A stretch of DNA of 32,000 bases, from the NCBI RefSeq assembly GCF_008000775.2, contig NZ_CP042905.2, forward strand, positions 3,120,001 through 3,152,000, read 5' to 3'. Both the position numbers and the translations under genes were made by a program. The DNA is from Promethearchaeum syntrophicum (GTDB lineage Archaea; Asgardarchaeota; Lokiarchaeia; Sigyniarchaeales; Promethearchaeaceae). The notes under the pieces were generated by a model, which saw only the letters and a program-made list of their open reading frames with translations, did not search any database and was not told where the DNA came from. Positions 1-32,000 of the stretch are shown piece by piece (positions within the stretch are counted from its first letter, which is position 1; every line of letters starts with the position of its first letter).

Positions 1-408
1 ATTTACAATTTCAAATCCCAAATGTGAAAAATGGCCCATACAATTTAATATGATTAATACTACCACACCAATTTCAATCGCAAATATCATTATCTGGTTT
101 TTTCGTTCATTAATATCAACCTTACTCAATAATTTTTTCATTAGAATGTAAAAAATAACTCCAAGAATTGGACCCAAAAAAATAATTTGTAAAAGATAAT
201 TCCATGAAATATTCGCGTATTGGGTATCATTTGAATAATTCACATTTACACTTAATTGAAATGAACCATATCCCACATACCTGGATAAATATAAGAAAAA
301 TCCAAGTGGAATGAGAAAAATCATTAGAAACCAAATACCATTATGATATTTCTTTATTCTCTCCTTTATCTTCTTAGATTTCTCTTCTTCATTTATTACC
401 AAATTCAA
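1..408 (-). CDS. Hypothetical integral membrane protein, partial (C-terminus runs off the window edge)
   Basis: Not in the supplied ORF track. My own reverse-strand reading gives an open frame running off position 1. Candidate starts are TTG at 408 or 402, or ATG at 324. The translation reads ...KSKKIKERIKKYHNGIWFLMIFLIPLGFFLYLSRYVGYG...IIFLGPILGVIFYILMKK...IMIFAIEIGVVVLIILN, a basic N-terminus followed by helix-length hydrophobic segments. No family recognised. Confidence 0.4.
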   Translation of the reverse strand, partial: MNLVINEEEKSKKIKERIKKYHNGIWFLMIFLIPLGFFLYLSRYVGYGSFQLSVNVNYSNDTQYANISWNYLLQIIFLGPILGVIFYILMKKLLSKVDINERKNQIMIFAIEIGVVVLIILNCMGHFSHLGFEIVN

Positions 409-668
409 GTTTTTTCACTTCTTCTAAAGTAACATACCACAACTTATAATAAAATTCGATCTCACATCAAATAAGATTTTCCCCTCATGATAAAGACGGC
501 ATTGCTCCATTCTGATTTTTTTCTCTTCTAATGAAAAAAGTTATAAATAAATTACTTGAGAGTTATATGTAAAGGATTTTAGGAAATTTACTAGTTTCAT
601 TAATTAATAGAATTAAATTACGGATGACATAAATGAGTGAACAAGAATGAGGTTAAACGGAAAAAATA

Positions 669-1985
669 ATGATGGGGGATTTAATATTGGCGGATAAAAT
701 CAGCGCTTTTACCCGTTTTTTAAAATTTCAAGTGTTAATTATTGGTTTTATAAAAATGGGAGAATTCGTATTTTTCTTTTTTGAACAAAATTATATCAAT
801 TTATATGTTGAACAGATTTTGGGGAAAAGTGAATATTATGTCTCTTGGTTAGTCTCCCTTAGTGCCGTAATGGGTATAATTTTTCAATTTGTTTGGGGTG
901 TTATCAGTGATAATACACGGTCAAAGTATGGTCGAAGGCGTCCATTTTTTATCTTTGGAGGATTCCTTGCTGGGATATCTATGATTATATATGCGTTTTC
1001 AAAAAGCTATTGGTTATGTTTAATTTTAGACGGAATTATTATTGCTATTGGCACCAATGCTTATCTCGCTGCAGAACATTCTCTTATCCCGGATATATTT
1101 GAGAAAAAACTACGAGGGAGAGCAAATGGTATTATTTTTGTAATGGGTAATATCGGAATGGTTATTGCTTTAGCCCTATTTCTTATTACTGAAGAAATTT
1201 TTGGGTATGAAGGACCTCAAGGAGGGACCATTCTTGAATCAACAGGTTTTATATTATTACTAACAGTTGGAGGTGCATTTATCATTATTGGAGGTATTCT
1301 TGGATTTTTATTCGTTCGGGAAAAACCTACAGATGAACTTCAACCGAGAAAGACATTTAAAGCCGAAATGAAAGAGACATTTAGAGTAAGTGAATTAAAA
1401 AACCATAAGGAATTTGGAAAGAACATTTTAGCAAATATGGTTTTCAGAATTGGGTATTCGACTATTATGCCGTTTCTTTTCAGTTATATTTTCAGTTTGG
1501 GAATGGATTTAGTTGAACTTTTAATTTCCATAATGGTTGTATCATTTCCATTAGTTTTTATATTTACATACGTAATTGGGGTATTAAGTGATAAATATGG
1601 AAGGAAGAAATTCTTGATTATTACACTTTTTATTATGGCTTTAGGATTGAGTTTAGTTCCTCTTATTGGCGGACCAAGTGATTACAGTTATGCTTTGATC
1701 CTCCTTTGTTTTCCATTTATTATGATTACCCTTTTGGGTTTTGATGCTCCTATGAATTCTTGGACTCAAGATTTATTACCAGAAAATAAACGAGGACAAT
1801 TTATTGGAATAATGAATATAACCATGAATGTCCCCCAAATAATCGGTTCCTTTATAGCTGGTTATGTGGCTATAGAATACGGGAAACAATGGATATTTCC
1901 TACAGCAGGTGCATTCTTAATACTTTCGATCCCCTTTTTCCTTTGGATCAAAGATACTCTTGGTCCGAAATCAGATCCCGAATAA
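669..1985 (+). CDS. MFS transporter of the glycoside-pentoside-hexuronide (GPH)/sucrose-transporter-like type, probably an oligosaccharide or glycoside:cation symporter
   Basis: 438-aa ORF with about 12 hydrophobic segments. After TM2 it carries GVISDNTRSKYGRRRPFFIFG, the D-x-x-R-x-x-x-G-R-R-R-P signature typical of GPH/SLC45-like carriers. A second-half echo is GVLSDKYGRKKFL. Confidence 0.85.
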   Translation: MMGDLILADKISAFTRFLKFQVLIIGFIKMGEFVFFFFEQNYINLYVEQILGKSEYYVSWLVSLSAVMGIIFQFVWGVISDNTRSKYGRRRPFFIFGGFLAGISMIIYAFSKSYWLCLILDGIIIAIGTNAYLAAEHSLIPDIFEKKLRGRANGIIFVMGNIGMVIALALFLITEEIFGYEGPQGGTILESTGFILLLTVGGAFIIIGGILGFLFVREKPTDELQPRKTFKAEMKETFRVSELKNHKEFGKNILANMVFRIGYSTIMPFLFSYIFSLGMDLVELLISIMVVSFPLVFIFTYVIGVLSDKYGRKKFLIITLFIMALGLSLVPLIGGPSDYSYALILLCFPFIMITLLGFDAPMNSWTQDLLPENKRGQFIGIMNITMNVPQIIGSFIAGYVAIEYGKQWIFPTAGAFLILSIPFFLWIKDTLGPKSDPE

Positions 1986-2010
1986 TGTAAAATGAGCATC
2001 CTGATGGGTC

Positions 2011-2028
2011 TTCTTTTTTTTTTATTTT
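2011..2028 (+). terminator. Oligo-T tract (T10 then T4) 26 nt after the transporter stop; candidate archaeal-type intrinsic terminator
   Basis: The sequence ttcttttttttttatttt lies directly downstream of the stop at 1985. Oligo-T is the established archaeal termination signal, but in an AT-rich genome this is weak evidence. Confidence 0.3.
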
Positions 2029-2070
2029 AATGGGAAGATTATTATTGGTGAAGGGGAATATAATTTAAAT

Positions 2071-4086
2071 ATGGAAGAAGAATTTTTCAAAACGACCTCT
2101 GTGACTGATTTTAAATTGAAAAACATAGGGAATCCTCCTAGAGGATACAATATTCAAAGAAATCAAGATGTTTATTCTAAATTTCCATTTAAACCAGACT
2201 ATTCAGATCGTAAATCAGATTTTATCTCTCATTGCCTTCAAAATCCAGGGACTGATGCTATCAAAGGTTACTACTATGAATTGGTGCGAATTTCAGAAAA
2301 TCAGGGACCAATCTGGCAGGAATTAATTGAAAGTGCTTTAAATTATATCGATTCAAGGTTAGATTGTTCTGATTTTGTTCTCTTAGGAATAATGCGTTTA
2401 TACTGCCAACTCAGTCAAAAACCATTAGTGACCCCGAAAATTCTCCAACATTCAAAAAAAACCATCCTAATGTTTAAATATTGGCCTGATGAACCCGGAA
2501 ATGATTCAATGTGTTATTGGACCGAAAATCATCATATTATGTTTGCCGTGAATGAATATTTAGCAGGACAATTATTCCCAGATGAAATTTTCAGTAATTC
2601 TAAAATGTCAGGTAGAGAAAAAGTCACGAAAGCGAGTAAACGGATATTAAAATGGTTGGAATTGCGATTTTATACTGGATTCAATGAATGGTTATCAAAT
2701 ATTTATTTTGATGAAGATTTAACTGCCCTTCTTAATCTGATTGATTTTTGTAATGACACTGAAATAGTGAGGAAAGCAAAAATTATTGTGGATTTATTAC
2801 TCTTTGATATGGCACTAAATTCCTTTTATGGACAATTTGTTTCAACCCATGGACGGTGTTATGCAGCTGAAAAGAAAAATGCTTTGATAGAATCAACGAC
2901 TGATACCATGAAACTGGTATTTGGAATGGGCGTATTTGCGAACAATGATAATATGAGTGCAGTTACCCTAGCTTTAAGTGAGAAATATACTCCACCAGAA
3001 GTTCTTATAAGTATCGCATCTGACGTAAACAGATCAGAAATGCAAAATTTACAACGTGTGGGTATCAAAATAAGAGAAGCTGCAAAATGGGGTATAAATT
3101 ACAAGGATGTTGATAACGGATTGATCCTTCTTTCTTTTGAATCTTATGTTCATCCAAAAACAATTAATGTAATGGTAAAAATGCTCGATCGGTTTAGGTG
3201 GTGGGATAATCAATTCTTTCAAGAATTTGGACCCTTTAAACAAGCGTTGAGGATTGGGAAATATTTTGGTCTTACCATTTGCTTAGCTCTTATTTTTATA
3301 AAAGATTTAACTAGAAATACTCGAGAAGAAAATAATATCTATACTTATCGAACTCCTGATTATATGCTCAGTTCTTCTCAAGATTATCGAAAGGGCTATG
3401 GAGGGGATCAACAACATATTTGGCAAGCCACTCTTGGTCCAGAAGCAGTATGTTTTACAACACACCCGGGAGGGTATGAAAATACAGCACCTGAGGGATA
3501 TTGGTTAGGATCTGGTTATTTACCTCGCGTAGGCCAAGTGAAAAATGTTTTAATTTCAATATATAAAATTCCAAGGATGGGAGGAATATTGCTACGAAAA
3601 AATCTGCCATTTACCCATGCTTGGATCCCTAAAAACAAATTCGATGAAGTGATAGAAAGAAATGAATGGGTTTTTGCTCGATATCAAGAAGGTTATTTGG
3701 CACTTTTTTCTCAACATAAATATTACTGGCATCCCCAAGGGGGAGATAAAGATATGGAAATTATTGCCAATGGACGCCACAATATTTGGATTATGGAAAT
3801 GGGTCGAAAAGAAGATTATGGATCTTTTTCAGCTTTTGTTGATTCAATTTCATCATCAAACCTCAAGTTCGGTCGTCAGTCTGTCAAATATGCATCCCCG
3901 AGTCAAGGAAATCTAGAATTTGGATGGAATGGACATTTAAAACAAAATGGGAAAAAACTAAATCTAAAGAATTATCCTCGTTATGCGAATCCTTACTGTA
4001 AAACATCTTTTGGAGCCGAAAATATACATATTAAGCATTTAGATAAGGAAATATTTTTAGATTTTAATAAGGCAGGTAGAACCTAG
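2071..4086 (+). CDS. Cytoplasmic paralogue (671 aa) of an unassigned enzyme-like family; tentatively an (alpha/alpha)-toroid polysaccharide or oligosaccharide lyase-like protein (heparinase II/III or alginate-lyase-like)
   Basis: Long uninterrupted ORF with no N-terminal hydrophobic signal. It shares collinear blocks with the 9262-11313 protein: KYW..EP..D.M..WTENH, GF.EW.SNIYF, VDL..FD, THGR, SEKY.PP, YTYRTP.Y.LS..QDY.KG..G.Q.HIWQA.L, PGG, THA..P, SPSQG. The lyase call rests only on size, the N-H motif within a helical N-terminal half, and the KDG-pathway neighbourhood. The coding call is secure; the functional call is low confidence. Confidence 0.6.
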   Translation: MEEEFFKTTSVTDFKLKNIGNPPRGYNIQRNQDVYSKFPFKPDYSDRKSDFISHCLQNPGTDAIKGYYYELVRISENQGPIWQELIESALNYIDSRLDCSDFVLLGIMRLYCQLSQKPLVTPKILQHSKKTILMFKYWPDEPGNDSMCYWTENHHIMFAVNEYLAGQLFPDEIFSNSKMSGREKVTKASKRILKWLELRFYTGFNEWLSNIYFDEDLTALLNLIDFCNDTEIVRKAKIIVDLLLFDMALNSFYGQFVSTHGRCYAAEKKNALIESTTDTMKLVFGMGVFANNDNMSAVTLALSEKYTPPEVLISIASDVNRSEMQNLQRVGIKIREAAKWGINYKDVDNGLILLSFESYVHPKTINVMVKMLDRFRWWDNQFFQEFGPFKQALRIGKYFGLTICLALIFIKDLTRNTREENNIYTYRTPDYMLSSSQDYRKGYGGDQQHIWQATLGPEAVCFTTHPGGYENTAPEGYWLGSGYLPRVGQVKNVLISIYKIPRMGGILLRKNLPFTHAWIPKNKFDEVIERNEWVFARYQEGYLALFSQHKYYWHPQGGDKDMEIIANGRHNIWIMEMGRKEDYGSFSAFVDSISSSNLKFGRQSVKYASPSQGNLEFGWNGHLKQNGKKLNLKNYPRYANPYCKTSFGAENIHIKHLDKEIFLDFNKAGRT

Positions 4087-4092
4087 ATAAAT

Positions 4093-6111
4093 TCAATACT
4101 TTTTATTAAATATTTTCCGATCTTGGTATTGAGCCCAAATTTTTTCAAACCATACATTTACTTTTGGGATTGGACGACATTTAACCCATTGTGTTTCGAG
4201 TTTCAATTCTCCATAAACATTCCTACTATTAAAAATTTCTAAAATTTTATCATCTAAATTGAAATTACGCGGTTTTATGGGATATTTTTTAAGTTTTGGA
4301 TGATAAATGGATGCATTCTGATCATCTCCTTTATTGATTATTAAAAAGGATCCTCTACTTCCACCTTCATGCATAATATAGGTTTGAATGCTCATTAAAT
4401 AGGTTATTTGGCATATTAAAGCATCTAAGGTTTTCAAAGCGCCCAAAAGCTCTCTCCCGGAATTTACATGAATTTTAGAAAAGAATCTGTTTAAATCGTT
4501 CCGTGATATTTTTAAAATGTTGTTAATTTCAATTAAATTTCGAGTATAAGCTCCAGATTTCATCATTCGACTTTGAATCTTGTCCAAGAGATATATTTGG
4601 TTCGATTCAGGAGATTGTTCATCATTTTGGAATAATTTTATTAAGAGCGATAATAAGTGAGATTTTGTATTTATTGCATGAACTGAGAATTCTTCTGCAG
4701 TTAAGAATTCCTTCCATTTTCCATATGCGATTTTTTCAGCAACCCTAATTCCTCCTACTTGCCCTGAATTTAATGCTGATCCTCCCGGTCGATGAACTCC
4801 GTGGGATCCATTTACTTCTCCAATTGCAAATAAATGAGGGACTGAGGTTTCCCACCATATATCTCCCGAAATTCCCCCATTACAATGTTGAGCACAAACA
4901 CCAATCTCCAAAGGTTCTGTGTATAAATCAATTCCATTATTCTTATAAAGATTGATGGCTTCTGGGTTCATGTTAGACAATCTATCAATTGGAATAGTCT
5001 GAATTGCACCACTATTTTCTAAATATTCTTTTGCTTCAACACTAAGTTTTTCCCAATCAAATCCTGAGGGGTTTTGCATGAAATTCATGTAAACCTTACG
5101 ATTGCGTTCAATTCTCTCAACATGAATAGCCATGTCAATTAATGAAGAGCCATAATCAGCTATTCGTTCAACATTAAAAGGCCACTGATATCCTTTAAGA
5201 AAAATAGCATTTATCAATTTTTCAGTTGTTGGAAAATATTCTTGTAAAAATTCTCTTTGTTCAGTATTTGGATCTAAAATATCATCCTCAGCCGCGATCG
5301 AAAAATAACGAGGAATTACTTGCTGGTAACTACCACTTACATTCCATCGAAATTTCAGTGATGCTAATCCAAATTGGGATTCAGTCAAGTTTTGAAGTTT
5401 TGCACCTGCAGAAATTGCTAAACTGGTTGATCCCCATTGAGAATGAGGATAGACGGAATATTTGTACATCCCAGAAGGACCCCCTGTCGCTAAAATAATA
5501 AAATCTGATTGAATAATATTTAGGCTTTTATTCACTATATCTTTTGAGAGATCATCACATGATTCAATTTTGTTTAAATTAAGATAAATAAGACCACATA
5601 CCTTTCCTTTCTGATCTTTTATTATTTCCACAACCAAAGATTTATCTAGAATTTGGATGTTTCTTCTGCGAACTTCATTTAAAAGTAATTTTCCCATCTG
5701 TTGTGACGTTAAAGGTCCTGCTGACGTCCCTCTTTGTAATGGATCGTTATCAGTTTTATACCCAACATATGTACCATATTGATCATGGGGAAAAGAGACT
5801 CCAAGATTTACCAAATTCATAAAAGCTTGAACCGAGCATGTTGCTTCAATTAAAGCAATATCTCCATGCATAGACCCTCCATCAAAGAGCGTTTGGGCCA
5901 TTTTTGATGGAGAATCACGAATTTCTCCTCCAAGAGATAGTTTATAATACGTTTGTTTATCCGATCCAGCTTCAAAGGATGTCCCCCCTCCCAATTTTTC
6001 AGTAATAATTAAAATTTGGTCCGAGGGAATATTTCTTTTTACTAATTCAACAGCACAATTAAGCCCTGCAGCACCGCTACCAATGATTATGGTATGAAAT
6101 TGCGAATTCAT
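4093..6111 (-). CDS. FAD-dependent oxidoreductase of the fumarate reductase/succinate dehydrogenase/L-aspartate oxidase flavoprotein superfamily (FAD_binding_2-like), 672 aa
   Basis: N-terminal dinucleotide fold IIIGSGAAGLNCAVEL. C-proximal block AIGEVNGSHGVHRPGGSALNSGQVGG matches the G-x-N-R-L-G-G-N-S-L type motif of this superfamily. SD GAGGTGGA (reverse complement of 6117-6124) lies 5 nt before the ATG at 6111. Confidence 0.8.
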   Translation of the reverse strand: MNSQFHTIIIGSGAAGLNCAVELVKRNIPSDQILIITEKLGGGTSFEAGSDKQTYYKLSLGGEIRDSPSKMAQTLFDGGSMHGDIALIEATCSVQAFMNLVNLGVSFPHDQYGTYVGYKTDNDPLQRGTSAGPLTSQQMGKLLLNEVRRRNIQILDKSLVVEIIKDQKGKVCGLIYLNLNKIESCDDLSKDIVNKSLNIIQSDFIILATGGPSGMYKYSVYPHSQWGSTSLAISAGAKLQNLTESQFGLASLKFRWNVSGSYQQVIPRYFSIAAEDDILDPNTEQREFLQEYFPTTEKLINAIFLKGYQWPFNVERIADYGSSLIDMAIHVERIERNRKVYMNFMQNPSGFDWEKLSVEAKEYLENSGAIQTIPIDRLSNMNPEAINLYKNNGIDLYTEPLEIGVCAQHCNGGISGDIWWETSVPHLFAIGEVNGSHGVHRPGGSALNSGQVGGIRVAEKIAYGKWKEFLTAEEFSVHAINTKSHLLSLLIKLFQNDEQSPESNQIYLLDKIQSRMMKSGAYTRNLIEINNILKISRNDLNRFFSKIHVNSGRELLGALKTLDALICQITYLMSIQTYIMHEGGSRGSFLIINKGDDQNASIYHPKLKKYPIKPRNFNLDDKILEIFNSRNVYGELKLETQWVKCRPIPKVNVWFEKIWAQYQDRKIFNKKY

Positions 6112-6136
6112 TTAATTCCACCTCAGAGGAAATCCC

Positions 6137-6913
6137 TTAAAGCCTACGTATATGGAATCCACCATCAAGATTTAAAACTTGTCCAGTAGCATAGGGAATC
6201 AATCCTTCTGCTAAAGTTACAGCGGCTTTTCCTATATCTTTTGGATCCCCCCAACGTTTTATTGGTAAAATTCCTTCCCTAATTAATTTATCATATTTAG
6301 ATTTAACTCCATTAGTCATTGGAGTTTTTATTATCCCTGGTTGTATTTCATATACGGGAAAATCATATTCTGCCAAGCGATCGGCATAGAGTTTCGTCAT
6401 CATGGATAATCCCGCTTTGGAAATACAATATTCACCACGAGAGGTCGAGCTTGTAAAAGCAGATATACTTGAAATAGTTATTATTGAAGGATGATAGTTT
6501 TCAATATTTCCTTTTAGACGCAGTTCAATCATAAAATTAACTAATTGTTGGGTTAAAAAATAAGGTCCTTGTAGATTAATTTTTATCACATATTCAAAAT
6601 CTTCTTCAGAAGCTTCTAAAATATCTTTCCTCTCAGGAGGTGCAACCCCCGCATTATTTACCAGTACATCGATCCTTCCTATATTTTTCTTAATTGTCTC
6701 TATTAGGTTCTCACGAGATTCGCTGGAAGAGATATCACATTGAATAAACATGCTGGATTTTTCGTAATTCTCAAAAATATTTTCTTTTGGCTCATGTCGA
6801 GCACAAATGATAACATAATAATTTTTGGAAAGAAATTCATGAGCGATTCCTAATCCAATTCCTTGCGTTCCACCTGTAACCAATACTACTTTTTGATCAA
6901 TTTCTTCGTCCAT
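6137..6913 (-). CDS. Short-chain dehydrogenase/reductase (classical SDR); KduD/FabG-like keto-sugar-acid reductase is plausible from context
   Basis: The 258-aa protein carries VTGGTQGIGLGIA (TGxxxGxG), NNAG and the catalytic YCISK (YxxxK). SD GGAGAT lies 7 nt upstream of the ATG at 6913. Confidence 0.9.
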   Translation of the reverse strand: MDEEIDQKVVLVTGGTQGIGLGIAHEFLSKNYYVIICARHEPKENIFENYEKSSMFIQCDISSSESRENLIETIKKNIGRIDVLVNNAGVAPPERKDILEASEEDFEYVIKINLQGPYFLTQQLVNFMIELRLKGNIENYHPSIITISSISAFTSSTSRGEYCISKAGLSMMTKLYADRLAEYDFPVYEIQPGIIKTPMTNGVKSKYDKLIREGILPIKRWGDPKDIGKAAVTLAEGLIPYATGQVLNLDGGFHIRRL

Positions 6914-6940
6914 TTTTAAGATCTCCTTTTCTTTTTCTTA

Positions 6941-8326
6941 TTAATTATTCTCCCTTTTCTTTCCTTTAAAATATGGTAGATAAGTTTCTGAATCTCGAAT
7001 AACACATCCGGTAACACTACTTTTACGCATTAATTCAGTACATTTAGAACAAGTAATACAACCTTTATTTGGATTCAATGCATTTTTCAGAAGAATTTGT
7101 TGTCCAAATTCAGGGTTTGCAAATGCCATCCTTCCATATCCAATTATATCCACATTTCCTTGAGATACTTCATAAGCTGCTATATGAGGAGAATATTCCC
7201 GTAACCATGAATATCCTGTCCCAATAATTTTTATTTCTGAAGGAACGGAAGATTTTATTTTTCGAGTTAGATTTATAAATCGATAAACTCCCTGTAAAGG
7301 ATGTTCGTTAGGAAGATTTGCACCTTGTACGGGTTGATCAAATGGACGAGATATACTTGAATCGAAATATGGATTTCCAAGGGTTAAATTGAATAAATCC
7401 ATCCCAATTTCGTGCAAGTCTTTAATTAATTTGATTGGTTCCTCCAAATTTGGAACTGGAGGATATCTATCACTTATTTGTTTTTCTACGCCCCACCCAT
7501 AGGGATAAGGAATTCCGTCATAAATATTCATCCGAGAACAAATAAGAAACTTTTCAGAAGAAAATTGGGATACTATCTCTTTTATTATAGATATTAACCA
7601 TTTTGTTCGCGTTGTATAAGAATCTCCTCCATATTTTGAGTTTACACGAGTAAATGCACTCAGAGATTCATTTAATAAATATCGGTGGCAAATCTTGATA
7701 TCAACTCCATCAAAACCTATCTCTTTAGCTAATTTGGTAGTCTCTATGAATTGTGATTTTATTTCTTCTAATTCACTATCTGATAGGATTTTTCCATCTG
7801 ACAAAGTTTGGTGATAAGCATTATCTAAAGGTTCATAGGAATACATTCTTTGTGGAAATTTTATTCCAGGACGAGAATACCGTCCGGAATGGTTGAGTTG
7901 AAGAATTTTAATTGATTTTTTAAAAATTTCATTCTTCCTACTCAATTCTTCCTCGGATTTTTCCGCTTCGTGTATAATTGTTTGAAAAGCATTTTTATTT
8001 TCTTCGTTTAACATAAGTTGGTTAGGATTTGAACGACCTTGAGGAGTTATGGCAGTGGATTCATACCAAATAATTCCGACACCTGATAAACCAAATCTTT
8101 GATATCTTCTTTTAGTTAAACGAGAAGGAGAACCATTAGTTTTAGCATCACAACCTTCCATTGGATGAATACAAAGTCGGTTAGAAATATTTAAATCACG
8201 GATTTTCAGAGGTGCTTTAAGCGATTCCAAATTCGTGGATAAATTTATATCAAGTTTTAATTCCTCTATCTTTTTTTTAAGTTGATCCTTCGATTTAAAT
8301 TTAAAAATTTCATGCTTTTGGTTCAA
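6941..8326 (-). CDS. Old-yellow-enzyme / NADH:flavin oxidoreductase family TIM-barrel flavoenzyme (2-enoate or 2,4-dienoyl-CoA reductase-like N-terminal module) with a C-terminal Cys cluster
   Basis: The 461-aa protein carries IHPMEGCDA, IGFDGVDIKICHRYLLNESLS (compare the GFDGVEIH.AHGYL..QFLS consensus) and GYGRMAFANP. The C-terminal CITCSKCTELMRKSSVTGC resembles the Fe-S ligand patch of the enoate-reductase branch. TTG start follows an AAGGTAAT SD-like element. Confidence 0.8.
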   Translation of the reverse strand: MNQKHEIFKFKSKDQLKKKIEELKLDINLSTNLESLKAPLKIRDLNISNRLCIHPMEGCDAKTNGSPSRLTKRRYQRFGLSGVGIIWYESTAITPQGRSNPNQLMLNEENKNAFQTIIHEAEKSEEELSRKNEIFKKSIKILQLNHSGRYSRPGIKFPQRMYSYEPLDNAYHQTLSDGKILSDSELEEIKSQFIETTKLAKEIGFDGVDIKICHRYLLNESLSAFTRVNSKYGGDSYTTRTKWLISIIKEIVSQFSSEKFLICSRMNIYDGIPYPYGWGVEKQISDRYPPVPNLEEPIKLIKDLHEIGMDLFNLTLGNPYFDSSISRPFDQPVQGANLPNEHPLQGVYRFINLTRKIKSSVPSEIKIIGTGYSWLREYSPHIAAYEVSQGNVDIIGYGRMAFANPEFGQQILLKNALNPNKGCITCSKCTELMRKSSVTGCVIRDSETYLPYFKGKKRENN

Positions 8327-8384
8327 TTTGATTACCTTGGTTGGATTTGTTAACTTTTTTTTAGTTATTAATAATAAAAAATCT

Positions 8385-9245
8385 TTAGACGCTACCTAGA
8401 AGAAACATGAGAAACGCGATGAACACACTTATTCTTAGTAATATCATAATTGCTGGATTATATTTCTCATCCAATTTCAAAGAAAAGGTTAAAAAAGCAG
8501 CGATCCCATCACAAAATATAACAATTAGCATCGGAATTAGATAAAGCGTCGAATTATAGATGTTAAGGAAAATAGGCAGAGTAATACATATAATTGTAAC
8601 AATTTGTGCATAGAAAGCATTTCTTTGAGTTTTAATTGGACCATAAATCTTGATGAGGGGATTGATTTGATCCGCTTTTTCATTTTTTCGCACTTTGAAA
8701 CTACGAATTACCTCTTTCGAAAATTGGAGAGAAAATCCAGCAATAAAGAAAAGAATTATGTAGAAAGGTATATTCCAACCGTTCAGAGTTGCTCCATAAA
8801 AAAATCCAAAAGAGAACGAGAAGCTACTGATGATAATAACAAGGGTACTTCTATTTTCCATTTTTTTTCCGAAAAAGATTGATAGATTCCAAATAATTCC
8901 AATTAAAATCATGGAAATAATATTGAAAACACCAATATCATAGATTATTGAGTGAAGAAGTGCGAGAACAAAGGCACTGGAATAAAAAATACCACAAAAG
9001 ATTAATATTAATAGAGGATTTTTTAATTCATTTGTGGTCTCTTCATCCATTGATTGCAACCAAAGTGCGAGTAACATTCCAGATATTGCTAATAAAAAGT
9101 AAGTTGGCACACCTATATAGATATTAATACTGACTCTTCCCATTCCTATCTCCATTCGGGTATTTAATATACCAAAAAGTGTCAATATACTAGCAGCCAT
9201 CCAATTAAATGGTTTTAAAGTGCGGAAGATTTCTTTTTTGTTCAT
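8385..9245 (-). CDS. Polytopic membrane protein (about 8-9 TM), possibly a divergent UbiA-fold protein whose Asp-rich motifs are not conserved
   Basis: I prefer ATG at 9245 (MNKKEIFRTLKPFNW...), which follows GGAGAG, over the track start at 9290, which overlaps the upstream gene. The topology and the loop ...KEVIRSFKVRKNEKADQINPLIKIYGPIKT... loosely recall UbiA prenyltransferases. The expected NDxxDxxxD motif is replaced by QSMDEETTNE. Confidence 0.55.
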   Translation of the reverse strand: MNKKEIFRTLKPFNWMAASILTLFGILNTRMEIGMGRVSINIYIGVPTYFLLAISGMLLALWLQSMDEETTNELKNPLLILIFCGIFYSSAFVLALLHSIIYDIGVFNIISMILIGIIWNLSIFFGKKMENRSTLVIIISSFSFSFGFFYGATLNGWNIPFYIILFFIAGFSLQFSKEVIRSFKVRKNEKADQINPLIKIYGPIKTQRNAFYAQIVTIICITLPIFLNIYNSTLYLIPMLIVIFCDGIAAFLTFSLKLDEKYNPAIMILLRISVFIAFLMFLLGSV

Positions 9246-9261
9246 AATTTTCACTCTCCAA

Positions 9262-11313
9262 TTAAGAAATTGAATAAGTACGAGTCGCATTTTCGAAATC
9301 CAATTCTAATGTTTGAGATTCGAATTCAATGAGTGTAGTATTTGTTCCAAATATTTGATAACAAAAATCGTTATCAAATCGGGGAAATGGGCCTAAATCT
9401 ACCTCTGAACCATTTGAAGTCATTGGTCCATCCCATGCGACAGTGATAATTCCTTGGGAAGGAGAATCATAAACTATATCAAATCCTACTGCCAATTGGT
9501 TCACTTTTACTTCCGCATCTAAAATTTCTTCAATGAATGCATCAAAAGTTGCATAATCCTCAACATTCGCTAATTCTACGATGTAAGCATTTTTTTTTCC
9601 GAAAGATTTGAGTTCAATATCAGATTCCCAATGTGTTTTCTCATGAGAATAGAGGGCAATGTAACTATCGTTTTTAGAACCAAAGGTCCATTTTCCATGC
9701 TGTTCAACCGAATCAAAAGCCCATTGAGGAAAATAAGCATGAGTATATGGTTTAAACTCAAGATAAAGAAATACTATTTCACCTATCAACGAAGTTGCTA
9801 ATCGATCATATTGGAATATACCAACATTTTCATGTAATGTTGCTCTAGGTTTCCACCCGCCTGTGAATTCTTGAGGACTTACACCTCCAGGAGAATTTGT
9901 ATAGACAATGGCAGTTTCATCTAAACTTGCTTGCCAGATATGTTCTTGTAATCCAGCCATTCCTTTATGATAATCTTGAGCACCTGAAAGCTGATAATAT
10001 GGAGTCCGATAGGTATAGGTACTTACAGATTCTAAACACGTTCCTTGGGTTACAATCTTTAATTTTTCACAAAATTCACTGAGTGTGGTTCCATGAATCG
10101 TCCCCCCAATATTTAGGAGATCTAAAAACATAGCATCATTAAAAATTAACTTTGTTTTAATGTCATATTCTTCCATTAATCTTACAGATGCATCAATTAT
10201 TGGAGATGAGGCAGGAGCTGACATTGGCCACCAAAACATAAGATCATCTTCGGATGTATAACCCAAGCCGTAAGTAGGACCATCAGCTAAATTTAAACTA
10301 CTCCTTTCTTTATGTTCATTGTTGGTAGCTGCAAATTCAGCGATATCTTCTAAAATAGGAGGTGGAACGTATTTTTCGCTAGCTGCAATTGAAATTGCAC
10401 CGCGGTTATTTCCATCATTGATATTATGTTTGCCTATTCCAAGTAATACCCATGCAGATTCAGAGGGAGATTCTCGACTTGCCGGAGAATCTATTGAAGT
10501 TCCCACTTGTCGACTATCCTCTGTACGTCCATGGGTGGTTGCGTAGATGCTGTGGTAAAAATTATTTGCAAAATCAAAAGCAATGAGATCTACTAACATC
10601 ATAGCTTTAGTGGAAATGGATTCATCTTTGGAAAATTCAACTAAATTCATTAAAGCGATTAAATCTAATGTAAAATAAATATTCGAATGCCATTCTGAAA
10701 ATCCAAATTGAGCACGCCACCCTATCCAACGATTTATCAAAGGAATTGCATGATTAACATGCTCAATACCAGTCATATTTGAATTTGTAAAAGTCTCGTT
10801 TGGATATAATTGTCCAGCCAACAATTCGGCAGTGTGAAAAAGAATCATATGATTTTCTGTCCAAAATATCATATTATCTGAGTTAGGTTCAGTGAACCAA
10901 TATTTAAAATCAAGAACAGTTTGCTTTAAATCCATTTTCAATTCAGAACTTAGAATGTGTGTTACATTATCAAAGTAGAGCATTCGTAAATATGCGTTTA
11001 CATCAAAATCTGAAGTATCTTCAAAGTTATTTACATCCTCAAGAGTATTTCGTATAATAGTTTCATTTATGGGTAATCCTAGATAAATCCGTGCTACTTG
11101 GGCATGAAACCCATTATTTTCATGGGTACCATTAAGATAAAATTTTTGGCGTTCAGTGAAATTAAGATGTGGATATTGTTGTAAATCTTTAAAATAATTT
11201 GTATTTTGAGATTTCGGAGCATTTATGCTAAATTCAGTTAAAGAAAATATAGGAATGAGCATAACTGCTAAAATCACACTAATTTTCGCAAATTTTTCTG
11301 TTAATTTTTTCAT
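9262..11313 (-). CDS. Secreted or membrane-anchored paralogue (683 aa) of the 2071-4086 family; tentatively an extracellular polysaccharide lyase-like enzyme
   Basis: N-terminal MKKLTEKFAKISVILAVMLIPIFSLTEFS is a signal peptide or anchor. It shares the same collinear conserved blocks as the 671-aa paralogue. It has about ten N-x-S/T sequons (NFT, NGT, NET, NVT, NET, NMT, NDS, NTT, NAT...) against about four in the cytoplasmic copy. SD AGGGTAAT precedes the ATG at 11313. Confidence 0.6.
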   Translation of the reverse strand: MKKLTEKFAKISVILAVMLIPIFSLTEFSINAPKSQNTNYFKDLQQYPHLNFTERQKFYLNGTHENNGFHAQVARIYLGLPINETIIRNTLEDVNNFEDTSDFDVNAYLRMLYFDNVTHILSSELKMDLKQTVLDFKYWFTEPNSDNMIFWTENHMILFHTAELLAGQLYPNETFTNSNMTGIEHVNHAIPLINRWIGWRAQFGFSEWHSNIYFTLDLIALMNLVEFSKDESISTKAMMLVDLIAFDFANNFYHSIYATTHGRTEDSRQVGTSIDSPASRESPSESAWVLLGIGKHNINDGNNRGAISIAASEKYVPPPILEDIAEFAATNNEHKERSSLNLADGPTYGLGYTSEDDLMFWWPMSAPASSPIIDASVRLMEEYDIKTKLIFNDAMFLDLLNIGGTIHGTTLSEFCEKLKIVTQGTCLESVSTYTYRTPYYQLSGAQDYHKGMAGLQEHIWQASLDETAIVYTNSPGGVSPQEFTGGWKPRATLHENVGIFQYDRLATSLIGEIVFLYLEFKPYTHAYFPQWAFDSVEQHGKWTFGSKNDSYIALYSHEKTHWESDIELKSFGKKNAYIVELANVEDYATFDAFIEEILDAEVKVNQLAVGFDIVYDSPSQGIITVAWDGPMTSNGSEVDLGPFPRFDNDFCYQIFGTNTTLIEFESQTLELDFENATRTYSIS

Positions 11314-11374
11314 ATATCTAAATTACCCTTTAAATTCAAAAATATTTACATATTTAGTTGATAATTATGATATC
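11314..11374. promoter_or_regulatory. Divergent promoter region between the minus-strand redox/lyase-like operon and the plus-strand eda-kdgK operon
   Basis: This is a 61-nt A/T-rich spacer. tttacata at 11345-11352 resembles the archaeal TATA consensus TTTAWATA. It sits about 25-30 nt before the eda ATG at 11375, which has no SD and may be leaderless. The evidence is weak because the whole window is AT-rich. Confidence 0.3.
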
Positions 11375-12013
11375 ATGAATTATTTTTCAGAAACCCTAAA
11401 AAAATATTTTTTAATCCCAGTTGTTTCAATTGAGAGTTTAGATAAAATTGCTCCACTGACACAAACATTGCAAGCGGCCGGTATAAAGTTTCTGGAAATA
11501 ACCTATCGTAATAAAAATGCGAGTGAAGCCCTTAAAATTCTTCAAAATAATAATTTTAATATGATAATTGGAGCAGGAACGATTCGAACTCTTGCCCAAG
11601 CAGAGGAAGCAATAAAATATGGAGCTAAATTTTTGGTGAGTCCTGGATTTAATAAAGAAATTATACATTTTGCTGCAAAACGGAATATTCCATTTGTTCC
11701 AGGTGTCGACTCTACCCTAAGTATTGAATTAGCTAATTCAGAAGGAATTAGTTTGTTAAAATTTTTTCCAGCAGAGATATCTGGAGGCATAAAATGGTTG
11801 AAATCTATTAAAGGACCATATCATGAAATAAAATTTATTCCCACAGGAGGGATTACTCTTGAAAATTTGGATCTCTACGTTAAACTAACGAATGTTGCAG
11901 GGATCGGAGGATCATTTCTTGCCCCTAAAAGGCTCATCTTGGAAGATAATTGGGATGAAATAGCTTTAATCTGCACGAAAGCAATAAAAATAGTTGAATT
12001 AGCTAGAGGATAA
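11375..12013 (+). CDS. eda: 2-keto-3-deoxy-6-phosphogluconate (KDPG) / KHG aldolase, Eda type (class I)
   Basis: LEITYRN, GAGTIRT, FLVSPGF, PGVDSTLSIE, and LLKFFPAEISGGIKWLKSIKGPYHEIKFIPTGGI...GIGGSFLAP align almost residue-for-residue with E. coli Eda (..[36 protein letters not shown]), including the Schiff-base Lys context. I use ATG 11375 rather than the track start 11225, which overlaps the divergent gene. Confidence 0.9.
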   Translation: MNYFSETLKKYFLIPVVSIESLDKIAPLTQTLQAAGIKFLEITYRNKNASEALKILQNNNFNMIIGAGTIRTLAQAEEAIKYGAKFLVSPGFNKEIIHFAAKRNIPFVPGVDSTLSIELANSEGISLLKFFPAEISGGIKWLKSIKGPYHEIKFIPTGGITLENLDLYVKLTNVAGIGGSFLAPKRLILEDNWDEIALICTKAIKIVELARG

Positions 12014-12055
12014 ATATTAATTACTTAAAAAATGAAGAGAAATGTGACTTAAAAT

Positions 12056-13093
12056 ATGAGAAATTATGTAGTAACCTTAGGAGAAATAATGCTTAGGTTA
12101 AAATCACCTAATTTTGAACGTTTGCTTCAAAATCCGGTATTAAAAGCAAGTTTTGGAGGAAGCGAATCTAATGTAGCTATTTCACTCGCAAATTTCGGTA
12201 TACCGTCTCGATTTGTTAGCGCACTCCCTAACAATCAGCTGGGTTTGGCAGTAATTAGATTCTTGAAATCAATGAATGTGGATACCTCGTATATCCAAAT
12301 GCAAGGGACTCGCTTAGGAACATATTATTTAGAGACTGGATCAGGTCCACGCCCTTCAAAGGTGATCTATGATCGTTCAAATTCAAGTATTTCACAAGCT
12401 AAAACAGAAGATTTTGATTGGGATTTAATTTTCAAAGATGTAAAATGGTTTCATATATCTGGTATTACACCAGCTTTATCTCAAAAATCTGCTGATATAT
12501 CCCTTAGTGCGATTAAGTTTGCGAGGAATTTGGGTATAAATATCTCGTGCGATTTAAATTATCGTAAAAATTTATGGAATTACGGAAAACCAGCGAAAGA
12601 AGTAATGGGGAAAATAGTACCACTTATTGATATTATTATTGCCAATGAAGAAGATCTTCAAAAATCCTTAGGAATTGAAGAGGATCAAATAATTGGAACT
12701 GAGAATTTAGATCCCCAAAAATATGAAAAAATGTTGAAAAAAGTTTCGGAACAATTTCCAAATATAAAAATAATAGCAACAACGCTTCGGGAAAGTTTTT
12801 CAGCAGATCACAATGATTGGAGTGCATTATGTTATGAAAAAGCAACAAATACAACTTTTTTCTCAAGAAAATATGCACTAAAAAATATCGTCGATAGGGT
12901 TGGAGCAGGGGATGCCTTCGCAGGTGGGTTTATTTACGGAATCTATTCTAAATTGGATATTCAAGGTGCTTTAGAATTTGCGGTAGCCGCTTCTACTTTA
13001 AAACATACGATTCCAGGAGATATTAACCGTGTATCTATTAAAGAAGTAAAGAATTTTTTAGAAGGGGAATCATCTGGACGTGTTCAGCGTTGA
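12056..13093 (+). CDS. kdgK: 2-keto-3-deoxygluconate kinase (PfkB/ribokinase family)
   Basis: The 345-aa protein has an N-terminal GEIMLRL...FGGSESNVA. It carries the PfkB signature DRVGAGDAFAGGFIYG near the C-terminus. It lies immediately downstream of eda. Confidence 0.85.
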   Translation: MRNYVVTLGEIMLRLKSPNFERLLQNPVLKASFGGSESNVAISLANFGIPSRFVSALPNNQLGLAVIRFLKSMNVDTSYIQMQGTRLGTYYLETGSGPRPSKVIYDRSNSSISQAKTEDFDWDLIFKDVKWFHISGITPALSQKSADISLSAIKFARNLGINISCDLNYRKNLWNYGKPAKEVMGKIVPLIDIIIANEEDLQKSLGIEEDQIIGTENLDPQKYEKMLKKVSEQFPNIKIIATTLRESFSADHNDWSALCYEKATNTTFFSRKYALKNIVDRVGAGDAFAGGFIYGIYSKLDIQGALEFAVAASTLKHTIPGDINRVSIKEVKNFLEGESSGRVQR

Positions 13094-13127
13094 ATCAAGA
13101 ATGTAAAAGAAAAGAGAGGGTAAAATT

Positions 13128-14267
13128 TTGGGTAGAAAGAAATTAAAATATGGAATGGTAGGTTATGGATTAATGGGATGGGGCCATACCCTTGAATTAA
13201 AATTTTCCCCAAAATTGAGAGGGAGAACTAATTTTATTGCTTGTTTTGATCCCAGTCCAAAACAACAAGCAAAATTGAAAAAAAGAAGAAATGTTAAAGT
13301 TGCAGAATCATTCGAGGATTTATTGGATACCCCTGGAATTGAAGCTTTAATCATAAGTAGCCCTCCTCAGTTTCATGCAGAGCAAGTTATTGCAGGGTTA
13401 GAAGCGGGATTACATATTTACTCAGAGGTTCCTATGGCGATAAAGGAAGATGATATCAAGCGAATTATCGATGCAGAAGAGAAATCGAAAGGGATATATC
13501 AATATGGAGAAAATTATGTTTTTCTTTCTGAAGTATTGTATGCAGCCCATCTTTCTTCAAGCGGAAAAATAGGTCCTACAGTATATGCTGAAAGTGAATA
13601 TCTCCATGATGTTACCTATCGATGGCGACAGGATCATAAGGGAGGACCCGAAACACCTCGTATTGAGTCATGGTATTCCCTTATAGAACCGATGGAATAT
13701 GCGCACACAATTGGGCCAGCACAAGTGGCATTAGGAAGTCTTGAATCGCCAATGCCATTTATCGAAGTTAAAAGTTACAGCAATTCTATTGGTGGATTTA
13801 ATGGAGATCCTATTTGTCGCCCCTCAAGTTCTTTTCAAGTTGCTTTATTTAAAACAGAAACAGATGCGATAGCAAAATGTGCAAATGCTTATATCTTTGC
13901 TCGTGAACCAACGCGAATGACATTACAGCTTACTGGGAGAACCGGAACCTATGAATGTTATCGTATAGGGAGAGCAGGGAGGTTATTTCTTGCTGATGAT
14001 CATATTATTAAATTTCGGCACAGAAAAGGACGTGCATACAGGATTGGACCAATGGCTTTATCTCGAGTTGTACCTTGGAGGTTAGGTACCTATTTTGGAG
14101 CTCAACCCCGAATTTTTGATGATTGGTTATCTGCTATTGAAACAAACACACAACCCTCTCTCCATGCAAAAGTTGCCGCAAATATGTGTATGGCTGGAAT
14201 CTATGCTGCAAAAAGTGCCCAACAAAATAAAACCATAGAGATTCCAGTATTTTCTTCAAAAATGTAG
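13128..14267 (+). CDS. Gfo/Idh/MocA-family NAD(P)-dependent oxidoreductase
   Basis: N-terminal Rossmann strand LKYGMVGYGLMGWGH. It also has ISSPPQFHAEQ (compare the P...H consensus) and EVPMA (the EKP-like motif). TTG start follows a GAGAGGGTAAA SD-like element. Confidence 0.8.
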   Translation: MGRKKLKYGMVGYGLMGWGHTLELKFSPKLRGRTNFIACFDPSPKQQAKLKKRRNVKVAESFEDLLDTPGIEALIISSPPQFHAEQVIAGLEAGLHIYSEVPMAIKEDDIKRIIDAEEKSKGIYQYGENYVFLSEVLYAAHLSSSGKIGPTVYAESEYLHDVTYRWRQDHKGGPETPRIESWYSLIEPMEYAHTIGPAQVALGSLESPMPFIEVKSYSNSIGGFNGDPICRPSSSFQVALFKTETDAIAKCANAYIFAREPTRMTLQLTGRTGTYECYRIGRAGRLFLADDHIIKFRHRKGRAYRIGPMALSRVVPWRLGTYFGAQPRIFDDWLSAIETNTQPSLHAKVAANMCMAGIYAAKSAQQNKTIEIPVFSSKM

Positions 14268-14338
14268 AAATAGTAAACTACAGTGTAAGGTAAATTTTCC
14301 TAACTTTTTTTAATTAACTTTACTTCTTCGCATTAATA

Positions 14339-15541
14339 ATGAAAAAACCGTTTTTTCCTTTAGCGGTTCTGTTATTTTTAATTTCGATCTCAACTATCGC
14401 TGCGTTAACCGCTAATGATTCTCCTATTCTTGTAGAGGGGGCTGATTGTGTGGGATATCACGGTAACACATTCTTAAAAACTTCTTCACAGTTGAATTAT
14501 GGAGGAGCAGCTCATGTAGATGAAGAATTAGAATTTTCAATTGATTTTTACATCTTAGCGAATGGGATGATATTTAATGCAACTGTCGAATTATATAATT
14601 TTCCTGGAGATCTAACTATTCAAGAGGGGCAATCCCAACAGAATAAGTCCGAAATGAATTTCGATAGTTTCACACCCACGTGGAAAATTTCTGGAAATAT
14701 TGAGGGAAATTTCACTTTTAGTATCAAATCTACAGTCACCGTTAAATACATACCTTACCATTCGAATTATATAGCCACTTATGAATATCTCCACACCGGG
14801 TCATTCGCTGTATCAGAAAATCCTAACGATCCCCCATATTTATTAGATAATTCACAAGAAGAAGAAGGAATTAAGCCTCCATTTGATTGGAAAATTGTCC
14901 TTGGTCAGATTTTAGGGTTTTTTTCAATAATTTTAATATATTTTTGCATTCAATTGGGTATACCTGAAAGAAAGGCATGGATCCGAAAAAAAATGGGTTG
15001 GTCTGCCAAGCATTTAAGAGAAACTCATTGCGATTTAGGTTATTTGGCGATGGCAACCATTATTCTCCATAATATCATTTTATCTCTATCCTCATTATGG
15101 GGGTTCTATTTTAAATGGTTTCAATTTTATCCTACATTTTACGTTTTCAGAGAGGGATGGAATGGTATATTCGTGGGATTGGATTTGGCAGTATTTGGAT
15201 CACTTATCTTTATAATTGCTACAATAACGGGAACATTTTTCAAAAAGATAGCGAGAAAATTCGGATTCCGAACTGCCATTTTTACTCAACAGATTTCTTA
15301 CATTGCTTTAATCATATCAGTAATTCATGCTATCTTAAATGGTTCATGGACAAGGGATTACCCAATTCTCTTGATCATACAAATAATTATGGTAGCAGAA
15401 GTCCTTATTTCCCGTTTAATTGCGTATGCTCATGCTTATGATTTGAAATTAAGTAAAATCAAACCTGCGTCTGATCTTGAAAAAGCTTCTGATGAAATTG
15501 CAATCGAAATTTCACAAGATGAGTTTGATAGGAGTCAATAA
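14339..15541 (+). CDS. Membrane protein with a signal peptide, a ~170-aa extracytoplasmic domain and a C-terminal multi-helix domain resembling the ferric-reductase/MsrQ (YedZ)-type heme-b transmembrane domain
   Basis: Signal peptide MKKPFFPLAVLLFLISISTIAALTA. The extracellular part carries sequons (NAT, NKS, NFT). The helix ...KHLRETHCDLGYLAMATIILHNI has two His separated by 13 residues, the H-x13-H spacing of ferric-reductase-domain heme ligands. A further helix carries a His (LIISVIHAILNG). The fold assignment is tentative. Confidence 0.6.
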   Translation: MKKPFFPLAVLLFLISISTIAALTANDSPILVEGADCVGYHGNTFLKTSSQLNYGGAAHVDEELEFSIDFYILANGMIFNATVELYNFPGDLTIQEGQSQQNKSEMNFDSFTPTWKISGNIEGNFTFSIKSTVTVKYIPYHSNYIATYEYLHTGSFAVSENPNDPPYLLDNSQEEEGIKPPFDWKIVLGQILGFFSIILIYFCIQLGIPERKAWIRKKMGWSAKHLRETHCDLGYLAMATIILHNIILSLSSLWGFYFKWFQFYPTFYVFREGWNGIFVGLDLAVFGSLIFIIATITGTFFKKIARKFGFRTAIFTQQISYIALIISVIHAILNGSWTRDYPILLIIQIIMVAEVLISRLIAYAHAYDLKLSKIKPASDLEKASDEIAIEISQDEFDRSQ

Positions 15542-15545
15542 ATGT

Positions 15546-16013
15546 ATGTGGTTACTCATTCTTCATGTTTTCATTAATGTTCTAGGATTAGTTTTTCTCA
15601 TGGCAGGTTCTTTTCAAATTTTGATTAGTTCTAGCAAAAATTCATCAACCATCCAATCGGAGGAATTAGATAATTCTTTCATAGAAAATAACAATGGAAA
15701 ATCAAAAGAAGTTCGAAAGAGTAAAAATAAATTAATTGAAATAGGTTGGTATTTGTATACTTTTGGAGTTATTTTGGGTGCATTTCAAGCTAAAATAACA
15801 GTTGGATATTATTGGACTTGGGATCTTAAGGAAATTTTTAGTCTACTATCCATTCTTGGATATTTTAGCTATATAATAATAGAAATGAAATGGAATAAAC
15901 GAGTTAAACAATTTCTAATTTTAATTAGTTTGATACTGACTATTATCACTGTGATTATTCCCGCTATCGCTTATTCTTACCACAATCCATTTACTTTAAT
16001 TGGATTTAGCTGA
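15546..16013 (+). CDS. Minimal (155 aa, about 4 TM) cytochrome-c-assembly/heme-handling protein of the CcsA/ResC type (WWD domain)
   Basis: GAFQAKITVGYYWTWDLKEIFSLLS matches the core of the CcsA tryptophan-rich motif (..WG.YW.WDPKE.W..). There is a His in TM1 (LILHVF) and a His after the last TM (AYSYHNPF). I prefer ATG 15546, which starts 4 nt after the upstream stop codon ends and has GGAG 12 nt upstream, over the overlapping TTG at 15477. Confidence 0.65.
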   Translation: MWLLILHVFINVLGLVFLMAGSFQILISSSKNSSTIQSEELDNSFIENNNGKSKEVRKSKNKLIEIGWYLYTFGVILGAFQAKITVGYYWTWDLKEIFSLLSILGYFSYIIIEMKWNKRVKQFLILISLILTIITVIIPAIAYSYHNPFTLIGFS

Positions 16014-16132
16014 TTCATTTTTGATTTTTTCAAGAATATTTAATTTATACTATGGAAATTGGATTTTTTTTCCCATTTAATTCCCAATTTGTAAAAAAAA
16101 AAGCTAAAAAGCTAAAAATCATTGGTAAACTT

Positions 16133-16585
16133 ATGGATTTAATGAGTTTCGAAGAATTTTCAAAAAAAAAGAGTTCACTTATTCCTTTATTGCAAAAAAT
16201 TCAAGAAAATTACGGATTTTTGTCTGCTGATGAGATGCAAAAAGTTTCAGCCTATTTAGAAATCCCGTTAAGCAAAGTTTATGGTGTGGCTACTTTTTAT
16301 TCGCAATTTAGATTTAGAGCCTTAGGAAAATTTGCTATTTCAATTTGTCATGGAACTTCTTGTCATGTTAATGGTTCTGTTGATATTGCTCAAATATTTA
16401 AAGACGAATTTGAAATTGACGAAGGAGGTATAACACCAGATGGATTAGTTTCTTTAGAAAGAGTTGCATGTTTAGGATGTTGCAGTATTTCTCCCGTGAT
16501 ACAGATTAATGATAAAATTTATGGACATTTAAATCGGAAAAAGGTTGAAAAATTAATTAAAAAATTAAAAGCAGGAGATTTGTAA
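16133..16585 (+). CDS. NuoE/HndA/HydC-like [2Fe-2S] thioredoxin-fold subunit
   Basis: IPLLQKIQENYGFLS...VATFYSQF, ICHGTSCHVNG and ACLGCCSISPV give the C-x4-C...C-x3-C cluster pattern of the 24-kDa subunit family. I prefer ATG 16133 (MDLMSFEEF...) to the track start 16052, whose extra 27 residues are low-complexity. The start remains uncertain. Confidence 0.85.
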   Translation: MDLMSFEEFSKKKSSLIPLLQKIQENYGFLSADEMQKVSAYLEIPLSKVYGVATFYSQFRFRALGKFAISICHGTSCHVNGSVDIAQIFKDEFEIDEGGITPDGLVSLERVACLGCCSISPVIQINDKIYGHLNRKKVEKLIKKLKAGDL

Positions 16586-18391
16586 ATGGTTCAAAACATT
16601 AAAAGACTTACTGTTGGAATGAATTCTTGCGGAATCGCAAACGGTGCAGAAGATTTATATAATATATTGTCTCAAAAAATAGAAGAAAGTAATCTTAAAG
16701 TTCCACTTATACAAGTTGGATGTATCGGAATGTGCTATCATGAACCACTTATCGACGTAATTACTGAAGATACGATTTATACTTATGGGGATGTAACTGA
16801 AAAAAAACTAGATAGGATTTTTGAAGATCATATACTAAATGGAAATATTATAGAAGATTGGATAGTAAAGAAAGACTCCTTTAAAGAAAATATTTTTGCG
16901 ATTGAAAATCGAACTACTTGGGATATTGATAATTTCTTCAAGAAACAAAAAAAAATTGTCTTAGAAAACTCCGGCTATATCAATGCAGAAAGTATTAAAG
17001 AATATATTGAATCAGGGGGATATCAGGCTTTAAAAAAAACCCTTCAAATGAATCCTGAAGAAGTAATAGATGAAGTTTCAAAATCGGGATTAAGAGGACG
17101 TGGTGGAGCAGGATTTTCAACTGGATTGAAATGGAAATTTACTCGAAAAGAGGATTCTAAAATAAAATATGTTATATGTAATGCAGATGAGGGCGATCCA
17201 GGAGCATTTATGGACAGAAATGTTATGGAAGGTGATCCTCATAGAGTAATTGAAGGAATGATAATTTGCGCTTACGCAATAGGTGCCCCTGAAGGTTTGG
17301 TTTACATTAGAGCAGAATATCCGTTAGCAATAAAAAGATTAAAAATTGCGCTTAAATCCGCTCATGAAAATGGATATCTTGGAGACAACATCCTAAATTC
17401 GGGTTTCTCATTTGATATTACAATAAAAGAGGGCGCAGGAGCTTTTGTTTGTGGAGAGGAAACTGCTATGATTCATTCAATTGAGGGGGATAGAGGAATG
17501 CCTACTTCAAAACCACCATTTCCGGCTCAAAAGGGAGTTTGGGCATATCCTACGAATATAAATAATGTGGAAACTCTCGCAAATGTTTCTTGGATTATCA
17601 GAAAGGGATCTCAAGCTTTTGCAGATATTGGAGTTGGTAAAAGTAAAGGCTCAAAAGTTTTCGCACTAGCGGGAAAGATTAAAAGAGGGGGGAACGTAGA
17701 AGTTCCAATGGGAATAACATTAAAAGAAATTTTGATTGATATTGGTGGGGGGACGAAATCAGGAAGTGATGTAAAAGCAATTCAGCTAGGAGGCCCATCT
17801 GGAGGATGCATTCCGGGTTCACTGCTCAATCTCAAAGTTACTTACGAAGATATTGCTGCAACAGGTGCAATCGTGGGGAGTGGAGGAATGATAGTAATGG
17901 ATGAAAGCACATGCATGGTAGATATTACTAAATTTTTCTTAGATTTTACTGTTAAAGAGTCTTGTGGAAAATGTGTGTTCTGTAGAATAGGTACAAAAAG
18001 AATGTTAGAAATACTACAAAAAATCACAGATGGAAATGGCACTTTAGATGACTTAGATAATCTATTAGATTTATCTGAAAAAATTAAGAAAGGGTCACTT
18101 TGTGGTCTTGGAAAAACTGCACCTAATCCAGTTTTAACGACATTAAAATATTTTACAGATGAATTTAAAGAACATATTGAGAACCATAAATGCAGAGCGG
18201 GTATTTGCAAACCATTAATTCACTATGAAATTACTGACGACTGTATCGGGTGCACTTTATGTGCCAAAAAGTGCCCCGTTCAGGCAATAGAGGGAGAAGC
18301 GAAAGAAAAACACTTCATTATTCAAGAAAAATGTTCCAAATGTGGAACTTGTTATAGTATTTGTCCTTCAAAGGCAATTAACATTATCTAA
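16586..18391 (+). CDS. NuoF/HndC/HydB-like NAD(P)H- and FMN-binding subunit with an N-terminal thioredoxin-like domain and a C-terminal 2x[4Fe-4S] ferredoxin domain
   Basis: GLRGRGGAGFSTGLKWKF (FMN site), VICNADEGDPGAFMDR, ESCGKCVFCRIG...CGLG (N3-type 4Fe-4S), and C-terminal CIGCTLCAKKCP / CSKCGTCYSICP. SD GGAG lies 8 nt upstream. The start abuts the nuoE-like stop. Confidence 0.9.
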   Translation: MVQNIKRLTVGMNSCGIANGAEDLYNILSQKIEESNLKVPLIQVGCIGMCYHEPLIDVITEDTIYTYGDVTEKKLDRIFEDHILNGNIIEDWIVKKDSFKENIFAIENRTTWDIDNFFKKQKKIVLENSGYINAESIKEYIESGGYQALKKTLQMNPEEVIDEVSKSGLRGRGGAGFSTGLKWKFTRKEDSKIKYVICNADEGDPGAFMDRNVMEGDPHRVIEGMIICAYAIGAPEGLVYIRAEYPLAIKRLKIALKSAHENGYLGDNILNSGFSFDITIKEGAGAFVCGEETAMIHSIEGDRGMPTSKPPFPAQKGVWAYPTNINNVETLANVSWIIRKGSQAFADIGVGKSKGSKVFALAGKIKRGGNVEVPMGITLKEILIDIGGGTKSGSDVKAIQLGGPSGGCIPGSLLNLKVTYEDIAATGAIVGSGGMIVMDESTCMVDITKFFLDFTVKESCGKCVFCRIGTKRMLEILQKITDGNGTLDDLDNLLDLSEKIKKGSLCGLGKTAPNPVLTTLKYFTDEFKEHIENHKCRAGICKPLIHYEITDDCIGCTLCAKKCPVQAIEGEAKEKHFIIQEKCSKCGTCYSICPSKAINII

Positions 18392-18403
18392 GGTGGAAAA
18401 AAA

Positions 18404-21337
18404 ATGAAAATAAAATTGAATGGAAAAGAAACAGAATTACAGAAAAAAGAACCTTTATTTGATTTTCTTAGAAAAACTGACCAACATATTCCAGGAATGT
18501 GCAAACATGTAGGAAACGATCCCTTTGGATCATGTAGATTATGCTTAGTAGAAGTGAACAATAAGATTATACCATCATGTTCTTACTATCCGAATGAGAA
18601 TGATACAGTTAATACCTTAAAAGAAGATGTAATTGATATCCGAAAATCTGGTTTAGAATTAATGCTATCTAATCATATTGGAGATTGTATAGGCCCCTGT
18701 CAAGTTGGATGTCCTGCAGGGGGAGATGTCCAAGGGTATCTTGCTTTAATTGCTAACGGTCATTATCATGAAGCAGTAAAATTAATGAAAGAAAAATATA
18801 TTCTTCCCGCAGTTCTAGGTAGAATTTGCCCTGCTTTCTGTGAAATGGAGTGTAGAAGAAATATTGTTGATGAACCACTTGCAATCCGTCAAATTAAACG
18901 GTTTGCTGCAGATTATGATTTAGAAAACAATCCATGGATGCCTGAGATCCCACCATCAACGGGAAAGAAAATCGCCGTTGTTGGAGGGGGACCTGCAGGA
19001 CTTTCAAATGCATTTTATCTTAGATTAATGGGTCATGATATAACAATATATGAATCTATGCCAGAACTTGGAGGAGTATTAAGATATGGTGTTCCTGAAT
19101 ATCGATTACCAAAAAAATTAGTCGCAAAAGATATCGCCACAGTTATCAACACCGGAATTTCTGTAAAAAATAATTGCACTATAGGAGTTGATGTCACTCT
19201 TGATCAATTAAAGCAAGATTATGATGCAATTTTTCTATCTATTGGAGCTTGGAAAAGTAGGCTAATGAAGATTGAGGGAAATAACCTCCCAGGCGTAATG
19301 CAAGGTATAAATTTTCTTAAGAAATTGAACTTGGGCGAGAAAATCGATATTGGAAAGGAAGTTGTAGTTGTAGGTGGCGGTCATAGTGCTATGGATGTTG
19401 CAAGATCAGTTAAAAGAATGGGTTCCAACGTGACTGTTGTATATAGACGATCAAGTGAAGAAATGCCCGCTAAAGATGAATTGGAAGAAGGGGAAGAAGA
19501 AGGCGTAAATTTTATATTTTTAGCGAATCCCGTGAAAATAATTGGCAAAGAAAAAATCGAAAGCATTGAACTTATTAAGATGAAATTAGGAGAACCGGAT
19601 GAAAGTGGTAGGAGAAGACCGATTCCAATTGAAGGCTCAAACTATACGATAAATATAGATAATTGTATATTATCTATTGGACAAATATCTGATGAAGATA
19701 TCATTCAAAAATTTGGATTAGAATACAAATGGGGAAAAATCAATTATAATCCCCTTACATTTGAAACGGATTCACCAGGAGTTTTTGGTGGTGGTGATCT
19801 TGTTTTAGGCACTTCATCAGTAATAGAATGCATAGCAACGGGAAGAAAAGCAGCAGATATGATGGATAAATATTTAAATGGAAGTCTTGAGAAAACCATA
19901 ACTCTTCTTACTCATCCTAATAGACATATTGAAGAAATCTTGTCAGATTCAAAATTGAGAAATATTTTCTTTAGAAATTCACAATATAATCATTGGAAAG
20001 ATGTTGATGAAGAAGATTACAAAGATGTTGAAAAATTAGAGAGAATGAAAGTTAATTTACGAGATCCTAAAGAAAGAAACAGAGATTATAATGAAGTTGA
20101 ACCAACTTTCAATGAGAACCAAGTTGTAAATGAAGCTAAACGTTGTATGACTTGTGGGTGCTTAGATGCTTTTGAATGTAAATTAAGAGATTATTCAACT
20201 ATTTATCAAGCGAAACAAGACACATATAAAGGAGAAGTAAATAAATCTGAAATTGATGATTCTCATCCAAATATCCATTATGATAAGAATAAATGCATAT
20301 TGTGTGGAAGATGCGTTGAATTAACAAATGAATTGACGGGAGAGGGCTTAATTTACTTTCAAAACCGTGGATTTACTACTGAAATTTCTACACCTCCTGA
20401 AGTTTCATTTAATAAAGTGAATAGTCATTTCATCGGGAACTTTGTAGATGTATGCCCAACTGGAGCTTTTAGTGAAAATTTGAAATTTAATAAACCGGGT
20501 CCATGGGAATTAGAAGAACATACAACAATTTGTAATGAATGTGGTTTTGGCTGTCAAATGAAAGTAAAAACATACATGAATGTCCCAATAACAGTAACTT
20601 CAGGGGATGAATTCTGGAATAGGGAACTTCTTTGTGATAATCCGCGATTTAATCGTAAATGGGAACATAAAATTAAAAAACCTTTACTAAAGCAAAATGA
20701 TAAATTTTTAGAAATTACAGATGAAGAAGCAAAAAATATTCTCAATGAACATCTGGAAAACCTAGTTATTGTTTTAACACCTGATATATTAAACGAGGAA
20801 GCTTCTAAAATAATTGAAATAGGTAAAGGATTAAATGTTGAAATTGTTGGGTTATATAAAAAGGGTATTTCTAATATTAAATATACAGAAATAAAGAATT
20901 TTAAAAGAATTAAGGTAGATTGTGATGGGGATAAATATCCAATGCTTAAACCTCTCCTATTTGCAGCAAAAAAGACTGGTTCAATAATAACTAACGAAAA
21001 TTATGATTTAGTCATTACTGAAAAACCATTCAATAATAACAACATTCCAAGTTTAATATTGCACGAAGGCATTAATGAAGTTGGCTTACTTAAATTGGGA
21101 ATTTCTAACGAGATTCCAAAATCTTCAAATTATTTAATCATTGGAGATATTGATAAGAAATTTGATGGATTTACTATAAATTTAGGAAAAAATGAACATG
21201 CCGATTTAATTTTACCGAAATCATCATGGATAGAACGCGATGGAACCATTTATAATTCAGAAGAAACTAAAATGAAAGTTAACAGAATAAATTTGGGTAA
21301 AAATCTGGATGAGATTTTAATTTCATATTTAAAATAA
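18404..21337 (+). CDS. 977-aa fusion protein: plant-type 2Fe-2S domain, then a GltD/NfnB-like Fe-S plus FAD/NAD(P)H module, then NuoG/HydA-like Fe-S domains, then a 4Fe-4S molybdopterin-type domain with a short non-catalytic remnant
   Basis: CKHVGNDPFGSCRLCLVEV...PSC (2Fe-2S). GDCIGPCQVGCPAGG...LGRICPAFCEMECRR (GltD N-terminal Fe-S). KKIAVVGGGPAGLSNAFYL, VVVVGGGHSAMDVARS and GVFGGGDL (two dinucleotide folds). HPNIHYDKNKCILCGRCV and VDVCPTGA (NuoG-like). CNECGFGCQMKV (Mo/W bis-PGD-type 4Fe-4S). The remaining ~250 aa are too short for a catalytic molybdopterin domain. SD AAGGTGGA lies 6 nt upstream. Confidence 0.85.
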   Translation: MKIKLNGKETELQKKEPLFDFLRKTDQHIPGMCKHVGNDPFGSCRLCLVEVNNKIIPSCSYYPNENDTVNTLKEDVIDIRKSGLELMLSNHIGDCIGPCQVGCPAGGDVQGYLALIANGHYHEAVKLMKEKYILPAVLGRICPAFCEMECRRNIVDEPLAIRQIKRFAADYDLENNPWMPEIPPSTGKKIAVVGGGPAGLSNAFYLRLMGHDITIYESMPELGGVLRYGVPEYRLPKKLVAKDIATVINTGISVKNNCTIGVDVTLDQLKQDYDAIFLSIGAWKSRLMKIEGNNLPGVMQGINFLKKLNLGEKIDIGKEVVVVGGGHSAMDVARSVKRMGSNVTVVYRRSSEEMPAKDELEEGEEEGVNFIFLANPVKIIGKEKIESIELIKMKLGEPDESGRRRPIPIEGSNYTINIDNCILSIGQISDEDIIQKFGLEYKWGKINYNPLTFETDSPGVFGGGDLVLGTSSVIECIATGRKAADMMDKYLNGSLEKTITLLTHPNRHIEEILSDSKLRNIFFRNSQYNHWKDVDEEDYKDVEKLERMKVNLRDPKERNRDYNEVEPTFNENQVVNEAKRCMTCGCLDAFECKLRDYSTIYQAKQDTYKGEVNKSEIDDSHPNIHYDKNKCILCGRCVELTNELTGEGLIYFQNRGFTTEISTPPEVSFNKVNSHFIGNFVDVCPTGAFSENLKFNKPGPWELEEHTTICNECGFGCQMKVKTYMNVPITVTSGDEFWNRELLCDNPRFNRKWEHKIKKPLLKQNDKFLEITDEEAKNILNEHLENLVIVLTPDILNEEASKIIEIGKGLNVEIVGLYKKGISNIKYTEIKNFKRIKVDCDGDKYPMLKPLLFAAKKTGSIITNENYDLVITEKPFNNNNIPSLILHEGINEVGLLKLGISNEIPKSSNYLIIGDIDKKFDGFTINLGKNEHADLILPKSSWIERDGTIYNSEETKMKVNRINLGKNLDEILISYLK

Positions 21338-21339
21338 TC

Positions 21340-21370
21340 ACCCTATTATTTTTCAAAGACACAATAGGGT
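21340..21370 (+). terminator. Stem-loop (8-bp stem, 15-nt loop) followed by T-rich sequence, just after the 977-aa gene
   Basis: ACCCTATT (21340-21347) pairs with AATAGGGT (21363-21370). T-rich runs (atatttttatatttttttttatttattt) follow downstream. Confidence 0.3.
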
Positions 21371-21447
21371 TAAAATTCAATATTTTTATATTTTTTTTTA
21401 TTTATTTCAATCTTAAATCTTTTAATGGAGCTTAACATTCATAACTC

Positions 21448-22137
21448 ATGTCTAGAAATGAAGTGTCAAAGACAAAGAAATTTAGTCTCCCACAGATAAT
21501 TTTCATTTCTTTGATGGCTACAGCTAATGTGGGTTTTGATCTTTTGGTAAGCCCCGGTTTTATTGCTTTAACAACTCATATTGTAGCGGGGTTGCTAATA
21601 ATGGTCCCGATTAATTTTCTTTTTATTGCACTTACGAAAAACACTGTTGATAAGTTTGGGACAATAACCATTTATATGATCGTTTTCGGTGCAATTTCAT
21701 CACCGTTACCTTTTTGGGGCGGAACTGCAGGCATTTTTAAGTTGATTTTAGGATTGATTATTGGAGTTCTTTTAGATTGTGTTTTTCATTTTAAAAAAAT
21801 TGCTTTAAAAATTGTAATGGGAGCTATTCTTGGATCAATTATTTGGTGGCTACCGACTTTTATTATATGGAAATTATGGAATTTATCAATTGTTGAAGCA
21901 ATGAGTAACATGTTAAAAGCAGGAACTCAACAATTTTCTATGGGAAATGGATGGATCGATTTGTCTGGAATTTTGGAATTACCAATAACCGAGTTGAATT
22001 ATGAATTAGTCAAATTTGCAATTATTTGCGGCGTGATTTCTTCGATCCCGGTCTTTTTTGCGTGTATAATTGGATACCAAATGTTCCTACAAATTAAAAA
22101 AACATCAATATATGAAAGATTTACAAATTATCAATAA
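21448..22137 (+). CDS. Polytopic membrane protein, candidate substrate-capture (S) component of the adjacent ECF transporter
   Basis: The 229-aa protein has about 6 hydrophobic helices and lies immediately upstream of EcfA/EcfT-like genes. No specific S-component family recognised, so the substrate is unknown. Confidence 0.5.
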   Translation: MSRNEVSKTKKFSLPQIIFISLMATANVGFDLLVSPGFIALTTHIVAGLLIMVPINFLFIALTKNTVDKFGTITIYMIVFGAISSPLPFWGGTAGIFKLILGLIIGVLLDCVFHFKKIALKIVMGAILGSIIWWLPTFIIWKLWNLSIVEAMSNMLKAGTQQFSMGNGWIDLSGILELPITELNYELVKFAIICGVISSIPVFFACIIGYQMFLQIKKTSIYERFTNYQ

Positions 22138-22154
22138 AAAGTAGTGAAAATTGA

Positions 22155-22886
22155 ATGAATGAAAAAGATTATAATCCAATTATAGAAATTGAAAATCTTT
22201 CATTTGCCTATAAGAATGACTGTTGGATAATAAAAGAAGCAAATTTTACAGTAAATAAAGGCGAAATTCTTGGAATTGCAGGTCCTTCAGGAATTGGAAA
22301 AACAACTTTATGTTACATATTAAAAGGAATTATCCCACATTCAATTCGAGGAAATTTAGAAGGTAATATTACAATTAATGGCTTAAACATCAAAAAACTG
22401 AACATTTCAAAAATTGCCCGTTCAGTAGGAATGGTATTTCAAAATTTAAATGCTCAATTGTTTAGTAATACGGTTAAAGAAGAGATTGAATTTGGGTTAA
22501 AAAATCTAAAAATGGATCATTCTTTGGCAATTCCAGCCATGAAGAAATTTAAGATTGAAGATCTATCAAATAAATCACCTATAAATTTATCAGCAGGGCA
22601 AAAACAAAGAGTAATTTTAGCTTCTATTCTGGCTTTAAAACCAAAAATCTTAATTTTAGATGAACCAGCGGTTTATTTAGATCCTCCGAATAAAATACGA
22701 CTAAAAGAATGGTTAATAGAACAAAATCAAAAATTTGATACAACAATTCTAATTGCAAGTAATAATCCTTGGTTAATTGGTGAAATATGTGATGAAATTT
22801 TATTTTTTAGAAATAAAACAATAGAAAAAATGCATAAATCTGTAGTTATGAAGGAAGAAACAAGCTGGAGATGGACATATACATGA
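22155..22886 (+). CDS. ecfA: ABC ATPase of the ECF/CbiO type (energy-coupling factor A component)
   Basis: Walker A GPSGIGKTT, Q-loop VFQN, signature LSAGQKQRV, Walker B ILILDEP. Its size (243 aa) and neighbours fit the EcfA/CbiO family. Confidence 0.9.
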   Translation: MNEKDYNPIIEIENLSFAYKNDCWIIKEANFTVNKGEILGIAGPSGIGKTTLCYILKGIIPHSIRGNLEGNITINGLNIKKLNISKIARSVGMVFQNLNAQLFSNTVKEEIEFGLKNLKMDHSLAIPAMKKFKIEDLSNKSPINLSAGQKQRVILASILALKPKILILDEPAVYLDPPNKIRLKEWLIEQNQKFDTTILIASNNPWLIGEICDEILFFRNKTIEKMHKSVVMKEETSWRWTYT

Positions 22887-23467
22887 AGAAAGAATATAGA
22901 TATAAGTATGGAATCCATCCAGCTATAAAGTTAACAATATTAATTATATTCAACATTTCCACCTTCCATCCACTGTTTTATGATTACCGTTGGGGATTTT
23001 TAATTTTTGAAATCTTATTAGCAGTAATGATTCGATTAAATTTCCAGAAATTGAAAGGATATATTAAATTCTTGGTTATTAATTTCCTTGGGTTTTATTT
23101 TTTATTCTATTTTATTGATTTTTCTTGGATCCAAGCACTATTACATCTTTTTGATTACTTCTTAACCATTTCCATAATTTCCCTCCAAACTTTTATCTTT
23201 TATTCAACAACGCCGCCCTTTGAATTAATTATCGGACTAAAAACCCTAAAAGTGCCAGGGCACATAGCATTTGCAATCAGTATTGCAATTTCATTCCTTC
23301 CTATCATTTCAAATGAAATTAGTGAAGTATTAGTTATGCAACAATCCCGAGGATATAAATTTAGATTAATTAATCTGAAACCAATTATCATTCCGACGAT
23401 TTTAGGAGTTATTGATTATTCGACAAACCTTGCGATGTCTTTGGAAGCAAGGGGTTTTAAAATTTAA
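22871..23467 (+). CDS. ecfT: ECF transporter transmembrane (T) component, CbiQ/EcfT family, short form
   Basis: Hydrophobic 198-aa protein overlapping ecfA by 16 nt. C-terminal ..NLAMSLEARGFKI contains the conserved Ala-Arg-Gly coupling motif of EcfT. A second motif-like stretch is EVLVMQQSRGY. Confidence 0.75.
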   Translation: MDIYMKKEYRYKYGIHPAIKLTILIIFNISTFHPLFYDYRWGFLIFEILLAVMIRLNFQKLKGYIKFLVINFLGFYFLFYFIDFSWIQALLHLFDYFLTISIISLQTFIFYSTTPPFELIIGLKTLKVPGHIAFAISIAISFLPIISNEISEVLVMQQSRGYKFRLINLKPIIIPTILGVIDYSTNLAMSLEARGFKI

Positions 23468-23470
23468 TAG

Positions 23471-25132
23471 TTAATTATCAATGATTATCCCACATATAAT
23501 TTCAACCAATTTCTTTAACTCAGTTGAATTTTCATGTTTTAGTAATTTAATTGTATTAGAACTAAAATTAGAAAATGAGAATTTATGCTCTGAATCTAGG
23601 CATTTTATAAGTTCTTGACTTAGGTTCAAATATTTAGTACTATTTTTGGAATTCATTGATTTGAGTTTCTCAAATGCAATATTTGATTTATCTCCATTTC
23701 TTAAAAACTTGGATATTATACAAACAAGACCAAAGGTATAAGCTTTCATTGATTTCTTTCCAATTTCATTTTCTGATTTGGCAGCAATCCAATAATTCTT
23801 TTGAGCAAGATCTAAAAAACTTTTCATAAATTGTGAATCGATTTTGTCTAGTTTCTTAGAATAATAAGCTGCTTCGATAAATAAACTACCTGCAACATAA
23901 TGATTTTCAGATTTTTGTTCAATTTCTGCAAGTTTTTTTAGATATTTGATTAATTCAATATAGATGTTTGCTGGATCTATATCAATATATTTAGTTAAAG
24001 ATTCTGCAGAAATATAATTCAAAATAGCAGTTTTAAAATTTTGTGTTTTTAGAGCATTTTTCCCTGCTAAAATGTACAAATCATGTGATTTATTATATTT
24101 TTTAAGCCCTTCAAACATTTTTGCAGCATCTTCAAAATTTGAAGCAGCATCATTAAATTTTTCAGCTTCCAGATAATAATTCGCTGCAGCATAAAAGCAA
24201 CTAGCACTATCTAAAGAAAATTTCGAAGATTCTTTGTAACAAAGAGCAGCACCACGATAATAGGAAGCAATCTGTGTCAGATCTAGTTGGTTTAATAATC
24301 CTTCTTTTGCTAGTTCAACATAAACTCCTGCTTCTTTACGTGAAAAATGCAAGAATTTTTCTTGATCATTTAGGTTTCCATGAAAATTTTTTATAATTTG
24401 ATATAATTGGGAAAGAAGAATATATTCTTGTTTGGCTTCATTTTCTGTTGCCTCATTGATAAAAAAATCGAGAGCTTTGTAAGTAATATTCTGCGACTCT
24501 TTGGTGTTTTGTAAATCCTCATAGGCCAATTTTAAAATGTTGTATGCATTTGCGATGATAGAATAATCTTTAATTTTCTTACCAATTTCTATAGCAGTTT
24601 CCGCTGAGTTAATAACATTAGGAAAGTCATTAATTTTTTCATACAAAATTGAAAGAGTTTGATACTTACCACACAGTTCTCGAAAATTCCCCCCAACTCT
24701 TAGAATATCGATCTGATTTTGTATTAATTCAATAGCGATCTTAATATATTTTAATTCCTCTTGATGATTTTGTAATTTTTCGATAAAAATATTTGCTATT
24801 TTCAAAGATACATTAGTTGCATCTTGAATAGCACCTTGTTTGATTTTTTTATTTAAACTTAGGACATAATATTCTAAGGCTTTTTTATATATATCTCGAG
24901 ATTCCTTCGAATGATATTCTTCTAGGTAATATGCAGCAATAAATAATCTTCCCGCGGCTTCGTAGTAATCGCCCCTTTCTGCAACTAAATCGGAATATTT
25001 AAAAAGTTCGGATAAAAAATCAAATAATTTTAGATCTTTTCGCTCTGGGGTGGCTTTTTGAATTTCAAAAAGTGCGTTTTTACAAAATTCTATTAATTCT
25101 TCTTGTTCTTCAAAAATGAAATCCTCTTCGAT
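23471..25132 (-). CDS. TPR-like / helical-hairpin repeat protein (about 553 aa if the upstream in-frame repeats are included)
   Basis: The track ORF (23471-24805) starts at TTG, but the frame stays open for 119 further codons (up to the in-frame TAA at 25165-25163); 109 of these lie between the proposed ATC start at 25132 and the TTG at 24805. Those codons carry the same repeat signature as the body. Upstream: GDYYEAAGRLFIAAYYLEE. Body: SCFYAAANYYLEAEKF, IASYYRGAALCYKES, HYVAGSLFIEAAYYSKK. There is no ATG/GTG/TTG in that extension. I place the start provisionally at ATC 25132, behind GGGGGAGGGGG. The exact 5' end is uncertain. Confidence 0.6.
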   Translation of the reverse strand: MEEDFIFEEQEELIEFCKNALFEIQKATPERKDLKLFDFLSELFKYSDLVAERGDYYEAAGRLFIAAYYLEEYHSKESRDIYKKALEYYVLSLNKKIKQGAIQDATNVSLKIANIFIEKLQNHQEELKYIKIAIELIQNQIDILRVGGNFRELCGKYQTLSILYEKINDFPNVINSAETAIEIGKKIKDYSIIANAYNILKLAYEDLQNTKESQNITYKALDFFINEATENEAKQEYILLSQLYQIIKNFHGNLNDQEKFLHFSRKEAGVYVELAKEGLLNQLDLTQIASYYRGAALCYKESSKFSLDSASCFYAAANYYLEAEKFNDAASNFEDAAKMFEGLKKYNKSHDLYILAGKNALKTQNFKTAILNYISAESLTKYIDIDPANIYIELIKYLKKLAEIEQKSENHYVAGSLFIEAAYYSKKLDKIDSQFMKSFLDLAQKNYWIAAKSENEIGKKSMKAYTFGLVCIISKFLRNGDKSNIAFEKLKSMNSKNSTKYLNLSQELIKCLDSEHKFSFSNFSSNTIKLLKHENSTELKKLVEIICGIIIDN

Positions 25133-25279
25133 TTTTCCCCCTCCCCCAGAATTGATACATTCTTAATGGAAACAATATGAACTTCATCAAAAATTTTTGT
25201 ATTTTTTACCACAAATAATACGATAATAAATATTAACAAAAATTTTAATAAGTTGAGTTTCACATAATTAATTAGTAAA

Positions 25280-25489
25280 ATGGAACATCTAACAAAATTA
25301 CAATCAACTGGAAGTTTAAAGAGCTATCGTGTTAAAACTTCTAGAACTGTCGCAGATTTACTCAAAGATCTGAAGTTAGAATCAAAATTCTTTGCAATCC
25401 TTGTAAATGGCAAAAAAGTTAATCTAAATGATACCGTTGAAGAGGGGAATGATATCACTATTTTGCCCAGAATCGCTGGCGGACATTAA
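25280..25489 (+). CDS. ThiS/MoaD-family beta-grasp ubiquitin-like small protein (69 aa) ending ...AGG-H
   Basis: FAILVNGKKVNLNDTVEEGNDITILPRIAGGH matches the ThiS pattern (..vNg..v......l.dGD.i.i....GG), with one extra residue after the di-glycine. A TTTTAATA-like box sits about 30 nt upstream and there is no SD. Confidence 0.75.
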   Translation: MEHLTKLQSTGSLKSYRVKTSRTVADLLKDLKLESKFFAILVNGKKVNLNDTVEEGNDITILPRIAGGH

Positions 25490-25509
25490 TTTAGATTTAA
25501 CTTAACTTA

Positions 25510-25520
25510 TTTTTTTTTTT
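25510..25520 (+). terminator. T11 tract 20 nt downstream of the Ubl stop; candidate oligo-T terminator
   Basis: An uninterrupted run of 11 T at 25510-25520, between the convergent Ubl and RNase Z genes. Confidence 0.35.
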
Positions 25521-25616
25521 ACTTCTAAGGTCTTATTCTAATTTAATTTTGAAAGGAATGGTTATAGATAATTTATAAAGAGGAAAAAAGTTAAACCAAA
25601 GTAAGTTGTATTTTTA

Positions 25617-26627
25617 TTATAAAGGAATAAAAAATTCCATCAGATCCTTAGCAGCCCGAGTGTTGGGAAATATTTCTTTAGCTTCTTCTTCTAAAGTACC
25701 GATATTTTTATATCTACTGGAAAAATGAGTTAAGATTAATTGTTTTACATTTGCTTCCTTTGCTATCTCCGCCGCCATCTTAGAAGAAAGATGAAGTTTC
25801 TCTCGTGCAAGATCTTCGTCTAAATAAGCATAGGTAGATTCACAAACAAAAACGGTTGCATTTTTAGCTAATTCAATAACTTCAGGGCATTTAGCTGTAT
25901 CAGCGCTATATGCGATTACACGACCGGGTCTTTTTTCAGTAACTATTCCTTCCTTTACAGGATCTATGGTTTCACCGTTTATTTCAATATTTTGACCATC
26001 TTGCATAATACCCCATAATCTCCCTTTTGGAATGTTCATTTCAAGTGCTCTATTTGGATCAAATTTACCGTCTAAATCTGCTTCTTCAAATCGAAAACCC
26101 ATTGTTGGAACACTGTGATCCACCCACATTCCTTTAATTCGATAATCCTTATTTACAAAGATATCATTAGAAGTATGTTGAATTATGTGGCGGTGAAGAT
26201 TCTCAGACAAGAAATAACTATAATGAGTCATCATCATTTGCCCAGGCGGAGTGTCAAGTTTTGGATAACCAACTTCAATTAATGTTAAAGGATATTTTGT
26301 CGCTCGTAATCCAATAAAATGATAATGTGAAAGTAAAAATGAGGCGATCCCATAAGGTCCAATTATTCTAAGTGGAGCTGTTCTTTCATTTAAATGAAAT
26401 CTAAATAATAAACCAGGGAGACCTATAACATGATCGCCATGCAAATGGGAAATTAAGATTGTAGTGGGTGTGTTGAATTTCAATTTCGCGGCTTCGAATC
26501 TACGTTGTACATCTTCACCAGCATCAAAAATTACAAGTTCTCCGGAATCTAGTCTAAGAGCAAATGAAGAAAGGTTTCTATCTTGTGTAGGAGTAGCTGC
26601 TGATACCCCTAAAAATTTGAGCTCTAT
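25617..26627 (-). CDS. rnz: Ribonuclease Z (tRNA 3' endonuclease, MBL fold); 5' end placed at a non-canonical ATA codon
   Basis: HLHGDHVIGLPGLL (HxHxDH), ..AYSADT.., and LILTHFSSRY. The in-frame upstream sequence IELKFLGVSAATPTQDRNLSSFALRLDSGELVIFDAGEDVQRR aligns with the canonical RNase Z N-terminus (B. subtilis MELLFLGTGAGIPAKARNVTS...WLFDCGEATQHQ). The track start (TTG 26483) would delete this conserved motif. Function confidence is high; start-codon confidence is moderate. Confidence 0.8.
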   Translation of the reverse strand: MELKFLGVSAATPTQDRNLSSFALRLDSGELVIFDAGEDVQRRFEAAKLKFNTPTTILISHLHGDHVIGLPGLLFRFHLNERTAPLRIIGPYGIASFLLSHYHFIGLRATKYPLTLIEVGYPKLDTPPGQMMMTHYSYFLSENLHRHIIQHTSNDIFVNKDYRIKGMWVDHSVPTMGFRFEEADLDGKFDPNRALEMNIPKGRLWGIMQDGQNIEINGETIDPVKEGIVTEKRPGRVIAYSADTAKCPEVIELAKNATVFVCESTYAYLDEDLAREKLHLSSKMAAEIAKEANVKQLILTHFSSRYKNIGTLEEEAKEIFPNTRAAKDLMEFFIPL

Positions 26628-26736
26628 CGTAAAACCCCCAAAATTTTAATTTCCATAAATATTCACATTTTTGTTTTTGCTTGTTTTAAAAAAAAGAAAC
26701 TAATATTTATCAAATAGCCTCCGTGTTATATATTTG

Positions 26737-26967
26737 TTAAGTTCTTCGAAGTTCATCAAATAATTTCTTAAAATTTCGTTGATATTTATAAGCCATAGGA
26801 ACACTTTCCATATCAGGTTGTTTTTTAGTATCTAAAGAGTATGAAAGAGGATGGATTAACTCATCAAGGGGGGCTTCATTATCGTTCATAAGTTGAGGTT
26901 TATTAATACCGTCGCCACCGAGAACTTTTATAAATTCTCTTTTTGTTAATTCAGAGTCTTTTTCCAT
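26737..26967 (-). CDS. Hypothetical small protein (76 aa)
   Basis: An ATG-initiated ORF in an otherwise empty interval, divergent from the kinase operon. An A/T-rich TATA-like box sits about 25 nt upstream and there is no SD. No recognisable motifs. Confidence 0.45.
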   Translation of the reverse strand: MEKDSELTKREFIKVLGGDGINKPQLMNDNEAPLDELIHPLSYSLDTKKQPDMESVPMAYKYQRNFKKLFDELRRT

Positions 26968-27050
26968 GACTAATATTAAAATTGGAAAAATATTAAATTT
27001 TGTTTTGAAACAAATTTTTTAGTTCAAGGAATAATAAGTAATTAATATCA

Positions 27051-28952
27051 ATGTCGACCAATAGCAATTTTTTTCAATGTAGCAAATGTAAAAGTATCTT
27101 TTTGATTGAACCTGAAAGTTCAAAATCATGTAAAAATTGCGGTAAAAAAAATCTGGACCCAATTGATGGCAGATTTATACTTCGGTGTAAAAAATGCGGT
27201 TTAACTCAGAATAAACCAGCATTTTCGAAATTGCATAGCGAGAAGGCTTTAAAATGTCAATCATCTACATGTAAAGGTGCAATTAAATTAATTCAATTAA
27301 GAAAACGAAGTACTTTATCAACCCCAATTGCAATTCAACCAAAACAGCCCCCATCACCAAAAATTGATATTGGAAAGTCTATAATAAAGACTTTAAAAGA
27401 AGTTCATCCTCCTGTGCCGAAAAGAAGGGAATTACCGAAAAAACCTTTTGTAAATAATTATAAACCTTTTCCTTCAGATGATGTTTCCAAAGATAAGATT
27501 GATGAGGAAACCTTTATGCCTTTTCCCTCTTCTGCTCCGAAACCTAAAGTAAAATCATTACCAACTGTATCTCAAATTAAGAATCATCCTGGAATACAAA
27601 TTGGAGATAGGTTAAAATTGAATGAGGATATGTACGAGATTACAGCTAAAATCGGAATTGGGGGAATGGGAGCGGTACATCTGGCTCGAAATATTAAAAC
27701 TAAAAAAATGGTAGCTTTAAAAGAATTTTTCTATACAAGGTATCATGATCCCGAGAGTGGGTCAAATTTTTGTAATAAATATTGGGTTAGAGAATCCGAA
27801 ATTACCGAAATTCAAAGTAAATCACCTGAAACTTCGATGCACCTTTTAGGATCTTTAATACTTGAACAATTTCCAATACCCGAATATTATATTTTCCTTG
27901 AATATATCGATGGAATTGCATTAGATAAATGGTACACAGATCGTTATAAAAATATAGATCAATTAAATGGCAAAGAATTACGAATGCTAATAAAAGATAT
28001 TTTAATGCCAATTGCACGACATATGTATTACGTGCATCAACAAGGAATAGTTCACCGGGATCTTACTGTTCAAAATACAATAATATTAAATAAAAGATTT
28101 TCAGATAAATATACGCCTGTTATTATTGATTGGGGGGTTGCCAAGGAAGTAGGAATAGATAATATGTTTAAACCCCGAAAACCCTATTATGTAACATCTG
28201 CACCAGAAGCTACTGGGATAAGAAATAGAGGAACACCACCAGAAATAATGGCAGGTTTTGAACCTATTGCAGCGTCTGATATTTATATGTTTGGACATAT
28301 GATGTTCTATTTATTCAGCGGAGGGCATTATGCAAGTGCTGCTGCTACAAATGAGGATTTTGTTCTTCACCCAGGAGATTATAATCCCGATTTACCTCCA
28401 GAATTTACAAGACTAGTGGAATTCTGCACCCAATATGAACCTGCTGATCGAATGGAAAATATGGTTAAAGTTTATGATGCGTTAAATTGGTTATATGATG
28501 CTTCGCTAGGAAAGCATAAACATGGAATTGATGAAAATCAATCCCAATTATTTTTATTTTGTGATTATAATAATGGTTTAATTCCATTATACAGTAAAAA
28601 AGTCATAAAAATTGGACGAGATGAAGTTATTGCTGCGGGTAAGAACCATGATATGGATGGTCATCTTCATAGTGCATTGATTCCGACATCTGAGGGAAAA
28701 TTTTCATTTGAATTATATGTTGAAGGAAATTATGTTTATATTCGCGATAATTTTTCAAAATTGGGATCATTTATTTCGAATTTAACTTCAACTAATCAAC
28801 AAGTTTATAATAATGTCCCAATAAAAGGTTTAGATAACGTTGTTATTCAATTATCTGACTCCAATATTGGTAAAACGTCCATTGAAGTTCCATTTGTAGC
28901 ACCGGACGGTAAAACTTATAGAATTACATTTAAAATCGTTAAGAAAAAGTGA
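27051..28952 (+). CDS. Multidomain Ser/Thr protein kinase: two N-terminal zinc ribbons, a Pro/Lys-rich linker, a Hanks-type kinase domain and a C-terminal FHA-like domain
   Basis: Zinc ribbons: CSKCKS...CKNCGKK and CKKCGL...CQSSTCKG. Kinase: IGIGGMGAVHLA (G-loop), MVALKEF (VAIK Lys), IVHRDLTVQNTIIL (HRDLxxxN), IIDWGVAKE (DFG-like DWG), GTPPEIMAG (APE-like), DIYMFGHMMFYLFSG. FHA-like: IKIGRDE...HLHSALI...YIRDNFSKLGSFISN (compare G-R...S-x-x-H...D..S.NGT.vN). The FHA assignment is moderately confident. Confidence 0.9.
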   Translation: MSTNSNFFQCSKCKSIFLIEPESSKSCKNCGKKNLDPIDGRFILRCKKCGLTQNKPAFSKLHSEKALKCQSSTCKGAIKLIQLRKRSTLSTPIAIQPKQPPSPKIDIGKSIIKTLKEVHPPVPKRRELPKKPFVNNYKPFPSDDVSKDKIDEETFMPFPSSAPKPKVKSLPTVSQIKNHPGIQIGDRLKLNEDMYEITAKIGIGGMGAVHLARNIKTKKMVALKEFFYTRYHDPESGSNFCNKYWVRESEITEIQSKSPETSMHLLGSLILEQFPIPEYYIFLEYIDGIALDKWYTDRYKNIDQLNGKELRMLIKDILMPIARHMYYVHQQGIVHRDLTVQNTIILNKRFSDKYTPVIIDWGVAKEVGIDNMFKPRKPYYVTSAPEATGIRNRGTPPEIMAGFEPIAASDIYMFGHMMFYLFSGGHYASAAATNEDFVLHPGDYNPDLPPEFTRLVEFCTQYEPADRMENMVKVYDALNWLYDASLGKHKHGIDENQSQLFLFCDYNNGLIPLYSKKVIKIGRDEVIAAGKNHDMDGHLHSALIPTSEGKFSFELYVEGNYVYIRDNFSKLGSFISNLTSTNQQVYNNVPIKGLDNVVIQLSDSNIGKTSIEVPFVAPDGKTYRITFKIVKKK

Positions 28953-28959
28953 AGATAAG

Positions 28960-30111
28960 ATGAGTGATACTACATCAAATGAAAATTCAAATGAGTTACG
29001 GGCAATATTATATTCAATTGCAAGACAAGACAGACCAGATTATGTTTGGCAATGGTTTTTTCGATATTTTGCTGGAGCGGGCTTAGAACCTGAACGATAT
29101 TTTAAGAATGAACCTAATGATCTCCTTGAAAATTATTTTACGTTATTTTCTATGGGTTTGGAATTGTTAAAAAACGAATATTCACGTGGAAAATATAATA
29201 AATTTATCAGGGATGAAAATCCTTCAAATTCTACCTACTATTTTGTAGGTGATACTCATGGTAGTTTTGTTGATACCTACCAAATTATTGATTATCTTAT
29301 TAAAGCTTTTCAAGTTAATCCTAAGATCAAAGTTGTTTTTTTGGGGGATTATGTTGATCGTAATCCATTTGATCTACAAAATTTAGCCTTTATTTTATCA
29401 TTTTGGATTTTATTTCCACAAAATGTTTTTTTAATAAGAGGAAATCATGAAGATTCATCTGTTTGCTCCAGATATGGCTTTTCTCAACACCTTTATGATA
29501 AATGCATATCAAAGGAGCGATTTACTCCAATTTGGGAACTTATTATTGAATTTTTCAGTAAACTTCCCCTTGGTTTTATGTGTAAAGTTGGTGATAAGAA
29601 GATTTTGGCTTTACATGGAGGAATTCCATTTGATGTTAATAGTTATCGTCCTTTAAAACTTCAAGATATTGAACCTAAATTAAATTGTTATCAAAAAGAA
29701 CATTTTGATATGGATACATTTTCACAAACTATGTTATGGGCAGATCCAGATCCTCAATTATTTGAAGGTGTTGCACCTAATCCGAAAACGGGTAGACCTC
29801 GTTTTTCTGAACAAGCTTTCAATGATTTTATGGAATTAAATCAATTTGATTTACTTCTCCGAGGTCATCAAAAATTTTCAGCTGGTTACAATATGCTTTG
29901 GAACAATAGATTAATTACACTTTTTAGCACTTCTACCTATGATGGAAGAACTATTGGCAAAGCTAAATTCCTCAGAGTCCATCCAGAGATTAATTATGAA
30001 CAAATTGGAGAAGAAAGGCTTGGAAAAGGATATGGGATTTTAGATGTTAATACAGATTTCTTAAATTCTCAAATAATCAAATATTATAACGGTAAAATTG
30101 AACAGAAATAA
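28960..30111 (+). CDS. PPP-family Ser/Thr phosphoprotein phosphatase (PP1/PP2A-like metallophosphoesterase) with a ~90-aa N-terminal extension
   Basis: GDTHGSF (GDxHG), GDYVDRN (GDxVDRG-like), RGNHE (GNHE), ALHGG and LLRGHQ, all in canonical order. It starts 7 nt after the kinase stop. Confidence 0.9.
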   Translation: MSDTTSNENSNELRAILYSIARQDRPDYVWQWFFRYFAGAGLEPERYFKNEPNDLLENYFTLFSMGLELLKNEYSRGKYNKFIRDENPSNSTYYFVGDTHGSFVDTYQIIDYLIKAFQVNPKIKVVFLGDYVDRNPFDLQNLAFILSFWILFPQNVFLIRGNHEDSSVCSRYGFSQHLYDKCISKERFTPIWELIIEFFSKLPLGFMCKVGDKKILALHGGIPFDVNSYRPLKLQDIEPKLNCYQKEHFDMDTFSQTMLWADPDPQLFEGVAPNPKTGRPRFSEQAFNDFMELNQFDLLLRGHQKFSAGYNMLWNNRLITLFSTSTYDGRTIGKAKFLRVHPEINYEQIGEERLGKGYGILDVNTDFLNSQIIKYYNGKIEQK

Positions 30112-30131
30112 TTAAATTCATAGTTTTTAGA

Positions 30132-31079
30132 ATGAAAATCAGAATTCTTGGTGCTGAAAGTCTTGGTGTAAGGAGTTTATGCGTTTTTGTAACTACGAAT
30201 AACAAAAGGATCCTTATAGATCCTGGAATTGCCTTAGGATACAAAAGATTTGGACTATTGCCGCATCCGTTCCAGGTTGCAATCGGAGATAATATTAGGA
30301 AAAATGTCATCTCTATTTTAAAATCAGGAGTTACAGATATTGTTTTCAGCCACTATCATGGGGATCATATTCCTCTTCCCCATGCCAATCCTTTTCAATT
30401 AGATGCATATCAAGTTTCCCAATATTTCAAAAAACCCAACCTTTGGTGCAAAAGTTCTGAAAATATATCAAACCAGATGCTAATTCGTAGAAATAAACTA
30501 ATGAGGATTTTACAAAGGGATTTTCCTAATTCTGAGGGCAATACTGAAGGAAGTTTAAGTTTTTCCCCTTCTGTATCTCATGGACGGATGAAAAAAAATC
30601 ATGTCATGATGACTCGGATTGAGGAAAGGGACACGATCTTTGTTCATGCTTCAGATATTCAACTACTTGATAATAAAGCAATTTCACAAATTTTAAAGTG
30701 GAAACCAACAATAGTTCTTGCTTCTGGACCACCGTTTTATTTAAAACAATACCATACCAAAGAAATTTATTATAAAGCTTGGAAAAACGCATTAAAATTA
30801 GCAGAAAAGACATCAACCCTTATCCTCGATCATCATTTATGCCGAGAAAAAGAGGGTTTAGATTTTATTTCTAATATTTCCGGAAAAACCGGGACAAAAA
30901 TCATTTGCGCTGCTCAATTTATGGAAAAAGAACCCATGTTATTAGAAGCATACAGACGAGAATTATACAAAGAGCTACCCGTTGATCCTAAATGGCATGA
31001 GAATTACTCTAAGGAAATAAGTACTACCGCAAGATTTCAATTTTGGAGAAATTTTCAAATAAAAGATTATGTTCTTTAA
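30132..31079 (+). CDS. Metallo-beta-lactamase-fold protein resembling the archaeal UPF0282 family (function unknown)
   Basis: MKIRILGAESLGVRSLCVFVTT..KRILIDPGIALG and FSHYHGDHIP (HxHxDH). Size is 315 aa. The family assignment is from memory of UPF0282 N-termini and is not verified. Confidence 0.7.
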   Translation: MKIRILGAESLGVRSLCVFVTTNNKRILIDPGIALGYKRFGLLPHPFQVAIGDNIRKNVISILKSGVTDIVFSHYHGDHIPLPHANPFQLDAYQVSQYFKKPNLWCKSSENISNQMLIRRNKLMRILQRDFPNSEGNTEGSLSFSPSVSHGRMKKNHVMMTRIEERDTIFVHASDIQLLDNKAISQILKWKPTIVLASGPPFYLKQYHTKEIYYKAWKNALKLAEKTSTLILDHHLCREKEGLDFISNISGKTGTKIICAAQFMEKEPMLLEAYRRELYKELPVDPKWHENYSKEISTTARFQFWRNFQIKDYVL

Positions 31080-31098
31080 TATAAAAGAAAAAAAGAAA

Positions 31099-31968
31099 TT
31101 AGAGTTGTTTTCCGCAGAAAAAGCAATACCGCTCATGAGATGAAGGTTGAGTCGCCTTACAATAAGGACAAACTTGAACTGCTTTTTTAGGAGATCTTCT
31201 CAAATGGGATCGAGGTTGGATGTTTGGATGTTCACTTTTAGTTTCATTTTCTGATACCCTCAATTTCATTGGTCCAGGTTTGGTATGTTTTACAATCATT
31301 GTGCCTTCAATATCGGCCAGTTTCTCTTTTCTGGGCGAGATTTTCTTAATTGGGGGTTCGATTTTTTTTATTTTTTTCTTTTTCTGCCTTTCTATGGAAT
31401 CAGGAGAGGATTGCATATCACATATTTTAAGTAAATCATTAATTTCAGCCACAGTCATCCCTACACCTAAATATTCAGCCCGGTTTCGTGCTGCAAATAA
31501 AGATGATTTCGCTTCATTAGTTTTTTTATTTTCAACTAAAGTCACTAAACTAGGAATTTTACCTTTGAGTTTTTCAATTTCTGATTCAATTTCTGTTTCT
31601 ATAGATTTATGTAAGTTATTCCAATGGGAAGTTATATTATCGGCAATTTTTTCGAATTTTTCCTTTCCTCTTGGTAAATTTGGCTTAACCAAAGAAATGT
31701 TATTTCGCGCTTCAATTATTCTACCTGATTTAAGATCATTTTCAATCCCATCCAAATTTTCAAGGATAGGTAAATTTATTGAGCAAAAATTAATGTAATG
31801 TTTTATTTCGGGAACTATCAGTGTTACATTAAGATTTTGAGCGGTAGTTAAGTTTTCTGTTAGAGAATCAATAGCTTTCTTGAACTTTAAAGTCATTACT
31901 TCGGTTTTAATTATTTTATCAAAAGCATTTTTTACTTTGGATTCTCTTTTATTACTCTCGGATTTCAC
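31099..31968 (-). CDS. Coiled-coil protein with a Lys-rich linker and a C-terminal zinc ribbon; possibly extends 5' beyond the window
   Basis: C-terminal CPYCKATQPSSHERYCFFCGKQL (CxxC...CxxC). The central part is heptad-like and K/E-rich, followed by RQKKKKIKKIEPPIKKISPRKEK. The track start is GTG at 31968, but the frame remains open to position 32000. I preferred this over the antisense 31220-31798 ORF, which is F/S/I-rich, a typical shadow composition. Confidence 0.6.
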   Translation of the reverse strand: MKSESNKRESKVKNAFDKIIKTEVMTLKFKKAIDSLTENLTTAQNLNVTLIVPEIKHYINFCSINLPILENLDGIENDLKSGRIIEARNNISLVKPNLPRGKEKFEKIADNITSHWNNLHKSIETEIESEIEKLKGKIPSLVTLVENKKTNEAKSSLFAARNRAEYLGVGMTVAEINDLLKICDMQSSPDSIERQKKKKIKKIEPPIKKISPRKEKLADIEGTMIVKHTKPGPMKLRVSENETKSEHPNIQPRSHLRRSPKKAVQVCPYCKATQPSSHERYCFFCGKQL

Positions 31969-32000
31969 TCTGTTATGTAAATTCTTAATTTTTGCTTTTA

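Follow-up and report, generated by a model that had tools for sequence, protein, structure and literature searches.

A candidate locus for acidic glycan catabolism, with a probable new lyase-like protein family, in the lokiarchaeon Promethearchaeum syntrophicum

The window analyzed here, a 32,000-nucleotide stretch of the Promethearchaeum syntrophicum genome, contains an island in which two paralogous proteins of about 680 residues (XA and XB, family X) are encoded beside a kinase (KdgK) and an aldolase (Eda) for 2-keto-3-deoxygluconate metabolism, an MFS transporter and several oxidoreductases (Table 1). We give about even chances to the reading that the island serves the catabolism of an acidic glycan or oligosaccharide containing uronate, with X acting by β-elimination. 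X itself is probably a new lyase-like family, whereas the type of locus is a known one.

Family assignments were based on Pfam and NCBIfam profile scans of the island proteins. All ten ORFs listed in an earlier note on this DNA were present at the correct coordinates, grouped by strand into three blocks (+, 669-4086; -, 4093-11313; +, 11225/11375-14267), and an additional (11th) gene at 8385-9290 was found inside the island. The genome was recognized as archaeal, as that note had suspected, by nucleotide matches to Promethearchaeum (84.6% identity over 7.9 kb with a Promethearchaeum sp. MAG) and to Candidatus Lokiarchaeum ossiferum (77% identity). GC content showed no atypical stretch across the island.

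Table 1. Genes of the island, with positions in the window
Feature	Position	Strand	Evidence or remark
MFS transporter	669..1985	+	MFS_1 163 bits; MFS_2 58 bits, above Pfam cut-off
XA	2071..4086	+	cytoplasmic X member; candidate oligosaccharide lyase
FAD: FAD_binding_2 flavoprotein, FrdA/NadB-like	4093..6111	-	PF00890; without own partner subunit
SDR oxidoreductase	6137..6913	-	adh_short_C2 165 bits; candidate keto-deoxy sugar-acid reductase
OYE-like FMN protein (Oxidored_FMN)	6941..8326	-	PF00724
Polytopic membrane protein	8385..9290	-	overlaps stop of XB by 29 nt; no Pfam match
XB	9262..11313	-	exported or membrane-anchored X member; candidate extracellular depolymerase
Eda-type class I KDPG/KHG aldolase	11375..12013	+	PF01081 195 bits; TIGR01182 218 bits, cut-off 156
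KdgK: KDG/KDGal (2-keto-3-deoxygluconate) kinase, PfkB family	12056..13093	+	PF00294 122 bits
Gfo: Gfo/Idh/MocA NAD(P) oxidoreductase, Asgard-specific subtype	13128..14267	+	PF01408 68 bits

XA and XB are true paralogues, since they align over the full length with 32% identity (E=1e-114). Clustering at 50% identity divides the family into at least 3,788 clusters. XA and XB had no match in Pfam (Lyase_8 and Hepar_II_III included), NCBIfam or PDB sequences, the X family profile retrieved nothing from PDB sequences, and none of 95 X members was matched by lyase-family sequence models. The N-terminus of XB has a lysine-rich stretch and then a hydrophobic segment of 16 residues. A hydrophobic N-terminal signal was present in XB and all of its orthologues, with a lipobox or TAT motif in the bacterial ones (54-58% identity), and a signal scan of the XA clade found none. 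Paralogy and these signals agree with the earlier proposal of one cytoplasmic and one secreted copy of the same family. The membrane protein is probably co-translated with XB, and its 33%-identical orthologue directly adjoins XB in Ca. L. ossiferum; a hydropathy scan showed multiple hydrophobic stretches, whose overlapping segments were left unmerged and helices therefore uncounted. Invariant residues of XA are WTENH154, Y212, HGR262, Y306 and H516, and those of the wide family include three acidic residues (E152, E206, D525). That the exported paralogue keeps all family invariants argues for a stand-alone, cofactor-free cleavage chemistry.

The AlphaFold (AF2) model of XA (pLDDT 88.3, pTM 0.92) consists of a helical N-domain (44-413) and a β-sandwich (421-664). 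When the whole protein was compared with the PDB by Foldseek, the best 15 matches were toroid plus β-sandwich polysaccharide lyases (PL8, PL15, PL17, PL35), namely all 11 significant ones (E<=1e-3) and the next four. They included PL8 1n7q (E=5e-6, prob 1.0), PL15 3a0o (3.7e-5), PL35 8khw (1e-4), PL17 7bjt (7e-4) and chondroitin ABC lyases. However, the TM-scores were only 0.2-0.33 with an rmsd of ~20 Å, and the N-domain modelled alone had no significant PDB fold match (best E=0.2), its non-significant matches being generic α/α toroids including GH9, GH76 and complement TED domains. The model supports for X the predicted architecture of toroid plus β-sandwich polysaccharide lyases, and the putative lyase assignment holds at this level only.

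It is unlikely that X is instead a glycan enzyme of another class (a hydrolase, hydratase or epimerase, with an α/α-toroid plus β-sandwich like GH127/GH146 or GH95), working alongside GH105 and GH28 on acidic oligosaccharides without β-elimination itself. The absence of a sequence link to any PL family and the three invariant acidic residues, which would suit a hydrolase, are consistent with it. Several of the toroids matched by the N-domain alone are also GH (GH9, GH76, GH154; TM ~0.3), and the whole-protein Foldseek list contains GH146, GH127, GH92 and GH95 further down, but with E>=0.02 and low probabilities, below an uninterrupted series of lyases. The order of N-terminal toroid and C-terminal sandwich is also that of lyases. 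Moreover, GH105 requires a lyase-made unsaturated end, and no recognized PL gene was found beside X in the contexts read; most neighbours in an 80-locus survey were unannotated.

Among known lyases, the exolytic oligo-uronate lyases of PL15/PL17 (Atu3025, Alg17c) resemble X in size (~700 aa), in the α/α toroid with C-terminal β-sandwich and, for XA, in cytoplasmic location, and their structures (3a0o, 3afl, 7bjt) are among the significant fold matches. N153, H154 and Y212 of X may correspond to the catalytic Asn-His and Tyr of PL15, PL17 and PL21, and we take the spacing of about 55 residues in PL15/PL17 to resemble that in X. In contrast, sequence homology was undetectable and TM-scores were only 0.2-0.27. 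PL15/PL17 alginate loci (Oal - DEH reductase - KdgK - Eda - transporter) share with the island the KdgK/Eda end, an oxidoreductase and a transporter; the island differs by lacking a recognizable DEH reductase orthologue and by its extra FAD and OYE flavoproteins. The glycosaminoglycan lyases of PL8, PL35 and PL21/PL12 (hyaluronate, chondroitin ABC, GAGase, heparinase II/III) gave the best whole-protein E-values (1n7q, 8khw), and UniProt automatically names two X members 'Heparin-sulfate lyase N-terminal domain-containing protein'. However, hhalign of X against a 38-member heparinase II/III alignment was negative (probability 0.9%), and the N-domain alone had no significant similarity to any of these lyases. 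The X fold also differs from those of PL11 (β-propeller), PL24/25/28 and PL4.

The strongest functional evidence is the genomic context of X in bacteria, which links it to uronate chemistry. In P0127, P0153, P0136, P0154 and P0199, X and a PF07470 domain form one polypeptide, with either of them first. The two are translationally coupled in Vallitalea, in a spirochaete and on a metagenome contig, where the stop of the PF07470 gene overlaps the X start. The partner hydrolases resemble GH105 structures (YteR, 3qwt, the ulvan enzyme 4ce7). A Rhizobium locus reads X-GH88-GH28-ABC and a Catenovulum locus X-GH88-MFS; other neighbours were GH28, GH2, GH3, GH39, GH1, sulfatase and GPH/ABC importers. 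A similar set is found in rhamnogalacturonan/ulvan systems, which combine a PL11/PL26 or PL24/25/28/40 lyase with GH105, GH28/GH2/GH3/GH39, sulfatases, KduI/KduD and KdgK/Eda, whereas GH105, the partner hydrolase in X relatives, is not known to be used in alginate systems. Because GH105-type hydrolases and GH28 stand beside bacterial X, substrates of the Rha-(1->4)-uronate type, resembling rhamnogalacturonan, ulvan or gums, are better candidates than alginate. Unlike these systems, the window contained no GH88/GH105, GH28, sulfatase or KduI gene, and no ThuA gene.

The lokiarchaeal island is largely common to anaerobic bacteria, with a consensus operon OYE-LacI-SDR-FAD-ThuA-Gfo-MFS2-X-KdgK-Eda, and XA-XB pairs are already neighbours there. 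Of 53 bacterial X loci with enough flanking DNA, 9 contained KdgK and 6 contained Eda. Among 38 loci in which the DNA upstream of X reaches 8.5 kb or more, 14 had FAD, 15 OYE and 17 SDR, without exception in one order and on the strand of X, and several of these loci run on into KdgK-Eda. Since eda and kdgK are co-conserved with X and with the FAD, SDR and OYE genes in bacterial operons, the doubt raised in the earlier note, that they might be co-conserved nowhere else, does not hold. Its proposal of a poly- or oligo-uronate module with uncharacterized depolymerases is partly supported, by this and by the GH105/GH28 links, with the part on depolymerases limited to architecture. In archaea, MFS, Gfo, KdgK, Eda and XA stay together in Ca. 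L. ossiferum. A Sigynarchaeota contig carries Eda-KdgK ~2.7 kb, with two genes between, from a protein with a weak Hepar_II_III_C hit, together with GH2 and MFS_2.

FAD, SDR and OYE form a separate conserved module, putatively for sugar-acid redox chemistry and with FAD at its core, which is tied to KdgK and Eda and mostly lacks X. In 80 metagenome loci picked by presence of the FAD protein, 59 had an adjacent SDR and 36 an OYE gene, 12 had KdgK and 6 had Eda, and only 2 had X. The island may therefore be two juxtaposed modules, in which a self-contained FAD-SDR-OYE and KdgK-Eda module converts a free keto- or unsaturated sugar acid to KDG beside X by chance or loose selection, and the X products feed elsewhere. 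We consider this distinctly unlikely. A KdgK-SDR-FAD cluster without X in a Lokiarchaeota MAG, the absence of FAD, SDR and OYE near X in Ca. L. ossiferum, and module neighbours such as UxaE, xylose-isomerase-like TIM barrels, Gfo and IclR are in its favour, but it does not fit the constant order and strand in the bacterial X loci, the join of FAD/SDR/OYE with X retained in two Promethearchaeum genomes, or the convergence of both parts on KDG, as a lyase product would need.

The module proteins were assigned as follows. PDB sequence matches of the FAD protein were L-aspartate oxidase and flavocytochrome c3 (E ~1e-10), and its orthologues (38-46% identity) occur in bacterial X operons and the 80 metagenome loci. 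The SDR exceeded the cut-off of NF009386 (298 bits) and stayed below those of the KduD models (128-144 bits); its identification as KduD or DEH reductase was not demonstrable, and it is rather the constant partner of FAD. The OYE-like protein has a C-terminal CxxCxxC-x11-C motif (Cys423, 426, 429, 441) kept across 21 orthologues and, unlike FadH-type enzymes, has no FAD/NAD(P)H domain. The NADH:acrylate, cinnamate and fumarate reductases of Vibrio and Klebsiella also combine OYE-like and FrdA-like FAD_binding_2 parts, with FMN_bind, and like the island have no membrane or Fe-S subunit. A 4,5-unsaturated uronate is an α,β-unsaturated carboxylate, and compounds of this class are reported to be reduced by the Vibrio and Klebsiella enzymes (bioRxiv 10.1101/2022.01.20.477176, 10.1101/2023.03.04.531086). 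These enzymes differ from the island proteins, which are separate polypeptides without FMN_bind, with a [4Fe-4S]-type Cys motif in OYE.

The MFS protein is probably a sugar or sugar-acid importer of MFS_1 type, weakly GPH-like; the earlier GPH-type call is weak, because TIGR00792 gave just 54 bits where its cut-off is 231. It is conserved beside XA in two further loci (L006, L007), and orthology with the bacterial-operon MFS_2 was rejected on comparison. The Eda-type assignment was upheld by PF01081 and TIGR01182; its start is most likely 11375, although the ORF opens at 11225, because of where the Pfam match begins and the orthologue length of 210-216 aa. KdgK scored 232 bits with NF041332 and 444 bits with the kinase part of NF041633, both below the whole-protein cut-offs, and its relatives are annotated as 2-dehydro-3-deoxygluconokinase. 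Gfo is a candidate reductase feeding KDG; it is conserved with Eda-KdgK in L007 (72% identity), and a Gfo/Idh/MocA gene, possibly an orthologue, adjoins Eda-KdgK in L175. Orthology with the bacterial-operon Gfo was rejected (only the Rossmann half alike, 21% identity).

The genes found most often with bacterial X are ThuA (25 of 49 loci) and Gfo (32 of 49), which keep the fixed order ThuA-Gfo-MFS2-X and are nearly mutually exclusive with GH105; the lyase pathway leaves them unexplained. ThuAB, a ThuA and Gfo/Idh/MocA pair, makes 3-keto-disaccharides (PMC8121099). An oxidative route, in which a ThuA/ThuB-like pair forms a cytoplasmic 3-keto-glycoside that X cleaves by elimination, with the archaeal Gfo in the ThuB role, is nevertheless improbable. 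An NAD-linked partner in the cytoplasm would be out of reach for the exported paralogue, ThuA is absent from both the window and Ca. L. ossiferum, whose Gfo genes are not orthologous to the bacterial one, and the coupling of X to GH105-type unsaturated-uronyl hydrolases indicates uronate chemistry.

The analysis showed gene content, paralogy, localization signals, fold architecture, neighbourhood conservation, domain fusions and phylogenetic nesting in bacteria; the biochemical steps of the β-elimination pathway are all inferred. Exported XB would cut the substrate extracellularly and the MFS transporter would import the fragments. Cytoplasmic XA, acting exolytically by β-elimination, would release 4,5-unsaturated uronate, which would open to 4-deoxy-5-hexosulose uronate. 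One or more of Gfo, SDR, and FAD plus OYE may convert this to 2-keto-3-deoxygluconate. After its phosphorylation by KdgK, cleavage by Eda would yield pyruvate and glyceraldehyde-3-phosphate.

Both X lineages nest inside bacterial diversity, where SAR324 forms the sister group of archaeal XA and bacterial XB that of archaeal XB. This nesting, together with the bacterial-operon orthologues of FAD, SDR and OYE, points to a bacterial origin for XA, XB, FAD, SDR and OYE. The suggested acquisition by transfer would apply to these genes and not obviously, as a recent event, to KdgK, which falls in an Asgard-wide clade and is already widespread in Asgard archaea. In conclusion, the pairing of cytoplasmic and exported X with the KdgK/Eda route makes acidic sugar chains a probable food source of this Asgard archaeon.

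The genes and coordinates listed in the earlier note were borne out by ORF listing and family scans, and a polytopic membrane protein absent from that list was found as well (see the table). The transporter, described before as GPH-type, is MFS_1-type and shows only a weak GPH signal. The assumption of an archaeal genome was correct. The host is a Lokiarchaeon, as judged from the closest relatives of XA, the cytoplasmic copy of the uncharacterised family X (Promethearchaeum sp., 90% amino acid identity; Ca. Lokiarchaeum ossiferum, 78%; a Hermodarchaeota MAG, 70%), and from a Promethearchaeum MAG contig that shares 84.6% DNA identity with the window over 7.9 kb and the gene order MFS-XA-FAD-SDR-OYE. 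The GC content of the island (about 0.31-0.38) is not distinct from that of the remaining window. A recent insertion marked by a GC or skew anomaly was rejected, as no such anomaly was seen in the window.

Features of the sugar-acid island and of the DNA that follows it, in window positions
Feature	Position	Strand	Assignment
MFS transporter	669-1985	+	MFS_1-type, GPH signal weak
XA, 671 aa	2071-4086	+	no family match
FrdA/NadB-like FAD protein	4093-6111	-	family scan
SDR	6137-6913	-	family scan
OYE-like FMN protein	6941-8326	-	family scan
Polytopic membrane protein	8385-9290	-	no Pfam match
XB (exported copy of X), 683 aa	9262-11313	-	no family match
Eda (KDPG aldolase)	11225-12013, probable start 11375	+	PF01081/TIGR01182
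KdgK (PfkB KDG kinase)	12056-13093	+	PF00294
Gfo/Idh/MocA oxidoreductase	13128-14267	+	family scan
400-aa and 178-aa gene pair	14339-16013	+	400-aa protein, no Pfam match; 178-aa protein, cytochrome-c-assembly-like
Redox trio	16052-21337	+	NuoE-like, NuoF-like, 977-aa fusion
Protein kinase and phosphoesterase	27051-30111	+	eukaryote-type Ser/Thr kinase; calcineurin-like (PPP-type)

The polytopic membrane protein showed a weak UbiA-like match (E=0.0025), and its gene overlaps the stop of XB by 29 nt. Its counterpart in Ca. L. ossiferum (L007 20396-21247) also directly adjoins XB. Conceivably it serves as an anchor, exporter or product channel. After the island, the 400-aa protein has a signal-like N-terminus followed by a His-rich membrane domain, and its gene is overlapped by that of the 178-aa membrane protein. 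In the Promethearchaeum MAG (L006 1219-2966) this pair is found directly upstream of MFS-XA, which indicates that the island is rearranged relative to that MAG. The redox trio encodes one NuoE-like [2Fe-2S] protein, one NuoF-like FMN/Fe-S protein that has additional ferredoxin domains, and a fusion of Fer2_4, GltD/DPD-type Fer4_20 plus Pyr_redox_2 and an Nqo3-like ferredoxin domain, whose molybdopterin match is only vestigial. The trio has no obvious catalytic domain of a hydrogenase or formate dehydrogenase and resembles a soluble oxidoreductase linked to NAD(P)H, possibly a bifurcating one. Further on, the protein kinase has a long linker and an N-terminus that is Cys-rich and zinc-ribbon-like, and it is directly followed by the phosphoesterase. 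Kinase-phosphatase pairs of this kind are typical of Asgard signalling genes.

X is a large family without annotation. XA and XB share 32% identity end to end (E=1e-114). An exhaustive profile search yielded at least 3,788 clusters (50% identity) at E<=1e-3, and 1,213 at E<=1e-30. The family was found in 244 GTDB species by a pattern-limited scan and on 201 plasmids, mostly of Rhizobium, by tblastn. XA and XB received no family when the island proteins were checked against Pfam, and they also gave no match in NCBIfam or among PDB sequences and profiles. Searching 95 members (38 close and 57 distant) against Pfam, lyase models included, gave no match at E<=1. NCBI labels the members hypothetical, and two of them carry the automatic UniProt name 'Heparin-sulfate lyase N-terminal domain-containing protein'. 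In hhalign, the X alignment did not match 38 PF07940 heparinase II/III proteins from one divergent subfamily (probability 0.9%, E=0.059), nor was the match to a single heparinase II/III protein of a Haladaptatus plasmid significant. A short helix plus an 'HG' stretch, aligned in both runs, is regarded as noise. Literature searches turned up no characterisation of the X family, of Asgard uronate or lyase metabolism, or of ThuA/Gfo together with lyases.

Two variants of the family were also observed. Long forms of 821-840 aa on Rhizobium (L169 8065-10587) and Catenovulum (L171 7957-10422) plasmids have about 300 aa of extra N-terminal region and lack the segment corresponding to residues ~320-400 of XA, which suggests that the helical domain can do without this inserted segment. 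A haloarchaeal member with 32% identity to XA lies on the Haladaptatus plasmid NZ_CP119783.1 (L170, L172). Downstream of it come genes for a sugar-phosphate isomerase/epimerase (TIM barrel) and several Gfo/Idh/MocA proteins, and a heparinase II/III family protein of 1,305 aa is encoded 8 kb away.

Structure prediction and Foldseek comparison, proposed in the earlier note, gave a divided answer. The AlphaFold2 model of XA, built on a 38-sequence alignment (pLDDT 88, pTM 0.92), contains a helical domain (44-413) and a β-sandwich (421-664). This is the N-terminal α/α toroid plus C-terminal antiparallel β-sandwich by which PL8/12/15/17/21/35 lyases are recognised. With the whole model as query against PDB, the best 15 matches were all two-domain polysaccharide lyases (E 5e-6 to 3.5e-3), among them PL8 hyaluronate and chondroitin ABC lyases, PL15 Atu3025, PL17 and the PL35 GAGases, but the TM-scores of these matches were low (0.17-0.33). 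The N-domain modelled alone (pLDDT 85) matched nothing in PDB below E=0.2, and its weak matches were generic α/α toroids of glycoside hydrolases and also of heparinase III, Alg17c and Atu3025. The result for the N-domain weakens the lyase claim rather than strengthening it. Taken together with the low TM-scores and the negative profile-profile comparisons, it places the lyase likeness of the predicted structure at the level of architecture, without demonstrable homology. E152, N153, H154, W195, E206, Y212, G261-R262, Y306, Q447, H516 and D525 are invariant or nearly so across distant members. Toroid lyases use a catalytic Tyr/His base-acid and a carboxylate-neutralising Asn, Arg or His in the toroid cleft; in X, the candidates for such roles would be N153, H154, Y212, R262, Y306 and H516.

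Gene linkage gives the best argument for a lyase. In a second, rarer arrangement of X loci (MFS-'GH88'-X), the stop of the hydrolase gene overlaps the start of X. Rhizobium plasmids carry X-GH88-GH28-ABC and Catenovulum carries X-GH88-MFS, and X and a GH88-type hydrolase also occur as single polypeptides in both domain orders. The assignment of these partners to GH88 proper was rejected, since their PDB matches are GH105-like (YteR, 3qwt and the ulvan unsaturated 3S-rhamnoglycuronyl hydrolase). GH105 and GH88 enzymes are known to act only on 4,5-unsaturated uronate ends made by lyases. X is the sole unassigned large enzyme beside the GH105-like hydrolases in the contexts examined, and we therefore infer that it is a candidate lyase, which would act on Rha-(1->4)-uronate-type bonds. 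A glycan enzyme other than a lyase, an alternative favoured by the weak toroid matches of the isolated N-domain, is unlikely in view of this linkage. The GH105 and GH28 partners set the likely substrate class and point away from alginate. Other neighbours of X (GH2, GH3, GH1, GH39 and sulfatases) fit acidic, partly sulfated glycans; the contexts of two distant members (L087, L088) were uninformative. The only NCBIfam match of the GH105-like partner in Vallitalea (L002 8935-10008) was 'beta-galactosidase BglB' (NF051900, 101 bits against a cut-off of 420), so this hydrolase subfamily may not be a classical unsaturated-uronyl hydrolase. Bacterial uronate loci carry GH88/GH105, whereas none was found among the island genes and ten further window ORFs scanned against Pfam, although relatives of X adjoin it or are fused to it.

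The commoner surroundings of X were obtained by clustering its neighbours in 80 genome loci and the window. The bacterial consensus, found in Spirochaetota/Leptospirales, Thermodesulfobacteriota and others, is one co-directional operon, OYE-LacI-SDR-FAD-ThuA-Gfo-MFS_2-X-KdgK-(Eda). Counting only bacterial loci with enough flanking DNA, X has beside it Gfo in 32/49, MFS_2 in 27/49 (with 5 more of a second type), ThuA in 25/49, SDR in 17/38, OYE in 15/38, FAD in 14/38, KdgK in 9/53 and Eda in 6/53. Thus eda, kdgK and the flanking genes are co-conserved in bacterial X operons, and the earlier note's concern that they might travel together nowhere else does not hold.

The three redox genes also occur without X. 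In 80 metagenome loci (L089-L168) chosen by the FAD protein, its partners were SDR (59/80), OYE (36/80), KdgK (12/80), Eda (6/80) and, rarely, X (2/80). Xylose-isomerase-like TIM barrels, Gfo proteins, IclR, the tagaturonate epimerase UxaE and GH3 were other recurrent neighbours. These results indicate that FAD-SDR-OYE is an independent sugar-acid module, probably ending in KDG. The SDR, placed by the earlier note at the KduD/DEH-reductase step, belongs with the two flavoproteins in this separate module; its scores on KduD models, 128-144 bits, lie below the cut-offs (339-369). The rarity of X among the FAD-chosen loci favours the view that the island is two unrelated modules side by side, yet with both present in the bacterial consensus operon we consider that view rather improbable.

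The OYE-like proteins of the window and of L006 and L016-L082 share a conserved C-terminal CxxCxxC-x11-C motif (Cys423, 426, 429, 441), which resembles the [4Fe-4S] site of FadH/2-enoate reductases, but the FAD/NAD(P)H domain found in those enzymes is missing. They may therefore exchange electrons with another protein, and the neighbouring FrdA-like protein is a possible partner. A few loci without the short OYE have a full-length OYE+Fer4_20+Pyr_redox_2 protein directly upstream of SDR-FAD. Unsaturated uronate is chemically an α,β-unsaturated carboxylate. Combinations of OYE-like and FAD_binding_2 domains are known as NADH-dependent α,β-unsaturated-carboxylate reductases (bioRxiv 10.1101/2022.01.20.477176, 10.1101/2023.03.04.531086). 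These reductases combine OYE-like, FMN_bind and FAD_binding_2 domains, whereas the island has FAD_binding_2 and Oxidored_FMN on separate proteins and no Pfam match to FMN_bind, so the parallel is a lead only.

The Gfo protein of the window differs from that of the bacterial operons. The two share 21% identity over the Rossmann half only and fall in different clusters; the window Gfo is an Asgard subtype, unrelated to the other beyond the Rossmann fold. Equating the window Gfo and MFS with the Gfo and MFS_2 of the bacterial operons was rejected on the same grounds, the transporters also falling in separate gene clusters. A ThuAB-type 3-keto-glycoside pathway has ThuA and a ThuB-like Gfo beside the cleaving enzyme, whereas ThuA (PF06283) was absent from the scanned window genes and the Gfo is not the orthologue. 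That X cleaves 3-keto-glycosides made by ThuA and Gfo, as their place beside X in bacteria might suggest, is very improbable; the exported copy keeps all family invariants, which argues for a chemistry of X that needs no cytoplasmic cofactor partner. No KduI-type protein was found among the eleven island genes, and Gfo and SDR are candidate reductases only.

KdgK and Eda lie 42 bp apart in the window. KdgK is most similar to KDG-kinase models, and Eda scores above the cut-offs. The clade of KdgK is broad within Asgard archaea, taking in Promethearchaeota, Hodarchaeota and Sigynarchaeota (57-85% identity; bacteria ~56%), and a recent transfer of KdgK was therefore rejected. On a Sigynarchaeota contig (L173 3324-5624, 8337-10050), which also carries GH2 and an MFS_2 transporter, two genes (~2.7 kb) separate Eda-KdgK from a 766-aa protein that weakly matches Hepar_II_III_C; a 705-aa protein without Pfam match and outside family X is also nearby. 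Here KDG catabolism is paired independently with lyase-like proteins. Among other Asgard contigs, one has KdgK-SDR-FAD and one has Gfo adjoining Eda-KdgK. These varied contexts, with the broad KdgK clade, show that KDG catabolism is a recurrent Asgard trait with different depolymerase candidates bolted on.

The X genes have another history. When 80 X proteins were placed in a neighbour-joining tree, archaeal XA fell within bacterial diversity with SAR324 as its sister group, and the archaeal XB pair grouped as sister to the XB of bacteria. Two more copies, from Asgard MAGs, branch at other places in the tree; MAGs can be contaminated, but the L. ossiferum genome is closed. These separate positions indicate that several bacteria-to-Asgard transfers of X probably took place. 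N-terminal export signals occur throughout the XB clade and are absent from the XA clade. Archaeal XB begins with a basic region and then ~16 hydrophobic residues, and bacterial XB has lipobox or TAT motifs. XA and XB stand side by side in Bacteriovoracaceae and Thermodesulfobacteriota.

The general scheme of the earlier note is the most likely reading, with about an even chance of being right. Exported XB would cut a glycan outside the cell, the fragments would be imported, cytoplasmic XA would release unsaturated uronate, and this would be reduced to KDG, which would pass through KdgK and Eda. The lyase assignment comes from architecture and gene linkage, not from homology. Loci of this kind are known, but here the depolymerase family is uncharacterised, the redox module unexplained and the host lineage unexpected. 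A bolder reading, rather improbable, has three parts: that X founds a new polysaccharide-lyase family of thousands of members; that the FrdA-like protein, the Fe-S OYE and the SDR form an undescribed anaerobe route that leads from 4,5-unsaturated uronate (or the corresponding keto form) to KDG and bypasses KduI/KduD; and that Lokiarchaeia gained both X lineages and FAD/SDR/OYE from bacteria.

Cultured Lokiarchaeia have been grown on amino acids and peptides, and no discussion of sugar-acid use was found in two papers on these cultures. If the bolder reading held, with much of the chain acquired, Lokiarchaeia would live not only as amino-acid syntrophs but as primary degraders of acidic glycans from algae or plants. 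The FAD-SDR-OYE-KdgK-Eda association is a second, independent lead to sugar-acid biochemistry. Being tightly coupled to GH105, X is a strong candidate for a lyase step still missing from the breakdown of rhamnose-uronate glycans, whether in anoxic sediments, in soils or on rhizobial plasmids. For Asgard cultivation, a candidate exported depolymerase, an importer and a complete route to pyruvate/GAP define a testable class of growth substrates.

Follow-up and report, generated by a model that had tools for sequence, protein, structure and literature searches.

Two genes in the window (the whole 32,000-nucleotide stretch of DNA analyzed) encode distantly related copies of a large, undescribed, and uncurated protein family, and they belong to an Asgard-archaeal sugar-acid breakdown locus (Table 1). 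These two proteins, named A and B here, most likely cut acidic sugars from glycans by polysaccharide-lyase chemistry, and the best reading of the pair is as uronate beta-eliminases, either lyases or dehydratases. For the specific proposal that A and B are an outside/inside, uronate-beta-eliminating, lyase-like pair operating in the pathway outlined below, we put the probability at roughly 0.55.

Table 1. Features of the locus, with positions in the window. Conservation counts refer to 356 diverse family sequences.
Feature	Position	Strand	Basis
MFS (sugar/MFS_2-like) transporter, upstream of A	669..1985	+	Pfam MFS_1 1.3e-47, MFS_2 7e-16
Paralog A, 671 aa, predicted cytoplasmic member of the family	2071..4086	+	ORF
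T-E-N-H motif of A, residues 151-154	2521..2532	+	E152 356/356, N153 351/356, H154 353/356
S-N-I-Y motif of A, residues 209-212	2695..2706	+	S209 347/356, Y212 351/356
T-H-G-R motif of A, residues 259-262	2845..2856	+	R262 353/356, G261 99%
First beta-sandwich strands of A (YTYRTP ... HIWQA, residues 424-453)	3340..3429	+	Strands 421-427 and 451-454 in model
672-aa flavoprotein, FAD_binding_2, fumarate reductase/L-aspartate oxidase-like	4093..6111	-	Pfam, NCBIfam
Short-chain dehydrogenase (SDR)	6137..6913	-	adh_short_C2 3.8e-48; syntenic
Old-yellow-enzyme (OYE)-like FMN oxidoreductase	6941..8326	-	Oxidored_FMN 1.1e-22; recurrent, syntenic neighbor
Conserved membrane protein, next gene downstream of B, with ~8 transmembrane segments	8385..9245	-	Hydrophobic segments; alignment
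Paralog B, 683 aa, predicted exported/membrane-anchored	9262..11313	-	ORF; same family and motifs as A
Hydrophobic N-terminal segment of B, residues 8-26	11236..11292	-	Kyte-Doolittle maximum 2.16
KDPG/KHG aldolase	11375..12013	+	Pfam Aldolase 9.6e-58
PfkB-family 2-keto-3-deoxygluconate (KDG/KDGal) kinase	12056..13093	+	PfkB 4.4e-35
Gfo/Idh/MocA oxidoreductase	13128..14267	+	Pfam 1.6e-18

Two Old Subfamilies of an Uncurated Family

Both genes are in the ORF list where the sequence-only reading had placed them, and the blocks it described as shared all occur in A and B in the same order, including TENH (residues 151-154 in A and 152-155 in B), SNIY (starting at 209 and 210), THGR (259 and 260), SEKY (303 and 312), YTYRTP (424 and 433), HIWQA (449 and 458), and SPSQG (609 and 617). 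The full-length BLASTP alignment has 218/683 identities (32%; E = 1e-114), which is far above chance level. A and B did not arise by a recent local duplication; they represent two old subfamilies, which are found in tandem in other contigs.

The family comprises 4,109 cluster representatives, and its description as unassigned was borne out. Among 41 members searched, none matched any Pfam model even at E <= 5, while A and B were without a match in NCBIfam. Single-sequence and profile searches of PDB sequences (E <= 10) brought up a single entry, a 24-kDa NADH dehydrogenase subunit that A matched at chance level (E = 0.14). For the polysaccharide lyase (PL) families, DUF4962, and Hepar_II_III, which the earlier reading had suggested for comparison, there was likewise no sequence or profile match in Pfam or PDB. 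The A type is mostly bacterial and the B type mostly Asgard-archaeal, with named B homologs in Loki-, Thor-, Hermod-, Hel-, Heimdall-, Hod-, and Sigyn-archaeota. A measured activity was not found in the literature for any family member.

Predicted Localization

The best 19-residue Kyte-Doolittle window of B starts at residue 8 and is preceded by Lys-rich residues 2-7, such that residues 8-26 are a predicted signal peptide or signal anchor. No comparable hydrophobic stretch was found at the N-terminus of A, as had been noted. This outside/inside split is conserved across whole clades, with a hydrophobic N-terminus in 5% of the A clade (n = 131) vs. 90% of the B clade (n = 128). B had also been described as carrying about twice as many N-x-S/T sequons, and we counted 10 in B and 4 in A. 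Within the single protein the excess is not significant (10 vs. 6.4 expected from composition, p ~0.09), but at the clade level it is real (observed/expected 1.48, i.e., 1068 vs. 721, in the B type and 0.90 in the A type).

Predicted Fold and Conserved Residues

The AlphaFold model of A (pLDDT 91, pTM 0.93) agrees with the suggested toroid plus beta-sandwich: a helical, toroid-like domain (residues ~44-415) is followed by an antiparallel beta-sandwich (~421-664). Residues 36-431 of B were modeled at pLDDT 91.6. In Foldseek searches against PDB with full-length A, the best 16 matches were all two-domain toroid-plus-sandwich polysaccharide lyases, namely, PL15 Atu3025 (4e-5), PL8 hyaluronate and chondroitin AC/ABC lyases, PL35 GAGases, and PL17 Alg17c. 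These matches are weak (E 4e-5 to 1e-3, identity 7-10%, TM 0.2-0.35), and the first unrelated match follows at E 7e-3 with a probability of 0.15. With the helical domain of B by itself, no PDB neighbor reached significance (best E = 0.16, BcGDH, 9nwf), and heparinase III (4fnv) is among the weak matches of the helical domain. The lyase resemblance therefore rests on the two-domain architecture.

Across the 356 sequences (A numbering), E152, N153, H154, E206, Y212, R262, Y306, and Q447 are conserved in 349-356, and the Asn-His, Tyr, and Arg positions singled out by the sequence-only reading are among the most conserved. In the model, TENH directly precedes helix 155-168 (DSSP) and SNIY begins helix 210-226, with E206 (355/356) just upstream of the latter motif. 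By analogy with PL17, N153/H154 are candidates for a carboxylate-neutralizing, catalytic Asn-His pair, and Y212, located 58 residues (one helical hairpin) after His154, is a candidate catalytic Tyr. The first sandwich strands contain Q447 (349/356), W451 (343/356), H449 (315/356), and Y424 (296/356), and are predicted to form a conserved polar face of the second domain.

Gene Neighborhoods

The aldolase ORF as listed starts at 11225 and overlaps B. Its Pfam match begins at ORF residue 56, and translation probably starts at Met 11375, leaving a 61-bp divergent intergenic region with B; the Lokiarchaeum ossiferum ortholog has 216 aa. The PfkB kinase matched two NCBIfam models, the kinase part of a KHG/KDPG aldolase/sugar kinase fusion protein (5.5e-133) and KDG_KDGal_kin_Halo (1.2e-68). 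L. ossiferum and Promethearchaeum MAGs, like the window, have genes for KDG kinase and KDPG aldolase adjoining A or B. The SDR scored 298 bits with NCBIfam PRK12745, over the cut-off, and matched KduD models at E = 7e-42 but under the cut-off; it is a candidate reductase (KduD-like or DEH-reductase-like) converting the opened unsaturated uronate to KDG. In Asgard loci, no gene accompanies A and B more constantly than the Gfo/Idh/MocA gene, which adjoins one of them in five other loci and whose best PDB relatives, DgpA and inositol dehydrogenases, are all distant. The window is without GH88, KduI, or any other canonical unsaturated-uronate enzyme.

Three conserved neighbors have no place in the pathway proposed here. 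These are the OYE-like oxidoreductase (PDB ene-reductase matches at ~1e-16), the FAD flavoprotein (syntenic in seven other loci, with PDB relatives that are all distant), and the polytopic membrane protein, which is a predicted partner of B. The longest ORF for the last (8385-9290) overlaps the end of B. The membrane protein gene comes after B in 16 of 23 loci retrieved with B, and also in two further loci, and its UbiA-like signals are weak (NCBIfam E = 0.0025; Pfam UbiA E = 8e-4 in one of four members).

Of the clues to function, the strongest is the association with GH88 (unsaturated glucuronyl hydrolase). Four bacterial A-type loci were examined, and in three of them (Vallitalea, Exilibacterium, and a spirochaete) the GH88 gene is the next one upstream and overlaps the A-type gene; all three contain MFS_2 and two contain GH1. 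Furthermore, five 50%-cluster representatives are fusions of the family with GH88, on either side. MFS_2 genes occur together with the family in six loci, and an MFS gene does so in another. The adjacent or fused GH88, KDG kinase, KDPG aldolase, and MFS_2 point toward uronate chemistry, in line with the suggested lyase chemistry. Other branches of the family carry fused SLH domains or lipid phosphodiesterase-type domains.

Proposed Function and Alternatives

In the proposed mechanism, A and B would beta-eliminate at uronic-acid residues: the carboxylate would be neutralized (candidates N153/H154 and R262), the C5 proton removed, and the O4 substituent would leave, giving a product that bears a 4,5-unsaturated uronate. 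Candidates for the acid/base are Y212 and residues of the first sandwich strands. Exported or anchored, and probably N-glycosylated, B would attack an acidic glycan outside the cell. The fragments may be imported by the MFS transporter, which we propose to be an oligosaccharide importer, and cytoplasmic A would finish them exolytically. The freed unsaturated uronate would open spontaneously and be reduced to KDG by the SDR or the Gfo/Idh/MocA enzyme; phosphorylation by the PfkB kinase and cleavage by the KDPG aldolase would then yield pyruvate and glyceraldehyde-3-phosphate. A different handover may apply in many bacteria, where GH88 would receive from the A-type enzyme a product whose non-reducing end is unsaturated. 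The overall guess of the earlier reading is largely favored by the uncurated family, the fold, the conserved residues, the uronate context, and the localization split, but no PDB neighbor of the helical domain alone was significant.

A serious alternative that the earlier reading missed is a uronate oligosaccharide dehydratase, mainly for the cytoplasmic A type (PMC8511951; PMC12269599). Following the same C5-proton abstraction, a saturated glucuronate or iduronate at the non-reducing end would lose water from C4, and since the resulting 4,5-unsaturated residue is hydrolysable by GH88, no glucuronidase would be needed. Two unrelated families already act in this way, and both are defined by co-localization with GH88 or GH105: P29_PDnc of ulvan loci (PMC8511951) and GH154/BcGDH (PMC12269599). 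The present family shares this hallmark in its tight GH88 adjacency and fusion, several of its bacterial loci resemble glucuronide operons (TetR, MFS_2, and GH2), and the helical domain matches BcGDH better than any other structure, albeit without significance. Nevertheless, we regard this explanation as unlikely. As a dehydratase, an exported B type makes little sense for depolymerizing a polymer, GH88 and GH105 are absent from the Asgard loci examined, no sequence relation to the GH154 structures in PDB was found, and the full-length fold best matches depolymerizing lyases.

Less probable still is a glycoside hydrolase with an (alpha/alpha)6-type catalytic domain, which would remove a neutral sugar exposed once GH88 took off the unsaturated uronate. 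The invariant E152 and E206 would suit its acid and base, and this counts against the lyase reading. Glycosidase neighbors are common (GH1, GH2, GH4, and a GH67-like protein), and the helical domain, taken by itself, is about as weakly similar to many toroid hydrolases as it is to lyases. However, every match of the full-length model at E <= 1e-3 is a lyase, with GH127 and GH92 appearing only at E > 0.1. The Asn-His/Tyr/Arg set is a lyase signature, and KDG kinase plus KDPG aldolase without uronate isomerase or mannonate/altronate enzymes better fits unsaturated uronates.

It is very improbable that B and its membrane partner serve instead to remodel a lipid-linked glycan or the envelope of the cell itself, with B as, e.g., a trimming lyase or a C5-epimerase (cf. 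dermatan-sulfate epimerase, of the same fold); the almost pan-Asgard B type, its tie to the UbiA-like membrane protein, and the SLH or lipid phosphodiesterase-type fusions would fit, but B has a sugar transporter, KDG kinase, KDPG aldolase, and dehydrogenases as neighbors, is found beside LacI or TetR regulators in bacterial-looking contigs, and has A-type relatives in clearly catabolic operons.

Comparison With Known Systems

Heparinase II/III-type lyases (PL12 and PL21) and dermatan-sulfate epimerase belong to the same fold class, and two A-type members carry the UniProt name "Heparin-sulfate lyase N-terminal domain-containing protein." However, Pfam Hepar_II_III, Hepar_II_III_N, and DUF4962 matched 0 of the 41 members even at E <= 5, and the present family lacks an epimerase-type context. 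GH154/BcGDH (PDB 9nwf and 9o4u) and P29_PDnc, for which lyase-like chemistry on a terminal uronate was proposed (PMC12269599; PMC8511951), share the GH88 link. They differ in having no sequence relation to this family, in which the B subfamily is predicted to be exported, and BcGDH is a single 385-aa toroid without a sandwich.

The PL8 and PL35 glycosaminoglycan lyases (hyaluronate, chondroitin AC/ABC; GAGase II/VII, PDB 8khv/8khw) share the two-domain toroid-plus-sandwich class (PMC12269599), match A in Foldseek at E 1e-4 to 1e-3, and act before GH88, to which the present family is fused or adjacent. However, Lyase_8 Pfam domains are absent from the family, and the window is without sulfatases, hexosaminidases, or other partners of the glycosaminoglycan type. 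In PL8, only a short stretch of sequence separates the catalytic His and Tyr, whereas the spacing here is 58 residues.

The PL15/PL17 oligo-alginate lyases (Atu3025, PDB 3a0o/3afl; Alg17c, PDB 4nei), which are top or high Foldseek matches of A, have no detectable sequence or profile similarity to the family (7-8% identity in structural alignments, TM ~0.2), which differs in its two invariant glutamates and whose partners are GH88 or flavoenzymes rather than PL6/PL7 endolyases. Nevertheless, the domain order is the same, a toroid and then an antiparallel beta-sandwich. PL17 has an adjacent Asn-His pair, which neutralizes the carboxylate and catalyzes, plus two tyrosines (PMC12336832), comparable to the family's invariant Asn-His, the Tyr one hairpin later, and the sandwich-strand Tyr/His. 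PL15/PL17 enzymes are cytoplasmic, act exolytically after import, and feed an SDR reductase, KDG kinase, and KDPG aldolase, a layout that the window matches.

Two Old Subfamilies of an Unassigned Protein Family

The sequence-only reading had described two divergent paralogs that share collinear blocks but differ in predicted localization, with more N-x-S/T sequons in the exported copy, and each of these points was borne out. The AT-rich window (~32% G+C) contains both genes, here called A (671 aa, predicted cytoplasmic) and B (683 aa, predicted exported or anchored). The two proteins are homologous over their full length (32% identity, 53% similarity, E = 1e-114), and all of the quoted blocks were found in both and in the same order. 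At the N-terminus of B, a Lys-rich stretch precedes hydrophobic residues 8-26, whereas A has no equivalent there. A hydrophobic N-terminus was found in 90% of the B-type clade (n = 128) vs 5% of the A-type clade (n = 131), such that the localization contrast is a property of the two clades. Sequons number 10 in B and 4 in A. The count in B alone is not significant (6.4 expected from composition, p ~0.09); at the clade level, the observed/expected ratio is 1.48 for 120 B-type relatives vs 0.90 for 120 A-type relatives. We rejected the excess in B as proof of glycosylation because it is significant for the clade only and not for the single protein. A recent local duplication was also rejected as the origin of the pair, since each protein falls into an old clade of its own and the two types are also found in tandem on other contigs. 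The two proteins therefore represent two old subfamilies.

The best matches to A are proteins of Lokiarchaeia/Promethearchaeota (66-90% identity; 78% for Ca. L. ossiferum), followed by a broad bacterial set at 50-59% identity from spirochaetes, Desulfobacterota, Gammaproteobacteria (such as Exilibacterium and Agarilytica), and the firmicute Vallitalea. This level of identity to many bacterial proteins makes exchange with bacteria likely, and the A-type gene of the window is likely a case of it. The relatives of B, where named, are nearly all Asgard (Loki-, Thor-, Hermod-, Hel-, Heimdall-, Hod-, and Sigyn-archaeota), and the closest is from a Promethearchaeum sp. MAG (88%). A few B-type genes sit on contigs of bacterial appearance. 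Two bacterial-looking contigs carry an A-type and a B-type gene in tandem: L008, which has LacI, OEP, RND, and P-II genes and a B-type protein with a lipoprotein-like N-terminus, and L015, which was binned as Bacteriovoracaceae. These arrangements suggest that the pair moved as a unit between bacteria and Asgard archaea.

The family could not be placed in the sequence-only reading, and it has no match in the libraries searched, namely, Pfam, NCBIfam, and PDB sequences. In Pfam, A and B were unmatched at E ≤ 0.01 and 41 diverse members were unmatched even at E ≤ 5; in NCBIfam, A and B were unmatched. Searches of PDB sequences at E ≤ 10 with A, B, a profile of the 41 sequences, and the C-terminal domain alone gave no credible match, the sole one being A to an NADH dehydrogenase subunit at chance level (E = 0.14). 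The Pfam models Alginate_lyase, Hepar_II_III, Hepar_II_III_N, and DUF4962, which we take to cover PL5, PL12, PL15, PL17, and PL21, did not match A, B, or the 41 members, and the family profile did not match the PDB sequences of these lyases at E ≤ 10. The family was likewise unmatched to PL8 (Lyase_8_N, Lyase_8, and Lyase_8_C) in the Pfam and PDB-profile searches. For GH154, sequence homology to BcGDH or BT_3677 was not found, with BcGDH (PDB 9nwf) unmatched by single sequences or the profile.

In public records, the members are named "hypothetical protein," and two entries, from Exilibacterium and Ca. Lokiarchaeum ossiferum, have the UniProt automatic name "Heparin-sulfate lyase N-terminal domain-containing protein." In the library searched, no publication on the family or its named members was found through queries on Asgard lyases, new PL families, and the accessions of named homologs. 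Set against Pfam, NCBIfam, and the PDB, this is probably a sequence family new in itself, whose fold is known and whose chemistry is probably known too, and CAZy may already list it. The comparison covered families with Pfam models or solved structures; PL33, PL34, PL37, and PL40 are examples of CAZy families that have neither. The founding members of PL33 are ALJ61728.1 and AHF90976.1 (PMC6442616), and P29_PDnc is WP_038530528.1 (PMC8511951).

Predicted Fold and Conserved Residues

The AlphaFold model of A (41-sequence alignment; pLDDT 91.0, pTM 0.93) agrees with the earlier guess of a toroid plus a beta-sandwich. By DSSP, the model has a helical part (residues ~44-415) followed by an all-beta part (~421-664), and its best Foldseek matches share this two-domain plan. 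Against the PDB, Foldseek found 15 matches at E ≤ 1e-3, and the best 16 entries (E 4e-5 to 1e-3) were all two-domain polysaccharide lyases, including PL15 Atu3025 (4e-5), PL8 hyaluronate and chondroitin AC/ABC lyases, PL35 GAGases, and PL17 Alg17c. The next match was an unrelated WD40 protein (7e-3, probability 0.15). Because the lyase matches are remote (7-10% identity, TM 0.2-0.35), they were taken for fold class only, and the model places the predicted fold of the family in the toroid-plus-sandwich polysaccharide lyase type (PL8/12/15/17/21/35). The helical domain of B modeled alone (residues 36-431, pLDDT 91.6) had no significant PDB match (best E = 0.16), and its weak matches were a mixture of lyases, a dehydratase, terpene cyclases, and toroid hydrolases; GH154 BcGDH matched it at E = 0.16 only.

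The Asn-His, Tyr, and Arg positions that had been singled out as conserved are kept in 351-353 of 356 aligned members, distant representatives included (N153, 351; H154, 353; Y212, 351; R262, 353; A numbering). The same alignment has E152 in 356, E206 in 355, Y306 and Q447 in 349 each, and S209 in 347 members. D98, D101, and D241 are also highly conserved, and Y424, Y426, H449, Y498, and H516, all located in the beta domain, are less strictly so. In the model of A, E-N-H directly precedes helix 155-168, and Y212 is found one helical hairpin further along, where helix 210-226 begins. In PL17 lyases, an adjacent Asn-His pair neutralizes the carboxylate, and two Tyr residues, the first located in the barrel and the second farther along, serve as acid and base (PMC12336832). 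By analogy, the Asn-His/Tyr pattern of the family would resemble the PL17 center.

Genes Surrounding the Two Paralogs

The locus of A and B spans window positions 669-14267, and the remaining window is unrelated to it. On the strand opposite to B, the longest ORF of the KDPG aldolase extends over the 5' end of the B gene (11225-11374). Given that the Pfam match begins at ORF residue 56 and a Met is present at 11375, the real start is probably at this Met, in which case the aldolase and B genes diverge from an intergenic region of 61 bp.

Coordinates of genes in the window and of related features in the homologous loci (L-numbers)
Feature	Position	Strand	Remark
A	2071-4086	+	671 aa
B	9262-11313	-	683 aa
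Membrane protein	8385-9290	-	~8 transmembrane segments; directly 3' of B, often overlapping
MFS sugar transporter	within 669-14267
Fumarate-reductase-like flavoprotein	within 4093-8326	-	670 aa
SDR	within 4093-8326	-
OYE-like FMN enzyme	within 4093-8326	-
KDPG aldolase	11225 (longest ORF start)	+	likely start 11375
KDG-type PfkB kinase	within 669-14267
Gfo/Idh/MocA oxidoreductase	13128-14267	+
400-aa protein	14339-16013	+	overlapped by 178-aa ORF
NuoE-like, NuoF-like, and 977-aa fusion proteins	16052-21337	+	three adjoining genes
Ser/Thr protein kinase, then metallophosphatase	27051-30111	+	633 and 383 aa
Membrane protein counterpart	L002:18325-19179
Membrane protein counterpart	L006:12087-12821
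Membrane protein counterpart	L007:12174-12968
A-type and B-type tandem	L008:7863-12097
A-type and B-type tandem	L015:4232-8685

Of the 23 loci fetched with B, 16 have the membrane protein gene after the B-type gene, as do L002 and L007. Its product has faint UbiA/DGGGP-synthase-like similarity only and no family match otherwise. In Ca. L. ossiferum, the ortholog of A adjoins aldolase, kinase, Gfo/Idh/MocA, and MFS genes, and 4 kb away is a B-type gene that is again accompanied by the membrane protein gene. The genes for OYE-like, SDR, flavoprotein, and Gfo/Idh/MocA enzymes form a recurrent set with B, and sometimes with A, in GH88-less Asgard and bacterial-looking contigs (L007, L008, L010, L015, L018, L020, and L031). 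This set is outside the standard uronate pathway, and the PDB relatives of the flavoprotein, OYE-like, and Gfo/Idh/MocA proteins are distant and generic. We speculate that these enzymes may replace GH88, an unsaturated glucuronyl hydrolase, through a reductive route.

Several other genes were found in the window. A 977-aa protein that joins a 2Fe-2S domain, a GltD-like pyridine-nucleotide oxidoreductase, and a NuoG-like ferredoxin domain is encoded next to NuoE-like (2Fe-2S) and NuoF-like (FMN, Fe-S) proteins; these genes appear to encode a soluble NAD(P)H-linked module, possibly one that bifurcates electrons, and are unrelated to A and B. The gene for a eukaryote-type Ser/Thr protein kinase, which has Cys-rich repeats at its N-terminus, precedes that for a calcineurin-like metallophosphatase. 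A 400-aa protein unmatched in Pfam carries a signal peptide and several sequons and has transmembrane segments toward its C-terminus, and the overlapping 178-aa ORF matches the cytochrome c assembly (CcsA/ResC-like) family; the two ORFs may be separate genes or a single gene interrupted by a frameshift.

Association With GH88 and a Putative Uronate Pathway

In three unrelated bacteria (Vallitalea, Exilibacterium, and a spirochaete), a GH88 gene is located immediately 5' of the A-type gene with overlapping ends, and an MFS_2 transporter gene adjoins. Genes for GH1 and a xylose-isomerase-like TIM protein adjoin in two of these loci (Exilibacterium and the spirochaete), a TetR regulator is found in two of the three, and GH2 genes are near the A-type gene in two bacterial loci. 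Natural fusions with GH88 occur in five separate cluster representatives and in both domain orders; the gene neighborhood of one fusion protein, P0257, was uninformative. Through adjacency and fusion, the family shows co-localization with GH88, and co-localization with GH88 or GH105 is the hallmark of the GH154 type; the likeness is a functional analogy and not membership.

GH88 is a hydrolase specific for 4,5-unsaturated glucuronyl residues, and to our knowledge its substrates arise solely through beta-elimination at a uronate. KDG kinase and KDPG aldolase form the end of unsaturated-uronate catabolism. The adjacency and fusion with GH88, together with these two enzymes, link the family to uronate beta-elimination, for which the eliminating enzyme is a lyase or a recently described oligosaccharide dehydratase (PMC8511951; PMC12269599). 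Gene context is the strongest functional evidence and points to uronate glycan breakdown as the putative function. Other branches of the family are fused to PI-PLC (PI-PLC-C1), GDPD plus PLAT, Exo_endo_phos, or S-layer homology (SLH) repeats (P0252, P0375, P0369, P0338, P0312, and P0315), and the phosphodiesterase fusions might, speculatively, have glucuronate-containing glycolipid head groups as putative substrates.

We favor a uronate beta-elimination pathway with an exported B and a cytoplasmic A, at a probability of roughly 0.55. B, in which the export or anchor signal was observed, would cut an extracellular acidic glycan by beta-elimination, the fragments would enter through the MFS transporter, and A would take off terminal uronates as 4,5-unsaturated monomers. 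In the GH88-containing bacteria, the A-type enzyme would instead make an unsaturated non-reducing end, which GH88 would hydrolyze. The SDR or the Gfo/Idh/MocA enzyme would reduce the open-chain keto-uronate to KDG, which would then be phosphorylated and split by the aldolase.

The main rival is a dehydratase, which would use this chemistry but expel water. Such an enzyme agrees with the GH88 fusions and with the bacterial loci that resemble glucuronide operons but is a poor fit to an exported protein and to the loci that lack GH88, and we regard it as unlikely. The invariant E152 and E206 leave room for a hydrolase-type center, and a glycoside hydrolase acting via these two glutamates is a still weaker candidate. 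Envelope remodeling or epimerization by B and its membrane partner is very improbable.

Implications and Comparison With Known Systems

Beyond the beta-elimination pathway itself, a broader reading, which we offer as tentative and rather doubtful, joins three elements: a very large family that would be the third independent one among uronate beta-eliminases, acting as lyase and/or dehydratase; an Asgard module; and a new route. The exported branch would be a near-universal enzyme of Asgard archaea, and the fixed module would combine it with the UbiA-like membrane protein and the OYE-like, fumarate-reductase-like, and Gfo/Idh/MocA oxidoreductases. The module occurs where GH88 is absent, which suggests that anaerobes may handle 4,5-unsaturated uronates through a route that is as yet undescribed and possibly reductive.

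The exported branch is found in most Asgard lineages within a conserved locus, and if the broader reading is true, Asgard archaea would be primary degraders of acidic glycans. The family would also be a new sequence family among the lyase/dehydratase partners of GH88, which are now reshaping views on terminal uronate removal. A profile search over 1.84 billion cluster representatives (50% identity) gave at least 4,109 members at E ≤ 1e-3 and 1,271 at E ≤ 1e-30, with no Pfam, NCBIfam, or PDB entry, such that thousands of genes could gain an annotation.

No sequence match to PL5, PL8, PL12, PL15, PL17, PL21, or GH154 was found, and the likeness to known systems would be one of function. Among these systems, the family appears to work most like the PL15/PL17 oligo-uronate lyases, with the GH88-priming dehydratases as the alternative closest likeness.

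Follow-up and report, generated by a model that had tools for sequence, protein, structure and literature searches.

The window, a stretch of 32,000 nucleotides from Promethearchaeum syntrophicum MK-D1, contains a two-gene module at 14339-16013, the coordinates and reading frames of which were correctly given in the initial annotation. Gene 1 (14339..15541, + strand) is an ORF of 400 aa predicted to encode a membrane protein of the ferric-reductase-domain (FRD) type into which an extracellular beta-sandwich is inserted, and gene 2 (15546..16013, + strand) is predicted to encode a four-helix protein of 155 aa, a half-size relative of the CcsA-type WWD haem-handling proteins. The two are separated, as had been noted, by only 4 nt: the stretch at 15530..15545 (+ strand) comprises an AGGAG, the gene 1 stop codon (TAA, 15539-15541), and the spacer ATGT, with the ATG of gene 2 next at 15546. 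This tight junction suggests translational coupling. A longer gene 2 ORF with a TTG start at 15477 was rejected, since the homologues begin with MWLL and upstream extensions are not conserved. Upstream of gene 1, the A/T-rich box TTTTTTTAATTAA (14305..14317, + strand) may be an archaeal TATA-like promoter; its centre lies about 28 nt from the ATG, which, if it is the promoter, implies an mRNA with a short leader or none. Immediately downstream of the gene 2 stop codon, two T-runs (T5 and T6; 16014..16031, + strand) that resemble, and may act as, an archaeal terminator stand between the gene pair and a NuoE-like gene.

Gene 1 begins with a hydrophobic helix (aa 5-24; 14351..14410, + strand), which is also helical in the AlphaFold2 (AF2) model. 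This helix had been read as a signal peptide; the helix itself is there, but it is probably not cleaved and probably serves as a signal anchor and as the first of six FRD helices, because relatives consisting of the membrane domain only (P0076, P0082, and P0083) retain it, followed by a short Gly-rich loop. Helices 2-6 (aa 184-374; 14888..15460, + strand) are supported by the AF2 model, Foldseek, and Pfam Ferric_reduct. The H-x13-H first noticed in the helix THCDLGYLAMATIILHN corresponds to H230-x13-H244 of helix 3 (15026..15070, + strand), a pair that is invariant in 46 sequences and equivalent to H101/H115 of NOX2. The helix 5 pair, Q317-x12-H330 (15287..15328, + strand), is invariant in 17 full-length members and equivalent to H209/H222 of NOX2, so that the family pattern, H-x13-H plus (H/Q)-x12-H, matches that of the NOX2 haem ligands (numbering from PMC3591440). 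H230, H244, and H330 are invariant in all 46 sequences, to some of which the identity is only about 20%, and the Q317 position is occupied by His in six remote members (P0080, P0089, P0093, P0096, P0097, and P0101). Judged from these alignments, Gln stands in for the inner His of helix 5, and only the putative outer haem site (H244 + H330) is complete. Short FRDs are known to retain just two or three of the four His (PMC3591440).

The profile evidence for this assignment is graded. Against Pfam Ferric_reduct (PF01794), gene 1 itself scores 14.3 bits, below the cut-off of 28, with positions 2-120 of the 121 in the profile being covered; sub-threshold matches over the whole profile are found in 18 of the 21 family members (best E 3.4e-5), and the remote members P0097 and P0101, retrieved by the gene 1 family profile from 1.8 billion proteins, pass the threshold with 35.9 and 39.3 bits. 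No relevant match came from PDB sequence searches with the gene 1 profiles A1 and A4. A first AF2 model of the full-length protein had a mean pLDDT of 65.6 and returned only generic Ig-like sandwiches from Foldseek; the membrane part became informative only after aa 178-400 were re-modelled with the 46-sequence alignment (pLDDT 91.6, pTM 0.83), and it then models confidently as a helix bundle. Its best Foldseek match is STEAP1 (TM 0.52, prob 1.00; four chains, from 8ucd and 6y9b), followed by the NOX of S. pneumoniae (SpNOX), with NOX5 at rank 8; the top matches have TM scores of 0.44-0.53 and probabilities of 0.99-1.00, with modest E-values (5e-3 to 0.6). On sequence and model together, the membrane part of gene 1 is best described as a divergent six-helix FRD of the STEAP/NOX/YedZ kind, which would be expected to bind haem b and to transfer electrons across the membrane. 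Like STEAP1 and YedZ/MsrQ, it has the six-helix fold, no cytosolic dehydrogenase domain, and a complete haem site only near one surface, and, like STEAP2-4, it has Gln in place of the inner helix 5 His. Unlike YedZ and the STEAPs, where the inner helix 3 position is Arg, it retains a His (H230), which gives the pattern H,H,Q,H; unlike other short FRD proteins, it carries a beta-sandwich of 160 aa between helices 1 and 2 and has an obligate WWD partner.

This beta-sandwich (aa 25-183; 14411..14887, + strand) expands the outer loop that joins the first two FRD helices; its AF2 pLDDT is 80-91 from about aa 45 to 170. The N-glycosylation sequons attributed to an outer domain are indeed there, four in number (N-x-S/T at N26, N80, N102, and N124). 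Across 17 members, down to about 20% identity, conservation in this domain is limited to G34, C37, H41, G123, H141, and Y148; C37, H41, and H141 are described as the only conserved polar residues of the sandwich. The first two lie in C37-V-G-Y-H41 (C-x-x-x-H in G-x-D-C-x-x-x-H; 14447..14461, + strand), a candidate motif for haem attachment by a single thioether in which both residues are invariant in the 17 diverse full-length members, C37 has no conserved Cys partner within the domain, and H41 is a candidate proximal haem ligand. H141 (H-P-x-Y; 14759..14761, + strand), which is conserved in 16 of 17 sequences and displaced by one residue in the exception, is a candidate for the distal haem ligand or for a metal ligand.

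The motif of gene 1 is not CXXCH, its fourth position varying among Y, F, A, E, and H within the family. However, relatives of the Thorarchaeota type, and only these, have a canonical G-N-C37-x-x-C40-H41 that coincides with it in position and is equally far from helix 1, and one of them has a CcmF/NrfE-like WWD protein encoded two genes away. By this alignment, C37-x-x-Y-H41 is a CXXCH with its second Cys replaced, a degenerate haem c motif. It follows the N-terminal helix, in the sequon-bearing domain, and a WWD protein is encoded 4 nt after the gene; the CxxxH is thus predicted to lie on the outer side of the membrane, and a candidate maturation factor is at hand. A reading of the motif as a CcmE-like C-x-x-x-Y was discarded, as Y40 stands one residue too early and varies among members, and so was M77 as an axial ligand, since its invariance among close homologues does not extend to remote members or to the L009 paralogue. 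With Foldseek, the outer domain matched only generic Ig-like, MG, TRAP-beta, and CARDB sandwiches; none of the haem- or copper-binding sandwiches considered (DOMON, cytochrome f, NEAT, and cupredoxin) is among the matches listed. AmoB chains (9leg_B and 9cl6_A) do occur among them.

Gene 2 belongs, by its sequence, to the Cytochrom_C_asm family. The WWD similarity proposed for it reaches significance at the profile level (PF01578, 60.5 bits, E 2.4e-16, cut-off 29.9), the match extending over positions 70-200 of 212. Among the NCBIfam models, the System II CcsB/ResC-type (TIGR03144) scores 49.8 bits, well under its equivalog cut-off of 187.6, and those for CcmC and NrfE score 26 and 22 bits; gene 2 also matches the WWD region of the CcsBA structure 7s9y. 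The core motif, G87-YYWTWDLKE-96 (15804..15833, + strand), lies where it had been reported in this protein of about 155 aa, with W90, W92, D93, K95, and E96 being invariant, and the distribution of charges puts the WWD loop on the outside. H7 (15564..15566, + strand), present in at least 90% of the homologues and invariant in alignment A5, had been taken for a transmembrane His; it aligns instead with the 'FVPH' of three bacterial CcsA proteins and is thus the equivalent of the external haem ligand P-His1, not of TM-His2. The C-terminal external His of the same annotation is H146 (S-Y-H-N; 15981..15983, + strand), which is invariant in 23 homologues, lies outside after helix 4, and corresponds to P-His2 (bacterial CcsA 'NSIHTY'). 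The TM-His2 position (H858 of 7s9y; 'YFH' of the three bacterial CcsA proteins) is Ile in all family members. By these alignments, gene 2 is no more than the C-terminal half of a CcsA and retains just the external haem site, namely P-His1, WWD, and P-His2.

The comparison with CcsA/ResC of System II (CcsBA; 7s9y) is one of a shared PF01578 domain, a shared W-x-W-D-x-K-E, and external His that align with P-His1 and P-His2. Unlike an ordinary bacterial CcsA of about 260 aa, gene 2, with its 155 aa and four helices, begins exactly at P-His1 and lacks the N-terminal half; TM-His2 has become Ile, there is no adjacent CcsB/ResB, and the partner is an FRD protein. No ResB-type Pfam match was found among the proteins of the window or the annotated neighbours in related loci.

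The close homologues of gene 1 number 21, all from Promethearchaeota, and its family profile retrieved 38 representatives from 1.8 billion proteins. The co-conservation of the two genes held wherever it could be checked: besides the window, a mini-CcsA lies downstream of gene 1 in 13 of 13 loci (12 from Loki-type close relatives and one at 28% identity). The three outcomes that the initial annotation had named as refuting it, concerning the membrane fold, the WWD profile match, and co-conservation, thus did not occur. The gap between the genes ranges from -11 to +67 nt in 12 other loci, and from locus to locus the two proteins diverge in parallel from their counterparts in the window. Scans of public genomes and metagenomes yielded just four loci, most of the context coming from exact-protein look-ups. 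A remote full-length member (L014) has no mini-CcsA immediately adjacent, and its contig ends about 380 bp past the gene; the two ABC exporters beside it were considered as CydDC-type haem exporters, but their best matches are generic MsbA-type models.

The pair had also been linked to the NAD(P)H/ferredoxin flavoenzyme operon downstream, as the membrane end of an electron conduit fed by the adjacent NuoE/NuoF/GltD-NuoG enzymes. This idea, which is compatible with every other reading of the pair, gains from the fact that, in the window and L007, the genes share a strand and lie close together, from the GltD-type genes that adjoin the pair in L006 too, and from a GltD-type gene about 2 kb from a membrane-domain-only relative (L016-L018). 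However, the NuoEF/GltD neighbourhood is not conserved across related loci. Only in the window and L007 is the pair followed by NuoE/NuoF genes, and in L006 an NfnAB/GltD-like set comes next; these three share one synteny block and so amount to a single observation. The sequenced flanks of L001, L002, L005, L008, L009, and L011 contain no such genes: unrelated genes lie downstream in L001, L002, L005, and L009, an unrelated gene on the opposite strand overlaps the mini-CcsA in L011, and the sequence of L008 stops right after the pair. Moreover, in the window itself, gene 2 is set apart from the probable start of NuoE by the T-runs and a gap of about 119 nt, and GltD-like genes may, we assume, simply be numerous in these genomes. 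A conduit fed by this operon is distinctly unlikely. Farther downstream, at 5.4 kb in the window and likewise in L006, an ECF-type transporter is encoded whose membrane component is unassigned.

The explanation that we favour, tentatively and with a confidence somewhat short of even, is that the mini-CcsA presents haem outside the membrane and attaches it to the CxxxH of gene 1, creating a transmembrane wire of the b+c type. In gene 1, the haem b site formed by H244 and H330 close to the outer face would be complete and the inner one altered, with H230 facing Q317 rather than a second His, and the outer loop between helices 1 and 2 would have grown into a glycosylated beta-sandwich. Gene 2 would hold haem at the outer surface of the membrane and pass it to gene 1, where a single thioether would form with C37, H41 would be the proximal ligand, and H141 would probably be the distal one. 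The wire would then take electrons from a donor in the cytoplasm and deliver them to an acceptor outside the cell. The homologies, the conserved motifs, the predicted topology and fold, and the gene pairing are results of the analysis, whereas we infer that each site binds haem, that one haem is covalently bound, and which way and between which partners electrons would flow. A motif with a single Cys cannot form the disulfide of CXXCH, so a thiol-reducing partner of the CcdA/ResA type may be dispensable, and none is encoded next to the pair. At the same level of confidence, and jointly with this explanation, the two genes may be a self-contained, vertically co-inherited membrane module of Loki-type Asgard archaea.

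Several observations count against this explanation. The motif of gene 1 is not CXXCH, which is reportedly all that bacterial CcsBA needs for recognition, the release of its product having been proposed to be driven by thioether formation (PMC11727520). With gene 2 lacking TM-His2 and no CcsB/ResB being adjacent, the passage of haem across the membrane is not accounted for. A Cys with two His could plausibly bind a metal as well, the papers describing MK-D1 are silent on haem and cytochromes in their main text, one preprint counts the synthesis of haem among the traits by which Heimdallarchaeia differ from the other Asgard archaea, and L014 has no mini-CcsA directly beside its full-length gene.

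Its parts have parallels in known systems. Haem ci of cytochrome b6 is held by one Cys. The haem proposed here for gene 1 resembles that of the Euglenozoan (A/F)XXCH cytochromes c, of which PMC8262978 gives a kinetoplastid example. The Euglenozoan proteins keep the second Cys (XXXCH) whereas gene 1 keeps the first (CXXXH), and the maturation machineries of single-thioether proteins are unrelated to WWD proteins. In CYBDOM proteins, a cytochrome b561 is fused to an extracellular haem-binding DOMON sandwich, and the concept of a transmembrane b-cytochrome feeding a haem in an extracellular beta-sandwich would be similar in gene 1. In contrast to gene 1, CYBDOM has the b561 fold rather than an FRD and no dedicated haem-handling partner, and its DOMON is not found among the Foldseek matches listed for the gene 1 sandwich.

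Another possibility, though an unlikely one, is that of a metalloreductase in which the FRD sends electrons outwards and Cys37/His41/His141 binds a metal ion (Cu or Fe), either as substrate or as cofactor, instead of haem, with gene 2 only loading or stabilising the outer haem b or being itself a haem-carrying redox subunit. The STEAP and FRE relatives are, for their part, metal reductases (PMC3591440). One family member (P0093) has the same membrane domain fused to four MopE-type 'putative metal-binding' repeats (E 3e-22), the absence of DOMON, cytochrome f, and NEAT from the top fold matches of the outer domain fits this reading too, and a Cys with two His is a classic set of metal ligands. 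However, the order of the ligands is unlike that of cupredoxin sites, FRD proteins elsewhere are not known to need a dedicated WWD partner, whereas the mini-CcsA is linked to gene 1 in all the checkable loci, and the relatives with a textbook CXXCH at the same positions, one of them near a CcmF-like gene, also speak for haem rather than metal.

A less probable alternative again is that the pair is a minimal cytochrome c synthase acting in trans, whose products would be secreted cytochromes with genes at other places in the genome. In this case, the haem b of the FRD would keep the WWD-bound haem reduced, as has been proposed for the b-haem of CcmF, and the outer domain would be CcsB- or CcmE-like, either a chaperone or a covalent haem carrier via C37. 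Known systems do follow this logic of a WWD protein with a b-haem or an anchored beta-domain carrier (PMC10663686, in part): CcmF joins a WWD domain to a stable b-haem, and the WWD protein CcmC, which like gene 2 has external His on two sides but lacks a TM-His, loads haem covalently onto CcmE, a membrane-anchored beta-domain protein. The differences are that the FRD is unrelated to the helices of CcmF, that gene 2 scores far under the cut-offs of the CcmC and NrfE models, and that the H/C-x-x-x-Y of CcmE is absent from gene 1. Also against it, no CXXCH substrate was found near the pair. The initial annotation had seen no CXXCH apocytochrome in the window, which holds for all ORFs of at least 60 aa (the sole near-match being the Fe-S motif CHGTSCH of the NuoE-like protein) but overlooked the degenerate CxxxH of gene 1; none is annotated in the flanks of 12 related loci, on the basis of Pfam calls only, and the MAGs of a related Asgard lineage, the Helarchaeota, reportedly lack multihaem cytochromes.

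The least probable reading, and a very unlikely one, is that of haem scavenging or detoxification in a haem auxotroph, in which a NEAT-like sandwich (NEAT domains being Ig-like haem binders) captures external haem, the FRD reduces it, and the WWD protein relays it to or from the membrane; we know of no WWD protein that is a haem importer, the invariant Cys in a CXXCH-like context favours covalent chemistry, and the ECF genes, which would suit this reading in the window and L006, are missing from most related loci. In its favour, the preprint mentioned above treats haem biosynthesis as one of the features distinguishing Heimdallarchaeia within the Asgard archaea.

MK-D1 is the first cultured Asgard archaeon and, among cultured relatives of the archaeal ancestor of eukaryotes, the one that serves as reference. 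It has been portrayed as a syntroph that lives by fermentation and passes H2 and formate between itself and its partners, in papers whose main text does not mention haem or cytochromes, and in the literature on MK-D1 and Lokiarchaeia we found no description of haem, cytochromes, or the gene pair. The 'haem pocket' annotated on PAS domains of Asgard kinases is a generic label that comes with the domain. The always-adjacent pair suggests a haem-based route for electrons across the membrane in a lineage reported to lack cytochromes, and a conserved haem module would add to the picture of MK-D1 a membrane redox route, possibly to the outside.

The favoured explanation could be carried further, to a new class of surface-exposed cytochrome in Loki-type Asgard archaea, including MK-D1, with a single-thioether CxxxH haem on the beta-sandwich of a NOX/STEAP-like cytochrome b matured by a four-helix half-CcsA; we regard this as possible but doubtful. 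If it is true, gene 2 would be the smallest known cytochrome c synthase, working with neither CcsB nor a thiol-reduction pathway, and hence a new maturation system, and electrons would reach the outside by way of haem in organisms believed to trade nothing but H2 and formate with their partners. With its external haem site only, gene 2 would be a minimal model of how haem is held and attached by cytochrome c synthases. The presence of the FRD family in Loki-type and Thor-type Asgard archaea is also relevant to the ancestry of the NOX, FRE, and STEAP proteins of eukaryotes, which were earlier traced to bacteria, the only four archaeal examples being ascribed to horizontal transfer (PMC3591440). 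Finally, the gene 1 homologues, which public records call 'hypothetical protein' wherever they are named, would gain a testable annotation.

Gene 1 (14339–15541, + strand) encodes 400 aa and closes with a TAA stop ending at 15541, and gene 2 (15546–16013, + strand; 155 aa) follows after the spacer ATGT; these coordinates agree with the initial annotation, which had placed the second start 4 nt past the first stop. The other features read there (H230-x13-H244, four sequons in the outer domain, the WWD block, H7, and H146) were all recovered from the sequence. An AGGAG lies 11 nt ahead of the gene 2 ATG; a longer, TTG-start ORF for gene 2, from 15477, receives no support from homologues. The pair sits in a tract (~11.2 kb to 23.5 kb of the window) in which every gene is on the + strand, in the order KDPG aldolase, PfkB kinase, GFO/IDH/MocA oxidoreductase, gene 1, gene 2, NuoE-like, NuoF-like, a 977-aa fusion (2Fe-2S, GltD-like, and NuoG-like), and an ECF-type transporter. 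The G+C content of the window is ~32% (27–38% per kb), and the published value for MK-D1 is 31.1%. This strain is the first cultured Asgard archaeon, with a chromosome of 4,324,194 bp (PMC11316595).

The pairing was checked by tblastn of both proteins against all the fetched loci. A mini-CcsA lies directly downstream of gene 1 in all of L001 to L011, with gaps of −11 to +67 nt; in these loci, gene 1 identity ranges from 53 to 72%, and gene 2 identity declines in parallel. A gene 1 member of only 28% identity, in L015, is also paired, across a 34-nt gap, with a mini-CcsA whose sequence starts MPYRIIH...GYPWIWDPKE, and in L009 one gene 2 comes after two gene 1 paralogues arranged in tandem. The remote member in L014, the contig of which ends ~380 bp after this gene, departs from this arrangement, as do relatives consisting only of the membrane domain in L016–L018. 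The co-conservation that the initial annotation had named as a check holds in L001 to L011 and in L015, and we have good confidence that the two proteins work together. In L009 (5327–8333), both paralogues are full-length, one with E-C-I-R-F-H and Ile for M77 and the other with D-C-I-E-Y-H, and the ATG of the shared mini-CcsA comes immediately after the stop of the second. In the Promethearchaeum MAG locus L001 (1260–2456), the gene 1 homologue has an in-frame TAA past NGSWGH, in the outer loop between helices 5 and 6, beyond which similarity resumes in the same frame; a pseudogene, a recoded stop, or an error of sequencing would each account for this TAA.

The suggested link between the pair and the flavoenzyme operon downstream was not borne out: NuoE/NuoF genes follow the pair only in the window and in L007. 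An NfnAB/GltD-like set takes this place in the syntenic L006, unrelated genes do so in L001, L002, L005, and L009, an unrelated opposite-strand gene overlaps the mini-CcsA in L011, and the L008 sequence stops just past the pair. Within the window, a T7-AATTAA box is found ~28 nt upstream of the gene 1 ATG, and T5 and T6 runs (16018–16030) follow gene 2. The NuoE-like gene probably starts at ATG 16133 (MDLMSFEEF) rather than with the mechanical ORF (16052–16585, 177 aa), since the L007 homologue has 147 aa; the Pfam match of the longer ORF starts only at residue 34. An A/T-rich gap of ~119 nt separates gene 2 from this start. From these variable neighbours, the promoter-like box, the T-runs, and the gap, we concluded that the pair is its own unit and that any flavoenzyme coupling would be local at best.

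The genes further downstream (16586–21337) encode a NuoF-like protein of 601 aa and, after it, the 977-aa fusion. In the latter, a 2Fe-2S domain at the N-terminus is joined to a GltD/NfnB-like FAD/NAD(P)H part, to NuoG-like Fe-S domains, and to a vestigial molybdopterin match. The two proteins together resemble a soluble complex of the electron-bifurcating NAD(P)H/ferredoxin type. Their place in L006 is taken by one NfnA-like and two GltD-like genes. The ECF-type transporter (21448–23467; ABC ATPase and CbiQ/EcfT component) stands behind a 229-aa polytopic membrane protein, without a Pfam match, that is possibly the substrate-binding S component; the same arrangement recurs downstream in L006 (15838–17849). 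At the other end of the tract, a protein of 683 aa (9262–11313, −), with a hydrophobic stretch at its N-terminus and without a Pfam match, has a start that overlaps the start of the mechanical KDPG-aldolase ORF (11225–12013, +) by 89 nt. The true start of the aldolase is probably later, since its L007 homologue has 212 aa as against 262 aa in the window. Elsewhere (27051–30111), a 633-aa eukaryote-type Ser/Thr protein kinase is directly followed by a 383-aa calcineurin-like metallophosphoesterase.

The membrane domain of gene 1 is very probably homologous to the ferric-reductase domains (FRDs) of NOX, FRE, STEAP, and YedZ. Against Pfam Ferric_reduct, gene 1 itself scores a sub-threshold 14.3 bits (cut-off 28), with a match covering the whole profile, and 18 of 21 homologues match likewise (best E 3.4e-5). 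A search of 1.84 billion representatives with the gene 1 family profile gave 38 relatives, two of which, P0097 and P0101, exceed the Pfam threshold (35.9 and 39.3 bits). The domain models confidently (AlphaFold2, aa 178–400, 46-sequence alignment, pLDDT 91.6, pTM 0.83). In a Foldseek search of the PDB, its best matches are four STEAP1 chains (TM 0.51–0.53, probability 1.00), then the S. pneumoniae NOX; a fumarate-reductase cytochrome b of the dihaem type ranks sixth and NOX5 eighth. The E-values of these matches are modest. By this transitive profile and fold evidence, gene 1 is a predicted member of the FRD superfamily. A remote relative of 712 aa, P0093, has the same membrane domain with all four canonical His fused to a Cys-rich extracellular region in which "putative metal-binding" repeats of the MopE type occur four times (Pfam E 3e-22).

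H230, H244, and H330 are present without exception across 26–46 diverse family members. In the Loki type, Q317 takes the fourth canonical ligand position, which six remote members fill with His; the family's ancestral pattern is therefore H-x13-H plus H-x12-H, exactly as in NOX2, where the ligands are H101/H115 and H209/H222 (PMC3591440). In short FRDs such as STEAP and YedZ, only the surface-proximal haem is kept, and the inner His of helix 5 has given way to a conserved Gln (PMC3591440). This precedent and the H,H,Q,H pattern suggest that gene 1 most likely binds a single haem b near the outer face via H244 and H330. The inner site is unusual in that H230, often with a conserved C231 beside it, stands opposite Q317. 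C231 (H230-C231, window 15026–15031) is shared by at least 90% of close homologues and by most of the remote ones; it lies where helix 3 ends towards the cytoplasm, across from the invariant Q317. Counting the N-terminal helix as helix 1 assigns the His to helices 3 and 5, the placement common to all FRDs, and relatives consisting only of the membrane domain retain this helix followed by a short Gly-rich loop; we infer from both that the 160-aa outer domain is an insertion in the helix 1–helix 2 loop.

Gene 2 is predicted with high confidence to be a WWD haem-handling protein. The WWD similarity noted earlier extends to the profile level (Pfam Cytochrom_C_asm, 60.5 bits, E 2.4e-16, profile positions 70–200 of 212). 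In NCBIfam, the System II CcsB/ResC type comes first (49.8 bits), followed by CcmC (26 bits) and NrfE (22 bits), with each score far under its equivalog cut-off. In an alignment with three ordinary bacterial CcsA proteins (257–265 aa), the N-terminus of gene 2 falls exactly at P-His1, with H7 opposite the CcsA FVPH; the WWD block is retained, and the terminal S-Y-H146-N is the counterpart of P-His2. A gene 2 profile (23 homologues) aligns to the WWD region of the CcsBA structure 7s9y, with Ile opposite TM-His2 (H858). By charge counts, the Lys-rich loop 28–62 and loop 113–121 face inwards; the WWD loop and both His face outwards. Gene 2 has thus kept a cytochrome c synthase's external haem site and little else. 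It shares the WWD family with CcsA proper but lacks the CcsA-defining TM-His2 and the full length, and no CcsB partner is seen among the window proteins or the annotated neighbours in related loci. In a search of 5.8 billion proteins, its family is compact (E 1e-22 or better), with a sharp gap to ordinary CcsA at E 7e-8, and members bearing a source name come from Promethearchaeota. Where public names exist, gene 2 homologues are called "CcsA" and gene 1 homologues "hypothetical protein".

The outer domain of gene 1 is modelled by AlphaFold2 as a beta-sandwich (pLDDT 80–91) with a short helix at residues 37–41, for which a fold search returned only generic sandwiches (Ig-like, macroglobulin, TRAP-beta, CARDB). 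Its sole conserved residues in 17 full-length members, with identity down to ~20%, are G34, C37, H41, G123, H141, and Y148; the motif is G-x-(D/E)-C-x-x-[Y/F/A/E/H]-H, and no conserved Cys partner for C37 occurs in the outer domain of these members. Three more distant relatives (P0080, P0088, and P0089, the last from a Thorarchaeota MAG) differ in the outer region. P0088 has a canonical G35-N-C37-N-N-C40-H41 at identical positions past helix 1, and in L013 the P0080 gene is two genes away from one for a 575-aa CcmF/NrfE-like WWD protein with the sequence WGGLWTWDPVEN. Gene 1 thus looks like a cytochrome c relative deprived of its second Cys; under the CXXCH definition, its predicted protein is not a c-type cytochrome. 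In both Thor-type loci, a protein of 480–490 aa that has a hydrophobic helix at its N-terminus as well as alpha-alpha toroid repeats of the prenyltransferase type comes directly after the CXXCH-type FRD gene (L013 3742–5211; L012 3175–4617), and in L013 the CcmF/NrfE-like gene is next; this protein may be a third component of the Thor-type variant of the system.

In the best-supported reading, gene 2 would present haem at the outer surface and pass it to the CxxxH of gene 1, where C37 would form one thioether, with H41 as the proximal and H141 as the likely distal ligand; by way of the outer haem b, electrons supplied by a cytoplasmic donor could then reach the external haem. The chances that the outer domain carries a haem are about evenly balanced, and its covalent attachment by a single thioether is a more tentative proposal. 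The disulfide of a CXXCH motif cannot form with one Cys, which may be why no CcdA/ResA-type gene lies beside the pair. Product release from cytochrome c synthases has been proposed to be driven by thioether-induced haem distortion (PMC11727520); it is therefore conceivable, though speculative, that a one-thioether product remains bound to its synthase, an arrangement that would fit a pair of membrane proteins.

Less probable alternatives are a metalloreductase, in which the metal site would be of the Cys/His/His kind, a minimal synthase acting in trans, and haem scavenging. The initial annotation had seen no apocytochrome in the window, and this is literally true: CXXCH is absent from all window ORFs of at least 60 aa, the sole near-match being an Fe-S motif in the NuoE-like protein. 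It nevertheless passes over the resemblance of gene 1 itself to such a protein. Weighing against haem in these proteins, the main texts of the MK-D1 papers mention neither haem nor cytochromes, and haem biosynthesis figures in a preprint as one of the traits that distinguish Heimdallarchaeia from other Asgard archaea.

No description of the pair was found in the literature, and a transporter survey of Asgard proteomes lists only "putative haem exporters of the Haem Handling Protein family" (PMC7997004). What is new in gene 1 with respect to the FRD superfamily is the H,H,Q,H pattern, the loop insertion, and the obligate partner. That the host has been cultured and that the predictions are directly testable adds to the interest of the pair.
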